Virus record (IMG/VR): IMGVR_UViG_3300028840_008160
Coordinates: 124,001-188,000 of that record
Direction: 5' to 3' (one strand)
DNA length: 64,000 nucleotides
Numbering within the stretch: position 1 is the first letter of the stretch; each line of letters starts with the position of its first letter. Shown here piece by piece: positions 1 through 64,000 of this stretch. A program made the translations under genes and the position numbers. Under the pieces are notes generated by a model. The model saw only the letters and a list, made by a program, of their open reading frames with translations. It did not search any database and was not told the DNA's origin.

Positions 1-1
1 T

Positions 2-2275
2 GATATTGATACTGTTCGTATTGTTGTTGATGATATTGAATATTCAACAAGCAAAAACTCATCATTCTTTTCTTATTCAGGCACGCCGTTTGCTACACAA
101 GTTCAAGTAGGGCCTGTTGCTAGTATACCAAATTTTGATAAATTAGAGAGTGCAGTCATTTATGCTAATGATTTTGCTGGTAATGCTTTAGATCCTGAAG
201 TCATTCAAGTCATACCAGTTGATAATGAACCGCCTTACATTAGACGTTTTTGGCCAAGAGATAAAGCTAATGATGTGTCAAGAGATACAAATATCGTATT
301 TGAGATCAACGATGACATTTCTACTGTTGATATTAGAACAGTTAAAGTTAAAGTCGCTGAAACAGAGTATCAATTAGTTACTAAAGATGTAATTGATATT
401 GAATATTCTGGGTTGGGCAATCAAATTTTTATTGATGTTCGCAATCATAGTTTGTTTATAACAGTTGATGGCATCGTAATTATTAATATTAATTTAACTC
501 ATGAAGATTATATCACATGTAAGAAAGTTGCGACATTTATTGATGGTTTGCCAGGTTTTAGTACAACGATAGATCGTGAAAATGACCAAATATTAAGTAC
601 TGACCTTATTGGTTTGTATCATGTAAGAATTGATCCGACGATTACATTGTCTGTTGCTACTTTTGAAGACAATGTGAACATAAACTATATGCCGAGAGAT
701 CGAGGTTATTTAATCGCAATTACACCGACAGAAACATTTGATGATAATTACACTGTAATTACTAGAATTGAAGCATCTGATTTTACTGGTAATGAAATGC
801 CAGTTGAACAATATTCGTTTGTTTGTAAAGACATAACTACTCCATCTAGAGATATAAGATATAGATGGTATGATTATCATGTTGACATCATTAACAGAAT
901 TAAAAGCAATTTAGAAAGCACGTATAATAAATATACTGATTCAACAGTGTTTCACGGTTATTTTAGGTCGTTAGCACTCGAAATTGCTAGAGCAATGCAA
1001 ATAGCTGAAGATTATCGTGATGATGTTTATTATGATGGCGGAACAACAAGATCAGAATTGTTGTATCAAAATATTGGATATTTACTTAAAACGCCACCAC
1101 AAGAAGAGTATACACATAATGAATATAGACAGATTTTAATGGCAGTTATGTATATGTTATTTCATGGATCAACTAAACAAAGTCTACTTACTGGTTTAGG
1201 TGTGTTTTTAGGTATTCATGATTTGTCAATTACTGAAAATAGCTTGACAGAAAGCAGTGATATTTCACAACAATTTAGTTTTACGTTTGACGTGTCAATA
1301 GGTGATAATCATATAAGAAATTGGGAAGATTTTAATGAAAACATTGATGCCGTATTGCGTATTGTTAAACCGGCTCATACTTATTTCTTGATAAGATATT
1401 TATTTTCTGAAATTGTTAGAACAAAAGATATTGTTGATGAGATTATTAAATGGCATTTTGAATATTATGGTACTGAAGACGTAAGAACTGACTGTGCTGA
1501 AAAGTACAAAGTAGCTGAAACAATCACAGAAGACGTTTCAAATCAATTTAGTGGTTCAAACAATTGTTGTACGGCTTTTTATACGCCGATTTTAAGTTGG
1601 GACGAAACAACAATAACTACTACACCATCTGATATACAAGTTACTGCGTCTGGTGGACCAATAAATGTGATTTCTGTCGACGGCTTTACTGGCGAAATTT
1701 GTTTCGATCGTAATCCGGGACCTGCAGAAATAGTTGAAATTATCTATAAGTTTAATAAATACGTTATTTACAGGAAGATCGGTTTTTATCTGAACACATA
1801 TACACTTACAGGTGGAGGGTTTGATCCAGCTCAACCATATCTGCTAAATCAAACTGGTAATCCTGTAATTGTTATGATTGCGTATGATAATCCAGAAGAA
1901 ATGCATGCTCATATTTGCGAAGCTGGATTATTTATTGATGTTCATTATCCTATTAGTGAGAAACTATGGACGTCACCTGTTGAGAGAATAATATTTGACG
2001 TTGTTGAATCTAAAGAAGAAGTAGTTAATTTTGATGTAAAGTCTCAATTGACAAGTCTTATAACAAACTTGATTGAAGAACCATTTGGAACAATACGAGA
2101 ATCAGTAAGTATTGCATTAACATTTTCTGAACAAGCAGAGTTTATCGTGTCAGAACACGGTGAAGCGGAAGAAACTAATCCAAATCCGTTTGAAACAAAT
2201 GATCCGAATTCGCTTCTTAATACGTCTTCTGACATGCTGTTCTTCTTAATTAAACGAGTATTTGGAGATATCTAA
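2..2275 (+). CDS. Virion structural (baseplate/tail) protein, 5'-truncated by window edge
   Basis: Frame is open from position 2, upstream of the track's GTG at 275; beta-rich acidic sequence and baseplate-wedge-like 'VLRIVKPAHT' motif. Confidence 0.6.
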   Translation, partial: DIDTVRIVVDDIEYSTSKNSSFFSYSGTPFATQVQVGPVASIPNFDKLESAVIYANDFAGNALDPEVIQVIPVDNEPPYIRRFWPRDKANDVSRDTNIVFEINDDISTVDIRTVKVKVAETEYQLVTKDVIDIEYSGLGNQIFIDVRNHSLFITVDGIVIININLTHEDYITCKKVATFIDGLPGFSTTIDRENDQILSTDLIGLYHVRIDPTITLSVATFEDNVNINYMPRDRGYLIAITPTETFDDNYTVITRIEASDFTGNEMPVEQYSFVCKDITTPSRDIRYRWYDYHVDIINRIKSNLESTYNKYTDSTVFHGYFRSLALEIARAMQIAEDYRDDVYYDGGTTRSELLYQNIGYLLKTPPQEEYTHNEYRQILMAVMYMLFHGSTKQSLLTGLGVFLGIHDLSITENSLTESSDISQQFSFTFDVSIGDNHIRNWEDFNENIDAVLRIVKPAHTYFLIRYLFSEIVRTKDIVDEIIKWHFEYYGTEDVRTDCAEKYKVAETITEDVSNQFSGSNNCCTAFYTPILSWDETTITTTPSDIQVTASGGPINVISVDGFTGEICFDRNPGPAEIVEIIYKFNKYVIYRKIGFYLNTYTLTGGGFDPAQPYLLNQTGNPVIVMIAYDNPEEMHAHICEAGLFIDVHYPISEKLWTSPVERIIFDVVESKEEVVNFDVKSQLTSLITNLIEEPFGTIRESVSIALTFSEQAEFIVSEHGEAEETNPNPFETNDPNSLLNTSSDMLFFLIKRVFGDI

Positions 2276-2410
2276 ATGCAGAAACAAGTATCTGAAAAGA
2301 AAAAGCCAAAAGTTAAGCCATATATTGATGAGTTTAAGAAAATTAATGGTGATGCTAGTATTGGCATTATGAAACATAAAGATGGTAGAGTTGAGAAACG
2401 CAAATTCTAA
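2276..2410 (+). CDS. Small basic protein (44 aa)
   Basis: ATG directly after upstream TAA; MQKQVSEKKKPKVKPYIDEFKKINGDASIGIMKHKDGRVEKRKF. Confidence 0.45.
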   Translation: MQKQVSEKKKPKVKPYIDEFKKINGDASIGIMKHKDGRVEKRKF

Positions 2411-2427
2411 TATTTAGGAGGATTAAT

Positions 2428-2940
2428 ATGTTAATTGATCGTAACTTACAGATCAAGCACGGTGAAATTTTCATGACAATGGAGCATAAAGATGGGACAA
2501 TCGAACGTCATCATGTCGAGAATGTTATTGTTGATGATGCTTCATTACTTATGGCTGAATTGATGAAAGAAAGCAGTGGTGTTGATGGCATCATGGTTCT
2601 TGCTGTAGGTACAGGCGATCCAGGTTGGGATTTACAGAATCCACCTATTGCGACAGCTGCTCAGTCGCAGCTAGTTAATGAATTGGAACGTAAAACGTTT
2701 GAGCAATCTTATTATGTTGATGGCGGCGGTTTACCGACAGTGACAAGAACAAATATTGTCGATTTTGAGACTAAGTATAATGAGACAGAAGCTGTTGGCG
2801 CTTTAGTTGAAATGGGATTATTTGGTGGCACTGGTGCAACTACTCCGGGTAGTGGTACAATGGTTAATTATCATACATTTCCTGTGTGGAACAAGCCGGC
2901 CACATCAACTCTTACTATTGTGTGGAGATTGACATTCTAA
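2428..2940 (+). CDS. Baseplate/tail-collar-type structural protein
   Basis: SD AGGAGG; 'LAVGTG', 'EAVGALVEMGLF', 'LTIVWRLTF' resemble tail-collar/fibre-attachment proteins. Confidence 0.6.
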   Translation: MLIDRNLQIKHGEIFMTMEHKDGTIERHHVENVIVDDASLLMAELMKESSGVDGIMVLAVGTGDPGWDLQNPPIATAAQSQLVNELERKTFEQSYYVDGGGLPTVTRTNIVDFETKYNETEAVGALVEMGLFGGTGATTPGSGTMVNYHTFPVWNKPATSTLTIVWRLTF

Positions 2941-5672
2941 TGAAGCATTTTGGACGGATTCAATCTGAGTTTATGATGAGAGCATCTCGTGATGGCATTA
3001 ATGTACCAGAAGGGACGCTTTTGTCTGTTTACAAAGTTGCAAAAGCTCCACCAAAAGGCAAAAACAAACCAGGTAGTTTTATTGCATTAAAAGGTCAAGA
3101 TGAAGTTCCTAATCCAAATCCTCATGGTAAAAAGCCAACTGTTAAAATAATTTCTTTGTCAAGAGCTGATAAGGGTACGCCTCAAAGACGATTATTTGAA
3201 ACTTTGTATAAAGCTTGGAAGAACACTGGGTCGTATTCTTCTGTTGTTAAAGAGATGAAAGCTAAAGGAAAAGTTAAAGAAACAGCAGAAAAAGTTAAAG
3301 ACCGAGCTGAAGAGATAAAGCGTTTAAAGCAAGAATTAGCTAAAGCTAAAAAAGAAACATCAAAAGAACAACGTGCTCGTCAAAAGCTTGAAGGTAAAAG
3401 ACAACAACTTGAAGAAAAATTAAAACGTAAGCCGAAAGAAAAAGTTGTTGAAAAAGCAGTAGAACCTAAGAAGCAGGTTCAACCAGAAAAAGTTGTTGAA
3501 CCTGAACCTAAAGCTGTCGAACCAGAAGTTAAAGAAGAGCCAAAGACAGAGATTCAAGAACAACATGAAGAATCAATTCAAGAAGAAGAAAAGAACGATG
3601 AGCAATATCAAGAAGTAGAAGCGGTCAAAACTGATATTTTAGAACAAGTTGGTGATAGAACAAGTAAAAGATATCAAGAGACTATTAAGAGAATTGATCG
3701 TAATGAAGACAAATTATATCGTGATGCTGATTTTTTAGAAAACCCACCACCTCCAAAGGCGTCAAGTATTGAGGCGATGAAGAAAGATGCAGATGCTATT
3801 AATCGAGCATTATCAGCATTAGATGTTAAAGGTGCGACTATAGAAGACACAGTAAACAGTCCAAATGTCGTGTCATATAAATTGAAATTTGACACTGATA
3901 AAAATAAAGCAAAAGGTATGAGATCATTGCTTTCTGGAGGCGCTAAAGACGTCGTTAGTTCTTTAGTTGGTAAGAAAGAAAACGTAACGATCTCAGAAGA
4001 CAGAGACGCAGGAACTATCGATATTCATGTACCAAAAGGCACAAGTCTTAAAGATAGAGATACTGTTTACTTCAAAGATTTGATAACTGATGACGATTTT
4101 GTAAAAGCGTCAAAGAATCCTACTAAATTACCTGTAGCATTAGGTAAGGATGAAAATAACAAAGCTATTTTATATGATTTTAGTGACACTCCTCATTTAC
4201 TTGTTTCTGGTGCAACAAAATCAGGTAAATCAGTGTTTATGCAAGGCATAATCAATTCTATTCAGATGAGTAAATCACCAGACGAAGTACAATTAGTATT
4301 AATTGATGTAGCTAAAAAAGGTGCTGAATTTGGTATGTATGATGGTAGTGCTTATCTGGCTAGAGATGTTGCTACTACTGCTAAAGACGCAGAACAATCT
4401 CTTAGAGCTGTGCACGATGAAGTTGGTCGCAGAAACAAATTTTTTAGAGATGTAAGCGAACAAACAGGGCTCAATATTAAGAATATTGAACAGTGGAATA
4501 AGTTTATCACTCAAAATCCAGATGAAATGAGTGATGAAGACCGTGCCGCTTATGATAAGATTCCAGAAGATCAACGTAAAAAGATGCCAAGATTAGTTAC
4601 TGTTGTCGATGAGGCTGCTGATCTTCTTAATAAAGATATCAATCCAAATGCTCAAAGAATAGCGTCAATGCTTGACAGCTTATTAGCTGTTGCTAGATCT
4701 GCTGGTGCTCATGTAGTAATCGCGACTCAATCACCTGCAAAACAAACTATACCAGGAAAGTTACAGAAGAATCTTGGTGCAAAGATGACGCTAAGATTGC
4801 AAAATCAAAATGATGCTGAGAATATTGGTACGCCTGATGCGACTGATTTACTAATGTATGGCGATGGATTTTTTGAAGATCCAACAACTGGTCGCAATAT
4901 TAGAGTACAATCTGGTTATGTTAGTGAAAATGAATCTTCTGAAATTGCTCAAAAAGCTAAAGGTAAGAGTGAACGATTAAAGTCTAAACGTGAACAGGTC
5001 GCCGAACAACGAAAGCAAGAAGAGATTACTGAGTTAGAAAAACCGACAACAGATATGAAAGATCTTGATCAATTTAGATCAGATATGTTAAGAGTAAGAC
5101 AACGTTTAGATGAAGCAAGATCAAAGATGGAAAGGATTTTAGCTGAATCTGCTGAACGTGAAAAAGCAAGGCGTCAAAGAACGGAAGATATAGAAGGAAA
5201 AGAATTTGAAGAAACTGAACGCAGCCGTGCTATAGAAGAAGATGAAGCAGCTCGTAAAAGACGAGTAGAACAAGCAGAATTACAAAGTGAATTTCCCGAG
5301 TTAGAAGTATCAGAACCAGAACTTCCTGAAGAAGCAAGAGAACCAGAAATTCCTGAAGAAGTAAAGTCACCAGAAGAAAAAGCTGTGCCTGTAAGTTCTG
5401 AAGGAGAACCTATTGACGATGAAGATGAAGTGTCTAAAGCAATAGAAGAAATGACAAAAGCACAGCCTATAACTGAAAGTGATATTGCTAAAGCACCAAC
5501 ACCACTGCCACCGGAACGAAGGCAAAGTCTTCTTGATAGAGCAAGAAAATTATTTGGCAAGAAAAAGAGTAGTTCAATACAATTTAATGGTTTTGTTGAC
5601 AATTTAGAATCAGCGGTCGATGACACTATTATTGATTCTTCAATTGATAACTCGCAAAGTTTCTTTTCATAG
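2940..5672 (+). CDS. FtsK/SpoIIIE-family ATPase with long charged low-complexity N- and C-terminal extensions
   Basis: PHLLVSGATKSGKS (Walker A), VVDEAADL (Walker B), HVVIATQSP; ATG 2940 overlaps upstream TAA. Confidence 0.85.
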   Translation: MKHFGRIQSEFMMRASRDGINVPEGTLLSVYKVAKAPPKGKNKPGSFIALKGQDEVPNPNPHGKKPTVKIISLSRADKGTPQRRLFETLYKAWKNTGSYSSVVKEMKAKGKVKETAEKVKDRAEEIKRLKQELAKAKKETSKEQRARQKLEGKRQQLEEKLKRKPKEKVVEKAVEPKKQVQPEKVVEPEPKAVEPEVKEEPKTEIQEQHEESIQEEEKNDEQYQEVEAVKTDILEQVGDRTSKRYQETIKRIDRNEDKLYRDADFLENPPPPKASSIEAMKKDADAINRALSALDVKGATIEDTVNSPNVVSYKLKFDTDKNKAKGMRSLLSGGAKDVVSSLVGKKENVTISEDRDAGTIDIHVPKGTSLKDRDTVYFKDLITDDDFVKASKNPTKLPVALGKDENNKAILYDFSDTPHLLVSGATKSGKSVFMQGIINSIQMSKSPDEVQLVLIDVAKKGAEFGMYDGSAYLARDVATTAKDAEQSLRAVHDEVGRRNKFFRDVSEQTGLNIKNIEQWNKFITQNPDEMSDEDRAAYDKIPEDQRKKMPRLVTVVDEAADLLNKDINPNAQRIASMLDSLLAVARSAGAHVVIATQSPAKQTIPGKLQKNLGAKMTLRLQNQNDAENIGTPDATDLLMYGDGFFEDPTTGRNIRVQSGYVSENESSEIAQKAKGKSERLKSKREQVAEQRKQEEITELEKPTTDMKDLDQFRSDMLRVRQRLDEARSKMERILAESAEREKARRQRTEDIEGKEFEETERSRAIEEDEAARKRRVEQAELQSEFPELEVSEPELPEEAREPEIPEEVKSPEEKAVPVSSEGEPIDDEDEVSKAIEEMTKAQPITESDIAKAPTPLPPERRQSLLDRARKLFGKKKSSSIQFNGFVDNLESAVDDTIIDSSIDNSQSFFS

Positions 5673-5675
5673 GAA

Positions 5676-5909
5676 ATGATTATGCAAAAAGAATCAATAA
5701 TTAAACAATGTCCTAAAAAAGACAAAGATGACAGACCAGACAGTCAGCAACGTTGGTGTCTTTATACGCACGACGGTGACAGACTTTTAGGTCGTCACCC
5801 ATCAAAAGAAAAAGCACAAGCTCAAGAACGAGCTGTTCAAAGTCATAAACATGGATCTGTTGAACAAATTGTAAATAGTGTTGTAAAAGATGGTATCAAA
5901 TTAATATAG
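5676..5909 (+). CDS. Small phage protein
   Basis: ORF track; tightly packed between neighbours. Confidence 0.6.
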   Translation: MIMQKESIIKQCPKKDKDDRPDSQQRWCLYTHDGDRLLGRHPSKEKAQAQERAVQSHKHGSVEQIVNSVVKDGIKLI

Positions 5910-5917
5910 GAGATCAC

Positions 5918-8827
5918 GTGTCGGCAAACAATTTAGATTACAGTTATGACGGGTCTGATATTTCCAGAACATTACAACCTGGTAATAGATCTTTTGATAC
6001 GGTTGTGATGCAACAGGGCAAGCCTTTGCTTGACTCTGAGTATAATCTATTATTTGACATTTTGTCAGGTAAGTCGCAAGACAATTTTACAGATCAAGCT
6101 CAAAGCGGATTCATGAAAGCTGACACGTATGAATTTGATGCTTTATGGGTTGATAAGTTTAAGATGGCACAAGATGTAGCGATTGTCAATGGTTGGAGGC
6201 TAGATGTTGTTCCTTTTGGAGATGAGTTTGTTCAATTGTCGCCTGCATCTGTAGGTTCAGGAAACCAACGATGGGATTTTGTTTTTCTTGAAGTATGGAA
6301 GACAATTTTAGTTGCCGGTTCAACTGAGCACAAACCATCGGCATCGCAAATTTATAGAGATGGAAATGTACAAAATACAACGGGAAATTATTCAGACGAT
6401 ATTCTGGATCCTGTTGTTACATTTGAGACGACTAGACGAGTACAAATTCAATATCGAATTCGAATTCAAGAAGATGTTGTGGCACCAACACATCAGAATG
6501 TAAATATATTTGATGCGTCAACATTTGCACAAGGTGGAGCTGCAATACCTATTGATCCATATACATTTTCAAATCAAGGTGCATCAATTGGTGATTATGG
6601 ATTATGGAAAGCTGGAAATGGAGATGCTGCTTCAAGAGCACAATTATTGACAGTTGATGGTCATGTTTATGCAATACCATTAGCGTTTGTGTTTAGACGA
6701 GCAATTGCACCGTACATTGATGAGGATACTGACGGACAGCAAGCATCTGCAACTGATATTACTTCTGGCATGTCTGATAGAATTGATGGATTATTTTATG
6801 ATTCTGTTGCACAAACAGATGTTATTGATTTGCGGCATCAGATAATAGCTGGTAATTATGTAGATTTTGATAAGATTCTTGAAAAAGCAATTCAGGATTT
6901 ATTGACTGGTGAAAATGATGTTAGAAGACCGGTTGCAATTCGATATGAAGCTATTAGTGATATTCCTATTACAGGCTATTCAATATTAAATACTGACAAT
7001 GTTTGTGATAAAACTAGATCTGTATGGAGTGATTTGCAGACCACAGTGCTTTCTAACACGATAAGAATAAATATTGGAAATACTGACACTGGTCAAGATT
7101 TCTATACTAGCAGAGCATCAGGTTTGTGGCAAATTGGCGACACAATTACTGTTAAGATACCTAATGGCGCACCTACCGGCACAATTATTCTTGGCACTGA
7201 TGATAGTAATCTAGCAACAAAACCATGGGTATATAGAAATAATGGAGCAACATTAATAGATGTTGCCGGCTCTTGGTCGGGTACAGGTACAGTACAGGCT
7301 GTATTTACAGTTGATGAAAATTTGTCAAATGAAGAATTTTGGATTGTTTACGATGTTCAATATCCAAATAATCAAGGCTTAACGTATGTTCCAGATCTAA
7401 TGTTGAAATTAGAATATTCAAATGCTGCAGCTTATCCAAATAATGTAACTGCGTACATGCCACATGCTGGTGTTGTAAGATCAGGAACTAATTTACTTAA
7501 CAATTCACTTGTTGTTGCTAGAAATTCTAAACAATTAAATTTTGAACATATTAGTACATTTAATAATTATGCAGCAAACTACATAGTTAACAAACGTAAT
7601 AAACAGTTACAGATATCGCCGATCATTTCATCAACTGATGATGTTGATAGCGGTACTAGATCAATGTATGTTAGTAATTATGATGCATCAACTAAAAGAC
7701 TATATTTACCGTTTCAAACTAGTAAGGTTTGGTTTGTTAGAGGCGTTTATGACGCTCAATCTGGTGGAAATGAACTTGTTACAGAAACATATTTGACTCA
7801 GAATCCTGCTTTAATATCTGGGGATGTTTTTCAGCATCCTTCAGCAAATTATTCATTTGCATTCATAACATCAGTTGTATATGATCCGCTTGGGGCAGCT
7901 ACAGAATTGGTTGTTAATAGCGGTGGTGATTATTGGCCTGTATATAGACAAAATTCATCTGGTGATCAGAATTTATTTGTACTAGTAGATAGTAACGGCG
8001 ACGTATATCATCCACCATCTGCTAATCCTGCTGATTATGTGATTAGTCATAGAAGTATTCCAACAAATAAAGTAAATGGTTACACTGTAAATAGTCCATC
8101 ACCGACTGATAATTGGTTGCAATTACGAGCTGATGTGACAACAATCATAAATGGGCAGACTTTGTGGGTAGATATTGATTTTATTGGTGAACCACATGAT
8201 GGTGCTCAAATAAAGATTGCTTATGAATATTTGCCATATCAAGGACTGGTAGAAAATACTGGAGCCGAACTGACAGCAAAACTTAAATCATTGGCCGGTT
8301 TTATTCATTCTGATGGTACAGGCAATGTAACAGCAAATATTGATCCAGTAAAATATCCTAGAACATTAGTGTCATATTTACCGACGCCAATCAATTTAGA
8401 ATTACAATTGACTGGCGATTCTATTGCTGGTGCAGGAACAATTGGGTTATTTAATTCGCAAAATTTATGTTATGCTAATGCAGAGATACTCGATTATTCT
8501 AACGATAATGAACAACCATTGAAAATTAATGACATCATAACTGCAAAGTTCAATGGTGGATTAGTTGCAATGGAGCGTGGTGGAAATGATGCAACAACTA
8601 GCAAATCATTAATGATACCAGATACAGTAGGATCTGATTATCGTCAGGCTGTTATTTTTGGTTTGGCTGTGGCAAAAATAGGAATTGCAGTTCAAAATGA
8701 ACTAGTTTTATTCGTGTGGACATTTACTGATAATGTTACTGAAAATTTGTTTTCATCGGGTGACGGTTTACATATTGGCGTGGACATGTACTTTATAAAG
8801 AAAAGACCATTGATTAAGTTTGATTGA
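5918..8827 (+). CDS. Large virion structural (tail/baseplate) protein
   Basis: 969 aa, beta-rich; N-terminal 'VVMQQGKPLLDSEYN' motif resembling myophage baseplate/tail proteins. Confidence 0.6.
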   Translation: MSANNLDYSYDGSDISRTLQPGNRSFDTVVMQQGKPLLDSEYNLLFDILSGKSQDNFTDQAQSGFMKADTYEFDALWVDKFKMAQDVAIVNGWRLDVVPFGDEFVQLSPASVGSGNQRWDFVFLEVWKTILVAGSTEHKPSASQIYRDGNVQNTTGNYSDDILDPVVTFETTRRVQIQYRIRIQEDVVAPTHQNVNIFDASTFAQGGAAIPIDPYTFSNQGASIGDYGLWKAGNGDAASRAQLLTVDGHVYAIPLAFVFRRAIAPYIDEDTDGQQASATDITSGMSDRIDGLFYDSVAQTDVIDLRHQIIAGNYVDFDKILEKAIQDLLTGENDVRRPVAIRYEAISDIPITGYSILNTDNVCDKTRSVWSDLQTTVLSNTIRINIGNTDTGQDFYTSRASGLWQIGDTITVKIPNGAPTGTIILGTDDSNLATKPWVYRNNGATLIDVAGSWSGTGTVQAVFTVDENLSNEEFWIVYDVQYPNNQGLTYVPDLMLKLEYSNAAAYPNNVTAYMPHAGVVRSGTNLLNNSLVVARNSKQLNFEHISTFNNYAANYIVNKRNKQLQISPIISSTDDVDSGTRSMYVSNYDASTKRLYLPFQTSKVWFVRGVYDAQSGGNELVTETYLTQNPALISGDVFQHPSANYSFAFITSVVYDPLGAATELVVNSGGDYWPVYRQNSSGDQNLFVLVDSNGDVYHPPSANPADYVISHRSIPTNKVNGYTVNSPSPTDNWLQLRADVTTIINGQTLWVDIDFIGEPHDGAQIKIAYEYLPYQGLVENTGAELTAKLKSLAGFIHSDGTGNVTANIDPVKYPRTLVSYLPTPINLELQLTGDSIAGAGTIGLFNSQNLCYANAEILDYSNDNEQPLKINDIITAKFNGGLVAMERGGNDATTSKSLMIPDTVGSDYRQAVIFGLAVAKIGIAVQNELVLFVWTFTDNVTENLFSSGDGLHIGVDMYFIKKRPLIKFD

Positions 8828-8893
8828 AGTTGTAAACTTTGATTTTCTATTGACATATAAAATCTTGAGCTTGCCGAAAGAAAAGAGGAAATT

Positions 8894-8924
8894 AGGGCTG
8901 GCTGTAAAGTCAGCCCTTTTGTTT
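8894..8924 (+). terminator. Intrinsic terminator
   Basis: AGGGCTGGC-tgtaaa-GTCAGCCCT then T-run. Confidence 0.8.
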
Positions 8925-8925
8925 G

Positions 8926-8946
8926 CTATAGATTTAAACGTGATTA
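8926..8946 (+). promoter_or_regulatory. Promoter-like motif CTWYG-N9-RTGAYTA, 7 nt before helicase ATG
   Basis: ctata-gatttaaac-gtgatta; recurs at 12 or more sites upstream of genes. Confidence 0.6.
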
Positions 8947-8953
8947 GAACACT

Positions 8954-10411
8954 ATGTTGGCCTTATTACAAGTAGGCAATGTAAATGCTAAGATTGTTGG
9001 TGATTTGACTCAGTCAATAATAGATGATTTGTCTGCTTCAATGTCTTATAAAACGAATGAATACAATGGTTATACTTTTGTTGAAGTTGAATATCATTTA
9101 TTTAATAGATTGCAGCAATCGTTGCCAACGGGCTTATGTTCAAATGCTATTAACGTTTTACGTAAGCACGATATTGAGTATGAAATTGTAGATAAAAGAA
9201 CTACCCCTGATAAAACTGCGCAATTAAAACTGCACGAAGTAACGCCTTATAAATTTCAAAAGACAATTATTAATGACGCGATAACAAGTCAAAGGTTTGT
9301 GATTCAAGTAGCTACTGGTGGCGGCAAAACTGTGATAGCTGCTGCAATTTTAGCTAAGTTGAATATGAAGTCTATGTTTGTTGTTCATACTGGTGATTTA
9401 TTTGAACAAGCATATGATGAATTAACGCGATTGTTGAAAATACCTATAGGTAGAATTGGTGGCGGTTTGTGTGATATACAACAAATCAATGTTGTAATGA
9501 TACAGACAGTTCATGCTGTAATAGGTAAAGCGTATATACCGTTTGATGATGTTGAAAAAGATCAGATGAAAGATGATGATATTGTTCAAAAAAGTTATCA
9601 ACGAAATAAAGACATTACTAAGTTTATACAGTCGGTAGAATGTGTATTAATTGACGAATGTCATCATCTTCGAGCCGACTCGTATATAGCTGTAATGAAA
9701 GCTTGTAAAACAGCTTTTTATAGAGGCGGATTATCTGCTACTCCGTGTAATGAAGATGGTCGAGATATAATTCTTCAAGCATATGCAGGTAGAATTATTG
9801 GTAAAATAACTGCTTCATATCTAATTAGACACAAGTTTCTTACACCGCCAAAGATTTATTATTTATGTGGCACGAAAAACAAACAATACAAGTTTAGACG
9901 AAAAACGTATAGATCGATATATAAGACATATATCGTAAACAGCAATTTTCGAAATACATTGATTGTTGATTGCGTAAGACGATTGCGAGAACTTAATAAG
10001 ACAGTACTGATTACTGTAACAATGAAGAATCATGGTAAGAAATTACTTAAACTGTTAAGTGATGAAAAAATAGATGCTGAATTCATTTTTAGTGGCGTAC
10101 ATAAATTAAAGAGAAAAGAGCATATCGAACGAGTAAGACAGAGAACACTTGGTGTTATTATTGGTACTAGTCTGGCTGATGAAGGGTTGAATATACCGTC
10201 ATTAGATTCATTGATTCTTGCAGGTGGTGGTAAGTCGCCGACTAGAATGATACAACGCATCGGTAGGACGTTAAGAAAAGCTGACGGCAAAGATTATTCT
10301 ATTGTTATTGATTTTAAAGACAATGTCAGATATTTGACTGGTCATTATAAGAAAAGACGAGCAATTTGTGAGCAAGAAGATGCTTTTGAAATTATTGATT
10401 GTTTTGAATGA
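8954..10411 (+). CDS. UvsW-like superfamily 2 helicase
   Basis: ATGGGKT, DECHH, LSAT, QRIGRTLR motifs. Confidence 0.88.
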   Translation: MLALLQVGNVNAKIVGDLTQSIIDDLSASMSYKTNEYNGYTFVEVEYHLFNRLQQSLPTGLCSNAINVLRKHDIEYEIVDKRTTPDKTAQLKLHEVTPYKFQKTIINDAITSQRFVIQVATGGGKTVIAAAILAKLNMKSMFVVHTGDLFEQAYDELTRLLKIPIGRIGGGLCDIQQINVVMIQTVHAVIGKAYIPFDDVEKDQMKDDDIVQKSYQRNKDITKFIQSVECVLIDECHHLRADSYIAVMKACKTAFYRGGLSATPCNEDGRDIILQAYAGRIIGKITASYLIRHKFLTPPKIYYLCGTKNKQYKFRRKTYRSIYKTYIVNSNFRNTLIVDCVRRLRELNKTVLITVTMKNHGKKLLKLLSDEKIDAEFIFSGVHKLKRKEHIERVRQRTLGVIIGTSLADEGLNIPSLDSLILAGGGKSPTRMIQRIGRTLRKADGKDYSIVIDFKDNVRYLTGHYKKRRAICEQEDAFEIIDCFE

Positions 10412-10508
10412 TATACATTTTCCAGCTCAGCAGCTAGATATTAGCTGCTATTTTTATGTAAATTTTTGGAAATAATTTGTGAAAAATTAGAATAACAAGG
10501 AGAAAAAG

Positions 10509-10880
10509 ATGACGTCAAATGTATTGCTTATTTCATTGATTGCTATTGCTGTCATAATAGTCGTAGTAGTGTTAGTTAAATTTCCTAAATTTCAAAAATA
10601 CGGTAAATATGTACTTATCATACTTCCTGGTGTCATATTACTTTTATGGGCTATTTTAAAACCTAAAAAGAAAACTGACGATGTAAAAGAGACGACGACT
10701 CAATTTAAAGAACAACTTAATGAAATTAAAGCAGACTTACATGAAGTAAATACAGTTGCTGAATTAAAAACTAAATATGCTAAAGAAGAGAATAAAGAAA
10801 AAATGGAAGAATTAAAAGCTGTAACTAAAACGACTGATAAAGTTAAAAGACGTAAGAAACTAGCTGAAATGATAGGATAA
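10509..10880 (+). CDS. Two-TM membrane protein with charged C-terminal tail (holin-like)
   Basis: Two hydrophobic segments then Lys/Glu-rich tail; adjacent to spanin candidate. Confidence 0.5.
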   Translation: MTSNVLLISLIAIAVIIVVVVLVKFPKFQKYGKYVLIILPGVILLLWAILKPKKKTDDVKETTTQFKEQLNEIKADLHEVNTVAELKTKYAKEENKEKMEELKAVTKTTDKVKRRKKLAEMIG

Positions 10881-10884
10881 TATC

Positions 10885-11409
10885 ATGAAAATCATGTGGA
10901 TTTTGTTGTTGATGTTTGTTGTTGGTTGTCAAAGGACAGTATTAAAACAAGATATCATATATGGTTTTATGCCTGATTCAATGCACATAATGGATAGTTT
11001 ACTGACGACAGTATCTGAAGCACCTGATTTGAAAGATTATGATGATTTTAAGTCTGTTGATATTAATGGTGGTACTGGCAATGTTTGTGTTGATGACGAA
11101 TGCGATAGTGTGACGCAAATATCGTTGCAACGCGGAATATTAGTGTCTGATCGAACAGCGTATGAATTAGCTTATAACAGAATTGCAATAACAGATGTAA
11201 ATAGACGGTTGGTAATTGCTAATGAATTGTTTACTGAGTATTATAAGCAAATTAAAATAGCTGAAAATTTGTATGATAAAAGAATTCAATATTTAGAGAA
11301 AGCTTGTGAAAGATCATGGTTTGAACAAAACAGCATATATTTTGGATTTCTAGCAGGTATTATAACTACTGTTGCTATTCAATATGCTGTAATTGAAGTT
11401 GCAAAATAA
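10885..11409 (+). CDS. Lipoprotein with C-terminal TM helix (unimolecular spanin candidate)
   Basis: Lipobox-like VVGC after hydrophobic signal; C-terminal IYFGFLAGIITTVAIQYAVI. Confidence 0.5.
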   Translation: MKIMWILLLMFVVGCQRTVLKQDIIYGFMPDSMHIMDSLLTTVSEAPDLKDYDDFKSVDINGGTGNVCVDDECDSVTQISLQRGILVSDRTAYELAYNRIAITDVNRRLVIANELFTEYYKQIKIAENLYDKRIQYLEKACERSWFEQNSIYFGFLAGIITTVAIQYAVIEVAK

Positions 11410-11498
11410 ATAGGCGTATATAGTGTTGATTGGGGGCTATAATATGCTCCCTTTTTTTGTGGTAAATCTTTTGCAAAATTAGCCGTATAATAAAAAGT

Positions 11499-12407
11499 AT
11501 GGATGCGATATTTGAAATAGAACGAGTGTTTTTTGAGAAATATATAAATGAATTAAGTAGTGACGCATTCAAAGTATTAGCAAAACTACTTTACTTAGCT
11601 AAGACGACTGAATCTGACATTGAAATTAAAACTAATAGATTGCTTAGACGTGTGATTGGTGTAAACGTCGCATATTCAAGTAGTATATGGAATGAGTTAA
11701 TCGAATATGGTGTTGTGACGAAAAAAGTTCGTAAAGGCAAGATTGTATATGTTCTGAATAGTAAAAAAATTCGTAATGATAATGCCGAATTTGAGATACA
11801 AGCTCAAAAAGTAAGAAGTTTATCTGTTGCTGTATACAATATAGACAGAGTAATACCTGAAGCATTTACAGGTTTAGATGATGATGTTATTAGACGAAAG
11901 ATAAAGTCAACTTTTGAAAATGTTAGTGATGAGTTGTTTGAGGAGTTAGTTAAAACTGTTCAATTGTTGAAATCATATCATACTGATCGTGAAAAACGAT
12001 TTCGTTTGTCAGATTTAGGAAAGTTTTTAATTGGCTTGGTTAAATATGATAATTCAGTAGTAAAAGAAGTATGTTATAGATATAACAACAATAGCAAAAT
12101 TGCTGGAATGCGAGGGCTTAGATACGTTTTAAGGATGGCACAAGGTATCAGTTTAGATAAGAAAAATATTAAGAAAGATACTGTGGACGACGAGAAGATA
12201 ATTGAGAAAAGAAAAACTGAAGGTGAACAAAAATTTGCTATCAAACTAGCTTTAGGCAACATTAATGGCAGTTTAATTTACAATAGATTGTTAAAGAATC
12301 AAGAATATGAAAAGTTAACGGATTATTGGCATAAAGGTGTCATAATATTAGAAGCCGCAAATAGAAAGAATGAAATATTTAATGATTATGGTTGGCTAAA
12401 AACATAA
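11499..12407 (+). CDS. Putative replication initiator / HTH DNA-binding protein
   Basis: N-terminal winged-HTH-like pattern; precedes loader and DnaB genes. Confidence 0.45.
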   Translation: MDAIFEIERVFFEKYINELSSDAFKVLAKLLYLAKTTESDIEIKTNRLLRRVIGVNVAYSSSIWNELIEYGVVTKKVRKGKIVYVLNSKKIRNDNAEFEIQAQKVRSLSVAVYNIDRVIPEAFTGLDDDVIRRKIKSTFENVSDELFEELVKTVQLLKSYHTDREKRFRLSDLGKFLIGLVKYDNSVVKEVCYRYNNNSKIAGMRGLRYVLRMAQGISLDKKNIKKDTVDDEKIIEKRKTEGEQKFAIKLALGNINGSLIYNRLLKNQEYEKLTDYWHKGVIILEAANRKNEIFNDYGWLKT

Positions 12408-12432
12408 GTGAAAAATTGTATATGAGTTAACT

Positions 12433-13200
12433 ATGAATTTAAAACGAAAATTTCTAGATCATTATTTCAGAATGTATGAAGCTTCTGAATTTGACGGCCT
12501 TAGACGAATCGTTAAAGATGAAACTAATGAAATGACTCGTCATATGATTCTTGCAAATATTCCAATGGGTTATCAAGGATATACAATTGATAATGTTTTA
12601 GACACATGGAGCGCAGATATTGCAAATGATGATGCTATTGAAAATTTCACATTATATTACAATAATTTAGAAAGAGCTAGAGAAAACGGAACTGGATTAT
12701 TTTTTACTGGAACACATGGTTTAGCAAAGACGACGGCTGCTATTGTTATTCTTAAACATGCGTTAGCACAAAGTTTTACAACATATTTTATTTCTATGAG
12801 TGATCTTGCAGAATTTGTTACATCAGGTTGGAAAGATTATAACATTAAACTTAAATATCAATATATTGTGACACATGTAGATTTTTTAGTTGTTGATGAT
12901 ATTGGTCGTAATTATAACATACAATCAAATCAATCTACTCAATTTCTTGACAAATTATTTGTAACAAGATGTAACCAACGCAAGTCAACAATTTTGACAT
13001 CTAAACATGGTATTTATGAAGGTGATACAATATTTAATGAATCATTGTTAACATTACTTAAAGCAAGTTTGATTGAAATAAAAGTTGTTGGTAGCGATAT
13101 TAGAGAACATAAATCAACAATGTTGATAGATCAACTTAAAGAGGATACATCTAAGAAGAAAACAGATAAGACTGGTAAACGAGGAAAGAAAATTGGCTAA
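12433..13200 (+). CDS. DnaC/IstB-like helicase loader ATPase
   Basis: GTHGLAKT Walker A variant, FLVVDDIG Walker B; upstream of DnaB. Confidence 0.8.
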   Translation: MNLKRKFLDHYFRMYEASEFDGLRRIVKDETNEMTRHMILANIPMGYQGYTIDNVLDTWSADIANDDAIENFTLYYNNLERARENGTGLFFTGTHGLAKTTAAIVILKHALAQSFTTYFISMSDLAEFVTSGWKDYNIKLKYQYIVTHVDFLVVDDIGRNYNIQSNQSTQFLDKLFVTRCNQRKSTILTSKHGIYEGDTIFNESLLTLLKASLIEIKVVGSDIREHKSTMLIDQLKEDTSKKKTDKTGKRGKKIG

Positions 13201-14620
13201 ATTGTTTACATCAATTAGAAGTGAAAATAAACTTCTTAAAGGTTTAATTTGTCATGACGATCAAAATAGTCAGTCGACTATACGTAATATTGAAAAAGTT
13301 ATTGCTGAAAATGTGAACCCTGATTGTTTTACATCTGATTTTAGAAGCTGGTTATATTCTGCAATTGTGTCTCATTATCATGCTTATTCAACTGAATTGA
13401 CTGTTGATTTACTGAATCAAAAAATTGTAAGAAGATATAAAAAAGAACAACCAATAAGTGATGCTAAGTCGTTATTAGTAAAGATTTTAAATCGCCCATT
13501 TGAACAGAGTGAATTAGAACCATTAATTGATGAACTAAAAAATTTACAACATATTCGAAAGATTTCGGAAACTACCGAGGATGTTTTACAAACACTGAGA
13601 TTAATAAAAGAAAATACTGCTATTGAAGTTAATGCAGCACCATTACTTGCTAAGTTAGAATCGACAATTGAATCAATTAAGGAGCAAAATACAAGAGAAC
13701 GAGTAATTGAAGAAGATGCGTTTTTGAATATAGAACATGACATGGATTTCATCCGTGATTGTCATGATAATCCTGAAAAATATAGAGGTATTGATACAGG
13801 AATTGAACCATTAACATTAGCGACTAATGGTTGGCATGGTGGTGAACTTATTACAGTAATGGGAAGAACTGGACAAGGAAAATCTATAGTAATGTTGAAT
13901 TTTGCATATTCGGCATGGTTGAGCGGACGAAACATTATGTATGTTACAATAGAAATGCCGATATTACAACAAAAAAGACGACTTTATTCAAGGATGACGA
14001 CAGTTGAATATTTTAAGATGAAGAATGCTCATCTATTGTCAAACGAAGAATTGATTTATGTTGAAGAAAAAATCAAACGAATGAAGATTGAGCATGACAA
14101 TGTTTTTATGATTTTAGATGCACCATCAATGTGTACGGCGAATTTTATTGAAAACAGAATTTTGAATTTTGAGAAAAGTTCAGGTAAAAGAATTGAACTT
14201 GTTATTATTGATCCTATTTATTTAATGAGGCCAAACCAAAAAGATGATGATCCTGTTGGTGCAATATCTTGGGACCTCAAATTATTAGCTAGGAAATTAG
14301 ATGTTCCAGTTATAAATGCAAATCAGATTAATAGAGAAGGTCATAAAAGACATCTTGCTGGTAGAGAAATGGATGCAATGGATTCTTCTAGTTCTGATAG
14401 ACTTGGTCAAAATTCAGATGTAATGTTAGGCATATTCTCTGATGAACAACAATGGTTAAAAATGTCAATTGTCAAATACAGAGACGGAAAGGGACCAACA
14501 TTATATTTAAAACGAAAATTTGATGTGATGAAGATTGAATATGATGAAGAATATAATCCTCATGATGATATTATGGCACAAATTTTAGGGCAGGATAACA
14601 CTAATGGAGACAATGAATAA
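13193..14620 (+). CDS. dnaB: DnaB-like replicative helicase
   Basis: GRTGQGKS, TIEM, VIIDPIYLM, ANQINR, IVKYRDG motifs. Confidence 0.88.
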   Translation: MAKLFTSIRSENKLLKGLICHDDQNSQSTIRNIEKVIAENVNPDCFTSDFRSWLYSAIVSHYHAYSTELTVDLLNQKIVRRYKKEQPISDAKSLLVKILNRPFEQSELEPLIDELKNLQHIRKISETTEDVLQTLRLIKENTAIEVNAAPLLAKLESTIESIKEQNTRERVIEEDAFLNIEHDMDFIRDCHDNPEKYRGIDTGIEPLTLATNGWHGGELITVMGRTGQGKSIVMLNFAYSAWLSGRNIMYVTIEMPILQQKRRLYSRMTTVEYFKMKNAHLLSNEELIYVEEKIKRMKIEHDNVFMILDAPSMCTANFIENRILNFEKSSGKRIELVIIDPIYLMRPNQKDDDPVGAISWDLKLLARKLDVPVINANQINREGHKRHLAGREMDAMDSSSSDRLGQNSDVMLGIFSDEQQWLKMSIVKYRDGKGPTLYLKRKFDVMKIEYDEEYNPHDDIMAQILGQDNTNGDNE

Positions 14621-14840
14621 TTCTGATGAGAACAAAGATGTTAAGCAGCAGTTATTTGATTTTCAATTTGTATGTGAAATAACAGTTGCTTCAATCATTT
14701 TATTTCTAACTGAAGCTGGTTATGAAAAAAGCGAAGATGTCGACGAAAATCGTGTAGCTGATTTTGTTTTAAAACGGTTTCTAGAGATTGTAGAATCAAT
14801 TACAGATGATGCAAAGACGAACGAATATGAAGATACTTAA
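14604..14840 (+). CDS. Hypothetical acidic protein
   Basis: ORF track; overlaps both neighbours. Confidence 0.5.
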   Translation: METMNNSDENKDVKQQLFDFQFVCEITVASIILFLTEAGYEKSEDVDENRVADFVLKRFLEIVESITDDAKTNEYEDT

Positions 14841-15517
14841 TGGCAACGACACCTAAAGATATTGAAGTCTGCTATTATAGACTAAACAATGCTGTTTTGT
14901 TAGGTGACACAGACAAAGCCAGAATGTATCTTGACATTCTTCGACATGAATTTGAGAATTATGAAGATTGCTTTAGTATACTTAAAACTGATGATCGATG
15001 GGAACATCTTAAACAATTAGGACGTGCAGTCGATAATGGTTTAGTTGTTAAAAATTACAATTATAATGACAACAGCGACGATGTAGAAGAGGCTGATAAG
15101 GATGAAGATAGAGCAGAAGATGAACAATCGTTAGTTAAAGTTGTTTGTGATAATATTGACGTTTTACGTGACATTTTGAATGCATCGAATGATTTATTTA
15201 TTTACAATATAGAACAACCGACAAAATATGGTAGAGTAGATGTAGTATTAAGAGATAAAGATATTGTTTATTTAGTCGAAGTAAAAAAGAGTCATGCAAG
15301 ATACAGTGTCATTAGTCAAATTGAAAAATACATGTTAGATTTTAGATTGAAATTGATTTTGAAAATGTGGCGAGATGTTGTTGGTGTTGTTATTGCAAAT
15401 GGATTTATCGGTCGAGTATCAAAAGAACTCGTAAAATTAGGCGTTATTCCGATAAAATACAGAATTAAGAACGATACATTGATTTTACGGAGACTTCATG
15501 CCAAGAAAACGGCATAA
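14840..15517 (+). CDS. NucS/EndoMS-like PD-(D/E)XK nuclease
   Basis: E...GRVDVVLRD...VYLVEVK...ISQIEKY motif series. Confidence 0.65.
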   Translation: MATTPKDIEVCYYRLNNAVLLGDTDKARMYLDILRHEFENYEDCFSILKTDDRWEHLKQLGRAVDNGLVVKNYNYNDNSDDVEEADKDEDRAEDEQSLVKVVCDNIDVLRDILNASNDLFIYNIEQPTKYGRVDVVLRDKDIVYLVEVKKSHARYSVISQIEKYMLDFRLKLILKMWRDVVGVVIANGFIGRVSKELVKLGVIPIKYRIKNDTLILRRLHAKKTA

Positions 15518-15657
15518 AAAAAGAATTATTATACCAGAGCTTTTGTCTAAATCGTTAGAAATATCGACAAAAGTACAAAAACATGAGAGTAAAAAATTAG
15601 AAAAAAATTTAGATGATAAACTATTAAAGTTCAAATTTTTATGTAGCGGAGGACAAG

Positions 15658-16947
15658 ATGATTGCTAGTTTGCAAGAACAAGCCAGACCATACAAATTGA
15701 TATTTACAGAAGATGCTGAAGAAATTAAAAAGTTGATGAACAAGACATATGATCGATTGAAAGAAACTGTTGAAGTTTCAGGATTTAGAAAAGGTCATGT
15801 GCCAAGGCAAGTTGCTGAAAAACAAAAATGGTTTAATAAATTTCAGATGTATCGACCCGTGTTTGATGAACTATATATTCGTGCAGTTAACGAATTAAAA
15901 ATAGATGTAGTTGATGCATTTGATTTTGAAGTTAAAGGCCCGTTTGAAGATACTTCACCAGTGACGATTCAAGCTACTGTATTTTTAATGCCTGTTGTAG
16001 AGTCATTTGACATTAATACTGTTAAAGTTCAAAAGAAAGTTACTAATGTAACAGAAGAAATGATTGATGATCAAATTAAGATTCATCTTGACAAATGTGC
16101 GACTTTTACAGCTGTTGATGATCCTGAGTATAAGATTAAAAACGGTGATGTGCTTATCATTGATTATGAAGGAAAAATAAATGGTAAGACATTTAAAGGT
16201 GGAACAGCAAAATTGTTTAAATACATTGTAGGGCAGACAAGATTTATTGAAGGTTTTGCTGAACAACTTTTGACATTTAAATCTGGTGAGTCTGGAGTTG
16301 TTAAAGTCAAATTTCCAGACAATTATTCGTCGACGGAATTACAAGGTAAAGATGCAGAGTTTAATGTGACTGTTCGCAAAGTTGATTCTAGAAGCAATGT
16401 AACGATTGAAGATCTTGCACGGCGTGATAATAAAACAGTACAACAATTTAGAGATGATATTAAAGCTAAACTCATAGTTGATCATGAAAGAATTAATGAA
16501 GAACAATTTAATAGTGATGTATTAGCTGCATGTGTGACAGCTGCTAGTATAGAACCTATTCCAACAAAGATGATTACATGGGAGATTGACAATGAGTGGC
16601 ATCAATTATTGTATCGTTTAAACATGACTGAAGAACAATATTTGAAAGATCGGCCAGAAAGTAAAACAGCATTTTATGCACAAAGACATATTAGAACAGA
16701 AAAAAAAGTACAAATAAAAGTTTTTCTAGATTACATTTGTGAACAACAAAAAATTACTGTTACTGAAGAAGAAGTTGCTGATTTTATTAAGGGTAGATCG
16801 GCAATGCTACAAAAATCTGATGAAGAACGTAAAGAAATATTTGAAAATTTGAAAAAGGAAGCAAATTATAAGGCTGCAGAATCAGCAGTGAAAAACGATA
16901 AGGCAACAGCATATCTTGTAGAATGTATTAGAGTAAAATTGCAATGA
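15658..16947 (+). CDS. tig: Trigger factor (ribosome-associated chaperone/PPIase)
   Basis: GFRKGHVP ribosome-binding signature, FKBP domain (IDYEG...FKGG...FIEGFAEQL...FPDNY), full three-domain length. Confidence 0.92.
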   Translation: MIASLQEQARPYKLIFTEDAEEIKKLMNKTYDRLKETVEVSGFRKGHVPRQVAEKQKWFNKFQMYRPVFDELYIRAVNELKIDVVDAFDFEVKGPFEDTSPVTIQATVFLMPVVESFDINTVKVQKKVTNVTEEMIDDQIKIHLDKCATFTAVDDPEYKIKNGDVLIIDYEGKINGKTFKGGTAKLFKYIVGQTRFIEGFAEQLLTFKSGESGVVKVKFPDNYSSTELQGKDAEFNVTVRKVDSRSNVTIEDLARRDNKTVQQFRDDIKAKLIVDHERINEEQFNSDVLAACVTAASIEPIPTKMITWEIDNEWHQLLYRLNMTEEQYLKDRPESKTAFYAQRHIRTEKKVQIKVFLDYICEQQKITVTEEEVADFIKGRSAMLQKSDEERKEIFENLKKEANYKAAESAVKNDKATAYLVECIRVKLQ

Positions 16948-17759
16948 TTACATTAAACTTCAATTTATCTGCTTCTACAATTAATTCATTTGTAGCATGT
17001 CCTTGGGCATTTAAGCAAGATAAAATTCTTAATAGAGAAACAATTCAACTGCCTAGCGCTGCATTAGTTTTGGGTCAAGCATTTCATAAGTTGCTAGAAA
17101 TGTTTTATACTAAAAAAACATGGCGAACTTACGATTTATTTCGATCTTGGGAACAGATGTTTGATACTGAAGCAAAAATTCAAAATGCTAAAGATTTGCC
17201 GTATTTAAAGTATGCTAAAGCATCTGGGTTTTCTATGATTAAGAATTGGGTTACAATGGCAAAAGAAAATCATTGGTTGCAAGAAGCATATAGATTTGAT
17301 TCTAATATTAGTGGCATTGAATATGAATTTTTATTACCGTATGATAACGATAGATTCAAAATTAATGTTCATGGGTTCATGGATTTAGTAATTGAAGTAA
17401 ATGGCAGAATTTATATATTAGATTGGAAATCAGGGAAACATCATGCCGAGGATTATTTTAGGCAAGCTGTTTTATATAGTTGGGCATTATATAAGCAACA
17501 TGGTTTAGTTGAAGATTGCGTGCGCTTCGTGCATCCAACAAAGAAAGTAAATGAGATTATTGATGTTGTCGTTAGAGACAAAGATTATTATCAAATAGCT
17601 GACATAGTCAATGAAATTTTTAATGCTATTTCATCTGATAATTTTGAGAAACGCCGAGATGAAAAGCGCTGCAAATGGTGTAGATGGACAGATTGTTCAA
17701 ACAATACTAATATTGAATTAAAAGAATTGACACGTCAAGAGACTACTCTGCTGAGTTAA
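16944..17759 (+). CDS. PD-(D/E)XK exonuclease (Cas4/RecB-like)
   Basis: SAS..CP, GQAFH, GFMDLV, ILDWKSG, C-terminal CKWC...C. Confidence 0.8.
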   Translation: MITLNFNLSASTINSFVACPWAFKQDKILNRETIQLPSAALVLGQAFHKLLEMFYTKKTWRTYDLFRSWEQMFDTEAKIQNAKDLPYLKYAKASGFSMIKNWVTMAKENHWLQEAYRFDSNISGIEYEFLLPYDNDRFKINVHGFMDLVIEVNGRIYILDWKSGKHHAEDYFRQAVLYSWALYKQHGLVEDCVRFVHPTKKVNEIIDVVVRDKDYYQIADIVNEIFNAISSDNFEKRRDEKRCKWCRWTDCSNNTNIELKELTRQETTLLS

Positions 17760-17867
17760 TCAATCTTCATTTCTATTATCTTTATTTTCAAACTTTTCAC
17801 CAAATCATAACTTCGTTATTTTTAGTGATTAATCTTCTTAGTTAATAAAAAGAAGAAGAGGTGAATT

Positions 17868-19472
17868 ATGACAGAAGCAACAGCAATTTGTGCTGCAAGA
17901 AAGCATGTGCAGTCGAAAGACCAGACAAACGAGATAGCTTTGACCGGTGAAGCTATGATAGCTTTTATCTCTGGTGCTCAAACCAATGTTGGTAAGTCGA
18001 CGTTTTATAATTTGAAATCTGAGCAGCAACAGGCTCTAGTGGATCAGCATGCCCCAATGCTAAATAACGCAAGACCTTTTTATTCATTGATGATATTGCC
18101 GCAGGGCGTAAACGATGTTAACAAACAATTGATAGCATGGAACTTGATCGAGCATACACTTCCGGCAAACGAAGAGTATACAGATAGTGAAGGTTTGCGA
18201 CACAAACACTCACAGCAAACAAAATGGGAGAATGAACTCATATTACAAGCCTTTGAAAACATGTCAGTGCCACGAGTGTTTGATTTTATTGCTGATTTAC
18301 AAAAGCGCCGTGTGACAAAAAAGAGAGCGTTGTATTTGATTAGAGCATATTTACAACGTAATAGAAGCAAATGGCCATTGTGGGCTATCAAATATAGAAC
18401 AGATTTCAAACGAGCATTACGTCATGTTCATGTCAAGTTCAATAATAATGATCGTAATAACGATCCTGTGCTTATTACAATTTGGCGGTATTTAAAATAT
18501 AATGAACATGAAAATTGCCCACAGTTAATTCAAGATTATGTGGCTGTTCAAAATGGAGATCAGAGTAAATTAGCCAATTTACCATCGTCAGTAGCTGAAG
18601 GCTTCATGACAAAGTTTGGGCTATCGACTGATGAATTTTGGAAATTGTTTACTTCGGGTGGAGGTCAGTTTACACAAAAAGAAAAACGCACAAAAGCTGA
18701 ATCTGTCAGGAAAGCTGGTGCAAGTACTGGCTTTAATATGAAAAGTGCAAGATTGTTTGATTTGCTAGTTTATTTGAGATCACTTGATCAATTGCCAAAA
18801 CCTGAAGCAGAGATTAGAGAACTTTTGACAATGAAAGCAAAAGAAGTCGCAAAAACTTTGGCTTTTTCACTGGAAAAAGTTGGATTGATATTGGACACTT
18901 CAATCAGCATGAGTGGTACAAAAGATCAACCTTACCATCCTATGCTTAGGGGACTTGCAATAAGTTTGGTTTTAGAACAAGTATCTGAAGGTTTCAAGGA
19001 GTATAGGACAACTGAATCAAACCAGTTGTTTCCTGTACTTAAAAATCAATCAAATTATGCTGGAGCTTTGATAAAAGCTCTTAAAGATGGTTGTGAAACA
19101 ATAATTTTCGTTGGTGATGGATATGAGAATGCGCCTTTTGAAGGAATGTTGCATTCAATGCTTTATGCATTGAAGAAAAAGATTGATAAGAAGAATAAGA
19201 TTATGATTCTTCATTTTAATCCTGTATTTGCATCAGAAGCAATGGATGTACGAAGTTTATCATCTGTAGCTGCATCAATTGGAATAAGAACTGTTGATGG
19301 ATTAAATGAAGCAATGTTTTTGGCTGTCGCGAAGCATAAGCCAATGTTGGCTGTTGCAAAATTTGCTGGGCATTTACTTAAATTGCAAAAACCAAAGACT
19401 GCAGAATTAATGCCACAAGCAATTAGAAAAGCAATTGCAGACAAGAAGTTGTTGACTGATGAGAAAGTTTAG
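17868..19472 (+). CDS. Helical N-domain + C-terminal vWA protein (Ro60/TROVE-like architecture)
   Basis: MIDAS-like LDTSISMSG and GDGYEN after a long basic helical region; length similar to Ro60. Confidence 0.6.
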   Translation: MTEATAICAARKHVQSKDQTNEIALTGEAMIAFISGAQTNVGKSTFYNLKSEQQQALVDQHAPMLNNARPFYSLMILPQGVNDVNKQLIAWNLIEHTLPANEEYTDSEGLRHKHSQQTKWENELILQAFENMSVPRVFDFIADLQKRRVTKKRALYLIRAYLQRNRSKWPLWAIKYRTDFKRALRHVHVKFNNNDRNNDPVLITIWRYLKYNEHENCPQLIQDYVAVQNGDQSKLANLPSSVAEGFMTKFGLSTDEFWKLFTSGGGQFTQKEKRTKAESVRKAGASTGFNMKSARLFDLLVYLRSLDQLPKPEAEIRELLTMKAKEVAKTLAFSLEKVGLILDTSISMSGTKDQPYHPMLRGLAISLVLEQVSEGFKEYRTTESNQLFPVLKNQSNYAGALIKALKDGCETIIFVGDGYENAPFEGMLHSMLYALKKKIDKKNKIMILHFNPVFASEAMDVRSLSSVAASIGIRTVDGLNEAMFLAVAKHKPMLAVAKFAGHLLKLQKPKTAELMPQAIRKAIADKKLLTDEKV

Positions 19473-19725
19473 ATCACATAAAGAATTAGTTGATGTACTG
19501 AAAAAAGTACAGACTAGCATTTGTGCTTATAGATCTGCTGCTTTTTGTGATTGTAAATATGGTGTGCAAAATGTTGGAAAATCAACTGAATCTGGTAATG
19601 GTTGTCCTGAAGTTAGAGAAGTAATTGCATTGTTTTCTGTATTAACACCATTTGAATATGAACGGCTTACAAAACGAATTTATAAAGAAAAATTGAAAAA
19701 AGTGAGGGTGTCATGGCACAAATGA
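19459..19725 (+). CDS. Small Cys-rich protein
   Basis: CAY...CDCKYG...GCPE; overlaps both neighbours. Confidence 0.55.
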   Translation: MRKFRSHKELVDVLKKVQTSICAYRSAAFCDCKYGVQNVGKSTESGNGCPEVREVIALFSVLTPFEYERLTKRIYKEKLKKVRVSWHK

Positions 19726-20777
19726 TACAACTACAAGATTTGTTGAAAGGTTATGTTGTTGATCGTGAAAATATTCAAAGTGTCGGCAATATGACAATGA
19801 TTCCAATTATTGCTGATGTTGAGTTTACAAACGTTGCCGATGTAAACGATGTGACGTTGAAACGAGATCCAGCATATAATACATTAGAATTTCAGAATGC
19901 TAGTGGAAATATCGGCATTGCTTTGCAAGGATGGACATTGATTGATAACAATCAGCGTGCTCAGGATAGAACAATTCCCTATGCTCATTTGATTAAAGCA
20001 GCAAATGCTAAACTTATTCCTGCAAATTGTGTTCAAGCACATCAAGGCGGACATTTTGATGCGTCAAAGGTTGATCAGGAATCTTTTATGGTTTTGCCGC
20101 CATCATTGCGAGGGCTTGCTTTGAAGAAGTCAACATATAGTTCAGCTGACTATAGTGCATTATGGGAATCACTTGGTAAATGGGCAAAAGGTGTGGATTG
20201 CTATAGTAATGGATTACAACTTTTTTACAGCAAGTTTGAAGATAAACTTGAACAATTCGTTGCGCAGTTTGAGCCTGTTGAAAAGCAATTGGGCTCGATT
20301 GTATTGATTAATGGTAAATTAGTTGCTATTGATTTGATGCCAAAATATAAGAATTGGAATTCAGTCTGGCGAGCGATTATTCGTGATAGTTATGGTGCTG
20401 AAGCTGTTCGAGTAATCGAAAATGAAGGAGCTATCAACATTCATCCTTCGTTGGACCTTTCAAGTATTAACACGATTGATGATCTTGAAGAAGCATACGA
20501 AAACATGAAAAATGATTTTTATGATTCTTTGCAAAACATGCTCAATCAAACTTTGCAGATGCATGTTAGTAATACTATTCTTGATCAAGCTGGCGAATTG
20601 ACAATGATGAAGTTTGAAAGCGACGAGTATACTGGTCAAGGCGTCGTTCATGGCGATGAACATTTTGTTTATTTGTCTGTAGTGAATTCATCGTCTAAAC
20701 CAAGTGGAAGTCGACCACAGCAGTTTCAATCACTGCGGAGAACGCCTTATAGCGGTACGTCATTCAATTTTAGATAA
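19713..20777 (+). CDS. ARPP-family-like protein
   Basis: IQSVGNMTMIPI, AQDRT, ANCVQ, FVAQFE, LGSIVLING...DSYG resemble ARPP (DUF6569-like) domains, from recall. Confidence 0.55.
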   Translation: MAQMIQLQDLLKGYVVDRENIQSVGNMTMIPIIADVEFTNVADVNDVTLKRDPAYNTLEFQNASGNIGIALQGWTLIDNNQRAQDRTIPYAHLIKAANAKLIPANCVQAHQGGHFDASKVDQESFMVLPPSLRGLALKKSTYSSADYSALWESLGKWAKGVDCYSNGLQLFYSKFEDKLEQFVAQFEPVEKQLGSIVLINGKLVAIDLMPKYKNWNSVWRAIIRDSYGAEAVRVIENEGAINIHPSLDLSSINTIDDLEEAYENMKNDFYDSLQNMLNQTLQMHVSNTILDQAGELTMMKFESDEYTGQGVVHGDEHFVYLSVVNSSSKPSGSRPQQFQSLRRTPYSGTSFNFR

Positions 20778-20786
20778 GATGAAAAG

Positions 20787-20859
20787 CTACGATTTTCATC
20801 ATGACTAAAGCTTCAGGTAAAATACCTGTTAATCTTCGTGATTTTAAGGTATATTTATC
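20787..20859 (+). promoter_or_regulatory. Tandem promoter-like motifs heading tRNA operon 1
   Basis: ctacg-N9-atgacta (20787-20807) and aatcttcgtgattttaaggtatatttatc (20831-20859, repeated at 31409). Confidence 0.6.
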
Positions 20860-20875
20860 TTGCTCTTTGAAAGTA

Positions 20876-21012
20876 TTGAAAGTGGCGCTTTAGAGCAAGA
20901 CTTCAGAAAAAGTAGCTCAGTTGGTAGAGCGTCAGTTTATTCAACTGAATGTCATGGATTCAAATTCCATCTTTTTTACCTTAAAAGGTTTTGTTCACTT
21001 TCGCCCTTTCAA
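20876..21012 (+). ncRNA. Y-RNA-like RNA 1 (closing stem enclosing a tRNA-like cloverleaf)
   Basis: 5' TTGAAAGTGGCG..GAGCAAGAC pairs with 3' GTTTTGTTC..CGCCCTTTCAA; interior has D, anticodon-like and T arms. Confidence 0.65.
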
Positions 21013-21054
21013 TTCTTTTTATAAGTAGAATATAGGTAACGGAAGGAATATTAA

Positions 21055-21138
21055 ATGACTTCACTGACTTGTAATAGCAATTACTTTACAAGTAGTTTTT
21101 CCAATTACGGAAAAACTGATCAGTGGGGTTTTGCATAG
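21055..21138 (+). CDS. Attenuator leader peptide 1 (MTSLTCNSNYFTSSFSNYGKTDQWGFA)
   Basis: SD GGAAGGA; rich in Asn, AGY-Ser, Phe, Cys codons matching downstream tRNAs. Confidence 0.75.
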   Translation: MTSLTCNSNYFTSSFSNYGKTDQWGFA

Positions 21139-21203
21139 GTTTCTAACTCAAAGCAAAACGAAATTCAAAGCTCCACTGATCTAACGGTCGGTGGGGCTTT
21201 TTT
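21118..21203 (+). terminator. Attenuator 1 antiterminator/terminator
   Basis: 21118-21133 pairs with 21166-21181, which otherwise forms terminator 21167-21203. Confidence 0.8.
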
Positions 21204-21230
21204 AATGGGAGAATGTTAATGAAAATCAAT

Positions 21231-21306
21231 GCTGCTTTAGCTCAGTCGGTAGAGCAAGGGACTGAAAATCCCTGTGTCCGCAGTTCAATTCTGCGAGGCG
21301 GTACCA
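21231..21306 (+). tRNA. tRNA-Phe(GAA)
   Basis: Cloverleaf; aggga-ctGAAaa-tccct; CCA. Confidence 0.95.
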
Positions 21307-21314
21307 TTTTTCAT

Positions 21315-21390
21315 GCCGTTGTAACTCAGTTGGTAGAGTGCTGGACCGAAAATCCAGTGGTCGGCGGTTCAAATCCGCCCGGCGGCACCA
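21315..21390 (+). tRNA. tRNA-Phe(GAA), C33 variant
   Basis: ctgga-ccGAAaa-tccag; CCA. Confidence 0.88.
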
Positions 21391-21613
21391 AAAGGAAACA
21401 AAATGAATGACAAACGAGTTCAGAGATTGATTGATGAACAAATTTGCTGTTCATTTGCTGAAGCGCGCAGATTAGTTGCCGCTATATCAGATGATTGTTT
21501 TGATTCATTTGTCGAAAGGCAAAAACGAAAAAGAGTAACATGGGTCGCAAGCCAATTCGTAAACCGACCCTTTTGTGGCCAAAGGAGGTAATTACTGGTA
21601 CGTAGCTATTTAC

Positions 21614-21701
21614 TGACGAGTAGCCTAGCGGCAAGGCAGTTGGCTGTTAACCAACCGTGACGCAAGTCCAATCGGGGGTTCGAATCCCTCCTCGTCAGCC
21701 A
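21614..21701 (+). tRNA. tRNA-Asn(GTT) with long variable arm
   Basis: gttgg-ctGTTaa-ccaac; 18-nt variable region; CCA. Confidence 0.85.
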
Positions 21702-21720
21702 AGTTCTTTGACATTTTTAC

Positions 21721-21995
21721 TGGCGTGTAGCTCAGTTGGCAGAGCAGTTGGCTGAATTTCGGCCCACTACATAGTAATATGTAGTTGCAAACTCTTTAAA
21801 TTCAGGGAAAGCTAAGTCATTTGTGATATGCTAATCCTGAGCGAAGCTCGAAAGAGAACGTGCAGAGACTATAATAGGAGCATCCAATTTTAGGATGATG
21901 GGATAGTCCAGACTACAAACAGTTTATACTGGCAGTGAAAACTGTAGTTAGTATGGTTAACCAACATGTCGTAGGTTCGAACCCTACCACGCCAG
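21721..21995 (+). tRNA. tRNA-Asn(GTT) split by group I intron
   Basis: Exons 21721-21753 and 21956-21995 rejoin to gttgg-ctGTTaa-ccaac. Confidence 0.9.
21754..21955 (+). mobile_element. Group I intron in tRNA-Asn anticodon loop (no ORF)
   Basis: P1 with U.G at splice site; AAATTCAGGGAA, AATCCTGAGC, GCAGAGACTA, GATAGTCC core elements; terminal G. Confidence 0.9.
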
Positions 21996-22063
21996 CTTTC
22001 TTTTCTCTTTGTCTGACACAAAACGGTGGATAAAGATAGCTAACGAATTTGTTGGACAATAAA

Positions 22064-22150
22064 GGAGGATTAGCGTAACCAGGTAACGCAGCAGATTGCT
22101 AATCTGTGAACTGAAAGGTTTTGGGGGTTCAAATCCCTCATCCTCCGCCA
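22064..22150 (+). tRNA. tRNA-Ser(GCT)
   Basis: gcaga-ttGCTaa-tctgt; long variable arm; CCA. Confidence 0.92.
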
Positions 22151-22443
22151 TGAAAATAAGGAGTAATTATGCATAAGGAGTTTCTTTATCACATGTTTAT
22201 GCGGAAAAGTATTTCAATTAACTCAGATTCAATTTGATGATTTTGATTGTGGGATGATGGGTTATTTGAAATGTCAATGTGGTAATGTGATTATGCCTCA
22301 TTGTGAAAGTCGCAAAGTTCAAATCAACGTAATTGATGTTGAAGGAGAAGATAATGGTTGGGCTTGATTAGAACTTAAATGAAATTCTACTTTTATCATA
22401 TAATAAAACAAAAAATAGTTTCACATTTTAACGGAAGGATTAT

Positions 22444-22836
22444 ATGATGAAAGTAGAAATCAAAAAACTTGGCGAAGAAGTTATTTGTGATGCTTTAGTT
22501 CAAGTTGATTATCTCAATAATCCGGATAAATTAAAAGAAGTTTGTTTAAGTTCGTTGAAAAAAGGTGATTGTCAAATTGTATCAGATCAAGCAGCTATTT
22601 TTCATCAATTTTCAGATGACAAAGATGGTCACGGAGATGGAGTAACAGGGTTGATCGTTATTAAAGAATCTCATTTTCATATAAGTACATGGCCAGAAGA
22701 ACAATATATACAGATTAACGTTAATACTTGTGGTCATATTGCTAAACCGTTAATTGCATTAAACTGGTTATTGTTTGAAATGAGAGTTGTAAAAAGTACA
22801 TTACAAGTGATTGAACGAGGAGTGTTGTTGAAGTGA
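22444..22836 (+). CDS. speD: S-adenosylmethionine decarboxylase proenzyme
   Basis: GVTG...ESH...TWPE...TCG signature. Confidence 0.88.
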   Translation: MMKVEIKKLGEEVICDALVQVDYLNNPDKLKEVCLSSLKKGDCQIVSDQAAIFHQFSDDKDGHGDGVTGLIVIKESHFHISTWPEEQYIQINVNTCGHIAKPLIALNWLLFEMRVVKSTLQVIERGVLLK

Positions 22837-22911
22837 AAAAGAAGAAAAAGACAAAAAGACAACCTTGTAATAGAGATTGTGCTAATTGTAATAAAATTCT
22901 TTGTTAAGATT

Positions 22912-23598
22912 ATGTCAAATTATACTGGACAATTTGCTGGACAAGGTCATATCTGGAAGAGAGGAAAAACTGACATTGAATTATTTGGGCCAGAGAAAGC
23001 AAAATTAATTGGTAAAAAAATATCTAAAGCGTTAAAAGGTAAAAGTACTGGTATAGCTAAGAATGCTGACGCAGAACTGTTGCGACGAAAGCGTATTTCA
23101 GATGGCATGAAAAAAGCACATCGTGAAGGTCGTGCTAATAAATGGAAAAGAACAAATTCGTTTGCAGAACAAATGTTTGAAGCTTTTTTGATTAAGAAGA
23201 ATTATAAAAAAGGTGTTGATTTTGTACGAGAAAAAAGGTTTGGATTGTTTTCAGTTGATTTTTTCTTTCCAGAAAAAAATTTAGCAATCGAAATAGATGG
23301 ACAAGCACATTTTAGATATGAACATTTGAAACAACGTGATAAAGTAAAAGATAATTTTTTAAATAGTAAAGGCATAATTGTTTTACGAATTATTTGGAAA
23401 GTATTGTTTCATCATGCTAAAATTACATTTAATCAAATTGAAAAATTGATAATTCAAAATGATAGAATTGCAATTGAAAAATTTATGCTTGATCAATTTG
23501 ATAAATTGTTAATGATGAAAAATGATAAGCATAAATATACAAAAGTAATGAAAGACGGTGTAGCAGAGTTGGTTTCATGCTCTAGACTGCAAATCTAG
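22912..23598 (+). CDS. DUF559/Vsr-like endonuclease (homing-type)
   Basis: VDFF...LAIEIDG..H...RD..KD.FL..KG..VLRI; 3' end runs into tRNA-Cys. Confidence 0.75.
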   Translation: MSNYTGQFAGQGHIWKRGKTDIELFGPEKAKLIGKKISKALKGKSTGIAKNADAELLRRKRISDGMKKAHREGRANKWKRTNSFAEQMFEAFLIKKNYKKGVDFVREKRFGLFSVDFFFPEKNLAIEIDGQAHFRYEHLKQRDKVKDNFLNSKGIIVLRIIWKVLFHHAKITFNQIEKLIIQNDRIAIEKFMLDQFDKLLMMKNDKHKYTKVMKDGVAELVSCSRLQI

Positions 23599-23630
23599 GT
23601 ACGTGGGTTCAAATCCCACCACCGTCTCCA
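23554..23630 (+). tRNA. tRNA-Cys(GCA)
   Basis: ctaga-ctGCAaa-tctag; U73; CCA. Confidence 0.92.
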
Positions 23631-23636
23631 AAATAT

Positions 23637-23923
23637 AGTTGCTCTGGGCTTACGCGCTTAATGAAAGTTGGGTGAGGAAACTCGGGACACCACTGCTGAA
23701 GGTAGGAGATAGGCACCTTAAAAGACGGCTCAAACAATAATTAGTATGACTTTGATGGGTATGTCCAAGCCGAATGAAAGTCCATCAGCCTATCGTTTTT
23801 ACTACCGAGGGTGCAACTCCAAGCAGACCTAGAGGGTGAGCAGCTCGATGATGGTCGGGTCGGAGGCATTAGTCAGATGTAAGCCGCCCGAAAGGGTACA
23901 GAATCCCGGTTATAGGAGCAACT
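23637..23923 (+). ncRNA. rnpB: RNase P RNA (compact, divergent)
   Basis: GAGGAAACTCGGGAC (CR-I-like) and ACAGAATCCCGGTTA (CR-V-like) form P4; P1 AGTTGCTCT/GGAGCAACT. Confidence 0.8.
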
Positions 23924-23948
23924 TTTTCTTTTGAAGGAGTTTATAAAT

Positions 23949-24034
23949 GGGTGAGTAGCTCAGTTGGTCAGAGCGCCGGGCCGTTAACCCGGAGGCCCAT
24001 TGGGATTTCGTGGGTTCGAATCCCACCTTGCCCT
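23949..24034 (+). tRNA. tRNA-Asn(GTT)-like, C33 and long variable arm
   Basis: ccggg-ccGTTaa-cccgg; 17-nt variable region. Confidence 0.75.
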
Positions 24035-24066
24035 CTTTCTACGCAAATAGATATGATTACTATAAC

Positions 24067-26496
24067 ATGTTAGAGATTATAGGGAAACATTCAACTGCTA
24101 AAATAATGGTTGACGAAGTTGAAGATTCGTGCATGACACAAATCAAAAATTTCGTTGATCATCCTGCATTTACTAATCCAATCGCAATCATGCCAGATAC
24201 ACATGCCGGTATCGGATCTGTTATTGGGTTCACTATGAGGTTGACTAATAAAGTAATACCAAATGTTATTGGCGTTGACATTGGTTGTTTTATTAAGTCG
24301 ACAAAAGTTTCTTTAGCTGATGGTCGTGAGTTAACATTTGAACAATTGATCGAAGAACATGACAAAGGTTTGAGAAATTTTTGTTTTTCAAAAGATGACA
24401 AAGGCAATATTGTTATTGAAGAGATTTTTAGTCCTAGAAAAACAAGAACCGTGACTGAGTTAATTGAGATTACATTAGATAATGATGAAGTGATTACGTG
24501 TACTGTTGATCATATTTTTTATGATATTAATTGTCAAGAGGTTAAAGTTAGTGATATTAATAAAGGACAATCGCTTTATCCTTTATATATTGAAAAATCT
24601 GGAACAGTTCAAGATGAATTGTCAAAAATTAGTAAGAAGTTCAAATTACGCGATTATTTAGTCGTGTACAATCCCAAAACATATAAGTATGATTATATTC
24701 ATATTTTAGCTGATGATTATAATTTACGACATCATGTTTATGAAAAATCAAAATCAATTAGACATCACATTGATTTTGATAAACACAACAATAATCCGAC
24801 AAATATTACAAGAATGCAATGGAAAGATCATTTTGTTTTGCATTCAAAACATGCGAAGCAGCAAAATATTAAAGGGAAATCTGGTTGGTCAGCTGCTTGG
24901 AGAAAAAATAAAGATCGTTTTTCTGAGATGTCATCTAAAAAAATGAAAAAATTGCATGAAGATGCTTTGTTTAAAGAAAGATTGAAAATTAGAGCTAAAA
25001 CAAATAGAAAAAAATATCTAGAATCAGATGCTTTTTATGAAATGACTAGAGATGCAGGTAATAGAGGAAAAAAATATCTTGTTGCATATTCAAAATCAGA
25101 AAAAGGTAGGAACAAATCATCTGAGATTGGCAGGAATGTAGTAAATCAAAAATATCGTTGTTCTATTTGTAATAAGACAATAAAAAGTGCACGGGCATGC
25201 CCTAATCATTTTAACAGAAAAGATCATAAGCAATGTAATTTGAATATGTCTGATATGATATTGTTAAAAAATCACACAGTAAAAAGTATAAAGCGAATTA
25301 GTTGCGAGCCAACAGATGTGTATTGTTTTACGACTAGATTTAGTAATTTTGCATTAGCATCAGGTGTGTTCGTTCATAATTGTGGCATGTTGTCTATTAA
25401 CATTGGTAAAACTTTGCCGATATCGTTAGAGGATTTTGATACAAAAATTCGTCAGAGAATTCCGTTTGGGCAAGAAGTGCATGATGAAGCAGTTATTCGT
25501 ATGGATACGGACTTTCCATGGAAAATTGCAATAAGTAAAGCTGAAGCATTTGCTGCAGCGTTTCGCGAATCTTATAGAGATATCAGTGTTCCAAGATATT
25601 GTATGGACTGGTTTCTTGAAAAATGTGATACTATTGGTGGTGGAGCAAGACGAGTAATTAATTCATTAGGAACACTTGGCGGAGGAAATCATTTTATCGA
25701 AACTGGTGTTTCAACAACAGGTGGTGATTACTGGATTACTATACATTCTGGGTCAAGGAATTTTGGATTAAAAGTTTGTAATTACTGGCAAAGTATTGCA
25801 GCTAAGTCTTTCAAAAAAGAAAGAACTGGAAAGATTCAAGAGCAAATAGAAGAAGCAAAACGTACTCTTGAAGGAAAAGAGTTGTACGATAGAATTAAAG
25901 AAATTAAACGGTCAACATCAACAAGAGGTATTGACATAACACATCTTGAATGGTTGGAAAATGAAGTCGCTGATGGTTATTTATTTGATATGATATTTGC
26001 TCAATTGTATGCTAGTGTTAATAGATCATATATGGCTAAGTTGATTTGTGATGTACTTGGAGTAGAAATACAAGATTCGATTGAGTCTATTCATAACTTT
26101 ATAGATTTTAATGACTTCATCATTAGAAAAGGTGCTATTAGTTCGTATATTGGTGAACCAATGATTATACCATTTAATATGCGTGATGGTATACTTATTT
26201 GTGAAGGAAAATCGAACAAAGAATGGAATTATTCTGCGCCTCATGGTGCAGGCAGATTGATGAGCAGAACTCAAGCAAATAAACGAATTGATTTAGACAC
26301 ATTTAAGAGTCAAATGAACGGGATTTTTTCTACATCAGTGTGCAAGTCGACATTGGATGAAGCACCGGATGCTTATAAGAGTTCTACAATGATAGAGCAG
26401 GCTATTGAACCAACAGCTGCGATTTTAAACAGGATAAAACCAATTCATAATATGAAAGATTCAAGTGAGTTTCAATTTAGAAGAAAGAAGCAATAA
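24067..26496 (+). CDS. rtcB: RtcB RNA ligase containing an intein
   Basis: MPDTHAG, GVDIG|CG, GTLGGGNHF, HSGSR, HGAGR, DEAP.AYK; ATG 24067. Confidence 0.93.
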   Translation: MLEIIGKHSTAKIMVDEVEDSCMTQIKNFVDHPAFTNPIAIMPDTHAGIGSVIGFTMRLTNKVIPNVIGVDIGCFIKSTKVSLADGRELTFEQLIEEHDKGLRNFCFSKDDKGNIVIEEIFSPRKTRTVTELIEITLDNDEVITCTVDHIFYDINCQEVKVSDINKGQSLYPLYIEKSGTVQDELSKISKKFKLRDYLVVYNPKTYKYDYIHILADDYNLRHHVYEKSKSIRHHIDFDKHNNNPTNITRMQWKDHFVLHSKHAKQQNIKGKSGWSAAWRKNKDRFSEMSSKKMKKLHEDALFKERLKIRAKTNRKKYLESDAFYEMTRDAGNRGKKYLVAYSKSEKGRNKSSEIGRNVVNQKYRCSICNKTIKSARACPNHFNRKDHKQCNLNMSDMILLKNHTVKSIKRISCEPTDVYCFTTRFSNFALASGVFVHNCGMLSINIGKTLPISLEDFDTKIRQRIPFGQEVHDEAVIRMDTDFPWKIAISKAEAFAAAFRESYRDISVPRYCMDWFLEKCDTIGGGARRVINSLGTLGGGNHFIETGVSTTGGDYWITIHSGSRNFGLKVCNYWQSIAAKSFKKERTGKIQEQIEEAKRTLEGKELYDRIKEIKRSTSTRGIDITHLEWLENEVADGYLFDMIFAQLYASVNRSYMAKLICDVLGVEIQDSIESIHNFIDFNDFIIRKGAISSYIGEPMIIPFNMRDGILICEGKSNKEWNYSAPHGAGRLMSRTQANKRIDLDTFKSQMNGIFSTSVCKSTLDEAPDAYKSSTMIEQAIEPTAAILNRIKPIHNMKDSSEFQFRRKKQ
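24286..25380 (+). mobile_element. Intein with HNH endonuclease domain in RtcB
   Basis: Starts CFIKSTKV, ends GVFVHN before Cys+1; internal HHIDFDKHNNNPTNI. Confidence 0.9.
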
Positions 26497-26597
26497 TGTT
26501 GTAGAGTAATTTCAAACCACCATAGGTTTTCAAGCCTCCTTAACGTTACATTTCTTTTGAATTGTTGATTTTTTCATTAACTCAAAAGGAGTGTAAC

Positions 26598-26906
26598 ATG
26601 TCTAAGTTTATAGAACTCAAAAATATTCTCAAGAATCTTGCTAATGAGATCAAAGCTGCAAAAATTGAGCTTAAAGATTATCAGCGCGAACATGGTGGCG
26701 ATAGCGGTAGTCATTTATTCAACGTATATAAGCTTAAGTACGAATTTCGACATAAGCATATTGCTTACAGTCAATTGAGAGGTCGGACGTATGAAGAAAT
26801 TGAAAAAAGCTGCAGTCGTGCTGGTGAACCTAATTTTGAACTCATTAAAGGGATTATGGCAGAATATGGAACCAAAACCACTGAAGATGTACGTGCTTGT
26901 GCGTGA
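26598..26906 (+). CDS. Hypothetical protein (RHKHIAY..LRG motif)
   Basis: SD AAGGAG, ATG 26598. Confidence 0.65.
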   Translation: MSKFIELKNILKNLANEIKAAKIELKDYQREHGGDSGSHLFNVYKLKYEFRHKHIAYSQLRGRTYEEIEKSCSRAGEPNFELIKGIMAEYGTKTTEDVRACA

Positions 26907-27177
26907 CGACTTAAGCACGGTATATAAGTGTGTTCAAGGATTACATGCTGCCATAGAGTATTATGAAACAGGAAATGATACTGATTGGCACAATGACACA
27001 GTTGTTACTTTGGCTGTGCCGAATGAGCGGCGGCTTAGAGAATGGGCATGGATGTTACAATATAAACATAAGAAAAAGTTTGTACCATTCTTTGAACCTG
27101 ATCTTCACGGTCAAATGACGTCAATTGCGTGCATTGACACCGGTGAAGTATTTCGAAAGTTGCCGTTAGCTAAATGA
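26866..27177 (+). CDS. Peptidyl-tRNA hydrolase Pth2-like protein
   Basis: MYVLVRDDL...VQGLHA...VVTL...FFEPDL...TSIA. Confidence 0.7.
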   Translation: MEPKPLKMYVLVRDDLSTVYKCVQGLHAAIEYYETGNDTDWHNDTVVTLAVPNERRLREWAWMLQYKHKKKFVPFFEPDLHGQMTSIACIDTGEVFRKLPLAK

Positions 27178-27449
27178 ACTGTGTAATCTGCGAACGCGAG
27201 GTACCGGGTGAACGGTTTCTTGAAAAGCATCATTTGATTCCAAAATGTGGCAAGGGAAAAGACACTGTAAAAGTATGTGTTGATTGCGGTGATCAGATTC
27301 ATGTATTATTTACTGAAAAGGAACTACGAGACATATACAATACAGTTGAAAAGTTGAAATCAAATGAGCGAATGCAGAAGTGGATTAGATGGATTCAAAA
27401 AAGACCAACATTTGGTACTGTTTGTATGAAAAGAAAAAAGCGCCTATAG
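27174..27449 (+). CDS. Small HNH-family protein
   Basis: CVIC, HHLIPK, CVDC. Confidence 0.7.
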   Translation: MNCVICEREVPGERFLEKHHLIPKCGKGKDTVKVCVDCGDQIHVLFTEKELRDIYNTVEKLKSNERMQKWIRWIQKRPTFGTVCMKRKKRL

Positions 27450-27511
27450 TTCAGTGGTAGAACAACGGTCCCTAAAACCGTGTGTCGTGGGTTCAAATCC
27501 CTCTGGGCGCA
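27440..27511 (+). tRNA. Amber-suppressor-like tRNA (CTA)
   Basis: acggt-ccCTAaa-accgt; cloverleaf with one T-stem mismatch. Confidence 0.7.
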
Positions 27512-27520
27512 TAAAATTGA

Positions 27521-27547
27521 AGAGGAGTAAATAACTCCTCTTTTTTT
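27521..27547 (+). terminator. Intrinsic terminator ending tRNA operon 1
   Basis: AGAGGAGT-aaata-ACTCCTCT then T-run. Confidence 0.8.
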
Positions 27548-27561
27548 GTGTAGAAATACAT

Positions 27562-28260
27562 ATGAAACCAACTAATGAAGATCTTGAATGGACTAATACA
27601 ATTGAGAGTATTGATGTAGATGCTTACATTGAAGAGCCAAGTAGAAGAGATTATGATCAATATTACGACGAATTTAAGTCGGCAGGATTGACGCGTGATT
27701 TATTTGATCGCATGTACCCATTATTATATCAATCTGTGTGGAGTACATTCGCTTTATTTAAACTTGCTAAATCTGTAAAACGATCAGGGATAATTGCAGA
27801 GATTGGATCAGCTAAAGGTGGCAGTTTAATTACAATGTTTTTAGCTAATCCAACATGCGTTTATTATTGTATTGACCCGTTTGAACCATATAATGCTATA
27901 TCTTTGGATTCTATACAAGAAAATCGTGTGTTTAGCAATTTTTTAGCTGCGTCATATGAAACATTTTTGAAAAATATTGAGCCATTTAGTGTTAATAAAA
28001 TTATTGTAAAATTAAAATCAGATGAGGCTATAACGCAATTACAAAACATTAAGTTTGACATGATTTTTATAGATGGTTGTCACGAATATGAATATGTAAA
28101 ACGCGATATTCAAAATTATAAATTGTTACTTAATGATAACGGCATTTTATGCGGACATGATTTTCATCCTAGATTTAATGGTGTAATTAAAGCAGTTAAA
28201 GAATGCATTGATGGTTATTTTGTTATTCAAAGATCGTCTATATGGGTTACATTATATTAG
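27562..28260 (+). CDS. Class I SAM methyltransferase (Methyltransf_24-like)
   Basis: EIGSAKGGS, IFIDGCHEY, GILCGHDF. Confidence 0.82.
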   Translation: MKPTNEDLEWTNTIESIDVDAYIEEPSRRDYDQYYDEFKSAGLTRDLFDRMYPLLYQSVWSTFALFKLAKSVKRSGIIAEIGSAKGGSLITMFLANPTCVYYCIDPFEPYNAISLDSIQENRVFSNFLAASYETFLKNIEPFSVNKIIVKLKSDEAITQLQNIKFDMIFIDGCHEYEYVKRDIQNYKLLLNDNGILCGHDFHPRFNGVIKAVKECIDGYFVIQRSSIWVTLY

Positions 28261-28316
28261 TTTTTATAATTCAATAATTACTCTAGGAAACATATAAATT
28301 AATCAGAGGAGGAATA

Positions 28317-28643
28317 ATGGCAATTCAAAAAACTGTTACATTAGCTAATGATGTCGTGTTGACAGATGCTTATCACAGAATTGAGAGTATACACTATTCC
28401 AATTCAGAAAGTGCAACAAAAATTCGATTAGAAATATTTAAAGATGCTTCTGCATCGGCTGCAGCAAAGCCTGCAGTTGACGCAGTTGATATTGCAGTTA
28501 TTGATGCTTCATTTGAAACTTATTTTGGTATTACTGTGCTAGACGAAGTTAATAAAAATGTGGTGAAACAAGCTTACGAATATATTAAAACTCTGACAGA
28601 TGTTAATGGTTGGGATTATACTACGGGCACGTCTGACGTGTAA
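28317..28643 (+). CDS. Hypothetical phage protein
   Basis: Strong SD GAGGAGG; followed by a hairpin and T-run. Confidence 0.65.
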   Translation: MAIQKTVTLANDVVLTDAYHRIESIHYSNSESATKIRLEIFKDASASAAAKPAVDAVDIAVIDASFETYFGITVLDEVNKNVVKQAYEYIKTLTDVNGWDYTTGTSDV

Positions 28644-28728
28644 GTTTGATAAGAAGAATTTCCTGAGAAGAAAGCTGCAAGATCACAAATTGCAGCTTTT
28701 CTTTTGTTTTCAAGATGATTAACAAACT

Positions 28729-29028
28729 ATGGCGAAGAAAAAAATAGAGAGCAGTTTTGATATAAATAAGCCATTAGATAGATTGTTCTTACGTATAATG
28801 CATATTTGCGATGCGACAAATCAGCCATTTGTTTTAGGATATTGTCAAACAACTGCCGAGTATTCATTAACTATTGGTAATGAATTAAATCAACAACATT
28901 TTAATGGTGACATTAAAGATATTGAATTACAATTGTCTACGACATTGCCATGGAAATATTGTGCAGAATGCAGTACACATTATTATGGTGGTCGATGCTC
29001 ATGTCAACGATTTTTATATTCTTCGTAA
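28729..29028 (+). CDS. Hypothetical protein
   Basis: ORF track; promoter-like motif ends 7 nt upstream. Confidence 0.55.
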   Translation: MAKKKIESSFDINKPLDRLFLRIMHICDATNQPFVLGYCQTTAEYSLTIGNELNQQHFNGDIKDIELQLSTTLPWKYCAECSTHYYGGRCSCQRFLYSS

Positions 29029-29181
29029 TCTAAGTTGATTACTTTTACATGACTATGTTAGTTTGTGAAATTTTAGTTCTTCGAAAATTGAATGACGGTG
29101 CATTGAAGCATCGTGTTTGGGATAAGAAAGCTATTTTAGCATACAAAATAAGTGATGAAGTAATTCTTAAGGAATATTCGA

Positions 29182-29787
29182 ATGAGAGCAGATAAATTGA
29201 TCAGAAAATTAGGCGAACGGTATGGCGATCGTGTCGTAATCAATTCTGAATATCATATTCAAGTCGATTCTGACAAAGGACTTCATGATATTTGGTTAAA
29301 TCGTCATGGTGAAATAAAGTTCAAACCAGCCGGCAATCGCAATATTATAGAGCATACTTCTGTTGAAATTATTTTCAAAACGATAGATTCTATGAAGAAA
29401 ACGCATGTTGAATCTATGCAAGAAATGCTTGACGTTGCGCAATTTATTGGTCAATGTGAACAACAAGCAGATAAAATTGGTAATGGTATATTTGCTGATG
29501 CAGGTTTTAAAGATGGCAAAGCTAGAATAGCTGCTGTTATGATGTTAAACGGTGACATTGAAGCTAAAGCGACAACAGTAAAAGCTGACAATATCATTCA
29601 CGCAGAACAAATAGCAATCGAGCTTGCTTTAGATTTGCAAAGAGAACATTCTGATATACTTACTGTTTATAATGACAATCAAACTGCTTGTAAGAACATG
29701 CAAAATAAAGGATATGATTGCGTCAAATGGTTATCAAGAAAATTTACAAAAGCAGCTGACAAGATAGGCAATATGAGGTCAGCGTGA
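29182..29787 (+). CDS. RNase H-like domain protein
   Basis: ADAG, AE..AI, YND, AAD acidic residues in the C-terminal half. Confidence 0.6.
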   Translation: MRADKLIRKLGERYGDRVVINSEYHIQVDSDKGLHDIWLNRHGEIKFKPAGNRNIIEHTSVEIIFKTIDSMKKTHVESMQEMLDVAQFIGQCEQQADKIGNGIFADAGFKDGKARIAAVMMLNGDIEAKATTVKADNIIHAEQIAIELALDLQREHSDILTVYNDNQTACKNMQNKGYDCVKWLSRKFTKAADKIGNMRSA

Positions 29788-30443
29788 GCGGTGTATTTTT
29801 ACTCAATAGAAACATTGATGTTTCATATCTTGATGATCTTCTTTTAAAAAATGAGCAGTTACAAGTTGTTGATGATTCTGTCTATCAAAATATTCCACAA
29901 GAACATTTAGCATTATGGTGTCATAACAAAGGTATATATGGATTGCCGACAACAGAATTAGTTGACTGGTTAAAATCACATATAGTCAAAGACAAGACAA
30001 TAGAAATAGGCGCAGGAAATGGAGCTCTTGGTAGAACATTAGGAATTCCAATAACTGATTCTTGTATGATGAACGATCCACTAATTGCATCGCTATATGC
30101 TCTTCAAGGTCAGCCTATAACATCATATCCAGACGATATTATTGAAATGGATGCTGTTAGTGCCGTGAAACATTTTAAACCATCAGTTGTTATTGGCAAT
30201 TGGGTAACACATAAATACCGTGAAGATGAACATTGGCGCGGCGGAAATGTATTTGGCATTGATGAAGATTTTATTCTTGATAATGTTAATAAATATATTG
30301 TGATTGGCAATTCTACTGTTCATATGAACAAACGAATTTTGGATAGAGATCATACAAAAGTGTCATTTTCATGGGTACGTAGTCGATCAATGAATTCATA
30401 TGCTAACATTATTTATATTTGGGATAAAAATTGTGAGTATTGA
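29784..30443 (+). CDS. SAM-binding-fold hypothetical protein
   Basis: IEIGAGNG motif. Confidence 0.55.
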   Translation: MSGVFLLNRNIDVSYLDDLLLKNEQLQVVDDSVYQNIPQEHLALWCHNKGIYGLPTTELVDWLKSHIVKDKTIEIGAGNGALGRTLGIPITDSCMMNDPLIASLYALQGQPITSYPDDIIEMDAVSAVKHFKPSVVIGNWVTHKYREDEHWRGGNVFGIDEDFILDNVNKYIVIGNSTVHMNKRILDRDHTKVSFSWVRSRSMNSYANIIYIWDKNCEY

Positions 30444-30673
30444 ATGGGCATATGATGAGCGTACATGTACGCACGTTTTTGGTTGTAAACCAACTGATGG
30501 TGGTGGATGTTTTAAAGATGAAGTTGACGGTAAATGGTATGGTAATGTCGTTATTGAGGAACATAGCACTGTTTATGGTTTAGGACCGTATGATTCTATG
30601 CAACAGGCAAAAACAGATGTTGAATGTAAATATAACAATCTTAAACGGCATACTTTAATATAAGGAGGAAAAT

Positions 30674-31336
30674 ATGGACATAACAATAGATCTTGGTGAA
30701 TTCTCAAGATCAACAAGACGAGCTATTAGAAAAGCTTTGCAAAAACCACATTTATCGGACATGATAGATGATCAACAGGCTCAAACATTGTTAAAGTACT
30801 TAGCTATGACTATCAATGATGAATTGTCTGGCGATGTTATAGAAATGGGTTGCTGTTGGGGAGTTAGTGCTGTATATGAGCAAGCATTATTAAACGAAAT
30901 GGAATCAGATAAAAAATTGTATTTATATGATTCATTTGAAGGACTACCAGAAAAAATGCTGCAAGATGATAATGAAGTTGACATAAAATTTTATGAAGGA
31001 ATGATGAGAACAACTGTTGAAAAATTAAAAGACAATTTTAAAAAATGTGAGTTGCAAGAACCGAATGTGATAAAAGGCTGGTTTGATGAAATTCCAGAAA
31101 ATAAATTTCCAAAACAAGTATGTTTTGCATTTTTTGATTGTGATTTTTATACATCAATGAAAGATTGTTGGACAATTATTTATCCCAAATTAGTTAAGGG
31201 AGCTCGTGTTGTTGTACATGATTATAATTGGGAAGTTTTGCCCGGTGTAAAAATCGCATGCGATGAATTTCTTGCTGACAAGCCTGAAAAAATAGAAGAT
31301 TTAGGATGTCGGATGGGGCTTGTAATAAAAAAATAG
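30674..31336 (+). CDS. TylF/MycF/NovP-family O-methyltransferase
   Basis: YDSFEGLP, KGWF, DCDFY, HDY. Confidence 0.85.
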   Translation: MDITIDLGEFSRSTRRAIRKALQKPHLSDMIDDQQAQTLLKYLAMTINDELSGDVIEMGCCWGVSAVYEQALLNEMESDKKLYLYDSFEGLPEKMLQDDNEVDIKFYEGMMRTTVEKLKDNFKKCELQEPNVIKGWFDEIPENKFPKQVCFAFFDCDFYTSMKDCWTIIYPKLVKGARVVVHDYNWEVLPGVKIACDEFLADKPEKIEDLGCRMGLVIKK

Positions 31337-31340
31337 TTTT

Positions 31341-31437
31341 CTACGCATTTCAAAGTGATTATCTTTTTATCTATGGATTAAAACTGAATTAAAAAGAAAA
31401 AACCTTTCAATCTTCGTGTTTTTAAGGTATATTTATC
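31341..31437 (+). promoter_or_regulatory. Tandem promoter-like motifs heading tRNA operon 2
   Basis: ctacg-N9-gtgatta (31341-31361) and 29-bp near-copy of 20831-20859 at 31409-31437. Confidence 0.6.
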
Positions 31438-31460
31438 AGGAATTTAAACGGGATAGACTA

Positions 31461-31589
31461 ATGCAAACTCCAAGAATCCATACAGCTTCGCTTATAAAGC
31501 ATGTACATGCAGCTGTCATGGTCTTGTCCTCATTATCATGGCTACTCGAAGGAGAAGGTTATGATAAAACGAGGGCAGGTGGGGTTTGA
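31461..31589 (+). CDS. Attenuator leader peptide 2 (MQTPRIHTASLIKHVHAAVMVLSSLSWLLEGEGYDKTRAGGV)
   Basis: Contains cognate codons for 19 of 21 elongator anticodons in operon 2. Confidence 0.75.
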   Translation: MQTPRIHTASLIKHVHAAVMVLSSLSWLLEGEGYDKTRAGGV

Positions 31590-31654
31590 TGGAATAAACG
31601 AAACGATCTGAAAATCAAACCCCGCCGATCCAAAAGATCGACGGGGTTTTTTTT
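31578..31654 (+). terminator. Attenuator 2 antiterminator/terminator
   Basis: GGTGGGGTTTGAT (31578-31590) pairs with ATCAAACCCCGCC (31614-31626), the left arm of terminator 31617-31654. Confidence 0.8.
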
Positions 31655-31673
31655 GCTCTTGGGTGATAGTCAT

Positions 31674-31751
31674 GGTGATAGTAGCTCAGCTGGTTAGAGC
31701 ACTGGATTGTGGTTCCAGATGTCGGGGGTTCGAATCCCCTCTATCACCCCA
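31674..31751 (+). tRNA. tRNA-His(GTG)
   Basis: G-1:C73; ctgga-ttGTGgt-tccag. Confidence 0.93.
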
Positions 31752-31816
31752 AAGATTTTGATTGTGCTCTTTGACAGTCTCGGTAGTTGTTGCAAGCACA
31801 TTGTTGATGTAAACAA

Positions 31817-31900
31817 GCCGAAGTGGTGGAATTGGCAGACACGCTAGGTTCAGAGCTTAGTGAGAGCAATCTCATGCTGGTTCAAGTCCAGTCTTCGGCA
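31817..31900 (+). tRNA. tRNA-Leu(CAG)
   Basis: Type II cloverleaf. Confidence 0.9.
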
Positions 31901-31947
31901 TGACAATATACGATGTGGGAGTATTTTGGAAACTTCCACATCGTTCT

Positions 31948-32030
31948 GCGGTCGTGGTGGAATGGCAGACACGCTACTTTGAGGTGGTAGTGAGAGCAAT
32001 CTCGTGAAGGTTCAAGTCCTTTCGACCGCA
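31948..32030 (+). tRNA. tRNA-Leu(GAG)
   Basis: Type II cloverleaf. Confidence 0.9.
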
Positions 32031-32041
32031 TTAAATTTTGC

Positions 32042-32117
32042 GGAGACGTAGTTCAGTTGGTAGAACGCTGGATTGTCGATCCAGAGGCCGCGGGTTCAAA
32101 CCCCGTCGTTTCCGCCA
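32042..32117 (+). tRNA. tRNA-Asp(GTC)
   Basis: ctgga-ttGTCga-tccag; CCA. Confidence 0.9.
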
Positions 32118-32348
32118 AATTAAATTTGGTATGTAATGACAAGATGGGTTCGATTCCCATAACTTCTCTTCTAAAGAAGTGCTGGAAGCAATTTACTATG
32201 GATGTTATAGTAAAAATGAACGCGCGCAGGGTAATCGTAATTGATCCTATCATAGACGCGCATAAGAAACTGTTAGTCCAGTTTCATTGTAGAACTTAAT
32301 GATGGTACAAATGAAGTTACAGATGAAAATTATGATTATGGGATTTGC

Positions 32349-32423
32349 AGGCGTATAGCTCAATGGTAGAGCATTGGTCTCCAAAACCAACGGTTGCGGG
32401 TTCAAGTCCTGCTGCGCCTGCCA
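32349..32423 (+). tRNA. tRNA-Trp(CCA)
   Basis: ttggt-ctCCAaa-accaa; CCA end. Confidence 0.93.
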
Positions 32424-32581
32424 TTACTTGAAAGGTTCTAATGGTACAAATTGTAAGAGTTAAATGCAAAGAATGTAATCACAGATTTACACATGTTAAA
32501 GTAGATGAAGCAATGATTACATGTCCGATTTGTCAGTCAGATACGTTAATTGAACAAGTTTTTCATGAAATTAAAGTTTAA

Positions 32582-32657
32582 GCGGGCGTAGCTCAATTGA
32601 TAGAGTTCCACCCTTCCAAGGTGGCTGTTGTGGGTTTGAGTCCCATCGCCCGCTCCA
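32582..32657 (+). tRNA. tRNA-Gly(TCC)
   Basis: ccacc-ctTCCaa-ggtgg; CCA. Confidence 0.9.
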
Positions 32658-32661
32658 ATAT

Positions 32662-32748
32662 GGGTAGGCTGCGGAGACGGTGAGTCGCGGAAGACTGTAA
32701 ATCTTCTCCCTTCGGGGTGTGGGGGTTCGAATCCCTCCCTGCCCACCA
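32662..32748 (+). tRNA. tRNA-Tyr(GTA)
   Basis: gaaga-ctGTAaa-tcttc; long variable arm. Confidence 0.92.
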
Positions 32749-32754
32749 TTTTTT

Positions 32755-32828
32755 GGTCCGGTAGTGTAGTTGGTTAACACGGTACTCTCTCAAGGTACAG
32801 ATCACGAGTTCGATCCTCGTCCGGACTA
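32755..32828 (+). tRNA. tRNA-Glu(CTC)
   Basis: gtact-ctCTCaa-ggtac. Confidence 0.88.
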
Positions 32829-32880
32829 TTGCTTATGACAACAGATTTAATCGTCTGTTGACAGTTCGTTTTTCTAAAAC

Positions 32881-32954
32881 GGCCCGGTAGTGTAGCTGGT
32901 TAACACAACGCCCTTTCAAGGCGTAGATCGCGCGTTCAAGCCGCGTCCGGGCTA
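32881..32954 (+). tRNA. tRNA-Glu(TTC)
   Basis: acgcc-ctTTCaa-ggcgt. Confidence 0.9.
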
Positions 32955-33184
32955 TTTTAGGAGGATGAATGATATTTCTAAACTATCTAAATTGTGGAAT
33001 TGTTCGCATACACAAGTTAGACGATATTTACGAGATAATGATATGACATTTAACATGTTGAAGAAATGAATGCTGTATTCAACGTTATTTTGAATGCAGA
33101 GACGCGGAGTTCGATTCTCCCATGGGCTACCAACATTTAACAAAGGAGGAAAATATGACTTAACATCTTAACAGGAGTTAAGTT

Positions 33185-33439
33185 ATGTCAAGATCGTATC
33201 GAAAGCCCTGGTGCGTTGATGGTTACGGAACGAAAGGTAAGAAAATTAGCAAACGATTTGCTAATAAGACTGTTCGTAATGCTGATGATGTTCCAAATGG
33301 AAAAGCATATCGAAAATATTTTGAATCGTGGAACATTTCTGATTACAGATTTTTTATGGACAGTGAACCTTACTTTTCAAGAATTACTTTACAGTGGGAA
33401 GAACCACTGACACCTACGTGGAAGGCGCGTAGAAAGTGA
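33185..33439 (+). CDS. Small basic hypothetical protein
   Basis: SD AGGAG; MSRSYRKP...WKARRK. Confidence 0.65.
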   Translation: MSRSYRKPWCVDGYGTKGKKISKRFANKTVRNADDVPNGKAYRKYFESWNISDYRFFMDSEPYFSRITLQWEEPLTPTWKARRK

Positions 33440-33444
33440 AGTTT

Positions 33445-33518
33445 GCGGTAGTCGCATAGTGGCCAATTGCGCCACGTTGCCAACGTGGATGTCGGGAGTT
33501 CGAATCTCCCCTACCGCA
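33445..33518 (+). tRNA. tRNA-Gly(GCC)
   Basis: ccacg-ttGCCaa-cgtgg. Confidence 0.88.
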
Positions 33519-33535
33519 TTTATTTTGAAAATAAA

Positions 33536-33687
33536 AGGAAGTGGTGCTCTAGAATAAGACTTCAGAAAATCTTTTTACAGGTTCGAGTCCTGTTCTCCCC
33601 GCTATTATGGGGAGATAGCCAAATTGGTAAGGCAAAAGATCGCTAATCTTTGATAATTTTCATGGTTTTATTCACTTTCACCCTTTC
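33536..33687 (+). ncRNA. Y-RNA-like RNA 2 with circularly permuted tRNA-like domain (YrlA-like layout)
   Basis: Same closing stem as 20876; interior order T-arm, loop-closed acceptor stem (TCTCCCC/GGGGAGA), D-arm. Confidence 0.7.
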
Positions 33688-33694
33688 TTTTTAT

Positions 33695-33771
33695 GGGCGC
33701 ATAACTCAGCGGTACAGAGTACCTGCCTTACAAGCAGGAGGTCGTAGGTTCAAATCCTACTGTGCCCACCA
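33695..33771 (+). tRNA. tRNA-Val(TAC)
   Basis: cctgc-ctTACaa-gcagg; CCA. Confidence 0.93.
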
Positions 33772-33778
33772 TATTTAT

Positions 33779-33851
33779 CGCGGGGTGTAGCAGTTGGTAG
33801 CTTGTTGGGCTCATAACCCAACGGTCGTCGGTTCGAGTCCGACCCCCGCTA
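33779..33851 (+). tRNA. tRNA-fMet(CAT)
   Basis: CGCGGGG start, 1:72 mismatch, GGG/CCC in anticodon stem. Confidence 0.9.
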
Positions 33852-33921
33852 TTTACGCAGACTTAGATGGCCGGAGTCACTGCCCCTAGGGTATGTAAGG
33901 CCGCATCGACAGTCTGCAAAT

Positions 33922-33957
33922 GCCAGTGTGGCGGAATGGTAGACGCGCTAGTTCTAA
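33922..33957 (+). pseudogene. 5' half of a tRNA-Leu truncated next to endonuclease gene
   Basis: GCCAGTG-TG-GCGGAATGGTAGACGC-GCTAG then no 3' half. Confidence 0.65.
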
Positions 33958-33995
33958 TCTTTTGATATGAGAGTTTCTAATAAAAGGAAGTTCTC

Positions 33996-34748
33996 GTGTA
34001 CAAATGTGAAATATGTGGTAGAAAATTTGAAAAAGCTCAGCAAAAAGGTGGCCATGTTTATTATTGTCGTGCAAAACGTGATGGTATAGATTTACGGCCT
34101 GGCGACAGATTTGCTAAAGGTCGCGGCTGGGCGAAAGGTTTAACAAAAGATACTCATTCTGGTTTGATGAACATGTCAAGGCGGCATTCTGGACGGTTAA
34201 AGGGAAGGACTGATACACCTTATACAACTTGGCGAAAAGATAAAGAAAAAAGTAGAAAAGCAAACTTAAAATTATCAATTACACGAAAACGATTATTTGC
34301 TGACGGCAAATTAACAGTACCTGTTGCTAGCAAACGAGGACAATCGTCAATTTTTATTTATAATAGTAATAGGTATCATTTTCGTAGTAGATACGAGTTT
34401 GTTTTTGCGTTGTTTCTAGCGCACAAAAATATCATATTTAATTATGAAAATGTTCGTGTTGAATACAATAGTATAACAAGAATTTGTGATTTTGAAGTAA
34501 ATGGCAAACTTTACGAAATAAAAGGCTATCATTCTGATAAAGATATAATTGTGAAAAATACATTTACAACTTCAGGATTTGATGTTAAGTTTGTTTATAG
34601 ACCGTTTATCAAATTGGCTAGAAAGTATTTACATCGTCGCGGTTATGACATAAAACATTTGCTAGAACAAATTAAACAATATAGAGATCAAAATCGTATT
34701 TTTGAATTTGAATTTTGCCACAGTGGAGAAATTGGTATACTCGCATGA
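33996..34748 (+). CDS. Putative homing endonuclease (Zn finger + PD-(D/E)XK)
   Basis: CEIC, FRSRYE, CDF...YEIKG; ends inside tRNA-Leu(TAG). Confidence 0.7.
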   Translation: MYKCEICGRKFEKAQQKGGHVYYCRAKRDGIDLRPGDRFAKGRGWAKGLTKDTHSGLMNMSRRHSGRLKGRTDTPYTTWRKDKEKSRKANLKLSITRKRLFADGKLTVPVASKRGQSSIFIYNSNRYHFRSRYEFVFALFLAHKNIIFNYENVRVEYNSITRICDFEVNGKLYEIKGYHSDKDIIVKNTFTTSGFDVKFVYRPFIKLARKYLHRRGYDIKHLLEQIKQYRDQNRIFEFEFCHSGEIGILA

Positions 34749-34799
34749 TTTAGGGTCATGTGCATTTTATGCATAAGGGTTCGAGTCCCTTCTGTGGCA
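34717..34799 (+). tRNA. tRNA-Leu(TAG)
   Basis: catga-ttTAGgg-tcatg; type II. Confidence 0.85.
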
Positions 34800-34885
34800 T
34801 TTAAGGAGGAATGAAATGAGAGTTAAGCTATGTCCTACACAAGTTTTTGATGGCCGAATATGCATGACAAATCAATGTTATGTAT

Positions 34886-34958
34886 AGGGGCATAGCTCAG
34901 GGGTTAGAGCGACGGCCTTAAGCCGTGTCTGTCGTGGGTTCAATTCCCACTGCCCTCA
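34886..34958 (+). tRNA. tRNA-like RNA with 5-nt anticodon loop (CTTAA)
   Basis: Normal D and T arms; acggc-cttaa-gccgt. Confidence 0.6.
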
Positions 34959-35008
34959 TTGTGAAAACTATGAAATCAATAGCATACAATTCTCTAAAAG
35001 GAGATTGT

Positions 35009-35332
35009 ATGAATGAAAAAGACGATGATCTTCGACCAGCGACTAATGATGAAATGATACAACATGCTAAAGAGCTTATTGATAGCTGCGAAACTGAAGA
35101 TGATTATAAAAAAATGGAAAACTTTATGGGTTGTGCAATTATCATTGCAGCTGCAAATCTAGAAGTAAGAGAAGGCGTTGAACAACTTCTTGAGAATAAA
35201 GCTAAAGAATTTGGTTTGAAATATAAACGAATGAGTAGATTTTTTCTTAAACAAAGTGACAAGAAAATCTTAGCTTTAGCAAAAAAGATTGTTAGAATGG
35301 TTTACAAAAAAGTATTGGCAGAAAACATATAA
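35009..35332 (+). CDS. Hypothetical protein
   Basis: SD AGGAG before ATG 35009. Confidence 0.55.
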   Translation: MNEKDDDLRPATNDEMIQHAKELIDSCETEDDYKKMENFMGCAIIIAAANLEVREGVEQLLENKAKEFGLKYKRMSRFFLKQSDKKILALAKKIVRMVYKKVLAENI

Positions 35333-35415
35333 GCCCAGGTGGTGGAATGGCAGACACTGAAGACTTAAAATCTTCTGGGATTTATCCCGTACCGGTTCGA
35401 ATCCGGTCCTGGGCA
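35333..35415 (+). tRNA. tRNA-Leu(TAA)
   Basis: gaaga-ctTAAaa-tcttc; type II. Confidence 0.92.
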
Positions 35416-35423
35416 TTTAGATT

Positions 35424-35942
35424 ATGTCTAAGATTGTGATTAATAGACATGAGCTTAAAAAAGCTGTTGTGCAGTCTAGAACATACAAAGATGTTTTTCG
35501 GCATCTTTGTATTACTGGAACAGGACATCATTATCGTATAGTTAAACGATTAGTAAAGCAGAGTGGTTTGAGCATTGATCATTTTGTTGGTCGAGGATGG
35601 AATAAAGGACTGAAGCTTAAAGGGATTAGACAAAAACCATTAAATGAAATTTTAATTGAAAATTCAACATATACAAATACGAATAGACTTCGTAAGAGAC
35701 TTATTGATGAAGGTATTTTCGAACAAAAATGTAACAATTGTAAACGAACAAAGTGGTGTAATAAGCAAATACCTTTAGAATTAGAACATAAGAATGGAAT
35801 TAAGCATGATTTTAGAATAGAGAATTTAGAACTTTTATGTCCTAATTGTCATGCTCAAACACGATTTTATCGCGGGCGAAATATGAAAAGTGCGAGAAAG
35901 AAAAATGAAGCACATCTGGTTGTTTTTCTATCATGTGTTTAG
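35424..35942 (+). CDS. HNH endonuclease
   Basis: CNNC...LELEHKNG...N.ELLCPNCH. Confidence 0.85.
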   Translation: MSKIVINRHELKKAVVQSRTYKDVFRHLCITGTGHHYRIVKRLVKQSGLSIDHFVGRGWNKGLKLKGIRQKPLNEILIENSTYTNTNRLRKRLIDEGIFEQKCNNCKRTKWCNKQIPLELEHKNGIKHDFRIENLELLCPNCHAQTRFYRGRNMKSARKKNEAHLVVFLSCV

Positions 35943-36010
35943 TGTTGTAGAAGTTATATTACTAATGCCTGCAATTTTTGTTGAGCTGGCATTTACTAGA
36001 AGATTTTTAT

Positions 36011-36084
36011 CGCGGGGTAGAGCAGTCTGGTAGCTCGTTAGGCTCATAACCTAAAGGTCGGCGGTTCAAATCCGCTCCCCGCTA
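36011..36084 (+). tRNA. tRNA-fMet(CAT)
   Basis: CGCGGGG start, 1:72 mismatch, ctCATaa loop. Confidence 0.88.
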
Positions 36085-36088
36085 TTTT

Positions 36089-36164
36089 GCCTCCTTAGCT
36101 CAGTTGGTAGAGCAACTGACTCTTAATCAGTAGGTCGTAGGTTCGATCCCTACAGGGGGTACCA
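36089..36164 (+). tRNA. tRNA-Lys(CTT)
   Basis: actga-ctCTTaa-tcagt; CCA. Confidence 0.93.
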
Positions 36165-36165
36165 A

Positions 36166-36339
36166 TTTACTTGACATTCAGCGAGCCTATTACGCTGGAG
36201 TCTTTAAGGTTTGCATGAGGATAACCGTAATTGGCCTCAATTGAAATGCATAAGCCTGACTGCGAGAGAGTAGGCGGGATCGGTAAAAGTCCGGGGAAGT
36301 ATCTGTGGAAGGTTGCCCTTAAATTCAATGTCAAGTAGG
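36166..36339 (+). ncRNA. Unclassified structured RNA
   Basis: Ends pair (TACTTGACATT/AATGTCAAGTA); GC-richer interior; fills the gap between two tRNAs. Confidence 0.5.
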
Positions 36340-36340
36340 T

Positions 36341-36413
36341 GCGATAGTAACTCAGTTAGTAGAGTATCTGCTTCCCAAGCAGAATGTCGCGGGTTCGAGT
36401 CCCGCCTATCGCT
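36341..36413 (+). tRNA. tRNA-Gly(CCC)
   Basis: tctgc-ttCCCaa-gcaga. Confidence 0.88.
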
Positions 36414-36429
36414 TATTTTGAAAGGAGAG

Positions 36430-36669
36430 ATGATGGGATATGCGATTTTAGGGAAACACAGTATCACTTGTTTTAGAGGCGGAACACCTTTAGCAAATAT
36501 GAAAATGAAGGTGAAAGACAGAAAAAATAACGAGTGGTATTGTAAATGTTCAGAAGAAGAATTCAATCGCTATCCTGATTCTCGATCTGTTGAAGTATAT
36601 GATAATAAAGGACGTTTAGCAAAGAAGTTTCTTAAAGGATTTTTGACAATTGTTGAAATGCGCTCATAG
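36430..36669 (+). CDS. Hypothetical protein
   Basis: SD AAGGAG before ATG 36430. Confidence 0.5.
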   Translation: MMGYAILGKHSITCFRGGTPLANMKMKVKDRKNNEWYCKCSEEEFNRYPDSRSVEVYDNKGRLAKKFLKGFLTIVEMRS

Positions 36670-36732
36670 CTCAATTGGTAGAGCAATGCCCTTTTAAGGC
36701 ATGGGTTTCAGGTTCAAGTCCTGATGGGCGTA
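36660..36732 (+). tRNA. tRNA-Lys(TTT)
   Basis: atgcc-ctTTTaa-ggcat. Confidence 0.9.
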
Positions 36733-36845
36733 TTTAGACTTAAATGATCTCATTTGATATAATTTGGAGGTGCAGAATGTTTAACAAACGGTACAAACGA
36801 AAACGAAAGACATTCTGCCCGTAGTCGTGATGGCTACGGGCTTAT

Positions 36846-36927
36846 GGGCTCGTGGCCAAGTGGTAGCCGAAAGGCGAAGGCAACGGACTTAATCCGTGGA
36901 TCGGGGGTTCGAATCCCTCCGGGCCCA
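36846..36927 (+). tRNA. tRNA-like RNA with 5-nt anticodon loop (CTTAA) and D-loop hairpin insert
   Basis: acgga-cttaa-tccgt; GCC-GAAA-GGC inserted in D loop. Confidence 0.6.
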
Positions 36928-36948
36928 TTAACTTTGGAAAGATTCATA

Positions 36949-37395
36949 ATGGATAAACCGATATTAGGCTTTTTTGGTGAGTACAGGTTCCTTTCAAATT
37001 TTCATTTATGCGAGATTGTTTACAAAGGAATAACATTTCCTAGTACTGAACACGCGTTTCAAGCTGATAAGGCTACAAATGAAGAATTAAGACAATATAT
37101 TGCTGATCTACCTACATGTAGAGCAGCGAAAAAGGCAGGCGGAACAATTGACCTTCGTGCTCATTGGGAAACTGATAAGATTCAAGTAATGATCGACATT
37201 ACTAGAATAAAATATCAGATACCAGAACTTAAAGAAAAATTACTTGCTACTGGGCAAGCATATTTAGAAGAAACAAACACATGGAATGATAAATTTTGGG
37301 GTGTTTGTAATGGTGTTGGACAAAATCAACTCGGTAAGACATTAATGCAAGTGCGATATGAATTAAGATGGATTGGTCAAGACAAATATACTTGA
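36949..37395 (+). CDS. NADAR-family (YbiA-like) protein
   Basis: FLSNF, STEHAFQA.K, LLATG, D.FWG, G.NQLGK.LM.VR. Confidence 0.9.
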   Translation: MDKPILGFFGEYRFLSNFHLCEIVYKGITFPSTEHAFQADKATNEELRQYIADLPTCRAAKKAGGTIDLRAHWETDKIQVMIDITRIKYQIPELKEKLLATGQAYLEETNTWNDKFWGVCNGVGQNQLGKTLMQVRYELRWIGQDKYT

Positions 37396-37582
37396 AAAAA
37401 TGCGTATATGAATCAGAAAGTTTGGAATGTACAAGCTCGCAGAGGTGGTCCATATTGCGAACATTTTAGATGTCCAAGAATCAAGAGAAAGACGGGCAAA
37501 TGTGACGGAAAATGCAGTAAACATGGAACAACAAGCGCTAGAATTGGAATAAAACGAGCTAGACAACATATGAAACAGATAA

Positions 37583-37668
37583 GCCGGGATGGTGGAACGG
37601 CAGACACAACGGACTCAAAATCCGTCGAAGGCAACTTCATGAGGGTTCAAGTCCCTCTCCCGGCACCA
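37583..37668 (+). tRNA. tRNA-Leu(CAA)
   Basis: acgga-ctCAAaa-tccgt; type II; CCA. Confidence 0.93.
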
Positions 37669-37676
37669 TTTTAATT

Positions 37677-38090
37677 ATGAATCTTACGTCAACACCAGTA
37701 AGACGAAAAAATTATTTTGTTGAAGCATTACAGCAAAGCGCTTTACCAGAGCCATTTGCTTTACCAGAGCCATTTGTTACATACAACGACATTCATAATT
37801 TTTTTCGCAAACGAGGATTTAATAATGTACGAATTGAACCTGGTGATTTTGGTAGGATTGATATTTATATAAAAGAGTATTGGTTTAATTTAAATAAGTT
37901 GTTAAAACAAGTTGATGAAGTAAAACTTGTTGGCATATTAGTTTCGTTGCACAGACCAACATTTTGGCAATGGTTAATGACAATAAAAATTGTTAGAGTT
38001 TGTCGATATAAGTTGATAAAAATTGGTCGTCGATATAGAAAAAGATCAAGACCAATTGTTTCAAAATTCGATGTAATAACGGAGGATTAG
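37677..38090 (+). CDS. Hypothetical protein
   Basis: ORF track; tandem ALPEPF duplication. Confidence 0.5.
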   Translation: MNLTSTPVRRKNYFVEALQQSALPEPFALPEPFVTYNDIHNFFRKRGFNNVRIEPGDFGRIDIYIKEYWFNLNKLLKQVDEVKLVGILVSLHRPTFWQWLMTIKIVRVCRYKLIKIGRRYRKRSRPIVSKFDVITED

Positions 38091-38166
38091 GATAACGGTA
38101 ATCAAAAAACAACATATAAAATGGAAGATAGGAAAAAGTAGCGTTAGACGATTTTTAAAAGTTTAT

Positions 38167-38258
38167 GGAGGAGTGCCGGAGTCTGGTTTATCGGAGCAGT
38201 CTTGAAAACTGTCGGTCGTTCACACGGCCCGTAGGTTCAAATCCTACCTCCTCCGCCA
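38167..38258 (+). tRNA. tRNA-Ser(TGA)
   Basis: gcagt-ctTGAaa-actgt; long variable arm; CCA. Confidence 0.93.
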
Positions 38259-38279
38259 TATCTTTGCTAGTAAGAAGTC

Positions 38280-38651
38280 TTGTATGATTTAAAAGGAGAT
38301 GATAGATTGAGAGTTTTAGTGTTAGATGATTCAAAGATTAGATTAATTCAATTCAGACAGAATTTGATTGGTCACAATGTCAGGTGTGTTACAACTGTTA
38401 GAGAGACGATTGATTCTTTGGCAGATGAAGACTGGGATTATTTGTTTTTGGATCATGATCTTGGTGGTCAAGTTAATGTACCATCGGGTCCAGGTACAGG
38501 ATATGAAGTCGCTCAATGGCTAGTTGAACATCCTGATAGACAACCTGAACACATTGTTCTTCATAGTTTTAATGAAAATGGACGAAAGAACATGCAATCA
38601 TTGCTTCCTGAAGCTATGATGTGTCCTGGTGCATGGACAAAAATAAGGTAG
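38280..38651 (+). CDS. Cyclic-phosphate-processing receiver-domain protein
   Basis: VLDD, LFLDHDLG, GYEVA.WL, VLHS.N..G. Confidence 0.75.
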   Translation: MYDLKGDDRLRVLVLDDSKIRLIQFRQNLIGHNVRCVTTVRETIDSLADEDWDYLFLDHDLGGQVNVPSGPGTGYEVAQWLVEHPDRQPEHIVLHSFNENGRKNMQSLLPEAMMCPGAWTKIR

Positions 38652-38732
38652 GTTAGGATAATTGGTAATCCAGCAGTTTCGAAAACTGCCGACCGCAAGG
38701 TCTTGGGGGTTCAAATCCCTCACCTACCGCCA
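38647..38732 (+). tRNA. tRNA-Ser(CGA)
   Basis: gcagt-ttCGAaa-actgc; CCA. Confidence 0.92.
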
Positions 38733-38737
38733 AAATT

Positions 38738-39028
38738 ATGGACGAGCCAGAGTTTAAACAGTTTAAAGAACAGCTTGATCACTTAGATCAAGAAATAATG
38801 ATGGGTACTGTTAAATCTGTTTTGTTTGTTGACGGCCCAAAAGCAGGAGAAACATTGTTGATGAATTGGAAAGATGGTAAGCCTTGTCATCTGAAAATGT
38901 TTATGATTGTGCCCAGAATGTTTAAATTATCTGAGCCAGTAAAAAAAGCTGAATATGAATGGAATATTGATGACGAAGTGTTTGAATTTACAGGACGAAC
39001 AAAAGTTGATTTTGCAAGGGATTTATGA
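38738..39028 (+). CDS. Hypothetical protein
   Basis: ORF track. Confidence 0.5.
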   Translation: MDEPEFKQFKEQLDHLDQEIMMGTVKSVLFVDGPKAGETLLMNWKDGKPCHLKMFMIVPRMFKLSEPVKKAEYEWNIDDEVFEFTGRTKVDFARDL

Positions 39029-39248
39029 ATGGAAGGTATAGAACAATTAACAACTGCATTTGCTGAAATTGAAAAACACGAACTCAAAGTGAATACTATT
39101 ATTTGTACAGCTTGTGGTTGTGTTTTATCTGTTAATGATGATAATAAACCATGTGAACATCTTAGAGAATTAGGGAAAGCGTTTGAATTAAAAGATTGAA
39201 TTATTAAAACAAGGAAAAACAATTGTCTCAAAAGAGCCAGGTAATTCA

Positions 39249-39473
39249 ATGACACCATTGTTGAAGTCGAGGCAACCTGTAAGAATTGCTCCAGTTACAA
39301 TAGATGAAGTTGATGTTGGTGACATCGTATATTGTAAGGTGAGAGGAAATTGTTATACGCATTTGGTGAAAGCAAAAAGTTCTAGAGGTTGTCTAATTGG
39401 CAATAATCATGGACGAATTAATGGTTGGACGAAACAAGTTTACGGCAAAGTCATTGAAATTTTGGAGGGTTAA
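39249..39473 (+). CDS. Small peptidase S24/S26-fold-like protein
   Basis: GNSMTP just at the start, VGDIVYCKV, HLVK; true start may lie upstream. Confidence 0.45.
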   Translation: MTPLLKSRQPVRIAPVTIDEVDVGDIVYCKVRGNCYTHLVKAKSSRGCLIGNNHGRINGWTKQVYGKVIEILEG

Positions 39474-39553
39474 ACCCGTAACTGGTAGCGGTGTAGATTG
39501 GAAATCTACGGCTTGTAAAAGTCCTGAGGGTTCAAGTCCCTCACCCTCCGCCA
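39464..39553 (+). tRNA. tRNA-Ser(GGA)
   Basis: gtaga-ttGGAaa-tctac; CCA. Confidence 0.9.
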
Positions 39554-39582
39554 TCTTTGTATTTCAGTATGATTAGATAGAC

Positions 39583-40008
39583 ATGAATCAAATACTTTGC
39601 GAAACACCGATGCATTTTATAGCAAAAGCATTGTCAAATGTTATATTTCTTGAAGCTAGATGGTTGCCTGATAACAATGATAAAGGATTGAATGTTAAGG
39701 ACATTATAGATTTACCTTATCATGTAATAGAATCAGTGCCTGTGATAATAACTCCATCATTAGAAATAGTGATAACTAAACCAATAGAATTGAAATTTGA
39801 AAACAAGACAATGTTCTACTGTGTTTTTTATCATCAAAGTTCAAAGTCAGTTTGTATTCCTAATTGGTTTCCAATGGTTATGTGGGGAGAGCCAACAACA
39901 TCATACACAATTTCTAGCAAAAATATTCCAAGTAATAGTATTGCTGGTATCCAGATGTCAGATATACCGTCTTTTAATAAGTTTGACATATTAGTAGGCG
40001 AGAATTGA
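39583..40008 (+). CDS. Hypothetical protein
   Basis: ORF track; promoter-like motif ends 7 nt upstream. Confidence 0.55.
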   Translation: MNQILCETPMHFIAKALSNVIFLEARWLPDNNDKGLNVKDIIDLPYHVIESVPVIITPSLEIVITKPIELKFENKTMFYCVFYHQSSKSVCIPNWFPMVMWGEPTTSYTISSKNIPSNSIAGIQMSDIPSFNKFDILVGEN

Positions 40009-40059
40009 TATAGATTTGATAATGAGATTCACAATAAATTTAACATACAGAAGGGCTTT

Positions 40060-40881
40060 ATGGACACACAAGTAATTGAAAAGAAATTCGAGTCGATGGG
40101 AGCTCGAGTGAAATTTTCGGAACCTGCAGTTCGCGATGGCAATCTGTCGATTGATATTCGTCGTGATAAGGAAGGTGAATACTTCGATTTGAGAGTCAAA
40201 AAAGAGATTGAGATGTTAGTACTTGATGTTCAAAAAGCTGATCGACATCTTCTTCTCATGGCACGTGATCCGGATAATCCGAAAGCAAAGTTTCTTTGCG
40301 GGCATGATGAACGTCACTGGTTCACATGCGCAATTCCTGAAGGCAAGGTTACTTCGGTTATTCAAGCAAAACAGGCATTGAAGCCGAAGGAACTACAGAA
40401 TCTTGAAGCACGTGAAGGATTGAAAACAAAAAGAGCTCATAAACGTCATCGCCGGTTGAATTCTGGAATAAAAGTTCACCGTCAAGGTGAGTTCATGTTT
40501 ATTCCGCACAAAGATTTTCAGCCGTCAAAAGGATTTTCAACAGTTGTTTTGAAGAATGAGCCAATGCAAAGAGGCGGTGGAAATGCGCATATGGCTCAGT
40601 TCCTTTACAGGCGTGGTGGAACAACTGTTTGGGTGTCAGCTTATTCGCCTGAAGCAAGAAATGGATTGACACAAAGGCAGTATGATTCAATAAGAAAGAG
40701 AGATCCAGAATCGGGACGTTACAATTGGCGGACAATGGTTCGTGATCCTGAAGTATTTGTAAAAGGTCATATCACACATGTCGAACACAAAACATTGGAT
40801 CTCGGTGATGTGTGGCACAAAGTAGTATTAAATACAGAAAATCAGGCTCGTGCTGCTAGAAATGTAGCATTTCTTGACTAA
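40060..40881 (+). CDS. Hypothetical basic protein
   Basis: 273 aa; FLCGHDERHWF, RQGEFMF.P, EH..L motifs. Confidence 0.7.
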   Translation: MDTQVIEKKFESMGARVKFSEPAVRDGNLSIDIRRDKEGEYFDLRVKKEIEMLVLDVQKADRHLLLMARDPDNPKAKFLCGHDERHWFTCAIPEGKVTSVIQAKQALKPKELQNLEAREGLKTKRAHKRHRRLNSGIKVHRQGEFMFIPHKDFQPSKGFSTVVLKNEPMQRGGGNAHMAQFLYRRGGTTVWVSAYSPEARNGLTQRQYDSIRKRDPESGRYNWRTMVRDPEVFVKGHITHVEHKTLDLGDVWHKVVLNTENQARAARNVAFLD

Positions 40882-40883
40882 TT

Positions 40884-40957
<74 letters not shown>

Positions 40958-41011
40958 TTGTTCGAATCTTTATAATTCAACTCATAACAGAATAAGGAAT
41001 AATGTCGTTAT

Positions 41012-41032
41012 CTACGCTAATCTACATGATTA
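41012..41032 (+). promoter_or_regulatory. Promoter-like motif heading tRNA operon 3
   Basis: ctacg-ctaatctac-atgatta. Confidence 0.65.
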
Positions 41033-41052
41033 TAGTATCACGAGGATAAATC

Positions 41053-41169
41053 ATGAAAAACTTAACGCAGACATATCATTTTATATCAAGGCCTGATGCG
41101 CAGGTCAGTGATATGGACATGCGTCAAGTCACCTGTGCCGCAACAACAATTAGAAACGGAGCGACATAG
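41053..41169 (+). CDS. Attenuator leader peptide 3 (MKNLTQTYHFISRPDAQVSDMDMRQVTCAATTIRNGAT)
   Basis: SD GAGGA; has cognate codons for all 12 tRNA species in operon 3. Confidence 0.78.
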   Translation: MKNLTQTYHFISRPDAQVSDMDMRQVTCAATTIRNGAT

Positions 41170-41234
41170 GTAGGGTTTGGAATCAAAATTATTGAATTTC
41201 AAGCCCTGCCGAGGAAACTCGACGGGGCTTTTTT
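41169..41234 (+). terminator. Attenuator 3 antiterminator/terminator
   Basis: GGTAGGGTTTGGA (41169-41181) pairs with TTCAAGCCCTGCC (41198-41210), left arm of terminator 41201-41234. Confidence 0.8.
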
Positions 41235-41267
41235 AATGAGGAGACTAGAATGAAAATGACAATAAAT

Positions 41268-41343
41268 ACCAGTGTAGTTCAGTTGGTAGAACGTTGGAAT
41301 CATAATCCAAAAGTCGGGAGTTCGAGTCTCCCCGCTGGTACCA
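41268..41343 (+). tRNA. tRNA-Met(CAT), elongator (or Ile2)
   Basis: ttgga-atCATaa-tccaa; CCA. Confidence 0.85.
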
Positions 41344-41453
41344 CAATCACTTTAACAAAGGATCATCAAGTGCCAAATAAAACAAGGAATACTGGTTATT
41401 TGATGTATGACACTTTGACGCAAAACAACAACATTATGAAAGGATTGTAGGAT

Positions 41454-42023
41454 ATGTCTTCAGTAATTGTATTAACACAGAACTGGCAATACTGGGATGA
41501 GGTTGATGTTGGTAAAGTTGTCAAATGGTTTTTAAAAGGTAAAATCAGGGTTGTTGCGGCTGATGAAAACGAAAAAATCAAGTGTTCGTTGGAAATCAAA
41601 CGGCCGCTGGTTGTACAATTACTGAAGTTTGCTGGATACAAGATCAAAAGTGATGAAGTGAAATGGAGTAAAGAAGCAGTGTTCCAGCGTGACAAGAATA
41701 TTTGTCAATTCTGGCACTATGATGAAATGGGGAAGAAATTCAAATATACTTGTACCGCAGATGAAAGAACTCTTGAACATATCATTCCTGTTTCAAGAGG
41801 AGGAACTAACACTTTTGAGAATACTGCTTGCGCATGTACGAGGTGTAACGTTGTTGTCAAAGGTAATAAAACACCTGAAGAAGCTGGATTGAAATTGATT
41901 AGACAGCCTTTTGTACCAAGAAATAAGAAAGGACAGTTCGCGACAATTCAATTCACTTACGACCCAAATAAGGTGTCGCATAGATTTTACATGGAGAAGA
42001 TTTTGGGTCAAATGGTAGAATGA
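41454..42023 (+). CDS. HNH endonuclease
   Basis: VFQRD, TLEHIIPVSRGG.N.FEN...AC..CN..KG. Confidence 0.85.
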   Translation: MSSVIVLTQNWQYWDEVDVGKVVKWFLKGKIRVVAADENEKIKCSLEIKRPLVVQLLKFAGYKIKSDEVKWSKEAVFQRDKNICQFWHYDEMGKKFKYTCTADERTLEHIIPVSRGGTNTFENTACACTRCNVVVKGNKTPEEAGLKLIRQPFVPRNKKGQFATIQFTYDPNKVSHRFYMEKILGQMVE

Positions 42024-42047
42024 GCTGGTAGAAATACCAGCTCGTAT

Positions 42048-42120
42048 GCCACCATAGCTCAGCTGGTAGAGCACCTCACTTGTAATGAGGACGTCGCGGG
42101 TTCGATCCCTGCTGGTGGCT
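42048..42120 (+). tRNA. tRNA-Thr(TGT)
   Basis: cctca-ctTGTaa-tgagg. Confidence 0.93.
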
Positions 42121-42189
42121 TTTCTCTGAAAGCAACGAGTTCAAAACTATCTACTAGCTTTATAGTTTTAATACTATAAGGAGGTAGAT

Positions 42190-43077
42190 ATGATGGACCA
42201 AAAACATAAATGTAAGTTTTGTGATAAGTCATTTGAAACAGGACAAAAGCTTGGAACACATATCGCTTTTATCCACAAACGCAATCAAAAAGCGATAAAT
42301 GAAGCTCTTATAAGAAAAAGAATTACGATTACTAGAATTTGTGAAGTTTGTGGAAACAAATTTGATATTGAGCAAATTGTTAATAAAGATGGTTCGATAA
42401 AACTTGGAGGACGACGACGTTGTTCTACAAAATGTAGTAAAACACGAGAGTTTACTAAGGAACAAAATAAGAAAAAAGGTGGAAACAGAAAACGAACGTG
42501 TTATAATCGAGTATGTGAACAATGTGGTAAGCCTTTTACAACGACAAGAAAGAAAAAGAGATTTTGTAATAGAAGTTGTGCAATAACATTTAGAAATAAG
42601 CAGCCACAGAATAAGTTACAATGGTTGAAAATTTGCATTAAGACAACTTCGCATAAAGCACTTAGTGGAGTCACTGGAATACGAAAAGATGTTTGTAAGA
42701 AAACAAAATTCAAATCTTCGTGGGAAGCTGATTTTGCCAGAATACTTAATTATAACGGTTTGAAATGGGAGTATGAGCCAAAGACGTTCAAATTAAAAGA
42801 TGGTCGAAATTATACGCCTGATTTTAGAGTTAATGGTTCATATATTGAAATAAAGAATTTTTTACGAAAATCAGATGTTAATAGACACGAGTTGTTTGCA
42901 GAATGTAATGAAAGATTTTATTTGATTTGTGGATATCAAATTTTTTATGGTTTGATATCATTATATATAGACAATATCAGATTTGAATGTGAAACAAAGG
43001 CTAGGAGAAGTATTCAAAGTAATGATATTGATGTTGAAAGTGCGAAGAAGATTTTTGCTGGTGTAGCTCAGTGGTAG
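42190..43077 (+). CDS. Putative homing endonuclease (Zn fingers + PD-(D/E)XK)
   Basis: Several CxxC; FKSSWEA, YEPKTF, YTPDF, IEIK; ends inside tRNA-Thr. Confidence 0.75.
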   Translation: MMDQKHKCKFCDKSFETGQKLGTHIAFIHKRNQKAINEALIRKRITITRICEVCGNKFDIEQIVNKDGSIKLGGRRRCSTKCSKTREFTKEQNKKKGGNRKRTCYNRVCEQCGKPFTTTRKKKRFCNRSCAITFRNKQPQNKLQWLKICIKTTSHKALSGVTGIRKDVCKKTKFKSSWEADFARILNYNGLKWEYEPKTFKLKDGRNYTPDFRVNGSYIEIKNFLRKSDVNRHELFAECNERFYLICGYQIFYGLISLYIDNIRFECETKARRSIQSNDIDVESAKKIFAGVAQW

Positions 43078-43131
43078 AGCACTACTTTGGTAAAGTAGAG
43101 GTCGTGGGATCGTTACCCATCTCCAGCTCCA
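43057..43131 (+). tRNA. tRNA-Thr(GGT)
   Basis: ctact-ttGGTaa-agtag; atypical T loop ATCGTTA; CCA. Confidence 0.85.
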
Positions 43132-43190
43132 CTTTAACGAAAGGATGACATAATGGCACCATTCAGTATTTAACTGATAAGGAGGCTATT

Positions 43191-43421
43191 ATGTCTCATC
43201 CCCGTAATAGACGGGAACGCTTTCTGTTTGGAAAGCTGAAAGGTGAAAAACGTGCTAGAGGGATGTCGGCAGCAGAGACAGTTGTCCCTGAATGGTTTGA
43301 AAGAACAAGCCGAATGCTTCGAAACACAACAAAAATTTGTTCTAGTTTAAGATGTTGTGGCAATCCTCGTAGAAGAGGAGAACTTACATTACAAGAAATA
43401 AAGGAGAATCAGAAAATATAG
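43191..43421 (+). CDS. Small basic Cys-containing protein
   Basis: SD AAGGAGG; CS...CCGNPRR...TLQE. Confidence 0.65.
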   Translation: MSHPRNRRERFLFGKLKGEKRARGMSAAETVVPEWFERTSRMLRNTTKICSSLRCCGNPRRRGELTLQEIKENQKI

Positions 43422-43496
43422 CGCTGTAACTCAGTTGGTTAGAGTGGCACTCTGATAAGGTGTTGGTCGGTGGTTCAAATCCACTCAGCGCTACCA
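43420..43496 (+). tRNA. tRNA-Ile(GAT)
   Basis: gcact-ctGATaa-ggtgt; CCA. Confidence 0.9.
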
Positions 43497-43500
43497 TAAT

Positions 43501-43577
<77 letters not shown>

Positions 43578-43586
43578 TAAAGTTTC

Positions 43587-43662
43587 GGGGCCATAGCTCA
43601 ATTGGGAGAGCACCAGCTTTGCAAGCTGGGGGTTCGGGGTTCAAGCCCCCGTGGTTCCACCA
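43587..43662 (+). tRNA. tRNA-Ala(TGC)
   Basis: G3.U70; ccagc-ttTGCaa-gctgg. Confidence 0.93.
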
Positions 43663-43727
43663 ATTTATGCCGGCATATTGCTGATTAAAGCGACAGCTGC
43701 GCTTAAAAGCGATCCCTGCCGGTTCCT

Positions 43728-43800
43728 GGGGCTGTAGCTCAGTTGGGAGAGCGCAACGTTCGCAATGTTGAGGTCGCAGGTTCGATCCCTGTCAGCTCCA
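43728..43800 (+). tRNA. tRNA-Ala(CGC)
   Basis: G3.U70; caacg-ttCGCaa-tgttg. Confidence 0.92.
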
Positions 43801-43842
43801 AATGGAAATTAGTAGAAAGGTTTTACATATAAGAATAAAAAC

Positions 43843-43915
43843 GGGGCCATAGCTCAGTTGGGAGAGCGCGACGCTGGCAGCGTTGAGGTCGCAGGTTCGA
43901 TCCCTGTTGGCTCCA
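43843..43915 (+). tRNA. tRNA-Ala(GGC)
   Basis: G3.U70; cgacg-ctGGCag-cgttg. Confidence 0.92.
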
Positions 43916-43924
43916 TTAAATTTT

Positions 43925-44001
43925 GGACCGGTAGTTCAGTTGGTTAGAACGCTGGCCTGTCAAGCCAGAGGTCGCGAGTTCAAGTCTCGTCCGGTCCGCC
44001 A
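43925..44001 (+). tRNA. tRNA-Asp(GTC)
   Basis: ctggc-ctGTCaa-gccag; CCA. Confidence 0.94.
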
Positions 44002-44009
44002 ATTTTTGT

Positions 44010-44083
44010 GCCTCCTTAGCTCAGCTGGATAGAGCAACGGATTTCTAATCCGTAGGTCGTAGGTTCAAATCCTACAGGAGGTG
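44010..44083 (+). tRNA. tRNA-Arg(TCT)
   Basis: acgga-ttTCTaa-tccgt. Confidence 0.92.
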
Positions 44084-44094
44084 CTATATTTTTT

Positions 44095-44168
44095 GGGCTA
44101 GTAACTCAGTTGGTTAGAGTAGCGGACTCATAATCCGTCAGTCCGGGGTTCAAGTCCCTGCTAGCCCA
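44095..44168 (+). tRNA. tRNA-Ile2/Met(CAT)
   Basis: GGGCTAG Ile-type acceptor; ctCATaa loop. Confidence 0.85.
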
Positions 44169-44172
44169 TTTT

Positions 44173-44246
44173 GCTCCTATAGCTCAATTGGATAGAGTGC
44201 GGGTTTCCTAAACCTGAGGTTGTAGGTTCAAATCCTACTAGGAGCA
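44173..44246 (+). tRNA. tRNA-Arg(CCT)
   Basis: cgggt-ttCCTaa-acctg. Confidence 0.9.
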
Positions 44247-44504
44247 TTTGTAAAGTTATGTTGATAACCTCATAAATTTTAAGAAAAGTTAAACATAAGT
44301 AAAGGTGAGGGCATCAACATGGATGAGTTAAAACAACAACTTATTGAAGAAGCCACAATAAAACATGAAAAAATCTACCCTGTAGGAAGAAGAGAAGGTT
44401 TTGAAGAATGTTTTACAGTGCATGAAGACAAATTAGTTTTTTGGTTCAATAGAGAAGATCAATCTACTAGTATTCTAACAAAACAAATTTCGAACTGAGG
44501 AGAT

Positions 44505-44741
44505 ATGGATTCTGAAAAAGAAAAAACGATTAAGTTAATCATTGCAGAAAAGTTAGGTGTATCAGAGAACAAAGTCGTACCACAAATGGATTTTGTTAAT
44601 GATCTTGGTGCTGATTCGCTTGATATGGTGGAATTAATTATGGCATATGAAGATCATTTTGATATTGATATTCCTGATGCTGAAGCAGAACATATCAAAA
44701 CTGTAAAAGATGCAATAGAATTACTTGATCGTAAGATATGA
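44505..44741 (+). CDS. acpP: Acyl carrier protein
   Basis: DLGADSLDMVELIMA.E..F.I.IPD. Confidence 0.93.
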   Translation: MDSEKEKTIKLIIAEKLGVSENKVVPQMDFVNDLGADSLDMVELIMAYEDHFDIDIPDAEAEHIKTVKDAIELLDRKI

Positions 44742-45061
44742 ATTTAAAAATAATGGCAGATTTTTGTTCGTCAGGCATCTGGCGATTAGATACTGGTGGA
44801 ATGGTTGATTACGATAAACTCAATTTACCTACAGAATTGGTAAAAGAGTTTGAAGAATGGATTGAGTATTATGATAGTGAATGTACTAGTAAGATAACGT
44901 ATTTAGTATTAGTAAAGAAAGAAACATCACTACACAATAGAGGACGAAAATTAGCAAAAAAGATCAAGTTATTATTTCCTAATAGTCGAATTGAGTATTG
45001 GGGAGAAACGGTAAGAGATGGTAAGATTAGTTTGATAAAAGAAGTAATTGAGGGCCCGTAG
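44738..45061 (+). CDS. Hypothetical protein
   Basis: ATGA overlap with acpP. Confidence 0.55.
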   Translation: MNLKIMADFCSSGIWRLDTGGMVDYDKLNLPTELVKEFEEWIEYYDSECTSKITYLVLVKKETSLHNRGRKLAKKIKLLFPNSRIEYWGETVRDGKISLIKEVIEGP

Positions 45062-45125
45062 CTCAGATGGTTAGAGTACTTGCTTGACATGCAAGGGGTC
45101 GCTGGTTCAATTCCAGTCGGGCCCA
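45052..45125 (+). tRNA. tRNA-Val(GAC)
   Basis: cttgc-ttGACat-gcaag. Confidence 0.9.
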
Positions 45126-45141
45126 TTTTTTATGTAGGAAG

Positions 45142-45921
45142 ATGAAGATGAAAGTATATGTTGCAGGTGACACTCATGGCGGTATGCGCAACGATTTTAG
45201 CAAGCTTGGAGCCATGAGATTTCCAGAAGGTAAAGAATTGACAATAGATGATGTTGTCATAGTTTGTGGTGACTTTGGTCTAACATGGCCTGACACAATT
45301 GAACAAGGCAAAGGACAACAAGAATATTGGATGAAGTGGTTATTATCTAAGCCGTGGACTACATGTTTTGTAGATGGTAATCATGAGAATCATGATCATT
45401 TGTTGAGTTTGCCAGTTAAAGAAATGTTTGGTGGCAAAGTTGGTGTCCTTCACAATAAGATTTATCATTTGAAACGGGGTGAAATCTACAAGTTTGATGA
45501 CAAGAAAATCTTTTGCATGGGTGGAGCAAAGACAACTGATATGCCTGGTCGTATTGAAGGATATAGTTGGTTTCGTGCTGAGATTCCATCATCGGAAGAA
45601 ATGTACTATGCTATTGACAATTTAGAAACTCATGGAAATGAAGTTGATTTTATTGTGGCTCATACATTGCCAGATAGCATGATTAAATGTTATGTGTACA
45701 AGAACGATTTGACTATTGACTTTGATAATCCAGGGCATATGTTGATTGTTGATGAAGTGACGAAAAATCTGTATGAACGATATACTGATCCAACAGCAAG
45801 ATTTTTGAGGGAAGTCTGTAGTAGAGTGAAATTTAGTCATTTCTATTGTGGTCATTTTCATGATGATTGCACAATGAGTAAGTTTACAATCCTTTATGAT
45901 AATGTTGTTAGAATCATTTAA
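45142..45921 (+). CDS. Calcineurin-like metallophosphoesterase
   Basis: GDTHG, GDFG, DGNHE, GHFH. Confidence 0.9.
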   Translation: MKMKVYVAGDTHGGMRNDFSKLGAMRFPEGKELTIDDVVIVCGDFGLTWPDTIEQGKGQQEYWMKWLLSKPWTTCFVDGNHENHDHLLSLPVKEMFGGKVGVLHNKIYHLKRGEIYKFDDKKIFCMGGAKTTDMPGRIEGYSWFRAEIPSSEEMYYAIDNLETHGNEVDFIVAHTLPDSMIKCYVYKNDLTIDFDNPGHMLIVDEVTKNLYERYTDPTARFLREVCSRVKFSHFYCGHFHDDCTMSKFTILYDNVVRII

Positions 45922-45934
45922 GAAAGGATGACAG

Positions 45935-46690
45935 ATGAGACTAATCACTTTGCTTCTATTGTTAATTTCTTGTACTACTATATCTGAATTTACAAATGTA
46001 TCTGTTACAAACAATTCAGCAGACAATGTGCAATGTTTTTTAACTGTTCCTGGTGGTGATAGTCCTATTGGAAAATTTGGTATTTCTTCAGATAGTATTA
46101 AACCTGGTGGAACAACAGGTTGGTTTTGGTTAAAAAAAGGTCAAACAGCAAATTTGAATAGTACCAAACCAGCTATGGGTTATATAATCACTTTTGGAGA
46201 TCAGAATCAAAATTGTTCTCAGGCAATAGCTAATGGTTGGCCGACAGGAATAAATAATTTTGAGTTTACAATTAATTGCTGGGACAAAACATCAAATCCC
46301 AGTGCAACTGGTGGGAATGAATCTGCAGATATTACAAATGTTGACGGTGTCAACGCAATCATTGGTTATTCTGTTGATACTACTTCGAGTGTGGGAAGAA
46401 AATATTGGGATTATTCTCTTACAGATGATTCTGGAAAACTTTTAATGTTTGAATCTGTTAAGAATAGCGGAGAATTATTTGGTGATTGTAATGTGCCCGG
46501 AATCTTTCCTTATGATTGTGATGTTTGTTATACTCATTCTATAGATGCACCAAAACCTTGCTTTGAGTTTCCAAAAGATTACAAATGTTCTGATTCGCTT
46601 GCGCAGGGCAAACTATATACTTGTCAGATTAACCGGCCAGGGCAAGGTGGCACAATTAAAGTTGAGTTTTTTGGATTTATTCAAAAATAA
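45935..46690 (+). CDS. Exported Cys-rich lipoprotein, possibly thaumatin-like
   Basis: LISC lipobox-like; VTNN, FEFT, ADITNVDGVNA echo thaumatin motifs. Confidence 0.5.
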   Translation: MRLITLLLLLISCTTISEFTNVSVTNNSADNVQCFLTVPGGDSPIGKFGISSDSIKPGGTTGWFWLKKGQTANLNSTKPAMGYIITFGDQNQNCSQAIANGWPTGINNFEFTINCWDKTSNPSATGGNESADITNVDGVNAIIGYSVDTTSSVGRKYWDYSLTDDSGKLLMFESVKNSGELFGDCNVPGIFPYDCDVCYTHSIDAPKPCFEFPKDYKCSDSLAQGKLYTCQINRPGQGGTIKVEFFGFIQK

Positions 46691-46699
46691 GTTAAAAAG

Positions 46700-46720
46700 C
46701 TACGACTATTTACATGATTA
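46700..46720 (+). promoter_or_regulatory. Promoter-like motif heading tRNA operon 4
   Basis: ctacg-actatttac-atgatta. Confidence 0.65.
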
Positions 46721-46768
46721 TTAAACTACGGATTGATAATCCTTTGATATTTAATCTAATGACAGAAA

Positions 46769-46860
46769 TTGAAAGTGGTGCTTAGAGGAAAACTTCAGAA
46801 TAATAACCTATCGCTAATTGGTAATTTGTTTCTCGTTTTCTTCGATCATCACCCTTTCAA
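46769..46860 (+). ncRNA. Y-RNA-like RNA 3 (minimal, no tRNA domain)
   Basis: TTGAAAGTGGTG..GAGGAAAAC-TTCAGAA pairs with GTTTTCTTC..CACCCTTTCAA. Confidence 0.6.
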
Positions 46861-46882
46861 ATTCTTATAAAGGAACAAAATC

Positions 46883-46945
46883 ATGGTATACGCAAATAAC
46901 ATTCGCCGACCCCAGCCGCAACAACCACGGAGATTGTATGCATAG
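46883..46945 (+). CDS. Attenuator leader peptide 4 (MVYANNIRRPQPQQPRRLYA)
   Basis: SD AAGGA; run CGC CGA CCC CAG CCG CAA CAA CCA CGG matches all downstream anticodons. Confidence 0.82.
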   Translation: MVYANNIRRPQPQQPRRLYA

Positions 46946-47006
46946 GTGAGGTTGTCGAATTTAATGACTCGAAAAAGAGCCTCACCAAAAATGAGGCTCT
47001 TTTTTT
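46945..47006 (+). terminator. Attenuator 4 antiterminator/terminator
   Basis: GGTGAGGTT (46945-46953) pairs with AGCCTCACC (46978-46986); terminator 46972-47006. Confidence 0.82.
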
Positions 47007-47024
47007 ATGCTCTTTGACAATTAA

Positions 47025-47101
47025 CGGGATGTAGCGCAGTCTGGTAGCGCACTTGGTTTGGGACCAAGGTGTCGGAGGTTCAAATCCTCTCATCCCGACC
47101 A
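47025..47101 (+). tRNA. tRNA-Pro(TGG)
   Basis: cttgg-ttTGGga-ccaag; CCA. Confidence 0.94.
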
Positions 47102-47105
47102 TTAC

Positions 47106-47180
47106 TGGCCCGTCGGCAAGCGGTAAGCCTCTGGGTTTTGGTCCCAGCATTCGGAGGTTCGAATCCTTCCGGGCCAGCCA
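47106..47180 (+). tRNA. tRNA-Gln(TTG)
   Basis: ctggg-ttTTGgt-cccag; CCA. Confidence 0.92.
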
Positions 47181-47187
47181 AACATTT

Positions 47188-47264
47188 CGGGGTGTAGCGC
47201 AGCCTGGTAGCGCATCTGCTTTGGGAGCAGAGGGTCGGAGGTTCAAATCCTCTCACCCCGACCA
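47188..47264 (+). tRNA. tRNA-Pro(TGG)
   Basis: tctgc-ttTGGga-gcaga; CCA. Confidence 0.94.
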
Positions 47265-47270
47265 ATTTAA

Positions 47271-47411
47271 TGGAGGAGACATGAGGTTCAAGTCCTCATT
47301 CATCTGAATCTTACTACTGGTCTAGAACAGCTGGTAGGAGCAACTTTGGCGATAACGTAAAAGCCTTGGAAGTTAAGATGATCGTTCAACTGGCAAAGGA
47401 TACCTTCGCCA
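47271..47411 (+). ncRNA. Permuted tRNA-like RNA with large insert
   Basis: T-arm first, TCATCT/AGATGA stem enclosing about 80 nt, then D-arm-like segment; ends pair. Confidence 0.5.
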
Positions 47412-47416
47412 TTTAC

Positions 47417-47492
47417 TGGGGTGTAGCTCAATTGGTAGAGCATCGGCCTTTGGAGCCGAGTGTTGTTGGTTCAAATCCAACCACTCCAGCCA
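47417..47492 (+). tRNA. tRNA-Gln(TTG)
   Basis: tcggc-ctTTGga-gccga; CCA. Confidence 0.92.
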
Positions 47493-47511
47493 AAATATAT
47501 TAGGAGAAAAA

Positions 47512-47757
47512 ATGAATCAGATCGACAATTGTTGGTTGAAAGATATGGAAGGTTGTGATTTAGAATGTGGTGATCATTGTGGATATTATAAGTTTTTGCA
47601 AGTGATGAAAGATTTAATCAATAATTGGAGAGAAAGTTCAGAACATGCTAATCGTAATAATGACGAGCAAGCAGCTGGAATATTTCAATTATGTGCTAAC
47701 GAATTAGAATGTTCTTTGAAAACTGGTAGTGATAAAGTAGAACGCATTGGGGTATAG
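47512..47757 (+). CDS. Hypothetical protein
   Basis: SD AGGAG. Confidence 0.55.
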   Translation: MNQIDNCWLKDMEGCDLECGDHCGYYKFLQVMKDLINNWRESSEHANRNNDEQAAGIFQLCANELECSLKTGSDKVERIGV

Positions 47758-47823
47758 TTCAATTGGTAGAACGCCTGACTCTGGATCAGGAAGTCTGAGG
47801 TTCGAGTCCTCATACCCCAGCCA
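47748..47823 (+). tRNA. tRNA-Gln(CTG)
   Basis: cctga-ctCTGga-tcagg; CCA. Confidence 0.93.
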
Positions 47824-47831
47824 TAAATTAT

Positions 47832-47908
47832 GCCCGCGTAGCTCAATTGGATAGAGCGTCTGGCTACGGACCAGGAGGTTGAGGGTTCGAATCCTTCCGC
47901 GGGTGCCA
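47832..47908 (+). tRNA. tRNA-Arg(ACG)
   Basis: tctgg-ctACGga-ccagg; CCA. Confidence 0.93.
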
Positions 47909-47915
47909 TATTTTT

Positions 47916-47992
47916 CGGGCAGTGGCGCAGTCTGGTAGCGCACTTGAATGGGGTTCAAGGGGTCGGAGGTTCAAATCCTCTCTGCCCGACCA
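47916..47992 (+). tRNA. tRNA-Pro(GGG)
   Basis: cttga-atGGGgt-tcaag; CCA. Confidence 0.93.
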
Positions 47993-48007
47993 TTTTTGAG
48001 AATTATT

Positions 48008-48361
48008 ATGCAAAGTTTACACGGGTTAAGCCGAAACAAGTTATATGTTGATGATCCGCATGTGCAATCGCATGCAGCATTGTCTTTATTGGTGACCAAA
48101 TTAGGTGAAGAAAGTCATAAAGAATGGCTGACATTTCGAGTAAAATATTTAAGTCAATTCGAATCATTAGTTTGCCATTATTGTGGAAAAGAAGGATTGT
48201 TAATTGAAACTGATGATGAAGAGCATCTTGCTACCGTTGATCATGTAGTTCCATTGTCGAAAGGTGGAGCCGAATTTGATCCTGAAAATTTAGTTGTGGC
48301 TTGCCTTTCGTGCAATGGTAACAAGAAAGACAAGGATTATGATCGATATACGAACGATTAA
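48008..48361 (+). CDS. HNH endonuclease
   Basis: [26 protein letters not shown]. Confidence 0.85.
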
Positions 48362-49325
48362 AAACGGCTATTGGTGGGATTCTATTGGCAAATTTGATGC
48401 GTTAGTTAATAACGAATTGTCGTTAAGAGAATTAACTATGCAAATAACTGATAGATGCAACATGAATTGTATTAAATGTAATAAGCGAAATTTTACATTT
48501 GAAGATATGAAATCTGAAGATGTTGTTAGAATCATAAACGAATCATGTGATCTAGGGCTAAAGCATATTCATTTTACTGGAGGCGAGCCAACACTGCATG
48601 CTGATTTTGTTGATTTTGTCAAATTATGTAGAAGTAAAGATTTACGAATAGACATGTCTACGAATGGTATGTTTAATTATGAAATGGGTAAGTCATTAGT
48701 TGATGCAGGTATTAATTCAATAAATGTTTCATGGGATTACATAGACAAAGAACCTGAATGTATCAGCTTTATCGGTGACTTTCCAATTAAAGTGTTTTTG
48801 AATCATATGGTGATACCAGATAATTATGATAAGTTGTGTGATTTTTTACTTCATGTGTTTAATTTGAAGTTCATTGAAGATATTCAGTTAATGCCGCCAA
48901 GAGGAGATGCGCAAAAGTTCACAAAAGAACAAATTAATGATTTTTGTCAAGCAGTTGATAAATCACATGTCTTAAGTAGATCTATTGTATCAGGCAAACG
49001 TCGTTTTCCAATGGTTGCTTATAAGATTTGTGATCTTTTAACTGATAGTGAGGCAGATAAAGGTATTTATCATGAACGAATAAGTTGGCCATGTCATAGG
49101 TCAAAAGCTGAATTACGAGTCGGTTGCAAAGGATTTGTAACATGTACTTATTTATATCGTGATGGTCATATTACATGTGGTTTAGATCATTCGGTAAAAG
49201 ATGCATGGGAAAAGTGTATGATTGAATGTGAATCTATACCACCTGTAAAACATATGTGTGATTTTAGTTGCAGTCCTGAAGTATGTTATTTCAATTATTT
49301 TGTTGAGAATAGAATGCCCTCGTAG
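48339..49325 (+). CDS. Radical SAM protein
   Basis: CNMNCIKC, FTGGEP, STNG. Confidence 0.88.
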   Translation: MIDIRTIKNGYWWDSIGKFDALVNNELSLRELTMQITDRCNMNCIKCNKRNFTFEDMKSEDVVRIINESCDLGLKHIHFTGGEPTLHADFVDFVKLCRSKDLRIDMSTNGMFNYEMGKSLVDAGINSINVSWDYIDKEPECISFIGDFPIKVFLNHMVIPDNYDKLCDFLLHVFNLKFIEDIQLMPPRGDAQKFTKEQINDFCQAVDKSHVLSRSIVSGKRRFPMVAYKICDLLTDSEADKGIYHERISWPCHRSKAELRVGCKGFVTCTYLYRDGHITCGLDHSVKDAWEKCMIECESIPPVKHMCDFSCSPEVCYFNYFVENRMPS

Positions 49326-49392
49326 TTCAATTGGATAGAGCACTAGATTCCGAATCTAGAAGTTGGAGGTTCAAATCCTCTCGAGGGTGCCA
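49316..49392 (+). tRNA. tRNA-Arg(CCG)
   Basis: ctaga-ttCCGaa-tctag; CCA. Confidence 0.92.
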
Positions 49393-49467
49393 CGGGGTAT
49401 AGCTCAGTCTGGTTAGAGCGCTGCGTTCGGGACGCAGAGGTCGTCAGTTCAAATCTGACTACCCCGA
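49393..49467 (+). tRNA. tRNA-Pro(CGG)
   Basis: ctgcg-ttCGGga-cgcag. Confidence 0.93.
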
Positions 49468-49511
49468 TTATCTTCGATTTAATGCATGATTATCATTCAA
49501 AGAGGTTAAAT

Positions 49512-50903
49512 ATGTCAATGGAAAAACTCTACGAATCGCTTCACAGACGTTTACGTCCCGAAGATGTCGCAGAACTTATTTTAAAAGTTTTGCACCCTAA
49601 TCTGACACGTTCTGAACGTGATGAGCTTAATAAAATCGCTAAGCATTCATTAAAGCGCGGAATGTATTCGTTTACTTCAATGGCTCAAGATTTTCATTGT
49701 GCTATTGCACCTGATCGCCAAGTAAAGAAAGCAAAGGAGTTGTTTGAAACTGCATATAAAATTGATTGTACTGACCCTGAAGCAGTACTTGCGTTGATTC
49801 GTACTATTTCCAAAGAGATAGAGAAAACTGTCGGTAAAGGTGATTTCAAAGACGACAGAATGAATCGCGAAGCACGTAAATCACATGGACTTGACATTTC
49901 TCGTCGTCGGTATAACAAATTGTTCAGATTTCTTGGCAGATTTGAACAAAAAGTTGAGAAGTATGTGTTTGAAATGCGCAAAGAACGTGCTACACGCGTT
50001 TCAAAATCGGGTCTTGCGTTTAAAGTTTCCGAGAAAGATTTTATGAAGTCAAAAGAAGCAGCATGCTTTGTTGCTTATTTTACTGCAAGAAAGAATCGCA
50101 GAAGTGTATTTACTAATTCATCGCAAGATCGTGCATATGATAATTTGTCAAAACTTTTATTGAACAAATTTAAATCAAATCCTTGTCGAGCAGGTTGGCG
50201 AATTATAGCTAGAGTGATGCCTGATGCTGAAATTGTTGCAAAATTAACAAAGAAAGACAAGATGGAATTGTTTGCGACATGGATTGATGTTCTTAATGAC
50301 ATTGCTGATATGCTTAAGACTGTGTGGTTGGGTAGCCGGTTCAATCGAGAAACTATGGTTGTTTCTCGCGGTGATGATTCAAGCACATGGAATTCTTTGG
50401 CTGGCGCATGGAACACTGCACGTCAAGGATGGTTCAGTCTTGTTTATGCTCTTGGCATGGATAAGATGCTTGAAACTGTTTGTTTTGGTAAGGTTATGAG
50501 ATTGATGGCTGCTGATGTTGTTCGTTGGCATCAGTCAAGTGGTGGTCAACTTGAGCCTGATACTTTGGTATGGGCCACATTACCAGCTCCATGGGAAGTC
50601 TTTTCGGGCGAAAAAGAATGTTCAAAGCAAATAGTTGAAGGTGTTTGCAAAAAGAATAATGTTGATCCTGTTCGAAAGAATTGGATAATGCCAATTAAGT
50701 CAAGATCAGCTGTTGAATTTAAACCGACGCCTGAACTTGTTCATGGTGTAACAGTGTCGCATCCAGGGTTGGCTAATATTCTTAAGAAAGCTGGATGGTT
50801 TTCTGGAAAGCAAGCTGTTCCAGTTTCAGAAGCAGTTGTAGTTGATCATGATGAACATGGAGCAGTTGTAGGAGCAAACTTTGCAAATGCGTCGTCGATA
50901 TAG
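49512..50903 (+). CDS. Basic helical protein of unknown function
   Basis: SD AGAGG; promoter-like motif at 49472; stop codon lies inside the following tRNA-like gene. Confidence 0.75.
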   Translation: MSMEKLYESLHRRLRPEDVAELILKVLHPNLTRSERDELNKIAKHSLKRGMYSFTSMAQDFHCAIAPDRQVKKAKELFETAYKIDCTDPEAVLALIRTISKEIEKTVGKGDFKDDRMNREARKSHGLDISRRRYNKLFRFLGRFEQKVEKYVFEMRKERATRVSKSGLAFKVSEKDFMKSKEAACFVAYFTARKNRRSVFTNSSQDRAYDNLSKLLLNKFKSNPCRAGWRIIARVMPDAEIVAKLTKKDKMELFATWIDVLNDIADMLKTVWLGSRFNRETMVVSRGDDSSTWNSLAGAWNTARQGWFSLVYALGMDKMLETVCFGKVMRLMAADVVRWHQSSGGQLEPDTLVWATLPAPWEVFSGEKECSKQIVEGVCKKNNVDPVRKNWIMPIKSRSAVEFKPTPELVHGVTVSHPGLANILKKAGWFSGKQAVPVSEAVVVDHDEHGAVVGANFANASSI

Positions 50904-50966
50904 CTCAGTGGTAGAGCGCACGGCTCTTGGACCGTGTGGACGCTGGTTCGAGCCCAGCTGTCGACG
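50894..50966 (+). tRNA. tRNA-like RNA with 8-nt anticodon loop (CTCTTGGA)
   Basis: cacgg-ctcttgga-ccgtg; normal D and T arms. Confidence 0.6.
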
Positions 50967-50975
50967 CTATACTAT

Positions 50976-51047
50976 GACCTTGTAGCTCAGCGGTAGAGCT
51001 GTCGGCTCCTAACCGACTGGACGCTGGTTCGAGCCCAGTCAAGGTCA
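50976..51047 (+). tRNA. tRNA-like RNA, CCT anticodon, paralogous to 50894
   Basis: gtcgg-ctCCTaa-ccgac; same variable loop and T arm as neighbour. Confidence 0.65.
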
Positions 51048-51048
51048 C

Positions 51049-51082
51049 AAAATCGAGCAGTCAAAAACTGCTCGATTTTTTT
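51049..51082 (+). terminator. Intrinsic terminator
   Basis: AAAATCGAGCAGT-caaaa-ACTGCTCGATTTT then T-run. Confidence 0.85.
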
Positions 51083-51120
51083 ATGTAAAATTATCAATGT
51101 GATTAGTAAAAAAAAAGTAT

Positions 51121-51861
51121 ATGATAACGTTAAGAGATCATCACTTTAAAGGTATTCAAATTGATATTAATGTCGAATGCAATCTTATGTGTTATAATTG
51201 CAATAGATCTTGCAGACAAGCACCTAGTAATGAAATGATGACAATTGATCAGATCAAGAAGTTCATTGATGAAAGTATTCAAGCAAATTATTGTTGGCCA
51301 CAAATTGATATTCTCGGCGGTGAACCGACATTGCATCCAAAGTTTCTAGACATTGTTCAGTTATTTAACGATTATAGACAAGTACATAATCCAAATTGTG
51401 TTTTGAAAATTGTTACTAACGGTTACACGGATGAAACAAATAGATTGATTGATGAAGCAAATAAAATCACACACTTATGGGTTGAAAATACATTCAAGAA
51501 ATCTGTTGTACAATCATTTAATCCATTCAATGTCGCGCCAATAGATACTCTTAGTGACATAGATTATTCAGCTGATTGCTGGATTTTGCAGTTATGTGGC
51601 AAAGGCTTGTCATTCAGTGGATATTATTTGTGTGCTGTTGCAGCATCTATTGACAGAATTTTTGGGTTTGATATTGGTCTAAAACATTTGACTGACATTA
51701 ATCAAGATGCACTTAAGAAGCAGTTAATAAAATTATGCCCATTATGTGGGCATTGGCAAATTCCAAATGATAAGTACGTTAATGAAGAAATAATGTCAAA
51801 AACATGGGTGGAAGCATATGCACGATACAAGCAATGTCGACCGAGATTGTCTTTATATTGA
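51121..51861 (+). CDS. Radical SAM protein
   Basis: CNLMCYNC, GGEPTLHP, VTNG. Confidence 0.88.
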   Translation: MITLRDHHFKGIQIDINVECNLMCYNCNRSCRQAPSNEMMTIDQIKKFIDESIQANYCWPQIDILGGEPTLHPKFLDIVQLFNDYRQVHNPNCVLKIVTNGYTDETNRLIDEANKITHLWVENTFKKSVVQSFNPFNVAPIDTLSDIDYSADCWILQLCGKGLSFSGYYLCAVAASIDRIFGFDIGLKHLTDINQDALKKQLIKLCPLCGHWQIPNDKYVNEEIMSKTWVEAYARYKQCRPRLSLY

Positions 51862-52543
51862 AGGATTGATGGTTAGTTCTGGCTATGGTGACTATCTAAA
51901 AGTAACGTTGCCGTTGAACAAGTCATATTTTGATAACCTCGTGATAATAACTACAGTTGATGATTTCGAAACGCAATCAGTTTGCAAACAAAATGATATT
52001 AGATATTTGTTGTCCGATGAAATTCATAAGGATGGTGCAGGAATAAACCGAGGATTGACGTACAATAAAGCTGTAAAGAAGTTGAACAGATCTGGTTGGA
52101 TATTGTTTTTTGATGCTGATATTATTTTGCCTGTTAATTTTAGAACACTCTTACAACAGCAGCAATTAGATACTGAGTATTTGTACTACACTGGTCGTGT
52201 TGGTCCAGTTGATGACATCAAAAATCAAATAATAAGTTTTCTAGAAAATCGAGAGTTGATACATTCATGGGAGATGGGATCTGAATTTGCTAATCAAGGT
52301 CCATGGGGTTACTTTCAGTTATTCAACGTCAATGCGACAACATTAAGACATGATGAATGTTGGTACCCAGAAAACTTTCATGGTGTAGGTGAATCAGATA
52401 ATCAGTTTCAGTTGAAATGGGGTGACAAGAAACGCTTGTTACCACAACCTCAGTTTAGAGTAGCGCATTTGTATCACCAGTTGTCTTATGATGGTGAAGG
52501 CTTAAATTGGAATGGAAGAAGAACGCCAAAGCTTTGCTTATGA
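51818..52543 (+). CDS. GT-A fold glycosyltransferase-like protein
   Basis: WILFFDADI (DxD), GYFQLF, ESD, V.HL.H. Confidence 0.7.
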   Translation: MHDTSNVDRDCLYIEGLMVSSGYGDYLKVTLPLNKSYFDNLVIITTVDDFETQSVCKQNDIRYLLSDEIHKDGAGINRGLTYNKAVKKLNRSGWILFFDADIILPVNFRTLLQQQQLDTEYLYYTGRVGPVDDIKNQIISFLENRELIHSWEMGSEFANQGPWGYFQLFNVNATTLRHDECWYPENFHGVGESDNQFQLKWGDKKRLLPQPQFRVAHLYHQLSYDGEGLNWNGRRTPKLCL

Positions 52544-52559
52544 AGGTGACTAAACTACC

Positions 52560-53171
52560 ATGTATTTAATTGTTGATTTTGAAGCTACGTGTTGGAAGAA
52601 AGACACTCCTGAAGGGCGTCGTAAAACTAATCGTAATGAAAATGAAATCATTGAGATTGGTGCTGCGATTGTCAATGATAGTTTTCAGATGATATCATCT
52701 TTAGGTTTGTTTGTTAAGCCGATATTGAATCCTGTGTTGTCAGATTTTTGTAAACAACTTACTACAATAACGCAAGAAGATATTGATAATGCTGAACCAT
52801 TGTCAAAAGCATGGATTAAATTTGAAAATGATGTAAGACTTATCACAGATAAAATGTTATCAGAGTTCGTGTTTTGTTCGTGGGGTCATTATGATAGACG
52901 ACAACTAAAGCGTGATTTAGATAGACACGGATTACAGTTTCCATTTACATATCATGTTAGTCTGAAACACGATTTTTTAGATCGAACAGGAAAAAGGTTT
53001 GGCGTTGGTCAAGCTTTACAGTATTTTGGATTGCAATTTGAAGGGACACAGCATAGAGGTGTTGATGATGCAAAAAATATTGCAAGAATTTTTGCTATAG
53101 AATGGAAATCAACAGGTTTTATATTAAGAGATGATCATAAATGCGCGACACAAGATATGTTGAAAAGCTGA
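52560..53171 (+). CDS. DEDDh 3'-5' exonuclease (ERI-1/KapD-like)
   Basis: VDFEATC, EIIEIG, WG.YD, HRG.DDA. Confidence 0.9.
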   Translation: MYLIVDFEATCWKKDTPEGRRKTNRNENEIIEIGAAIVNDSFQMISSLGLFVKPILNPVLSDFCKQLTTITQEDIDNAEPLSKAWIKFENDVRLITDKMLSEFVFCSWGHYDRRQLKRDLDRHGLQFPFTYHVSLKHDFLDRTGKRFGVGQALQYFGLQFEGTQHRGVDDAKNIARIFAIEWKSTGFILRDDHKCATQDMLKS

Positions 53172-53232
53172 GACAATTAGATTGATTATCTGTTTATTTG
53201 GATTATTAACATATCTGGCTCTTTGAAAATTT

Positions 53233-53873
53233 GGGGGTGTACTGGTTATCGACGTGTGGTGTGAACTATGAGTTGCATGTCGAGGATAGTCGTTGGCCTC
53301 GTTAATCATCGGCTAAAACCATAACTGCCAAAGCTAATAACTTTGCGGTTGCTTTCGCTCGTCAGTTCGCTGACAATGTACGCTTCGGCGTCATGGCGGG
53401 AGCGCTCCAAGCTGCCTAATTAAAGGCAGCAAAGAAACAGGACGACGCCGCTGATTCTGTTTCTCAGCTAGCGGCTGGATTCTTAAGTGGGTTCGGCTTA
53501 AGAGTTAAGAAATACAGACCGATTCGTGGGGAATAGTTGGTCATCTACCTACCCGGCGTCTTATTAAAAGTTGACTAAACATGTAGTAACTTGTACGGAT
53601 TGTCACACGGACAGGGGTTCGATTAATTTGGTCGCTTTAGTTGGTAACAACTATTGAAAAGTGGGTGAATTCAAGGAACTCTAAATCAAGTAATTGACAT
53701 GACAACCTTGAGCCAAGTCGGTTGAAGAGCAAATGTAAACCGAAAGGTGCAGAGACTAAGAGGTGAGAAGCTCAATCAATAATCCTCTATTAGCGCCCAT
53801 CATCCAATACCATGGATGAAGAAATAGTCCACACCATCATGAAAATGATGGATTATGTGTCCCCTCACCTCCA
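53233..53873 (+). ncRNA. ssrA: tmRNA interrupted by group I intron
   Basis: GGGGGTG/CACCTCC-A acceptor with G3.U70; tag frame 53327-53419 ending ALQAA. Confidence 0.92.
53624..53859 (+). mobile_element. Group I intron in tmRNA T-loop (no ORF)
   Basis: GAATTCAAGGAA, ACCTTGAGCCAAG, GCAGAGACTA, AATAGTCC, terminal G; removal restores AGGGG-TTCGATT-CCCCT. Confidence 0.88.
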
Positions 53874-53990
53874 TTAATTGATAAGCCGTTATTGAGATCG
53901 AAACACTTAATAACGGCTTTCTTTTGTTGTTCAAATGTAGTGCATAAACACAATATTAAGAGTTCGAGACCGAACACTTCGAGAATTATT

Positions 53991-54914
53991 ATGGACATTA
54001 AAAAACTTCAAGAACAAATCAACAATGTTTACATTGGCGCTTTTGGATCAACGCCGTTACGCCAAAGATTAGAAGACATTCATGGCGAAGCAGATGAACT
54101 TTGTAGATTTACTGATTTACGTAATCTTCGAGAAGAAGCTGGTGATTTGTTAAGTTCATTAATACAGCTTTGTAATGAAGCTAATTGGGATGTTTCAGAA
54201 CTCATTAATGAAAATTTAGAAAAAATCAAAAAACGTTTGCAACAATATCATGGACTAGGTCGAAAGAAAACTATTGCTTTATTTGGTGGCGCATTCGATC
54301 CAATTACAATTGGTCATATAGAAGTTGCTAAACTAGTACTAGATACTAGTAAAACATTTGATGAAGTATGGTTCATGCCATGTTACCAGCATATGTATAA
54401 CAAAGAAATGGCAGCCGCTAAACATCGCTTGCAGATGTGTAATTTAGCGATAGAAGATGCTAGAATGAAAGTATTTGATTTCGAAATTAAACACAAGTTA
54501 GCGGGCGAAACATATCATACTGTAAAACAATTGCTAGGAACAGATTTTGCAAAGCACACATATGATTTCAGTATGATAATTGGAATGGATAACGCTAATA
54601 CATTTCACCAATGGGTTAATTTCGAAGATCTTGAAAGAATGCTTAGATTTGTTGTAGTTCCTCGAAAAGGAGAGACGAGGGATGAATCTGTAGATTGGTA
54701 TTTACATAGACCCCATATATACCTATCTCCTGATAATAGTATACCTCAGATATCTTCTAGTAAGATCAGAGAATGGTTACAGACATTCTATATCAACGCA
54801 TTACATGGTGGACGACAGGACGAATATCATCATGTCGTTGATTTACTAGAGAAGAATCTATCACTTAAAGTATTTGATTATATACGAAGTTGCGAACTAT
54901 ATGTCAAATCTTGA
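53991..54914 (+). CDS. MazG-like domain fused to NadD-type nucleotide adenylyltransferase
   Basis: EADEL...REEAGDLL; FGGAFDPITIGH, IIGMD, ISSSKIR. Confidence 0.82.
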   Translation: MDIKKLQEQINNVYIGAFGSTPLRQRLEDIHGEADELCRFTDLRNLREEAGDLLSSLIQLCNEANWDVSELINENLEKIKKRLQQYHGLGRKKTIALFGGAFDPITIGHIEVAKLVLDTSKTFDEVWFMPCYQHMYNKEMAAAKHRLQMCNLAIEDARMKVFDFEIKHKLAGETYHTVKQLLGTDFAKHTYDFSMIIGMDNANTFHQWVNFEDLERMLRFVVVPRKGETRDESVDWYLHRPHIYLSPDNSIPQISSSKIREWLQTFYINALHGGRQDEYHHVVDLLEKNLSLKVFDYIRSCELYVKS

Positions 54915-55269
54915 TTTACTAACTGGATTATTAAGACCATTGTTGGATGTTGGTATAGTGCTCGAGTTAGTTTGGCACGAAAAGTATGGTTATGGATTTA
55001 ATATAGAAGGTTTTTATAAGTCGGGAAAAGTAAGTATTTATTGCAACGATGTGCCAGATGAACATCAATACATTGTTTTTAGTAGATATGATCAAACTGA
55101 TTATATAGATAATTTTAAAGATCTAGTTATTATAAATTATGAATGGTGGTTGAAGTCGCATGATCGACATGATGGCTGGGCAAAGCCAGATTCAAAATGG
55201 ATACAATTTTTGATTAATGAGTCTCTTATTAAACAAATACAAGATATTAAGTATGAACCAGCAAGTTGA
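54901..55269 (+). CDS. Hypothetical protein
   Basis: ORF track. Confidence 0.55.
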   Translation: MSNLDLLTGLLRPLLDVGIVLELVWHEKYGYGFNIEGFYKSGKVSIYCNDVPDEHQYIVFSRYDQTDYIDNFKDLVIINYEWWLKSHDRHDGWAKPDSKWIQFLINESLIKQIQDIKYEPAS

Positions 55270-55274
55270 CAACA

Positions 55275-55708
55275 TGTCGCTTCTAGATTGAATGTTGAGT
55301 TTATTGCATGCTAAGAATGCTGTTCAATTGATTTGGGCAGCTTTTTTATTGTTGTCGCTTACTTCACGAGTAGATTACAAGTAGTGCATAATATTCGTTT
55401 TAAATAATCTAATAATAGGTTAATTAGGAATCTTTGTATGGTGCGTTCTAGCAAAATAAATTTAATTCAGATATACAGTGTCGCTTATACATGTTGTTAT
55501 TTATTAATAGTTATTTTAACAATTATGGCGTTAATTGGAATACATATGGCATTAAGTAATCTATTATCGTGGCGACATTGTAGTAAGATGAAAGTAATAA
55601 TGTACTAGAGTAATTTTTATATTTAATATAAGTACTAAACTAAATTTAAGATTAATTACGACACATTATGCTGATGGCGAACTAATTTATCAAGGTAATC
55701 AGTCGCTT
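55275..55708. repeat. AT-rich intergenic region with dispersed TGTCGCTT repeats (origin candidate)
   Basis: Copies at 55275, 55353, 55479; partial at 55702; inverted partial at 55571. Confidence 0.4.
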
Positions 55709-55779
55709 TGAGATCGTGCTATTTACATGTAAAAGTATATATACAAACAAACTTCAAGATGGAATGTGATTAAATAAAT

Positions 55780-56916
55780 ATGGATGAAAAGAAACACGAA
55801 AGATTTACAAAAGCTGAGTTAAAAAGGATTTATCAGATGGTTGACATTGATAAATTCTTTGATCATTATCGTGCAAGGATAGTTCATACAATAGGTAATG
55901 AAATCAGAATGTGTTGTATTTTACCGAATCATAAAGACAGCTCACCGTCAGCTAATTTCAACACTGAAAAAGCATTATATAACTGTTTTGTTTGTGGAGG
56001 CATGGGCTTTTTTAAGTTAGTTCAAGAATTAGAAGGATTTTCATCATTTGCTGAATCTGTTAATCATGTAAAAAAAATGGTAGGATATGATGAGAATCAA
56101 GAGTTGACTTACATAGATGTTTTACTTGAAGAATTAAAAGATATTCAAACTGAAGAAGATGATGATGAAGAGCCAGAATTTCTTGAAGTTAATTTATCAT
56201 TGCATACTGAGTTTGAAGATGCAATGAATCATTTTTCAATTGTAAAAAAACGTGTAAGTAAACGAATGATAGAATTATGGGACTTGAAGTATGCTGTTAG
56301 TGGATATTATCGAGAACGATTAGTTATTCCTATTAAATTAAAATCAAAGGTTATGTCGTTTGCAGCTAGAGATATGAGTGGTCGAGCTAACAAATGGTTA
56401 AGTACATTAGCTCAAGCTAAAAAAGACAAATTAACTGTCACTGAATTGGCAGAGTTACGAGAGAAATATGAATGTAAGAAGATATTATATCCACCAATTT
56501 TAGATAAATATGATGAAACTAAAAAGAACATCATATATGCTACAGCCATTAAATATTTGTTATTTAATTTAGATATGGCATTAGAGCGCACTAAAGATTA
56601 CGTAATTATTGTTGAAGGCGTATTTGATGCTATGAGGCTGTTTATATGGGGATACAATGCAGTAGCTTTACTTGGAACAAAGCTTAGTAAATATAATCGG
56701 TCTATGTTGTTAGCTAATTTTGATAGATTATATATAGCTTTAGATAATGACATCAAAGATAATGGCGATAATCCGGGTCAAGAAGCTGCAGCCAAAATTA
56801 TTGAAAGCATTCAAGGTGAGATAGAGGTGTTCAACATATTATTACCACCTGGAAAAGATCCCGATGATTGTACTAAAGATGAGTTTCAATTATGCTTTGA
56901 AATGTCGACTCAATAG
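55780..56916 (+). CDS. dnaG: DnaG-type primase
   Basis: C..H...C..C zinc finger, VEGVFDA, ALDND, KDPDD TOPRIM motifs. Confidence 0.88.
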   Translation: MDEKKHERFTKAELKRIYQMVDIDKFFDHYRARIVHTIGNEIRMCCILPNHKDSSPSANFNTEKALYNCFVCGGMGFFKLVQELEGFSSFAESVNHVKKMVGYDENQELTYIDVLLEELKDIQTEEDDDEEPEFLEVNLSLHTEFEDAMNHFSIVKKRVSKRMIELWDLKYAVSGYYRERLVIPIKLKSKVMSFAARDMSGRANKWLSTLAQAKKDKLTVTELAELREKYECKKILYPPILDKYDETKKNIIYATAIKYLLFNLDMALERTKDYVIIVEGVFDAMRLFIWGYNAVALLGTKLSKYNRSMLLANFDRLYIALDNDIKDNGDNPGQEAAAKIIESIQGEIEVFNILLPPGKDPDDCTKDEFQLCFEMSTQ

Positions 56917-57050
56917 TAGAAAAAAAAGTTAAATTGGTATGTACAAAATGGTTTGAGAAATATATATTAGGTTTATAATTTTCTGGGAGAGTTTATGTTT
57001 TCTACACCCACATACTATCATCAACCTACCATAATGGGGAGTTCAGGCAT

Positions 57051-57761
57051 ATGGATTATTTATCTGATGAACAACTGATAAACGATTATAGAATTCAACA
57101 AACAGCAGCTCAAAAGACGAGGGTCTTTAAGCTGCTTTTGTCGCGCAGAAGGCAAGAAAAAAGTTCTTGGCAAATGGTTATTCGCAAATATGTATCGTGG
57201 CGCTTGTCAAGATCGAAAAACAGTTTCGATGTATATGATAAAGATGATTTGTATCAAAGATGTTTGTGTTGTTTTTACAAAGCTGTGTCAGATAAGTTCG
57301 ATCTTGCAAGAGGTGTTAAATTTTCAACTTATATGTATACGGCTTTGGAGAAGACAGTCAATCGAGTAATAGTTGAACTTAGAAAGAAAAAAAGAACGAT
57401 AGAGATTGATGGGAGAAGAATTAGTCCTCAACGTTTTACAGATAGTTTGCAAAAACCTATTGGGGAAGATACTAAAACTACACTTAGCGACATTGTTGCT
57501 GAACCAAATAACGACATTACTGATGATGAACGAATGTTAGCAGAATTGATTATTAAGAAATGTCAACATTATTTGACACCGATGCAATTTGAAATATTTA
57601 TCAATGGTGATATTAGAGGTATTATATCTGGTAAAGAGTTGGCTATAAAATATGGCAAATCAGAGCCTACAATATCAGCAATTAAAAAACGAAAAATTAC
57701 TAAAGCTCTTCGACGAGTTCGGGCTGAGTTGGTTGAGGAGTTTAACTTAGTGACTTCGTAA
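57051..57761 (+). CDS. Sigma70-family RNA polymerase sigma factor
   Basis: DDLYQ...KAV..KFDLARGVKFSTY (region 2), SLQKPI, C-terminal HTH. Confidence 0.8.
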   Translation: MDYLSDEQLINDYRIQQTAAQKTRVFKLLLSRRRQEKSSWQMVIRKYVSWRLSRSKNSFDVYDKDDLYQRCLCCFYKAVSDKFDLARGVKFSTYMYTALEKTVNRVIVELRKKKRTIEIDGRRISPQRFTDSLQKPIGEDTKTTLSDIVAEPNNDITDDERMLAELIIKKCQHYLTPMQFEIFINGDIRGIISGKELAIKYGKSEPTISAIKKRKITKALRRVRAELVEEFNLVTS

Positions 57762-57802
57762 TTTTTGTAAATCGACAGAAGGCATTAAGATACAATGTCT
57801 AT

Positions 57803-58312
57803 ATGGACTATAAATGGTATGCATTATTTGTTATGCAGGGAAAAGAATTTTACGTTAAAGACAAGTTAGAACTTATTTGTACTGAACTTGATAACATTGA
57901 CCGCGTATTATTACCCACCATAAAAGAAATTTCTGAAGTTCGTCGCAAAAAAATAGTTCGAAACATTCCTGTTTATCCTAGTTATCTTTTTATTCATGCT
58001 TATCTTGGTCGCGGTTTACAAACAATTATTTCTGAAGTTAATTATGTTGTGCGACTTTTAGGTCGGACTAAACCATTTGCGATTCCAGATAAGGAAATGG
58101 ACATTGTTCAAGCAATTGCTTCGGATAACAAAATTCATAGTGCGTTTTCATATAAGATTGGTGATGTTGTTGAAATTTTAGGCGGTCATTGTAAAGGTTT
58201 ATCTGGTCGTGTAATTGATATTATTGATACAAATAATCTCAAATTAGAGATTCAAATATTCAATAGAGCAATTTATACGACTATAAAGTTAGAAGATGCA
58301 AAAGCAGGTTAA
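57803..58312 (+). CDS. nusG: NusG/RfaH-family transcription factor
   Basis: WYALFV..GKE, YPSYLF (NGN); GDVVEILGG..KG (KOW). Confidence 0.88.
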   Translation: MDYKWYALFVMQGKEFYVKDKLELICTELDNIDRVLLPTIKEISEVRRKKIVRNIPVYPSYLFIHAYLGRGLQTIISEVNYVVRLLGRTKPFAIPDKEMDIVQAIASDNKIHSAFSYKIGDVVEILGGHCKGLSGRVIDIIDTNNLKLEIQIFNRAIYTTIKLEDAKAG

Positions 58313-58365
58313 ATGGTAGAGTTGGTGTAAATCGTCAGGTTGACTTTTATTATAGGCGGTACGAA

Positions 58366-58596
58366 ATGAAGTGTCTTTTTGAATCGGTAGATTGTGAGCA
58401 TAGAAATACTGGTGGGTGTTCAAGGGGCGACTGTGTGTTCGCACCGCAGGAAGCTAAGGAGCAACCTGCCGACATCCACCAACAGGCCCAGCCTACAATT
58501 TGCCCTTTGTATGTGCAGGGTCATATCTGTCGTTGGGGGCACGGTTATATTTGCGGTGCATCTCCGTGTAGCGATACGGGCAAACAGCAGGCGTAG
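58366..58596 (+). CDS. Small Cys-rich hypothetical protein
   Basis: ORF track; GC-richer than its flanks. Confidence 0.4.
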   Translation: MKCLFESVDCEHRNTGGCSRGDCVFAPQEAKEQPADIHQQAQPTICPLYVQGHICRWGHGYICGASPCSDTGKQQA

Positions 58597-58616
58597 GCCA
58601 GTTATTAGGATAGCTT

Positions 58617-59675
58617 ATGTCATATAAGCTTAGAAAATTTGAATGTGAACATTGTCATAATAAGTTTGAAAGAAAAGCTAAAAAGGCTAAGTATTGTAGT
58701 ACACAGTGTCAGATAGCTTATAAAAATCCAGGACTGAATTTTCATCCTTCTCAAACTGAGATATTTGCACAAAAAATATTTCATTGTGAATACTGCAAAG
58801 AACCATTTTCTTCTCGTGAAAATAAACGTCGAAAATATTGTAGCCACGAATGTCAGTTATTTGATTTAAAGGCTAAAAAGAAGATTACGGGTCGAAAAAA
58901 AACATGTAAAGATTATGATAAAGTATGTAAGACATGTGGTGATAGTTTTACTACAAAATCAAAAAATAGAAGATTTTGCAGCACATTGTGTTGGTACATG
59001 TCAGATGAATGTAGAAGAAAATGTTCACATGCTGTTAGATATAATGGTATTACATTTAGAAGTTCATGGGAAGCAATTATAGCTGAAAGTCTTGATAAAG
59101 CTTGCTTCAAATATGAGTACGAAAAACATACGTTTGATGTAGGTAATGACATAGGTAAGTATATACCAGATTTTTATATTCCTGAAAAAGATGTCTTCAT
59201 TGAAGTTAAGGGACAGTGGATAGGTGATGCAAAAAAGAAAGTTGCTAGATTCAAAGAATTGTATAGCGATAAACGATTGTATGTTATTGAGTCAGTCGAT
59301 TCGTTAAATATCTTTATGCTGCTGCAATATTTATATGGGCTGTCTCATTTTGATTTTGATTCAAAAGATGAAAATTATATCGAAGGTCGAGTGCGTTACG
59401 TATGCATGTTGATGATAGACGAGATTATTGAAGTTTTACGAGAAACAAATTATAAAGAACATAAGCAACCAAAAGTCGTAGATAGAGATCACCTTATTGA
59501 AGAAGTCGTTGACGTGTTCATATTTGTGTTAAATTTGATGCTGTTGTTGAAAGTTGATTTCAAAGAATTTAAACATGCATTTAAGCAGAAGTATACATTA
59601 AATAGATTTAGAATTCTTTTTCCACAGATTAAATTCAAATCAATCGCTACATTTTTTGAAGACGTAAATCATTGA
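58617..59675 (+). CDS. Zn-finger PD-(D/E)XK endonuclease fused to dimeric-dUTPase/MazG-like domain
   Basis: CxxC repeats, FRSSWE, YIPDF, IEVKG; C-terminal DEIIE, YKEHK, EEVVDVFIF. Confidence 0.7.
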   Translation: MSYKLRKFECEHCHNKFERKAKKAKYCSTQCQIAYKNPGLNFHPSQTEIFAQKIFHCEYCKEPFSSRENKRRKYCSHECQLFDLKAKKKITGRKKTCKDYDKVCKTCGDSFTTKSKNRRFCSTLCWYMSDECRRKCSHAVRYNGITFRSSWEAIIAESLDKACFKYEYEKHTFDVGNDIGKYIPDFYIPEKDVFIEVKGQWIGDAKKKVARFKELYSDKRLYVIESVDSLNIFMLLQYLYGLSHFDFDSKDENYIEGRVRYVCMLMIDEIIEVLRETNYKEHKQPKVVDRDHLIEEVVDVFIFVLNLMLLLKVDFKEFKHAFKQKYTLNRFRILFPQIKFKSIATFFEDVNH

Positions 59676-59732
59676 TTATTTAGGTGATTATTCTACTGAA
59701 CAATTATCTAGATATGTTAAAATAGAGATGAC

Positions 59733-61352
59733 ATGCAACCACGATTTGATACAAAGCAGATTACTGATTTCTTTCCGTTCCCTACCTATAGACCATATCA
59801 ACGAGAGACTGTTGAGCAAGTTCAACGTCATCTTTTGGATGGTGTTAAAGATATCATTTTAGAGATGCCAACTGGCTCCGGTAAATCACCTGTTGCAATA
59901 AGCGCAGGTTTATGGTCGAGTAATGCGTACGCATTAACATCTCAAAAGATTTTACAAGATCAATACGTTCGTGATTTTGAAGAAGGCATGGAAGTTGCTT
60001 TACTAAAAGGTCGTGGCAATTATGAATGCACTTTTATGGGTGCACCAACAATGTGTAATGAATGCTATGAACCTGCAAGAAAAAATTGTTATAAAACTGG
60101 TGTTTGTTTGTACCGTAATGCGAAGATGCGAGCTGCAGCAGCTAATGTGGCATTGATGAATTATTCATATTTTCTTAATGTCACTGATTGTGATCCTGGC
60201 GAAACATTCAAGCCTCGAAAATTACTTATATGTGATGAAGCTCATTTACTTGAGAAAGAATTAATGGGCCAAATTGAATTCATTTTATCTGAATTTACTT
60301 TTAAGCGAGTTGGTTATGAAGTACATATACCAACTTATGATACATTAGATGAATATCATCAATGGATTGAAGCCCATATTGGTAATATTGGTCGTGTTCT
60401 TCATGATAAAGAAGTTGAGTTGAAAAGTTTAAATGATGTTAGAGCTAGATTAAATCGATCATCTCACGAATTTCTTAAGTTGTCAGGTGAGGCTTCTGAA
60501 ATAACGTCACAAGCAGAAGAACTCGATAGATTATTTCGTAGAATGAAAACATTTTTGAATACGTTAAATCATGTTGAATGGATTTTTACTATTGAAAAAA
60601 CGCAAAAGCTTAAGATGAAAAAGATTGTATTTCGACCATTAACAGTTGATATGTTTGGTGTTGATACGTTATTTAGATTCGGTGAACAAAGACTCTATCT
60701 ATCTGCTACGATATTAGATAAGAACAGTTTTTGTCGAAGTCTTGGTCTTAATGCTGATGAAGCTGTATTTATTCGTGTACCATCAACATTTCCAGTACAA
60801 AATAGAAAGATTTATTTTACTAATTCTGGTTTTATGAATATGGCAAACATTGATGATACATTACCGAATATTGCTAGAGACTTAAATAGAGCACTTGAAT
60901 ATCATAAGACAGAAAAAGGAATTGTTCATTGTCATTCATATAAGATTGCTCAATTTATTGAGAATAATTGTGGTAATGATAGATTGCTTTTTCATACTAG
61001 TGAAAATAGAGAAGGCACACTAAATCGTTTTATGCGTGCTGAATATCCAGCTGTTTTGGTATCGCCATCAATGACAGAAGGTGTTGATTTAAAGGATGAT
61101 CTTGCTAGATGGGAAGTGATTGTTAAAATTCCGTATTTATATATCGGTGACAAACAGATAGCAAGACGAATGACTATTGATAGAGACTGGTATAACTGGC
61201 AAACATGTTTGACTTTAGTTCAAAGTTATGGTCGAATTTTTCGATCTGAACACGATTGGGGAACTGCATATATCTTCGATAGTGGTGCTAGGTCTTTCAT
61301 ACGAAAGAATAGGCACATTCTTCCCGATTGGTTTTTAGAAGCTTGCTCTTAA
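59733..61352 (+). CDS. DinG/XPD-family helicase
   Basis: RPYQ, PTGSGKS, Cys cluster, DEAH, LSAT, QSYGR..R. Confidence 0.88.
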   Translation: MQPRFDTKQITDFFPFPTYRPYQRETVEQVQRHLLDGVKDIILEMPTGSGKSPVAISAGLWSSNAYALTSQKILQDQYVRDFEEGMEVALLKGRGNYECTFMGAPTMCNECYEPARKNCYKTGVCLYRNAKMRAAAANVALMNYSYFLNVTDCDPGETFKPRKLLICDEAHLLEKELMGQIEFILSEFTFKRVGYEVHIPTYDTLDEYHQWIEAHIGNIGRVLHDKEVELKSLNDVRARLNRSSHEFLKLSGEASEITSQAEELDRLFRRMKTFLNTLNHVEWIFTIEKTQKLKMKKIVFRPLTVDMFGVDTLFRFGEQRLYLSATILDKNSFCRSLGLNADEAVFIRVPSTFPVQNRKIYFTNSGFMNMANIDDTLPNIARDLNRALEYHKTEKGIVHCHSYKIAQFIENNCGNDRLLFHTSENREGTLNRFMRAEYPAVLVSPSMTEGVDLKDDLARWEVIVKIPYLYIGDKQIARRMTIDRDWYNWQTCLTLVQSYGRIFRSEHDWGTAYIFDSGARSFIRKNRHILPDWFLEACS

Positions 61353-61422
61353 ATTTGTTGACTTTTACAGTAAATGATTAATTACTGTAGTGTTACTTTT
61401 AAGTTAACAAAGGAGTAGTGCA

Positions 61423-62013
61423 ATGGCTAAACGTCGGAAAAAAGATCCGGTAGAAGTAGCAGATGAATTGAATCAAACGGGTGAACTTCCTGAAGATGAA
61501 GAAACAGCAAAGCCGCCCAAATGGGTTAGGTATGATGAATTGAAGCCAATTGTTTCTGAACTTATTGAAATGTATCCGGAAAAGTTGAATCATATTAGAC
61601 CTTCTTCTATTGGCTATGCAGCATTTTCTAAGAAGCGGTCTGATGTCGCTGCAAAGGTATATCCTATGCGGCCTATGTTTGGTTTATTTTCAAACGTAGA
61701 ATATATTGTGGCTATTCATATTGAATCTTGGGTGTTGAAATCAGTATCTGAACGATATGTACTGATACTGCATGAGTTATTACATATACCAGCAGAAGGA
61801 TTTGATGAAAATAGTAATGATTATAGAAAGACTATAAAGCATGACATTCAAGATTTTGCTTTTGTGTTAGAACATTTTGGCATACATTGGGAAAATTCTG
61901 AGAAGATATTGAAAAAAAGGAAAGTAGATGAAGCACAAACAGAAGTCCAAGATACCGAATCAAAAGAAACAGTTGACGTTCGTGAAGACGAAGAAGACGA
62001 ATCAACAGAGTAA
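61423..62013 (+). CDS. Putative phage metallopeptidase
   Basis: HELLH and HDIQDF. Confidence 0.7.
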   Translation: MAKRRKKDPVEVADELNQTGELPEDEETAKPPKWVRYDELKPIVSELIEMYPEKLNHIRPSSIGYAAFSKKRSDVAAKVYPMRPMFGLFSNVEYIVAIHIESWVLKSVSERYVLILHELLHIPAEGFDENSNDYRKTIKHDIQDFAFVLEHFGIHWENSEKILKKRKVDEAQTEVQDTESKETVDVREDEEDESTE

Positions 62014-62014
62014 G

Positions 62015-62245
62015 ATGGCGATGTTGAAGAAGAATGACGTTGTCATTCTATCATTGAAAAATAGTTCAAAATATTTTCATCCTTTGCTTATAAAATTTGA
62101 GTCGGTAATCATATCAGCGACAAATGAACAGATTACTATACCAGCTCCGGTAAAAAGCGCGTCAGAAAAAACTTGGACGATTAAACATGATGACATTGAT
62201 TTGTTACTATTGAAAATTGGCAATGAAAAAAGCACTCTTAGTTGA
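62015..62245 (+). CDS. Hypothetical protein
   Basis: ATG right after upstream stop. Confidence 0.5.
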   Translation: MAMLKKNDVVILSLKNSSKYFHPLLIKFESVIISATNEQITIPAPVKSASEKTWTIKHDDIDLLLLKIGNEKSTLS

Positions 62246-63131
62246 CGCACATCATCTGTTAAGCCGAACATATCATGTTCCGTCTTTTCAGAATATGTCT
62301 ATAGAGATTGATGGTGAACGAGTACATACAGGCGCTGCATACGGATTTTTATTGTCATTGAAGAAATTTATTGAATTACATAAGCATAATGATGATGTTT
62401 TAATTGTGGTCTGGGATGGTGGTCGTGGATTTAGAGTAAAATTAAGTCCTACATATAAAGCAAACAGAACTAAAAGAACATCTGAGTTCATTGAACAGTT
62501 GAAATTAACTAGACAATTTTTACACGTCATGGGCGTAATGCAGTGTCAAGTCGCTGATGCTGAAGCAGATGATGTAATTGGCACATTAACTCGTAGAGCT
62601 AGAAGTACCGGTTATCAAGTTCTAATTTTATCTGGCGATAAAGATTTCAATCAATTAGTAAGTAAACACGTAAATATATTGAATCCAAAAGGCAAAGATG
62701 AATATATTTTAGTTACGCCACAATATGTAAAAGAAAAATATGGTATAACTCCTAGTTTATTTATCGATTATTTAGCTCTTCTAGGTGATTCGTCAGATAA
62801 TGTAGCTGGTTTAGAAGGCTGCGGAAAGAAAACTGCTTCTGAACTTGTTCAATGCAACGGTACAATTGAAGATATTATTGCAGCTAAAACTCTCTTTAAG
62901 TTTGGTCGTGATGGATCTAAAAAATCTGTAAGTAAAAAATTGGAAGAAAAAATTAAATTAGCCACTGATCAACTTAAATTATCAAAGCAGTTGGTTAGTA
63001 TAAGAACAACAGAAAATGCTGAAATAGAATATGATAAACCTAATTTTTTGACTCTCAAGGCGATGTTTAAAACTTATGGATTCAAGACATTTTTAAATAG
63101 GTTCAACGAGTTTGTTGCTGCGTTTTCTTAA
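62223..63131 (+). CDS. 5'-3' exonuclease / flap endonuclease
   Basis: LVDAHH, YKANR, EADDVIGT, SGDKD, GDSSDN..G..G.GKKTA. Confidence 0.92.
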   Translation: MKKALLVDAHHLLSRTYHVPSFQNMSIEIDGERVHTGAAYGFLLSLKKFIELHKHNDDVLIVVWDGGRGFRVKLSPTYKANRTKRTSEFIEQLKLTRQFLHVMGVMQCQVADAEADDVIGTLTRRARSTGYQVLILSGDKDFNQLVSKHVNILNPKGKDEYILVTPQYVKEKYGITPSLFIDYLALLGDSSDNVAGLEGCGKKTASELVQCNGTIEDIIAAKTLFKFGRDGSKKSVSKKLEEKIKLATDQLKLSKQLVSIRTTENAEIEYDKPNFLTLKAMFKTYGFKTFLNRFNEFVAAFS

Positions 63132-63320
63132 AACAATGATTTAAACACTGCGAACTTTACGACATACATGTATATAAGCATTTCACAACATAACAGTACT
63201 AATGTAATACGAGACCAACTTTTTTTGTAAATTTAAGCTTGCTACAAGTATATAATGACAAAGTAGACAATGGAAATAACTTATCAGTTTAACCGGCCTT
63301 AACCAAAATAGGAGGTGTTT

Positions 63321-63677
63321 ATGGCCACTCGCAGAAAGACAAAAGATCAGCAGTTTAGAATGCCTGATCTGATCACTGTCGTTCAGGAAGTTACAAGCCT
63401 TTCTCGCCGTGAATCAAAGGTGGCAATTCAAGCTGTTATTTATGCCATCAAGAAGGGTCTGGTGGAAAAAGGTTATGTGAAGATTCCTGGTTTTGGTAAG
63501 TTTGTCAAGGTTCACAAGGATGCAACTGAACGTAAGTCATTTGGTAAGATGACAAAAATTCCTGCAAAGGATGTCGTGAAGTTCCGTCCGTTGAAGAACC
63601 TCAAGCTGCTCACCAATGGACAGATTGAACTTGAAGTTTATGATGATGAGGAAGAAGAAGCAGACGACGAAGAATAA
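63321..63677 (+). CDS. HU/IHF-family DNA-binding protein with acidic tail
   Basis: VKIPGFGKF, IPAK.VVKFRP. Confidence 0.88.
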   Translation: MATRRKTKDQQFRMPDLITVVQEVTSLSRRESKVAIQAVIYAIKKGLVEKGYVKIPGFGKFVKVHKDATERKSFGKMTKIPAKDVVKFRPLKNLKLLTNGQIELEVYDDEEEEADDEE

Positions 63678-63702
63678 ACTTCATTCATTTCTGGATAAAG
63701 TC

Positions 63703-63732
63703 AAAGCTGGCGCTTATGCGCCAGCTTTTTTT
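63703..63732 (+). terminator. Intrinsic terminator
   Basis: AAAGCTGGCGC-ttat-GCGCCAGCTTT then T-run. Confidence 0.85.
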
Positions 63733-63788
63733 CTGTAAAGTTGACGATAAAAAATGTATAGAAAAATAAAATTGGAAGGATTGTAAAT

Positions 63789-63950
63789 ATGAAAATTAAA
63801 TGTTCACATTGCGGGTTAGAAAAAGAAAAGAAACGAACAGTCGTCAGAGCTGTCGATTCGCATAACAATTTAGTTGAATATTTTTGTAATGAATGCAAAA
63901 ATGTTACTGTCAAACTTGAAAATATAGAGGATGGGGCGTATGAAAAATGA
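63789..63950 (+). CDS. Small zinc-finger protein
   Basis: SD GGAAGG; CSHC...CNEC. Confidence 0.55.
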   Translation: MKIKCSHCGLEKEKKRTVVRAVDSHNNLVEYFCNECKNVTVKLENIEDGAYEK

Positions 63951-64000
63951 AGATGTTGTAGTTCAAAATGTGTTTGTTCCGTTTGTAAAAAAGATTAACA

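Follow-up and report, generated by a model that had tools for sequence, protein, structure and literature searches.

A leader reading frame matched codon by codon to downstream tRNA genes suggests ribosome-mediated attenuation within a jumbo-phage tRNA array

The last of the four units of a large phage tRNA array is headed by a short leader reading frame containing a codon run that corresponds to the tRNAs encoded just downstream, followed by alternative RNA helices that end in an intrinsic terminator. We propose, with a probability of about 0.75, that this element (attenuator 4) works by ribosome-mediated attenuation in which the supply of the downstream-encoded tRNAs would be sensed, so that the phage tRNA blocks would be placed under negative autoregulation. 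For attenuator 4 we infer translation of the ORF, termination, and control by stalling from the nucleotide sequence and from folding and footprint models. The window, which is the whole 64,000-nucleotide stretch of DNA analyzed here, is part of the 329.8-kb uncultivated jumbo-phage contig IMGVR_UViG_3300028840_008160 (= Ga0180438_10000088), and coordinates given without a contig name refer to this window.

ARAGORN identified 56 tRNA genes in the window, on the + strand throughout and located between 20.9 and 51.0 kb, interspersed with small ORFs and with genes for homing endonucleases, radical-SAM proteins, and an intein-containing RtcB, and with replication genes on either side of the array. 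The 56-tRNA array is divided into four units, and attenuator anatomy heads each of them. Several of the tRNA genes are unusual. The tRNA at 20906-20980 bears the anticodon ATT, two 87- to 88-nt tRNAs with the Asn anticodon GTT (21614-21701 and 23949-24035) have long variable arms (type II body), and 27440-27511 and 34885-34959 encode suppressor tRNAs (anticodons CTA and TTA). The lengths of the ORFs within the window did not indicate any recoding of stop codons. Leaders 1, 3, and 4 terminate with TAG, and ribosomes might in principle pass the leader TAG and cross the terminator if the CTA suppressor were expressed. A partial tRNA match (Rfam, 37.9 bits) was located at 36863-36920, inside a NADAR-domain ORF (36844-37395), and a phage tmRNA (53241-53851, Rfam 102.7 bits) has a group I intron match (94 bits) overlapping its 3' end. 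The RtcB RNA ligase, interrupted by its intein, is encoded at 24010-26496 within tRNA unit 1, and homologues of Thg1 and PTH2 are present in related contigs; the combination of RtcB, Thg1, and PTH2 homologues points to an extensive phage toolkit for tRNA repair.

Conserved motifs precede the leaders. The sequence GCTACG-N10-TGATTA was found upstream of all four window leaders (near 20785, 31343, 41013, and 46700) and also upstream of the attenuator 4 homologues in the phage contigs L068, L189, and L191, with 20 to 160 nt between the motif and the leader ATG. Another conserved sequence, AAGTGGYGCTTWAG, occurs 10 to 20 nt before tRNA or degenerate tRNA-like sequences, with sites at 46773-46788 and 20876-20892 in the window, about 1765 and 2027 in L189, 8060 in L014, 6731 in L066, and 4786 in L191. 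A second conserved box, CCCTTTCAAWTTCTTATAA, immediately precedes the leader Shine-Dalgarno (SD) sequence of unit 1, unit 4, and L189. The latter two sequences may be promoter or processing signals.

The array also encodes a highly conserved 473-aa protein that lacks a Pfam domain; together with a tRNA-like gene it occupies 49482-50967 of the window. In almost every case one or two odd tRNA-like genes, whose anticodon loops have 8 nt (cttg, cttt, ctta, cgtt, ctcc, and others), directly follow it, and the same pair was found in L014 (10001-11456), L016 (1631-3101), L017 (10001-11402), and many of the contigs L026-L055. Members of the protein family are distributed among phages plus bacteria such as Myxococcus and Microcystis. 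The protein and the tRNA-like RNA look like a dedicated enzyme/RNA pair. When compared with cultured phages, neither a tblastn search with the 473-aa protein nor a distant blastn search with the leader region gave a match, and the megablast matches in 50,697 cultured-phage records were to individual tRNAs only.

The leader ORF of attenuator 4 (Table 1) is bounded upstream by an in-frame TAA at 46868-46870, and its codons 8 to 16 constitute the regulatory codon run, which has a GC content of 74% versus 35% for the phage genome. The next nine tRNA genes (47025-49467) encode, in order, Pro TGG, Gln TTG, Pro TGG, Gln TTG, Gln CTG, Arg ACG, Pro GGG, Arg CCG, and Pro CGG, and by standard wobble rules the run provides a cognate codon for each of the seven distinct anticodons (7/7). 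The first-pass annotation, made from the letters and their reading frames, had claimed that a nine-codon run covers all anticodons of nine downstream tRNAs, and both its coordinates and the ARAGORN list agree with that claim. It had also described the block as containing no other tRNA; the nine tRNAs are as it listed them, but the unit continues with a tRNA-like cttg gene and Arg-CCT. Besides the nine tRNAs, the unit has four ORFs, the tRNA-like gene at 50894, and Arg-CCT at 50976 ahead of its terminator at 51049; interspersed among its tRNA genes are an 81-aa ORF, an HNH endonuclease, a radical-SAM protein, and the 473-aa protein. The tenth codon, AGA, has its reader, Arg-TCT, in the preceding unit. 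The 150-nt gap between a Pro-TGG and a Gln-TTG gene (47265-47416) contains an 8-codon ORF (47281-47307) that has a very strong SD (GGAGGAG) and whose start is spanned by a hairpin.

Table 1. Positions of the putative attenuators and their parts in the window, and related elements in other phage contigs
Feature	Position	Strand	Description
Attenuator 1 (W1)	21055..21199	+	leader MTSLTCNSNYFTSSFSNYGKTDQWGFA at 21055-21138, TCNSNYFTSSFSNY; terminator 21168-21199; downstream Phe, Phe, Asn, Ser(GCT), Cys, Asn
Attenuator 2 (W2)	31461..31648	+	42-codon leader at 31461-31589 with HVH and WLLEGEGYD; terminator 31618-31648; downstream His, Leu, Leu, Asp, Trp, Gly, Tyr, Glu, Glu, Gly, and more tRNAs
Attenuator 3	41053..41230	+	leader at 41053-41169, ends DMDMRQVTCAATTIRNGAT; terminator 41201-41230; tRNAs Met, Thr, Thr, Ile, Ile, Ala x3, Asp, Arg, Met, Arg, Val
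GCTACG-N10-TGATTA, candidate promoter of unit 4	46699..46720	+	conserved motif; putative promoter function
Shine-Dalgarno AAGGA of leader ORF	46870..46874	+	8 nt before ATG, read from sequence
Attenuator 4 leader ORF	46883..46945	+	ATG to TAG, 20 codons plus stop, encodes MVYANNIRRPQPQQPRRLYA
Region 1 ATTCGCCGACCCC	46901..46913	+	pairs with 46948-46960 of region 2 in ribosome-free RNA; part of MFE
Regulatory codon run	46904..46930	+	CGC CGA CCC CAG CCG CAA CAA CCA CGG
Region 2	46945..46960	+	antiterminator strand GGTGAGGTT at 46945-46953; 46948-46960 pairs with region 1
Intrinsic terminator, regions 3 + 4	46971..47006	+	14-bp stem, 7-nt loop, T7
Region 3 AGCCTCACC	46978-46986	+	terminator 5' arm; pairs with 46945-46953
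Putatively regulated unit	47025..51048	+	nine tRNAs, then tRNA-like gene (cttg) and Arg CCT, with ORFs between
Plain terminator closing unit and entire array	51049..51079	+	without antiterminator partner
L189, attenuator 4 homologue			leader MNFRINIRRPNQQPRRNTV; region 2 identical to that of the window, terminator differs by a compensatory pair
L068, attenuator 4 homologue			leader MMLINRINRQPQPQRPGDFIRL; then Pro, Pro, Gln, Arg, Pro, Gln, Gln, Arg
L191, attenuator 4 homologue			leader ...NNRQPQPQRPGGLIRQ; then Gln, Pro, Pro, Arg
L014 element			leader TSNNTSNCTCSFCFNS; then Phe, Ser-GCT, Cys, Thr-CGT
L017 element			homologue of attenuator 3
L044, first element			leader IDTDIIDAIAADAANAAPD; then Ile, Ala, Ile, Asp
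L044, second element			leader RHRNIRHEEREHGERH; then Arg, His, Glu
L066 element			weaker case; leader-tRNA match p 0.8

The match between codons and tRNAs was evaluated in three ways. Stop-free 9-codon windows on the + strand with tRNAs downstream were scored by the number of their codons read by the next nine tRNAs; among 18,583 such windows, the attenuator 4 codon run was the sole one to reach 9/9, and the best outside its leader scored 7. For the whole attenuator 4 leader in comparison to phage codon usage, the binomial p was 2.8e-5. With the peptide fixed and the synonymous codons drawn by phage usage, all seven anticodons (7/7) were covered in 0.08% of the draws (p = 8e-4), which argues for a leader that samples isoacceptors, beyond the amino acids alone. 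Ten-residue runs made from three amino acids number about 14 on the + strand of the window. The low complexity of the run is not rare; the unusual thing is its match to the tRNAs.

These codon choices bear on a second possible signal, in which the same attenuator hardware would respond to starvation for amino acids (Pro, Gln, and Arg pools), with the phage reading host nutrition and adjusting its tRNA output. Stalling reports aminoacyl-tRNA, and sequence alone cannot tell the two signals apart; the anatomy of attenuator 4 fits both equally well, and the classical relatives are all read as amino-acid sensors. In Salmonella, lowered tRNA-His (hisR mutants) derepresses the his attenuator, and such a sensor responds to tRNA abundance. 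We consider the starvation signal unlikely, given that extra tRNA is no cure for starvation and hence the regulatory logic would be poor, that eight different codons cover seven isoacceptors at the p value given above for the fixed peptide whereas classical leaders repeat one or two, and that the leaders follow tRNA gene content and no biosynthetic pathway. A related leader in L014 also speaks against it, with three of its four Thr codons being ACG, the only codon read by the downstream Thr-CGT.

Beyond the coding sequence, the RNA of attenuator 4 was predicted to form the three helices described in the first-pass annotation, with energies of -17.9 kcal/mol for the 1:2 hairpin, -16.1 kcal/mol for the 2:3 hairpin, and -18.4 kcal/mol for the 3:4 terminator. 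The three are mutually exclusive and comparable in energy. The 2:3 duplex was calculated at -16.8 kcal/mol, with a z of -4.1 versus dinucleotide shuffles of the upstream segment, and the region as a whole folded better than shuffles (z -3.2). The free RNA favours 1:2 plus 3:4 at -36.9 kcal/mol, compared with -25.2 kcal/mol for the best 2:3-containing fold. The terminator position was likewise as first proposed, with the stem at 46971-47005 plus T7 and the T-tract near 47006. The start of region 2 is the last base (G) of the TAG, and region 2 would therefore be covered by a terminating ribosome and free when the A site is in the run; this placement and the footprint model described below agree with the earlier suggestion that a stalled ribosome would block region 1 and free region 2.

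The T-tract is separated from the first tRNA (tRNA-Pro, 47025) by 18 nt, a gap in which no promoter-like site was found on the + strand, and the tRNAs would therefore be transcribed only via terminator readthrough. This spacing argues against the possibility that 3:4 simply ends the upstream operon as an ordinary terminator, that the tRNA genes behind it have a promoter of their own, and that the short ORF and the pairings arose by chance. A terminator after a 251-aa gene would be unremarkable and, as noted, runs of three amino acids are common enough, but the codon run is a unique 9/9 match and ordinary terminators do not have the upstream complement. The latter point was quantified from the energy of the duplex with the upstream segment relative to that of the terminator: the ratios for seven ordinary terminators were 0.27-0.88 with z values of about 0, versus 0.79-1.17 with z values of -1.9 to -6.2 for the 12 elements of the family, the value for attenuator 4 being 1.17. 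The terminator that closes the array (51049-51079) gave a ratio of 0.56-0.63 and a z of about 0. In an unbiased scan of the window for strong terminators that have a complement upstream and lie within 40 nt of a tRNA, exactly the four attenuators were recovered; the unit-closing terminators (27520 and 51051) and the other window terminators were without an upstream complement. The same design is present in the four paralogues of the window plus eight elements elsewhere, and three other contigs conserve the Pro/Gln/Arg run as well as the region-2 core GTGAGG and the terminator. With these results taken together, we regard an ordinary terminator as a very remote explanation and favour attenuation.

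The scoring of 9-codon windows also drew attention to the leaders of attenuators 1 to 3. In these attenuators, a strong terminator is located 28 to 31 nt past the stop codon and is followed by a tRNA within 27 to 38 nt, and a G-rich segment at the stop codon is complementary to the terminator 5' arm. The leader-tRNA codon match is weaker for attenuator 2 (p 0.1) because its tRNA set is large. Certain leaders include residues without a cognate tRNA in their own block, such as Tyr in attenuator 1 and Asn in the L014 element.

Eight further elements were found in seven other uncultivated phage contigs, reached via homologues of two genes, that for the 473-aa protein of the array and the Metallophos gene that precedes attenuator 4. 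Three of the eight are attenuator 4 homologues (L189, L068, and L191), each located behind the same Metallophos gene and with leaders that include RRPNQQPRR and RQPQPQRP. An AGGA-type SD was present 7 to 11 nt upstream of the leader in nearly all 12 elements, and among all loci fetched a complement to the terminator accompanied essentially every strong terminator directly before a tRNA. In L068 and L191, the antiterminator covers no more of the terminator than the loop and the top two to three stem pairs. Two additional contigs are syntenic, with L024 ending 35 nt before the attenuator 4 position and L016 ending just after it. The Pro/Arg/Gln block of L036 had no terminator or leader within the 212 nt present. 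The upstream 251-aa protein was rejected as a route to relatives; its homologues occur in unrelated contexts without tRNAs, and the gene is therefore mobile. Pattern searches of IMG/VR were also performed. A family-wide DNA pattern matched only the window's own contig, and a pattern specific to region 2 and the terminator of attenuator 4 matched only itself, with 16 further attenuator 4-pattern matches in GC-rich actinobacterial and other genomes dismissed as chance. Back-translated RxPQPQxP gave at least 120 chance matches in GC-rich phages, and among the matches listed none was followed by tRNAs. The design appears to be common to several uncultivated jumbo-phage lineages from sediment, water, and soil metagenomes.

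The availability of a family allowed the correspondence between leaders, tRNAs, and helices to be assessed by permutation and co-variation. For ten leaders and ten tRNA sets, the sum of the true pairing was 28.9 versus a permuted mean of 7.4 (p <= 5e-6), and the true score was equalled only by permutations that swapped two elements with identical tRNA sets. For 11 upstream segments and 11 terminator arms, the diagonal of the cross-duplex matrix was -201 kcal/mol versus a permuted mean of -138 (p <= 5e-6), and the own upstream segment was the best partner in eight of the 11 elements. In every element the sequence of region 2 closely repeats that of region 4 (the terminator 3' arm), and 108 of the 133 region 3 stem positions pair in both structures. 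When attenuator 3 was compared with its L017 homologue, a C-to-U and a U-to-C change in region 3 were both matched in region 2, and the first of these changes was matched in region 4 as well, providing a three-way compensation. Among the four attenuator 4-type homologues, eight pairs of the 1:2 helix are invariant, so that this helix is conserved without variation, the 2:3 helix has seven invariant pairs and one compensatory pair, and the 3:4 terminator has one compensatory pair; the helices of these four sequences are nearly invariant, and the shuffle control gave 130/500. The 1:2 protector helix is less clear in some other family members. The contigs of three independent DNA sequencing runs showed zero differences over the stretch from attenuator 3 to attenuator 4, and therefore offered no micro-variation for testing the pairing; the locus was found in no RNA run. 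The comparisons suggest that support for the structure comes from the wider family and not from the attenuator 4 subfamily.

The strongest structural signal, the mimicry of region 4 by region 2, needs no ribosome in itself, and the helices might instead constitute an RNA-only or factor-dependent switch that regulates termination or tRNA-precursor processing, with the ORF untranslated or its codons irrelevant and with a protein, a small RNA, temperature, or polymerase speed as the trigger. Such a switch would leave unexplained the enrichment of each leader for codons of its own block, the SD and start codon before each run, and the fact that region 2 always lies at the stop codon and the run stops just short of the occlusion point. 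On these grounds we judge it improbable and prefer a mechanism in which ribosomes translate the leader. In 12 of the 12 elements the antiterminator strand lies between -24 and +11 nt around the stop codon, and the distance from the stop codon to the terminator stem ranges from 21 to 37 nt.

The consequences of this geometry were explored with a footprint model in which a 30-nt mask was applied at each A-site position and the transcript was folded before the terminator 3' arm was made. For all 12 elements, the terminator 5' arm was predicted to be held by region 2 for A-site positions up to the end of the run and to be freed at the last four to nine codons or at the stop. By full-length equilibrium folding, stalling on the run of attenuator 1 cut the predicted terminator probability from 97% to 0-23%, and equilibrium folding with the masked footprint gave a sharp fall on stalling for L068 and L191. 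In attenuator 4, the equilibrium calculation lowered the terminator probability modestly, from 95% to 61-83%, and the switch would therefore have to rely on the order of co-transcriptional folding, as in the trp paradigm.

In the mechanism that we propose, transcription would begin upstream and the 20-codon leader would be translated while RNA polymerase advances. If the Pro, Gln, and Arg isoacceptors are all adequate, the ribosome would reach the TAG and cover region 2, allowing the 3:4 terminator to fold and the transcript to stop at the T-tract near 47006. Scarcity of any one of the seven isoacceptors would stall the ribosome within the codon run, where it would sit on region 1 and leave region 2 free to pair with region 3 once the latter is made; the terminator would not form, and the polymerase would enter the nine-plus tRNA genes. 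The new tRNAs would relieve the stall, resulting in a negative feedback that acts as an OR gate over isoacceptors and sets the tRNA supply. Without a ribosome, 1:2 plus 3:4 would be favoured, leading to termination. The leader of each of the four units would be tuned to the tRNAs of its own unit. The scheme cannot work if transcription takes place in a nucleus-like compartment or if the polymerase ignores intrinsic terminators.

A broader interpretation, which we offer tentatively and at slightly less than even odds, is that the four attenuators together make up a modular, codon-resolved tRNA homeostat in which a block would be transcribed only if at least one of its own isoacceptors is short, so that the array would serve as an inducible counter-measure to tRNA depletion. 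Shortage might have several causes under such an interpretation, including an AT-rich host that is poor in the isoacceptors, degradation of host tRNAs by the phage, or cuts by a host anticodon nuclease. The reason that phages carry tRNAs is debated, with codon-usage matching, host tRNA turnover, and escape from tRNA-cleaving defences all under consideration, and the control of tRNA genes by phages is largely unknown. If the proposal is correct, a leader that checks every isoacceptor once and controls access to the genes of the same tRNAs would represent a direct supply-and-demand controller. It would open to reporter-scale study the response of phage tRNAs to depletion, the identity of host-limiting isoacceptors, and the behaviour of attenuators as multi-input OR gates, and it might find use as a compact natural sensor of individual tRNA levels and as a rule for annotating the transcription units of huge-phage tRNA arrays.

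The mechanism is a classical one; the regulated target and the one-codon-per-isoacceptor design appear to be undescribed. No description of leader-peptide attenuators before tRNA genes, whether phage or cellular, was found in the full-text literature searched, in which one 'tRNA operon' match proved irrelevant. To our knowledge, this would be the first known case in which attenuation regulates tRNA genes and the regulated gene itself yields the molecule that is sensed. The array itself resembles those of phages T4, T5, and KVP40 and Stenotrophomonas phage RAS14 in having many same-strand tRNA genes among small ORFs and homing endonucleases. We know of no attenuator reported for these cultured-phage tRNA clusters, and when the 30-kb tRNA region of RAS14 was analyzed with the same script, no strong terminator with an antiterminator was found before a tRNA; such elements are therefore not a general property of tRNA-rich phages.

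A search of the whole window at Rfam gathering thresholds returned tRNAs, a tmRNA, and a group I intron only, and no known leader family. The Thr_leader model (RF00506) aligned over its full length (1-118) to 46897-47006 with 34.4 bits and an E of 3e-5, a score that does not reach the gathering threshold of 55 bits. Attenuator 4 shares with Thr_leader a long protector hairpin plus a terminator, but its regulatory codons specify Pro, Gln, and Arg versus Thr and Ile, and several model pairs are non-standard in the match. We conclude that the match is an architectural resemblance and not membership. T-box riboswitches are similar to the proposed system in using transcription antitermination that responds to a specific tRNA state to control translation-related genes. 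A T-box binds uncharged tRNA directly via its specifier loop and T-box motif and needs no ORF, whereas sensing by attenuator 4 would be carried out by a translated leader; T-box matches were found neither in the window at the gathering threshold nor within 46650-47030 at E <= 10.

The closest likeness is to the enterobacterial attenuators. Attenuator 4 possesses six sequence-level features of such an element: an ORF with a ribosome-binding site, regulatory codons, a terminator, an antiterminator, a protector, and a suitably placed stop codon. As in trpL, hisL, thrL, leuL, pheL, and ilvL, a short SD-led ORF contains clustered regulatory codons; the protector 1:2, antiterminator 2:3, and terminator 3:4 overlap and have similar energies; the stop codon is positioned to let a terminating ribosome mask region 2; and the U-tract lies just before the first regulated gene. 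Attenuator 4 differs from these systems in that the genes under its putative control encode tRNAs and not biosynthetic enzymes, so that the sensed molecule would be the product, in that its run combines codons for three amino acids and assigns a different codon to each isoacceptor, with no single-codon repeat, and in its location in a phage, where a family of paralogues partitions one tRNA array. A functional parallel is provided by E. coli pheST, the phenylalanyl-tRNA synthetase genes controlled by an attenuator with the pheM leader. Both would represent leader-peptide attenuation of a translation component, in which codon decoding capacity feeds back on the machinery that serves it. The pheST attenuator is cellular and controls a synthetase in response to one amino acid, whereas attenuator 4 is viral and would control the tRNA genes themselves.

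Follow-up and report, generated by a model that had tools for sequence, protein, structure and literature searches.

A large, strongly conserved protein family turns out to be paired with an obligatory, tRNA-derived RNA partner, and the pairing far exceeds what chance would give. It is common to bacteria of many phyla and to huge phages that encode tRNA sets of their own and, at the level of protein structure, it extends to giant viruses whose translation genes are expanded. The unit is small (1.6 kb) and self-contained, and it seems to be an undescribed machine of protein and RNA rather than a set of spare tRNAs. Full-text literature searches returned no published description of the module; in genome annotation the gene is hypothetical and the RNAs are listed as tRNAs of an odd or undetermined kind, so that the link between them has been invisible so far. 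Whatever its activity, the module concerns tRNA biology.

The unit in a phage translation island

The window (the whole stretch of 64,000 nt that was analysed) is the translation island of a phage of ~330 kb. It has 56 tRNA calls, and the island also encodes tmRNA (53241–53625), an RtcB ligase, and trigger factor. The unit consists of the following elements.

49500..49505, + strand: Shine-Dalgarno-like AAGAGG, 6 nt upstream of the ATG at 49512 (read directly)
49512..50903, + strand: protein gene, stop codon counted, with a basic, mostly α-helical product of 463 aa (open reading frame read)
50893..50966, + strand: tRNA-shaped RNA 1 (ARAGORN and Rfam; ends 50894–50966/7 without position −1)
50975..51047, + strand: tRNA-shaped RNA 2, a paralogue of RNA 1 (ARAGORN and Rfam; 50976–51047/8 without position −1)
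51049..51086, + strand: intrinsic terminator at the end of the unit, a 13-bp hairpin (51049–51079) followed by a T run

The reading frame from ATG 49512 to the TAG at 50901–50903 gives 463 aa, and an alternative upstream ATG at 49482 would give 473 aa; the spacing of AAGAGG and the N-terminus common to the homologues favour the shorter form. A first-pass annotation, made from the letters alone, had described a basic protein of this length, and the pI of 9.58 (78 K+R versus 57 D+E) agrees with it. The same annotation placed the TAG within the first RNA, where it is indeed found, as U8-A9-G10 of RNA 1. Readthrough of this TAG was considered and dropped: the window uses all three stop codons, and in the alignment the protein ends where its homologues do. 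The cassette was also said to have its own promoter-like motif, which is not confirmed: a sigma-70 scan of the + strand finds no site in the 44 nt that separate the end of a tRNA-Pro (49467) from the ATG. Co-transcription with the preceding tRNAs is therefore possible.

Both RNAs are called as tRNAs by Rfam (60.4 bits for RNA 1, 66.9 for RNA 2), and both have the cloverleaf and canonical core of ordinary elongator tRNAs. The model built for the family (R1) gives 90.7 bits to RNA 1 and 82.8 bits to RNA 2, whereas no ordinary tRNA of the window scores above 68 bits. The two are identical at 54 of 73 positions and have in common TGGAC and GCTGGTTCGAGCCCAG. Neither encodes CCA, the 3′ tails being G-CTA and A-CAA. 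The loop of the anticodon arm has 8 nt in RNA 1 (CUCUUGGA, 50924–50931) and 7 nt in RNA 2 (CUCCUAA, 51006–51012), where the anticodon, CCU, is the same as that of the ordinary tRNA-Arg(CCU) at 44172. Position −1 pairs with position 73 in both, as C50893 with G50966 in RNA 1 (read from the sequence) and as T50975 with A51047 in RNA 2, so that neither has the 7-bp acceptor stem and unpaired discriminator of an ordinary tRNA. The terminator hairpin has a dG of −17.5 kcal/mol and a z of −6.0 by terminator scan and folding, with none of 200 shuffles equally stable. Hence, the paralogous tRNA-like pair sharing a TGGAC sequence, the lack of encoded CCA, the single 8-nt anticodon loop, and the strong terminator, all noted at first pass, are borne out.

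Co-occurrence of protein and RNA

The first loci fetched number 96, of which 92 were found via the protein and 4 by exact look-up; RNAs were called by ARAGORN and by model R1 at ≥65 bits. All 96 have at least one RNA of the family beside the protein gene (one or two in each). These loci span about a dozen bacterial phyla and phages, including huge phages, and some lie in bacterial chromosomes with no tRNA besides the family RNAs within 10 kb. Serratia fonticola, Chryseobacterium, and Myxococcus fulvus are among the culturable carriers. The first-pass annotation had proposed, as a check, a search for similar RNAs beside homologues in other genomes; besides these 96 loci, such RNAs are present in five more of a distant subfamily. 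The RNAs are downstream of the gene in most loci, with a median of 12 nt between stop codon and RNA, and gene and RNA overlap in 21 of 78. Two RNAs with different loops are found in 53 of 81 loci.

The association also holds when the search starts from the RNA. A pattern for the RNA signature matched three viral contigs, all of which encode the protein, and 80 metagenome loci, 68 with the protein on the same strand; among the 80, three are too short to contain the gene and three are within phage tRNA arrays. A handful of family-like RNAs have no adjoining protein gene, which counts against a dedicated ribonucleoprotein (RNP). Clustering of 1662 neighbouring ORFs revealed no conserved partner gene. 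Family RNAs were not found in E. coli genomes, and a tblastn search of the protein against GenBank phages gave no match.

The RNA and protein families

The body of the RNA is nearly invariant whatever the "anticodon," its nearest ordinary tRNA being tRNA-Lys(CUU). In the cloverleaf, 99.3% of cells are paired, with compensatory changes in 16 of the 21 pairs, a result that none of 500 shuffles matches; the full canonical core is retained, tertiary-core nucleotides included, and two G-C pairs close the anticodon stem. The acceptor stem gains an eighth pair, −1:73, which occurs in 81% of 125 unique RNAs and in all four Watson-Crick types, versus 28–34% in controls (0/2000 shuffles attain the observed value). 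Across 144 RNAs, the loop starts with a constant C32-U33-C34 (C-U/A-C), and its length is 8 nt in 86, 7 nt in 47, 9 nt in 9, and 6 nt in 2. Its next-to-last position is mostly a purine and its last is rarely G, the triplets at the anticodon position vary widely, and a minority of the RNAs encode CCA. C32, U33, the rules for the last two loop positions, and the CCA of some copies are compatible with functional tRNAs. The RNAs depart from ordinary elongators in lacking a regular 7-nt loop with a conserved anticodon (RNA 1 has 8 nt, and loops vary across the family) and in being tied to one protein gene, in the fetched loci as in the reciprocal search. This co-occurrence and these family-specific features support the first-pass suggestion of a dedicated protein-RNA system rather than ordinary decoding tRNAs.

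The scaffold and the loop evolve at very different rates. Divergence per site is 0.006–0.034 for the scaffold and 0.17–0.32 for the variable loop segment, the latter being 0.6–0.8 of that at fourfold-degenerate sites, and the length of the segment often changes as well. For example, five Serratia loci have four distinct loops and no change at 64 scaffold positions. In the distant protein subfamily (~33% identical), which was not found in the viral contigs searched, each of the five loci has one tRNA-shaped RNA downstream of the gene. These RNAs keep GGCUC, their loops are longer (12–15 nt), G-poor, and single-stranded, and they have hairpin insertions in the D-loop.

The protein has more than 1480 homologues (clusters at 90% identity; 572 clusters at 50% identity), none of them named and none with a Pfam domain, and homologues from different phyla are 45–60% identical. 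Invariant residues include Y134, D210, S290, N294, R304, K327, D335, H340, and H411, numbered as in the protein of the window. The protein itself matches no family of Pfam, NCBIfam, PHROG, or PADLOC, and its profile has no match in PDB. The AlphaFold2 model has a pLDDT of 93.8. Searched against PDB, neither the full model nor its 116–463 core has a Foldseek hit at E ≤ 0.001, and the best VIA-align Z scores (6.6 and 5.1, respectively) correspond only to helical hairpins; the predicted fold was thus not found among solved structures. The sole structural relatives, themselves uncharacterised, come from two giant viruses of the Klosneuvirinae, Edafosvirus and Yasminevirus. Longer relatives show no informative domain fusion. 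No domain resembling an aminoacyl-tRNA synthetase or a GTPase is recognised by Pfam, nor is there such a fold among PDB matches, and no catalytic motif was identified in the protein, which counts against its being an effector. Two candidate motifs were discarded: an RdRp-like GDD in RGDDSSTWN, where many members have N for the first D and the protein model is helical, and a HEPN-type Rx4-6H, whose spacing is not conserved in the alignments inspected.

Two known systems in which one protein accompanies a tRNA-like RNA resemble the unit. As in tmRNA-SmpB, a tRNA-shaped RNA goes with one dedicated basic protein, and the pair is widespread and phage-borne. However, tmRNA has no anticodon arm and has a reading frame for the tag, whereas the family RNAs are complete cloverleaves with no frame, and the protein is three times the size of SmpB and has no match to the SmpB model. 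In the window, Rfam calls both RNAs as tRNAs, the tmRNA is elsewhere, and the protein lacks any Pfam match. Ro60/Rsr provides the other example: in bacteria and some jumbo phages its gene is found beside that of a tRNA-like noncoding RNA, the Y RNA (PMC7824862). The likeness is that of a helical RNA-binding protein (putatively so here) adjoining a tRNA-like RNA gene, as for Rsr and YrlA. The family protein, however, has no TROVE or vWA domain and no match to the Ro fold, and a long stem flanks the tRNA-like module of Y RNAs. In the region, the match of Rfam to YrlA is at chance level (20.8 bits, threshold 69), and it falls on other tRNAs; hence, neither a TROVE protein nor a Y RNA is found.

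Possible functions of the pair

The reading tentatively preferred here is a dedicated, non-decoding RNP whose RNA mimics a tRNA and is bound by a putative tRNA-directed protein. Its more general part is probably correct: the RNAs would not decode, would be excised by cellular tRNA-processing enzymes, and would be bound as an RNP by a protein that recognises the invariant body together with the CUC side of the loop. The unit would be autonomous, made of a basic helical protein of ~460 aa and of one or two private RNAs from the 3′ end of its own transcript. The protein may then act on the anticodon-loop region of genuine tRNAs, and the private RNAs, with C34 and an enlarged loop, may be non-reactive mimics that fill its tRNA site and either restrain it or set its specificity. 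Where the stop codon is inside the RNA, as here, excision of the RNA would strip the stop from the mRNA, and we propose that the protein and RNA outputs of one transcript are coupled in this way. The first-pass annotation had offered a decoy, a frameshift tRNA, or an RNP; the idea of a dedicated system stands, the frameshift tRNA is somewhat disfavoured, and a non-decoding RNP or mimic somewhat favoured.

A precedent for an element that imitates, within its own transcript, the tRNA that a protein binds (binding being putative in the family) is the thrS operator, which mimics only the anticodon arm and lies in the 5′ leader of a known synthetase gene. The family differs from it in having complete tRNA-shaped RNAs at the 3′ end of an uncharacterised gene.

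The proposed effector and its private mimics may make up a conflict module of the toxin-antitoxin kind, used by bacteria and by tRNA-rich phages able to replace the host tRNA pool. Retron effectors are countered by phage tRNAs (PMC11555353), and in ToxIN, PrrC, PARIS, and retron effectors the anticodon loops of tRNAs are a battleground. tRNA-rich phages can outlast an attack on tRNAs. Type III toxin-antitoxin and tRNA-targeting systems are also similar in being compact units of protein and RNA with their own terminator, spread horizontally among phages and bacteria. However, in ToxIN a tandem-repeat RNA, ToxI, precedes the gene of a small endoRNase of the ToxN/AbiQ type, whereas the RNAs of the family are tRNA-shaped and mostly downstream; the order of protein and RNA is thus the reverse of that in type III loci, which argues against this reading, and so does the usual stability of tRNA-like RNAs, unusual for an antitoxin. 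The lack of a PADLOC match also sets the family apart from conflict systems, as do its neighbourhoods in bacteria, which are mainly of housekeeping genes and not defence islands. Plasmid matches are few (7/72,556), which counts against both a conflict module and a mobile element. The unit is at one genomic position throughout ~16 Chryseobacterium species, which points more to a stable role in the host than to an addiction module.

It is rather unlikely that the RNAs are special-purpose decoders, that is, real tRNAs with a modification-independent C34 that decode NNG or, where the loop is 8 nt long, four bases or +1 frames, and that the protein is their private factor for maturation, C34 modification, charging, or delivery, recognising the constant body and not the anticodon. 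Such a role would fit the canonical core with its full covariation support, C32-U33 and the purine-rich next-to-last position of the loop, the CCA encoded in a minority of copies, and the sensible anticodons given by 7-nt loops (e.g., CUU, CUG, CGU, CAU), as well as the phage and giant-virus settings rich in translation genes. The +1 frameshift-suppressor tRNAs SufB2 and sufD reportedly have 8-nt anticodon loops, and RNA 1 likewise has the extra loop nucleotide. An 8-nt loop can decode, as in the tRNA-Thr1 of yeast mitochondria (PMC7609411). These tRNAs resemble the family in having one extra loop nucleotide in an otherwise canonical tRNA; however, they are single mutants or belong to a single lineage and read a defined codon, whereas the family is large, with loops of 6–15 nt, a private protein, and an extra pair. 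A deviant tRNA encoded beside a protein that recognises its body (here putatively) is also found in tRNA-Sec with SelB-SelA and tRNA-Pyl with PylS, and the 13-bp acceptor/T helix of tRNA-Sec and tRNA-His is present in the family RNAs. Yet the anticodon of tRNA-Sec and tRNA-Pyl is fixed, to a stop codon that is recoded, whereas the family loop is free in sequence and length, and partners of the SelB/PylS type are GTPases or synthetases. The family protein has neither fold, nor that of a known modification enzyme. The near-neutral turnover of the "anticodon" between close relatives and the changes in loop length, with loops of 6, 9, and 12–15 nt, argue against decoding, including by a frameshift tRNA, and the discriminator is paired with position −1. 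No recoded target gene accompanies the unit, and the family's own gene follows the standard code. For RNA 2 in particular, the ordinary tRNA-Arg(CCU) already in the window argues against a decoding role. The family cautions against adding such RNAs to the decoding capacity of phage genomes or taking them for natural quadruplet decoders.

With about the same low probability, the RNA may be a guide on a tRNA scaffold: the body and CUC would dock on the protein, the variable 3–12 nt of the loop would pair with a target, either the anticodon loop of another tRNA or an mRNA site, and loop turnover would be retargeting. No better placed is the extension of this idea to a programmable RNP whose putative guide loop picks out complementary mRNA sites or anticodon loops to be attacked or blocked, bacteria and giant phages using it against each other's translation. 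In favour of a guide, the loop is hypervariable on an almost frozen scaffold; the Serratia loops differ at several bases with the body unchanged, units commonly have two RNAs with different loops, and the distant subfamily has long, G-poor, single-stranded loops. By eye, many 8-nt loops with U-N-G-G-A appear complementary to U33-C34-C35-N36-A37 of tRNAs with CCN anticodons. On the other hand, 3–5 nt give very little specificity, the loop rate is not above that of fourfold sites and so gives no support for positive selection, no target was identified, and no nuclease domain is recognised.

Much less probable is a mobile element in which the protein would be a new type of recombinase or nuclease moving the unit of ~1.6 kb, with the RNAs as parts of the transfer (3′ tag, primer, or target mimic). 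Nucleotide homology between differently flanked loci does span from 30–75 bp before the ATG to just past the last RNA, the chromosomal contexts are unrelated, and the units of Agriterribacter (L026) and Fluviicola (L033) are 91.8% identical. An RNA that overlaps the 3′ end of the gene in some loci is also the only likeness to TnpB/IscB with omega RNA and IS110 with bridge RNA; the RuvC, HNH, or DEDD domains, the end repeats, and the many copies of these elements are lacking. There are no common terminal inverted or direct repeats, each fetched genome has a single locus, plasmid copies are rare, the position is constant across Chryseobacterium species, and the protein resembles no transposase, integrase, or reverse transcriptase in sequence or fold. 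A 10-bp inverted repeat at the borders of the L026 and L033 units and a direct repeat of ~130 bp around L033 were considered as transposon-like ends, and they are local and not general.

Finally, that these are ordinary phage tRNAs that lie by chance behind an unrelated gene, on the margin of a large tRNA array, as the many tRNA calls of the window, the scores of both RNAs above the Rfam tRNA threshold, and the resemblance of RNA 2 to a tRNA-Arg(CCU) might suggest, is refuted by the co-occurrence in 96/96 loci, including chromosomes with no further tRNA in 10 kb, and by the positive reciprocal test from RNA to protein, and it is also at odds with the family-specific loop, R1 score, and −1:73 pair.

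The unit in the phage genome

The window is part of a viral contig of ~330 kb with genes all on one strand, and contains 56 tRNA calls (ARAGORN) between 20.9 and 51.0 kb. The unit, composed of the gene for the 463-aa protein and two tRNA-shaped RNAs, lies at the edge of the translation island, with a radical-SAM gene on either side.

Features of the window

2886-5672, FtsK-like ATPase gene
15658-16947, trigger-factor homologue
24010-26496, RtcB RNA ligase gene, split by an intein
47948-48361, HNH endonuclease gene
48294-49325, radical-SAM gene 1, overlapping tRNA-Arg(CCG) at 49316
49500-49505, + strand, ribosome-binding site AAGAGG, read from the sequence
49512 (ATG) to 50901-50903 (TAG), + strand, open reading frame of the 463-aa protein
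50894-50966, + strand, RNA 1, 8-nt anticodon loop CUCUUGGA (ARAGORN and Rfam)
50976-51047, + strand, RNA 2, loop CUCCUAA (ARAGORN and Rfam)
51049-51086, + strand, terminator, 13-bp hairpin and T run (z -6.0)
51121-51861, radical-SAM gene 2, flanking the unit on the other side
52560-53171, RNase T-like exonuclease gene
53241-53851, tmRNA (Rfam, 102.7 bits) with an adjoining group I intron
53610-53851, group I intron (94.1 bits), abutted or overlapped by the tmRNA 3′ end

The protein is basic (computed pI 9.58), and ARAGORN and Rfam agree in placing both tRNA calls directly 3′ of its gene. The two RNAs are paralogs (54/73 identical positions, variable loop and T arm common to both), neither encodes CCA, and nucleotides 8-10 of RNA 1 are the TAG stop of the gene. 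All this, like the 8-nt loop of RNA 1, agrees with the first-pass annotation, which had also given the unit its own promoter-like motif and a strong terminator. The hairpin and T run 3′ of RNA 2 form a convincing terminator, but the promoter was not recovered, as the scan showed no sigma-70-type site on the + strand upstream of the gene. TAG is a true stop here, because all three stop codons end long open reading frames of the window (TAA 15, TGA 12, TAG 9) and because the C-terminus of the protein aligns with those of its homologues; readthrough is thus ruled out.

Translation and RNA repair are broadly represented among the genes of the phage (RtcB, trigger factor, tmRNA). The tmRNA was missed by ARAGORN and found by Rfam. 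Some tRNAs of the array are odd: two have the suppressor-like anticodons CUA and UUA (27440-27511 and 34885-34959), one is an AT-rich "Asn(AUU)" (20906-20980), and two "Asn(GUU)" calls are 87-88 nt long (21614-21701 and 23949-24035).

Co-occurrence of protein and RNA

A word-index search gave over 1480 homologues (440-490 aa, 47%-69% identity), all unnamed and none with a Pfam domain, in Myxococcus, Corallococcus, Chitinimonas, Microcystis, Prosthecobacter, Gemmataceae, and many metagenomes. An exhaustive profile search gave 572 clusters at 50% identity, with essentially constant length. The window protein has no match in Pfam, PHROGs, PADLOC, or NCBIfam, and its longer relatives contain no recognisable extra domain.

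Using the protein, 80 loci were fetched from bacterial genomes (among them Serratia, Andreprevotia, Chryseobacterium, Hymenobacter, Chitinophaga, Kordia, Ktedonobacter, planctomycetes, acidobacteria, cyanobacteria, Armatimonadota, and Verrucomicrobiota) and 12 from viral contigs. In nearly every locus the gene is followed directly by one or two tRNA-like genes (ARAGORN), mostly with four-base "anticodons" (i.e., 8-nt loops), and there is usually no further tRNA within 10 kb. When four loci from an exact protein look-up are added, a member of the private RNA family scoring at least 65 bits with R1, the covariance model built for it, lies beside the gene in 96/96 loci, including three missed by ARAGORN. 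A few phage loci instead have the RNAs just 5′ of the gene. The reverse search, with a DNA pattern for the RNA alone, matched three viral contigs, all with the protein, and 80 metagenome loci, 68 of which have the protein gene adjoining the RNA and on its strand. Among the remaining metagenome loci, three have no room for the protein and about six are orphans; three of the 80 belong to phage tRNA arrays, with the protein elsewhere on one of these contigs. The question posed by the first-pass annotation, whether homologues in other genomes have similar RNAs beside them, is hence answered positively. The gene neighbours of the unit are ordinary and varied: clustering of 1662 neighbouring ORFs revealed no third partner, and none of the radical-SAM, HNH, and RNase T-like genes near the unit in the window is conserved beside it in other loci.

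Family-type 8-nt-loop RNAs occur away from the protein gene in three metagenome tRNA arrays (L122, L131, and L158), and family-type RNAs occur alone, with the family protein absent nearby, in L166 and L178. Locus L108 has an unrelated 479-aa ORF just 5′ of the RNA on the same strand, and L166 has another unrelated ORF nearby on the opposite strand. In Longimicrobium (L065), the protein gene (9629-10975) contains an in-frame stop and the two RNAs score lower (74 and 77 bits); this unit may be decaying.

A distant subfamily of proteins, with about 33% identity, has a different N-terminal region of ~150 aa. All five loci looked up, each with enough flank, have a tRNA-shaped RNA close to the gene end, on the same strand and just 3′ in four and convergent in one. 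These RNAs retain GGCUC at the loop entry of the anticodon arm, with loops of 12-15 nt starting with CUCAC in four and of about 14 nt in the other (L191), and in three the D loop contains hairpin insertions; to judge from their sequences, they cannot decode. Protein and RNA have therefore long been associated, with the tRNA shape and the CUC anchor together as the constant element. UCACCU occurs in two of the four long loops read out (L190, 4648-4747; L193, 3008-3084) and CUCCUU in one Serratia loop (L003, 11357-11429); both are similar to the anti-Shine-Dalgarno 3′ end of 16S rRNA, in a very small sample.

A conserved body and a variable loop

Across 62 aligned copies, 99.3% of the cloverleaf cells are paired, with compensatory changes in 16 of 21 pairs (reached in 0/500 shuffles). 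The D arm, the variable loop UGGAC, the T arm, and the two G-C pairs closing the anticodon stem are near-invariant across phyla, whereas the acceptor stem keeps its pairing but is free in sequence. The anticodon loop always starts with C-U-C, except for C-A-C in three copies, and continues with 3-6 variable nucleotides; among 144 RNAs its length is 8 nt in 86, 7 in 47, 9 in nine, and 6 in two. Positions -1 and 73 pair in 81% of 125 unique RNAs, all four Watson-Crick types being well represented (28%-34% in slid controls; 0/2000 shuffles reach the observed value), with C-G in RNA 1 and U-A in RNA 2 of the window. The acceptor/T helix therefore has 13 bp, the length known from tRNA-His and tRNA-Sec. 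Only a minority of family RNAs encode CCA. RNA 1 and RNA 2 score 90.7 and 82.8 bits with R1, and because the next best in the window is an ordinary phage tRNA-Lys(CUU), with 68 bits, the family appears to be a specialised derivative of tRNA-Lys(CUU).

Between units with proteins at least 80% identical, the RNA body differs by 0.006-0.034 per site, against 0.22-0.52 at fourfold-degenerate codon sites. The variable loop segment differs by 0.17-0.32 per site, with frequent length changes. With a near-static body and a fast loop, the segment at the anticodon position is nearly unconstrained or diversifying. Five Serratia loci have four different loops and no change in 64 body positions.

Two-way co-occurrence with no third partner, together with a static RNA body, a freely varying loop, and an extra acceptor pair, establishes that protein and RNA form a dedicated module, and chance adjacency is excluded. 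The first-pass annotation had proposed such a system rather than ordinary decoding tRNAs; the first part stands, and for the second, the RNAs are probably not ordinary decoders and are probably bound by the protein through their invariant parts. Deviant tRNA-like RNAs with a private protein are also found in tmRNA-SmpB, in Ro-Y RNA, and in the tRNA-Sec and tRNA-Pyl pairs, which the module somewhat resembles in this, but the module lacks the defining features of all four. No published description was found in the full-text literature available without subscription. The module is real, widespread, and apparently undescribed, and its biochemical function is directly testable.

Predicted structure, possible roles, and transfer

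The AlphaFold2 model of the protein (60 sequences; pLDDT 93.8, pTM 0.91) is mainly helical, with a small C-terminal beta unit. The full model gave nothing at E 0.001 or better with Foldseek against the PDB, and only helical hairpins with VIA-align against 48,161 chains (best Z 6.6); the conserved core (residues 116-463), modelled separately (pLDDT 91.5), gave nothing in a fold search (best Z 5.1). In these predicted structures no known fold is detected, which does not in itself prove a new one. A viral structure library gave two whole-length matches, both uncharacterised proteins from giant viruses (Edafosvirus and Yasminevirus; E about 1e-14, TM about 0.65).

Our preferred reading, a tentative one, is that the protein would target the anticodon-loop region of real tRNAs, with the private RNAs acting as non-reactive mimics to regulate or aim it. 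This would make a conflict module, of use to bacteria and to phages with their own tRNA set. In 21/78 loci, among them the one in the window, the RNA contains or adjoins the stop codon, and there RNA excision would leave a stop-less mRNA, coupling the two outputs. That the RNAs are decoder tRNAs with a private helper enzyme is rather unlikely: the loop keeps tRNA-like rules, but its drift and its lengths speak against decoding. A guide RNA is likewise doubtful, for the hypervariable loop would suit it but it lacks a target and would pair over a very short stretch. A mobile element is highly improbable, since the unit is compact and transferred but has neither repeats nor multiple copies.

Among loci with unrelated flanks, nucleotide homology extends from 30-75 bp 5′ of the ATG to just past the last RNA. 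The ~1.6-kb units of Agriterribacter (L026) and Fluviicola (L033) are 91.8% identical, a similarity that points to recent transfer of the unit by itself. No terminal repeats common to the unit loci were found. L026 and L033 have a common 10-bp inverted repeat, GTTAGTGGCA, at both unit borders, and in L033 a ~130-bp direct repeat of a palindromic element brackets the unit (about 9840-9960 and 11550-11680); neither was seen in other loci. The family is rare on plasmids, and in many Chryseobacterium species the unit occupies the same genomic position.
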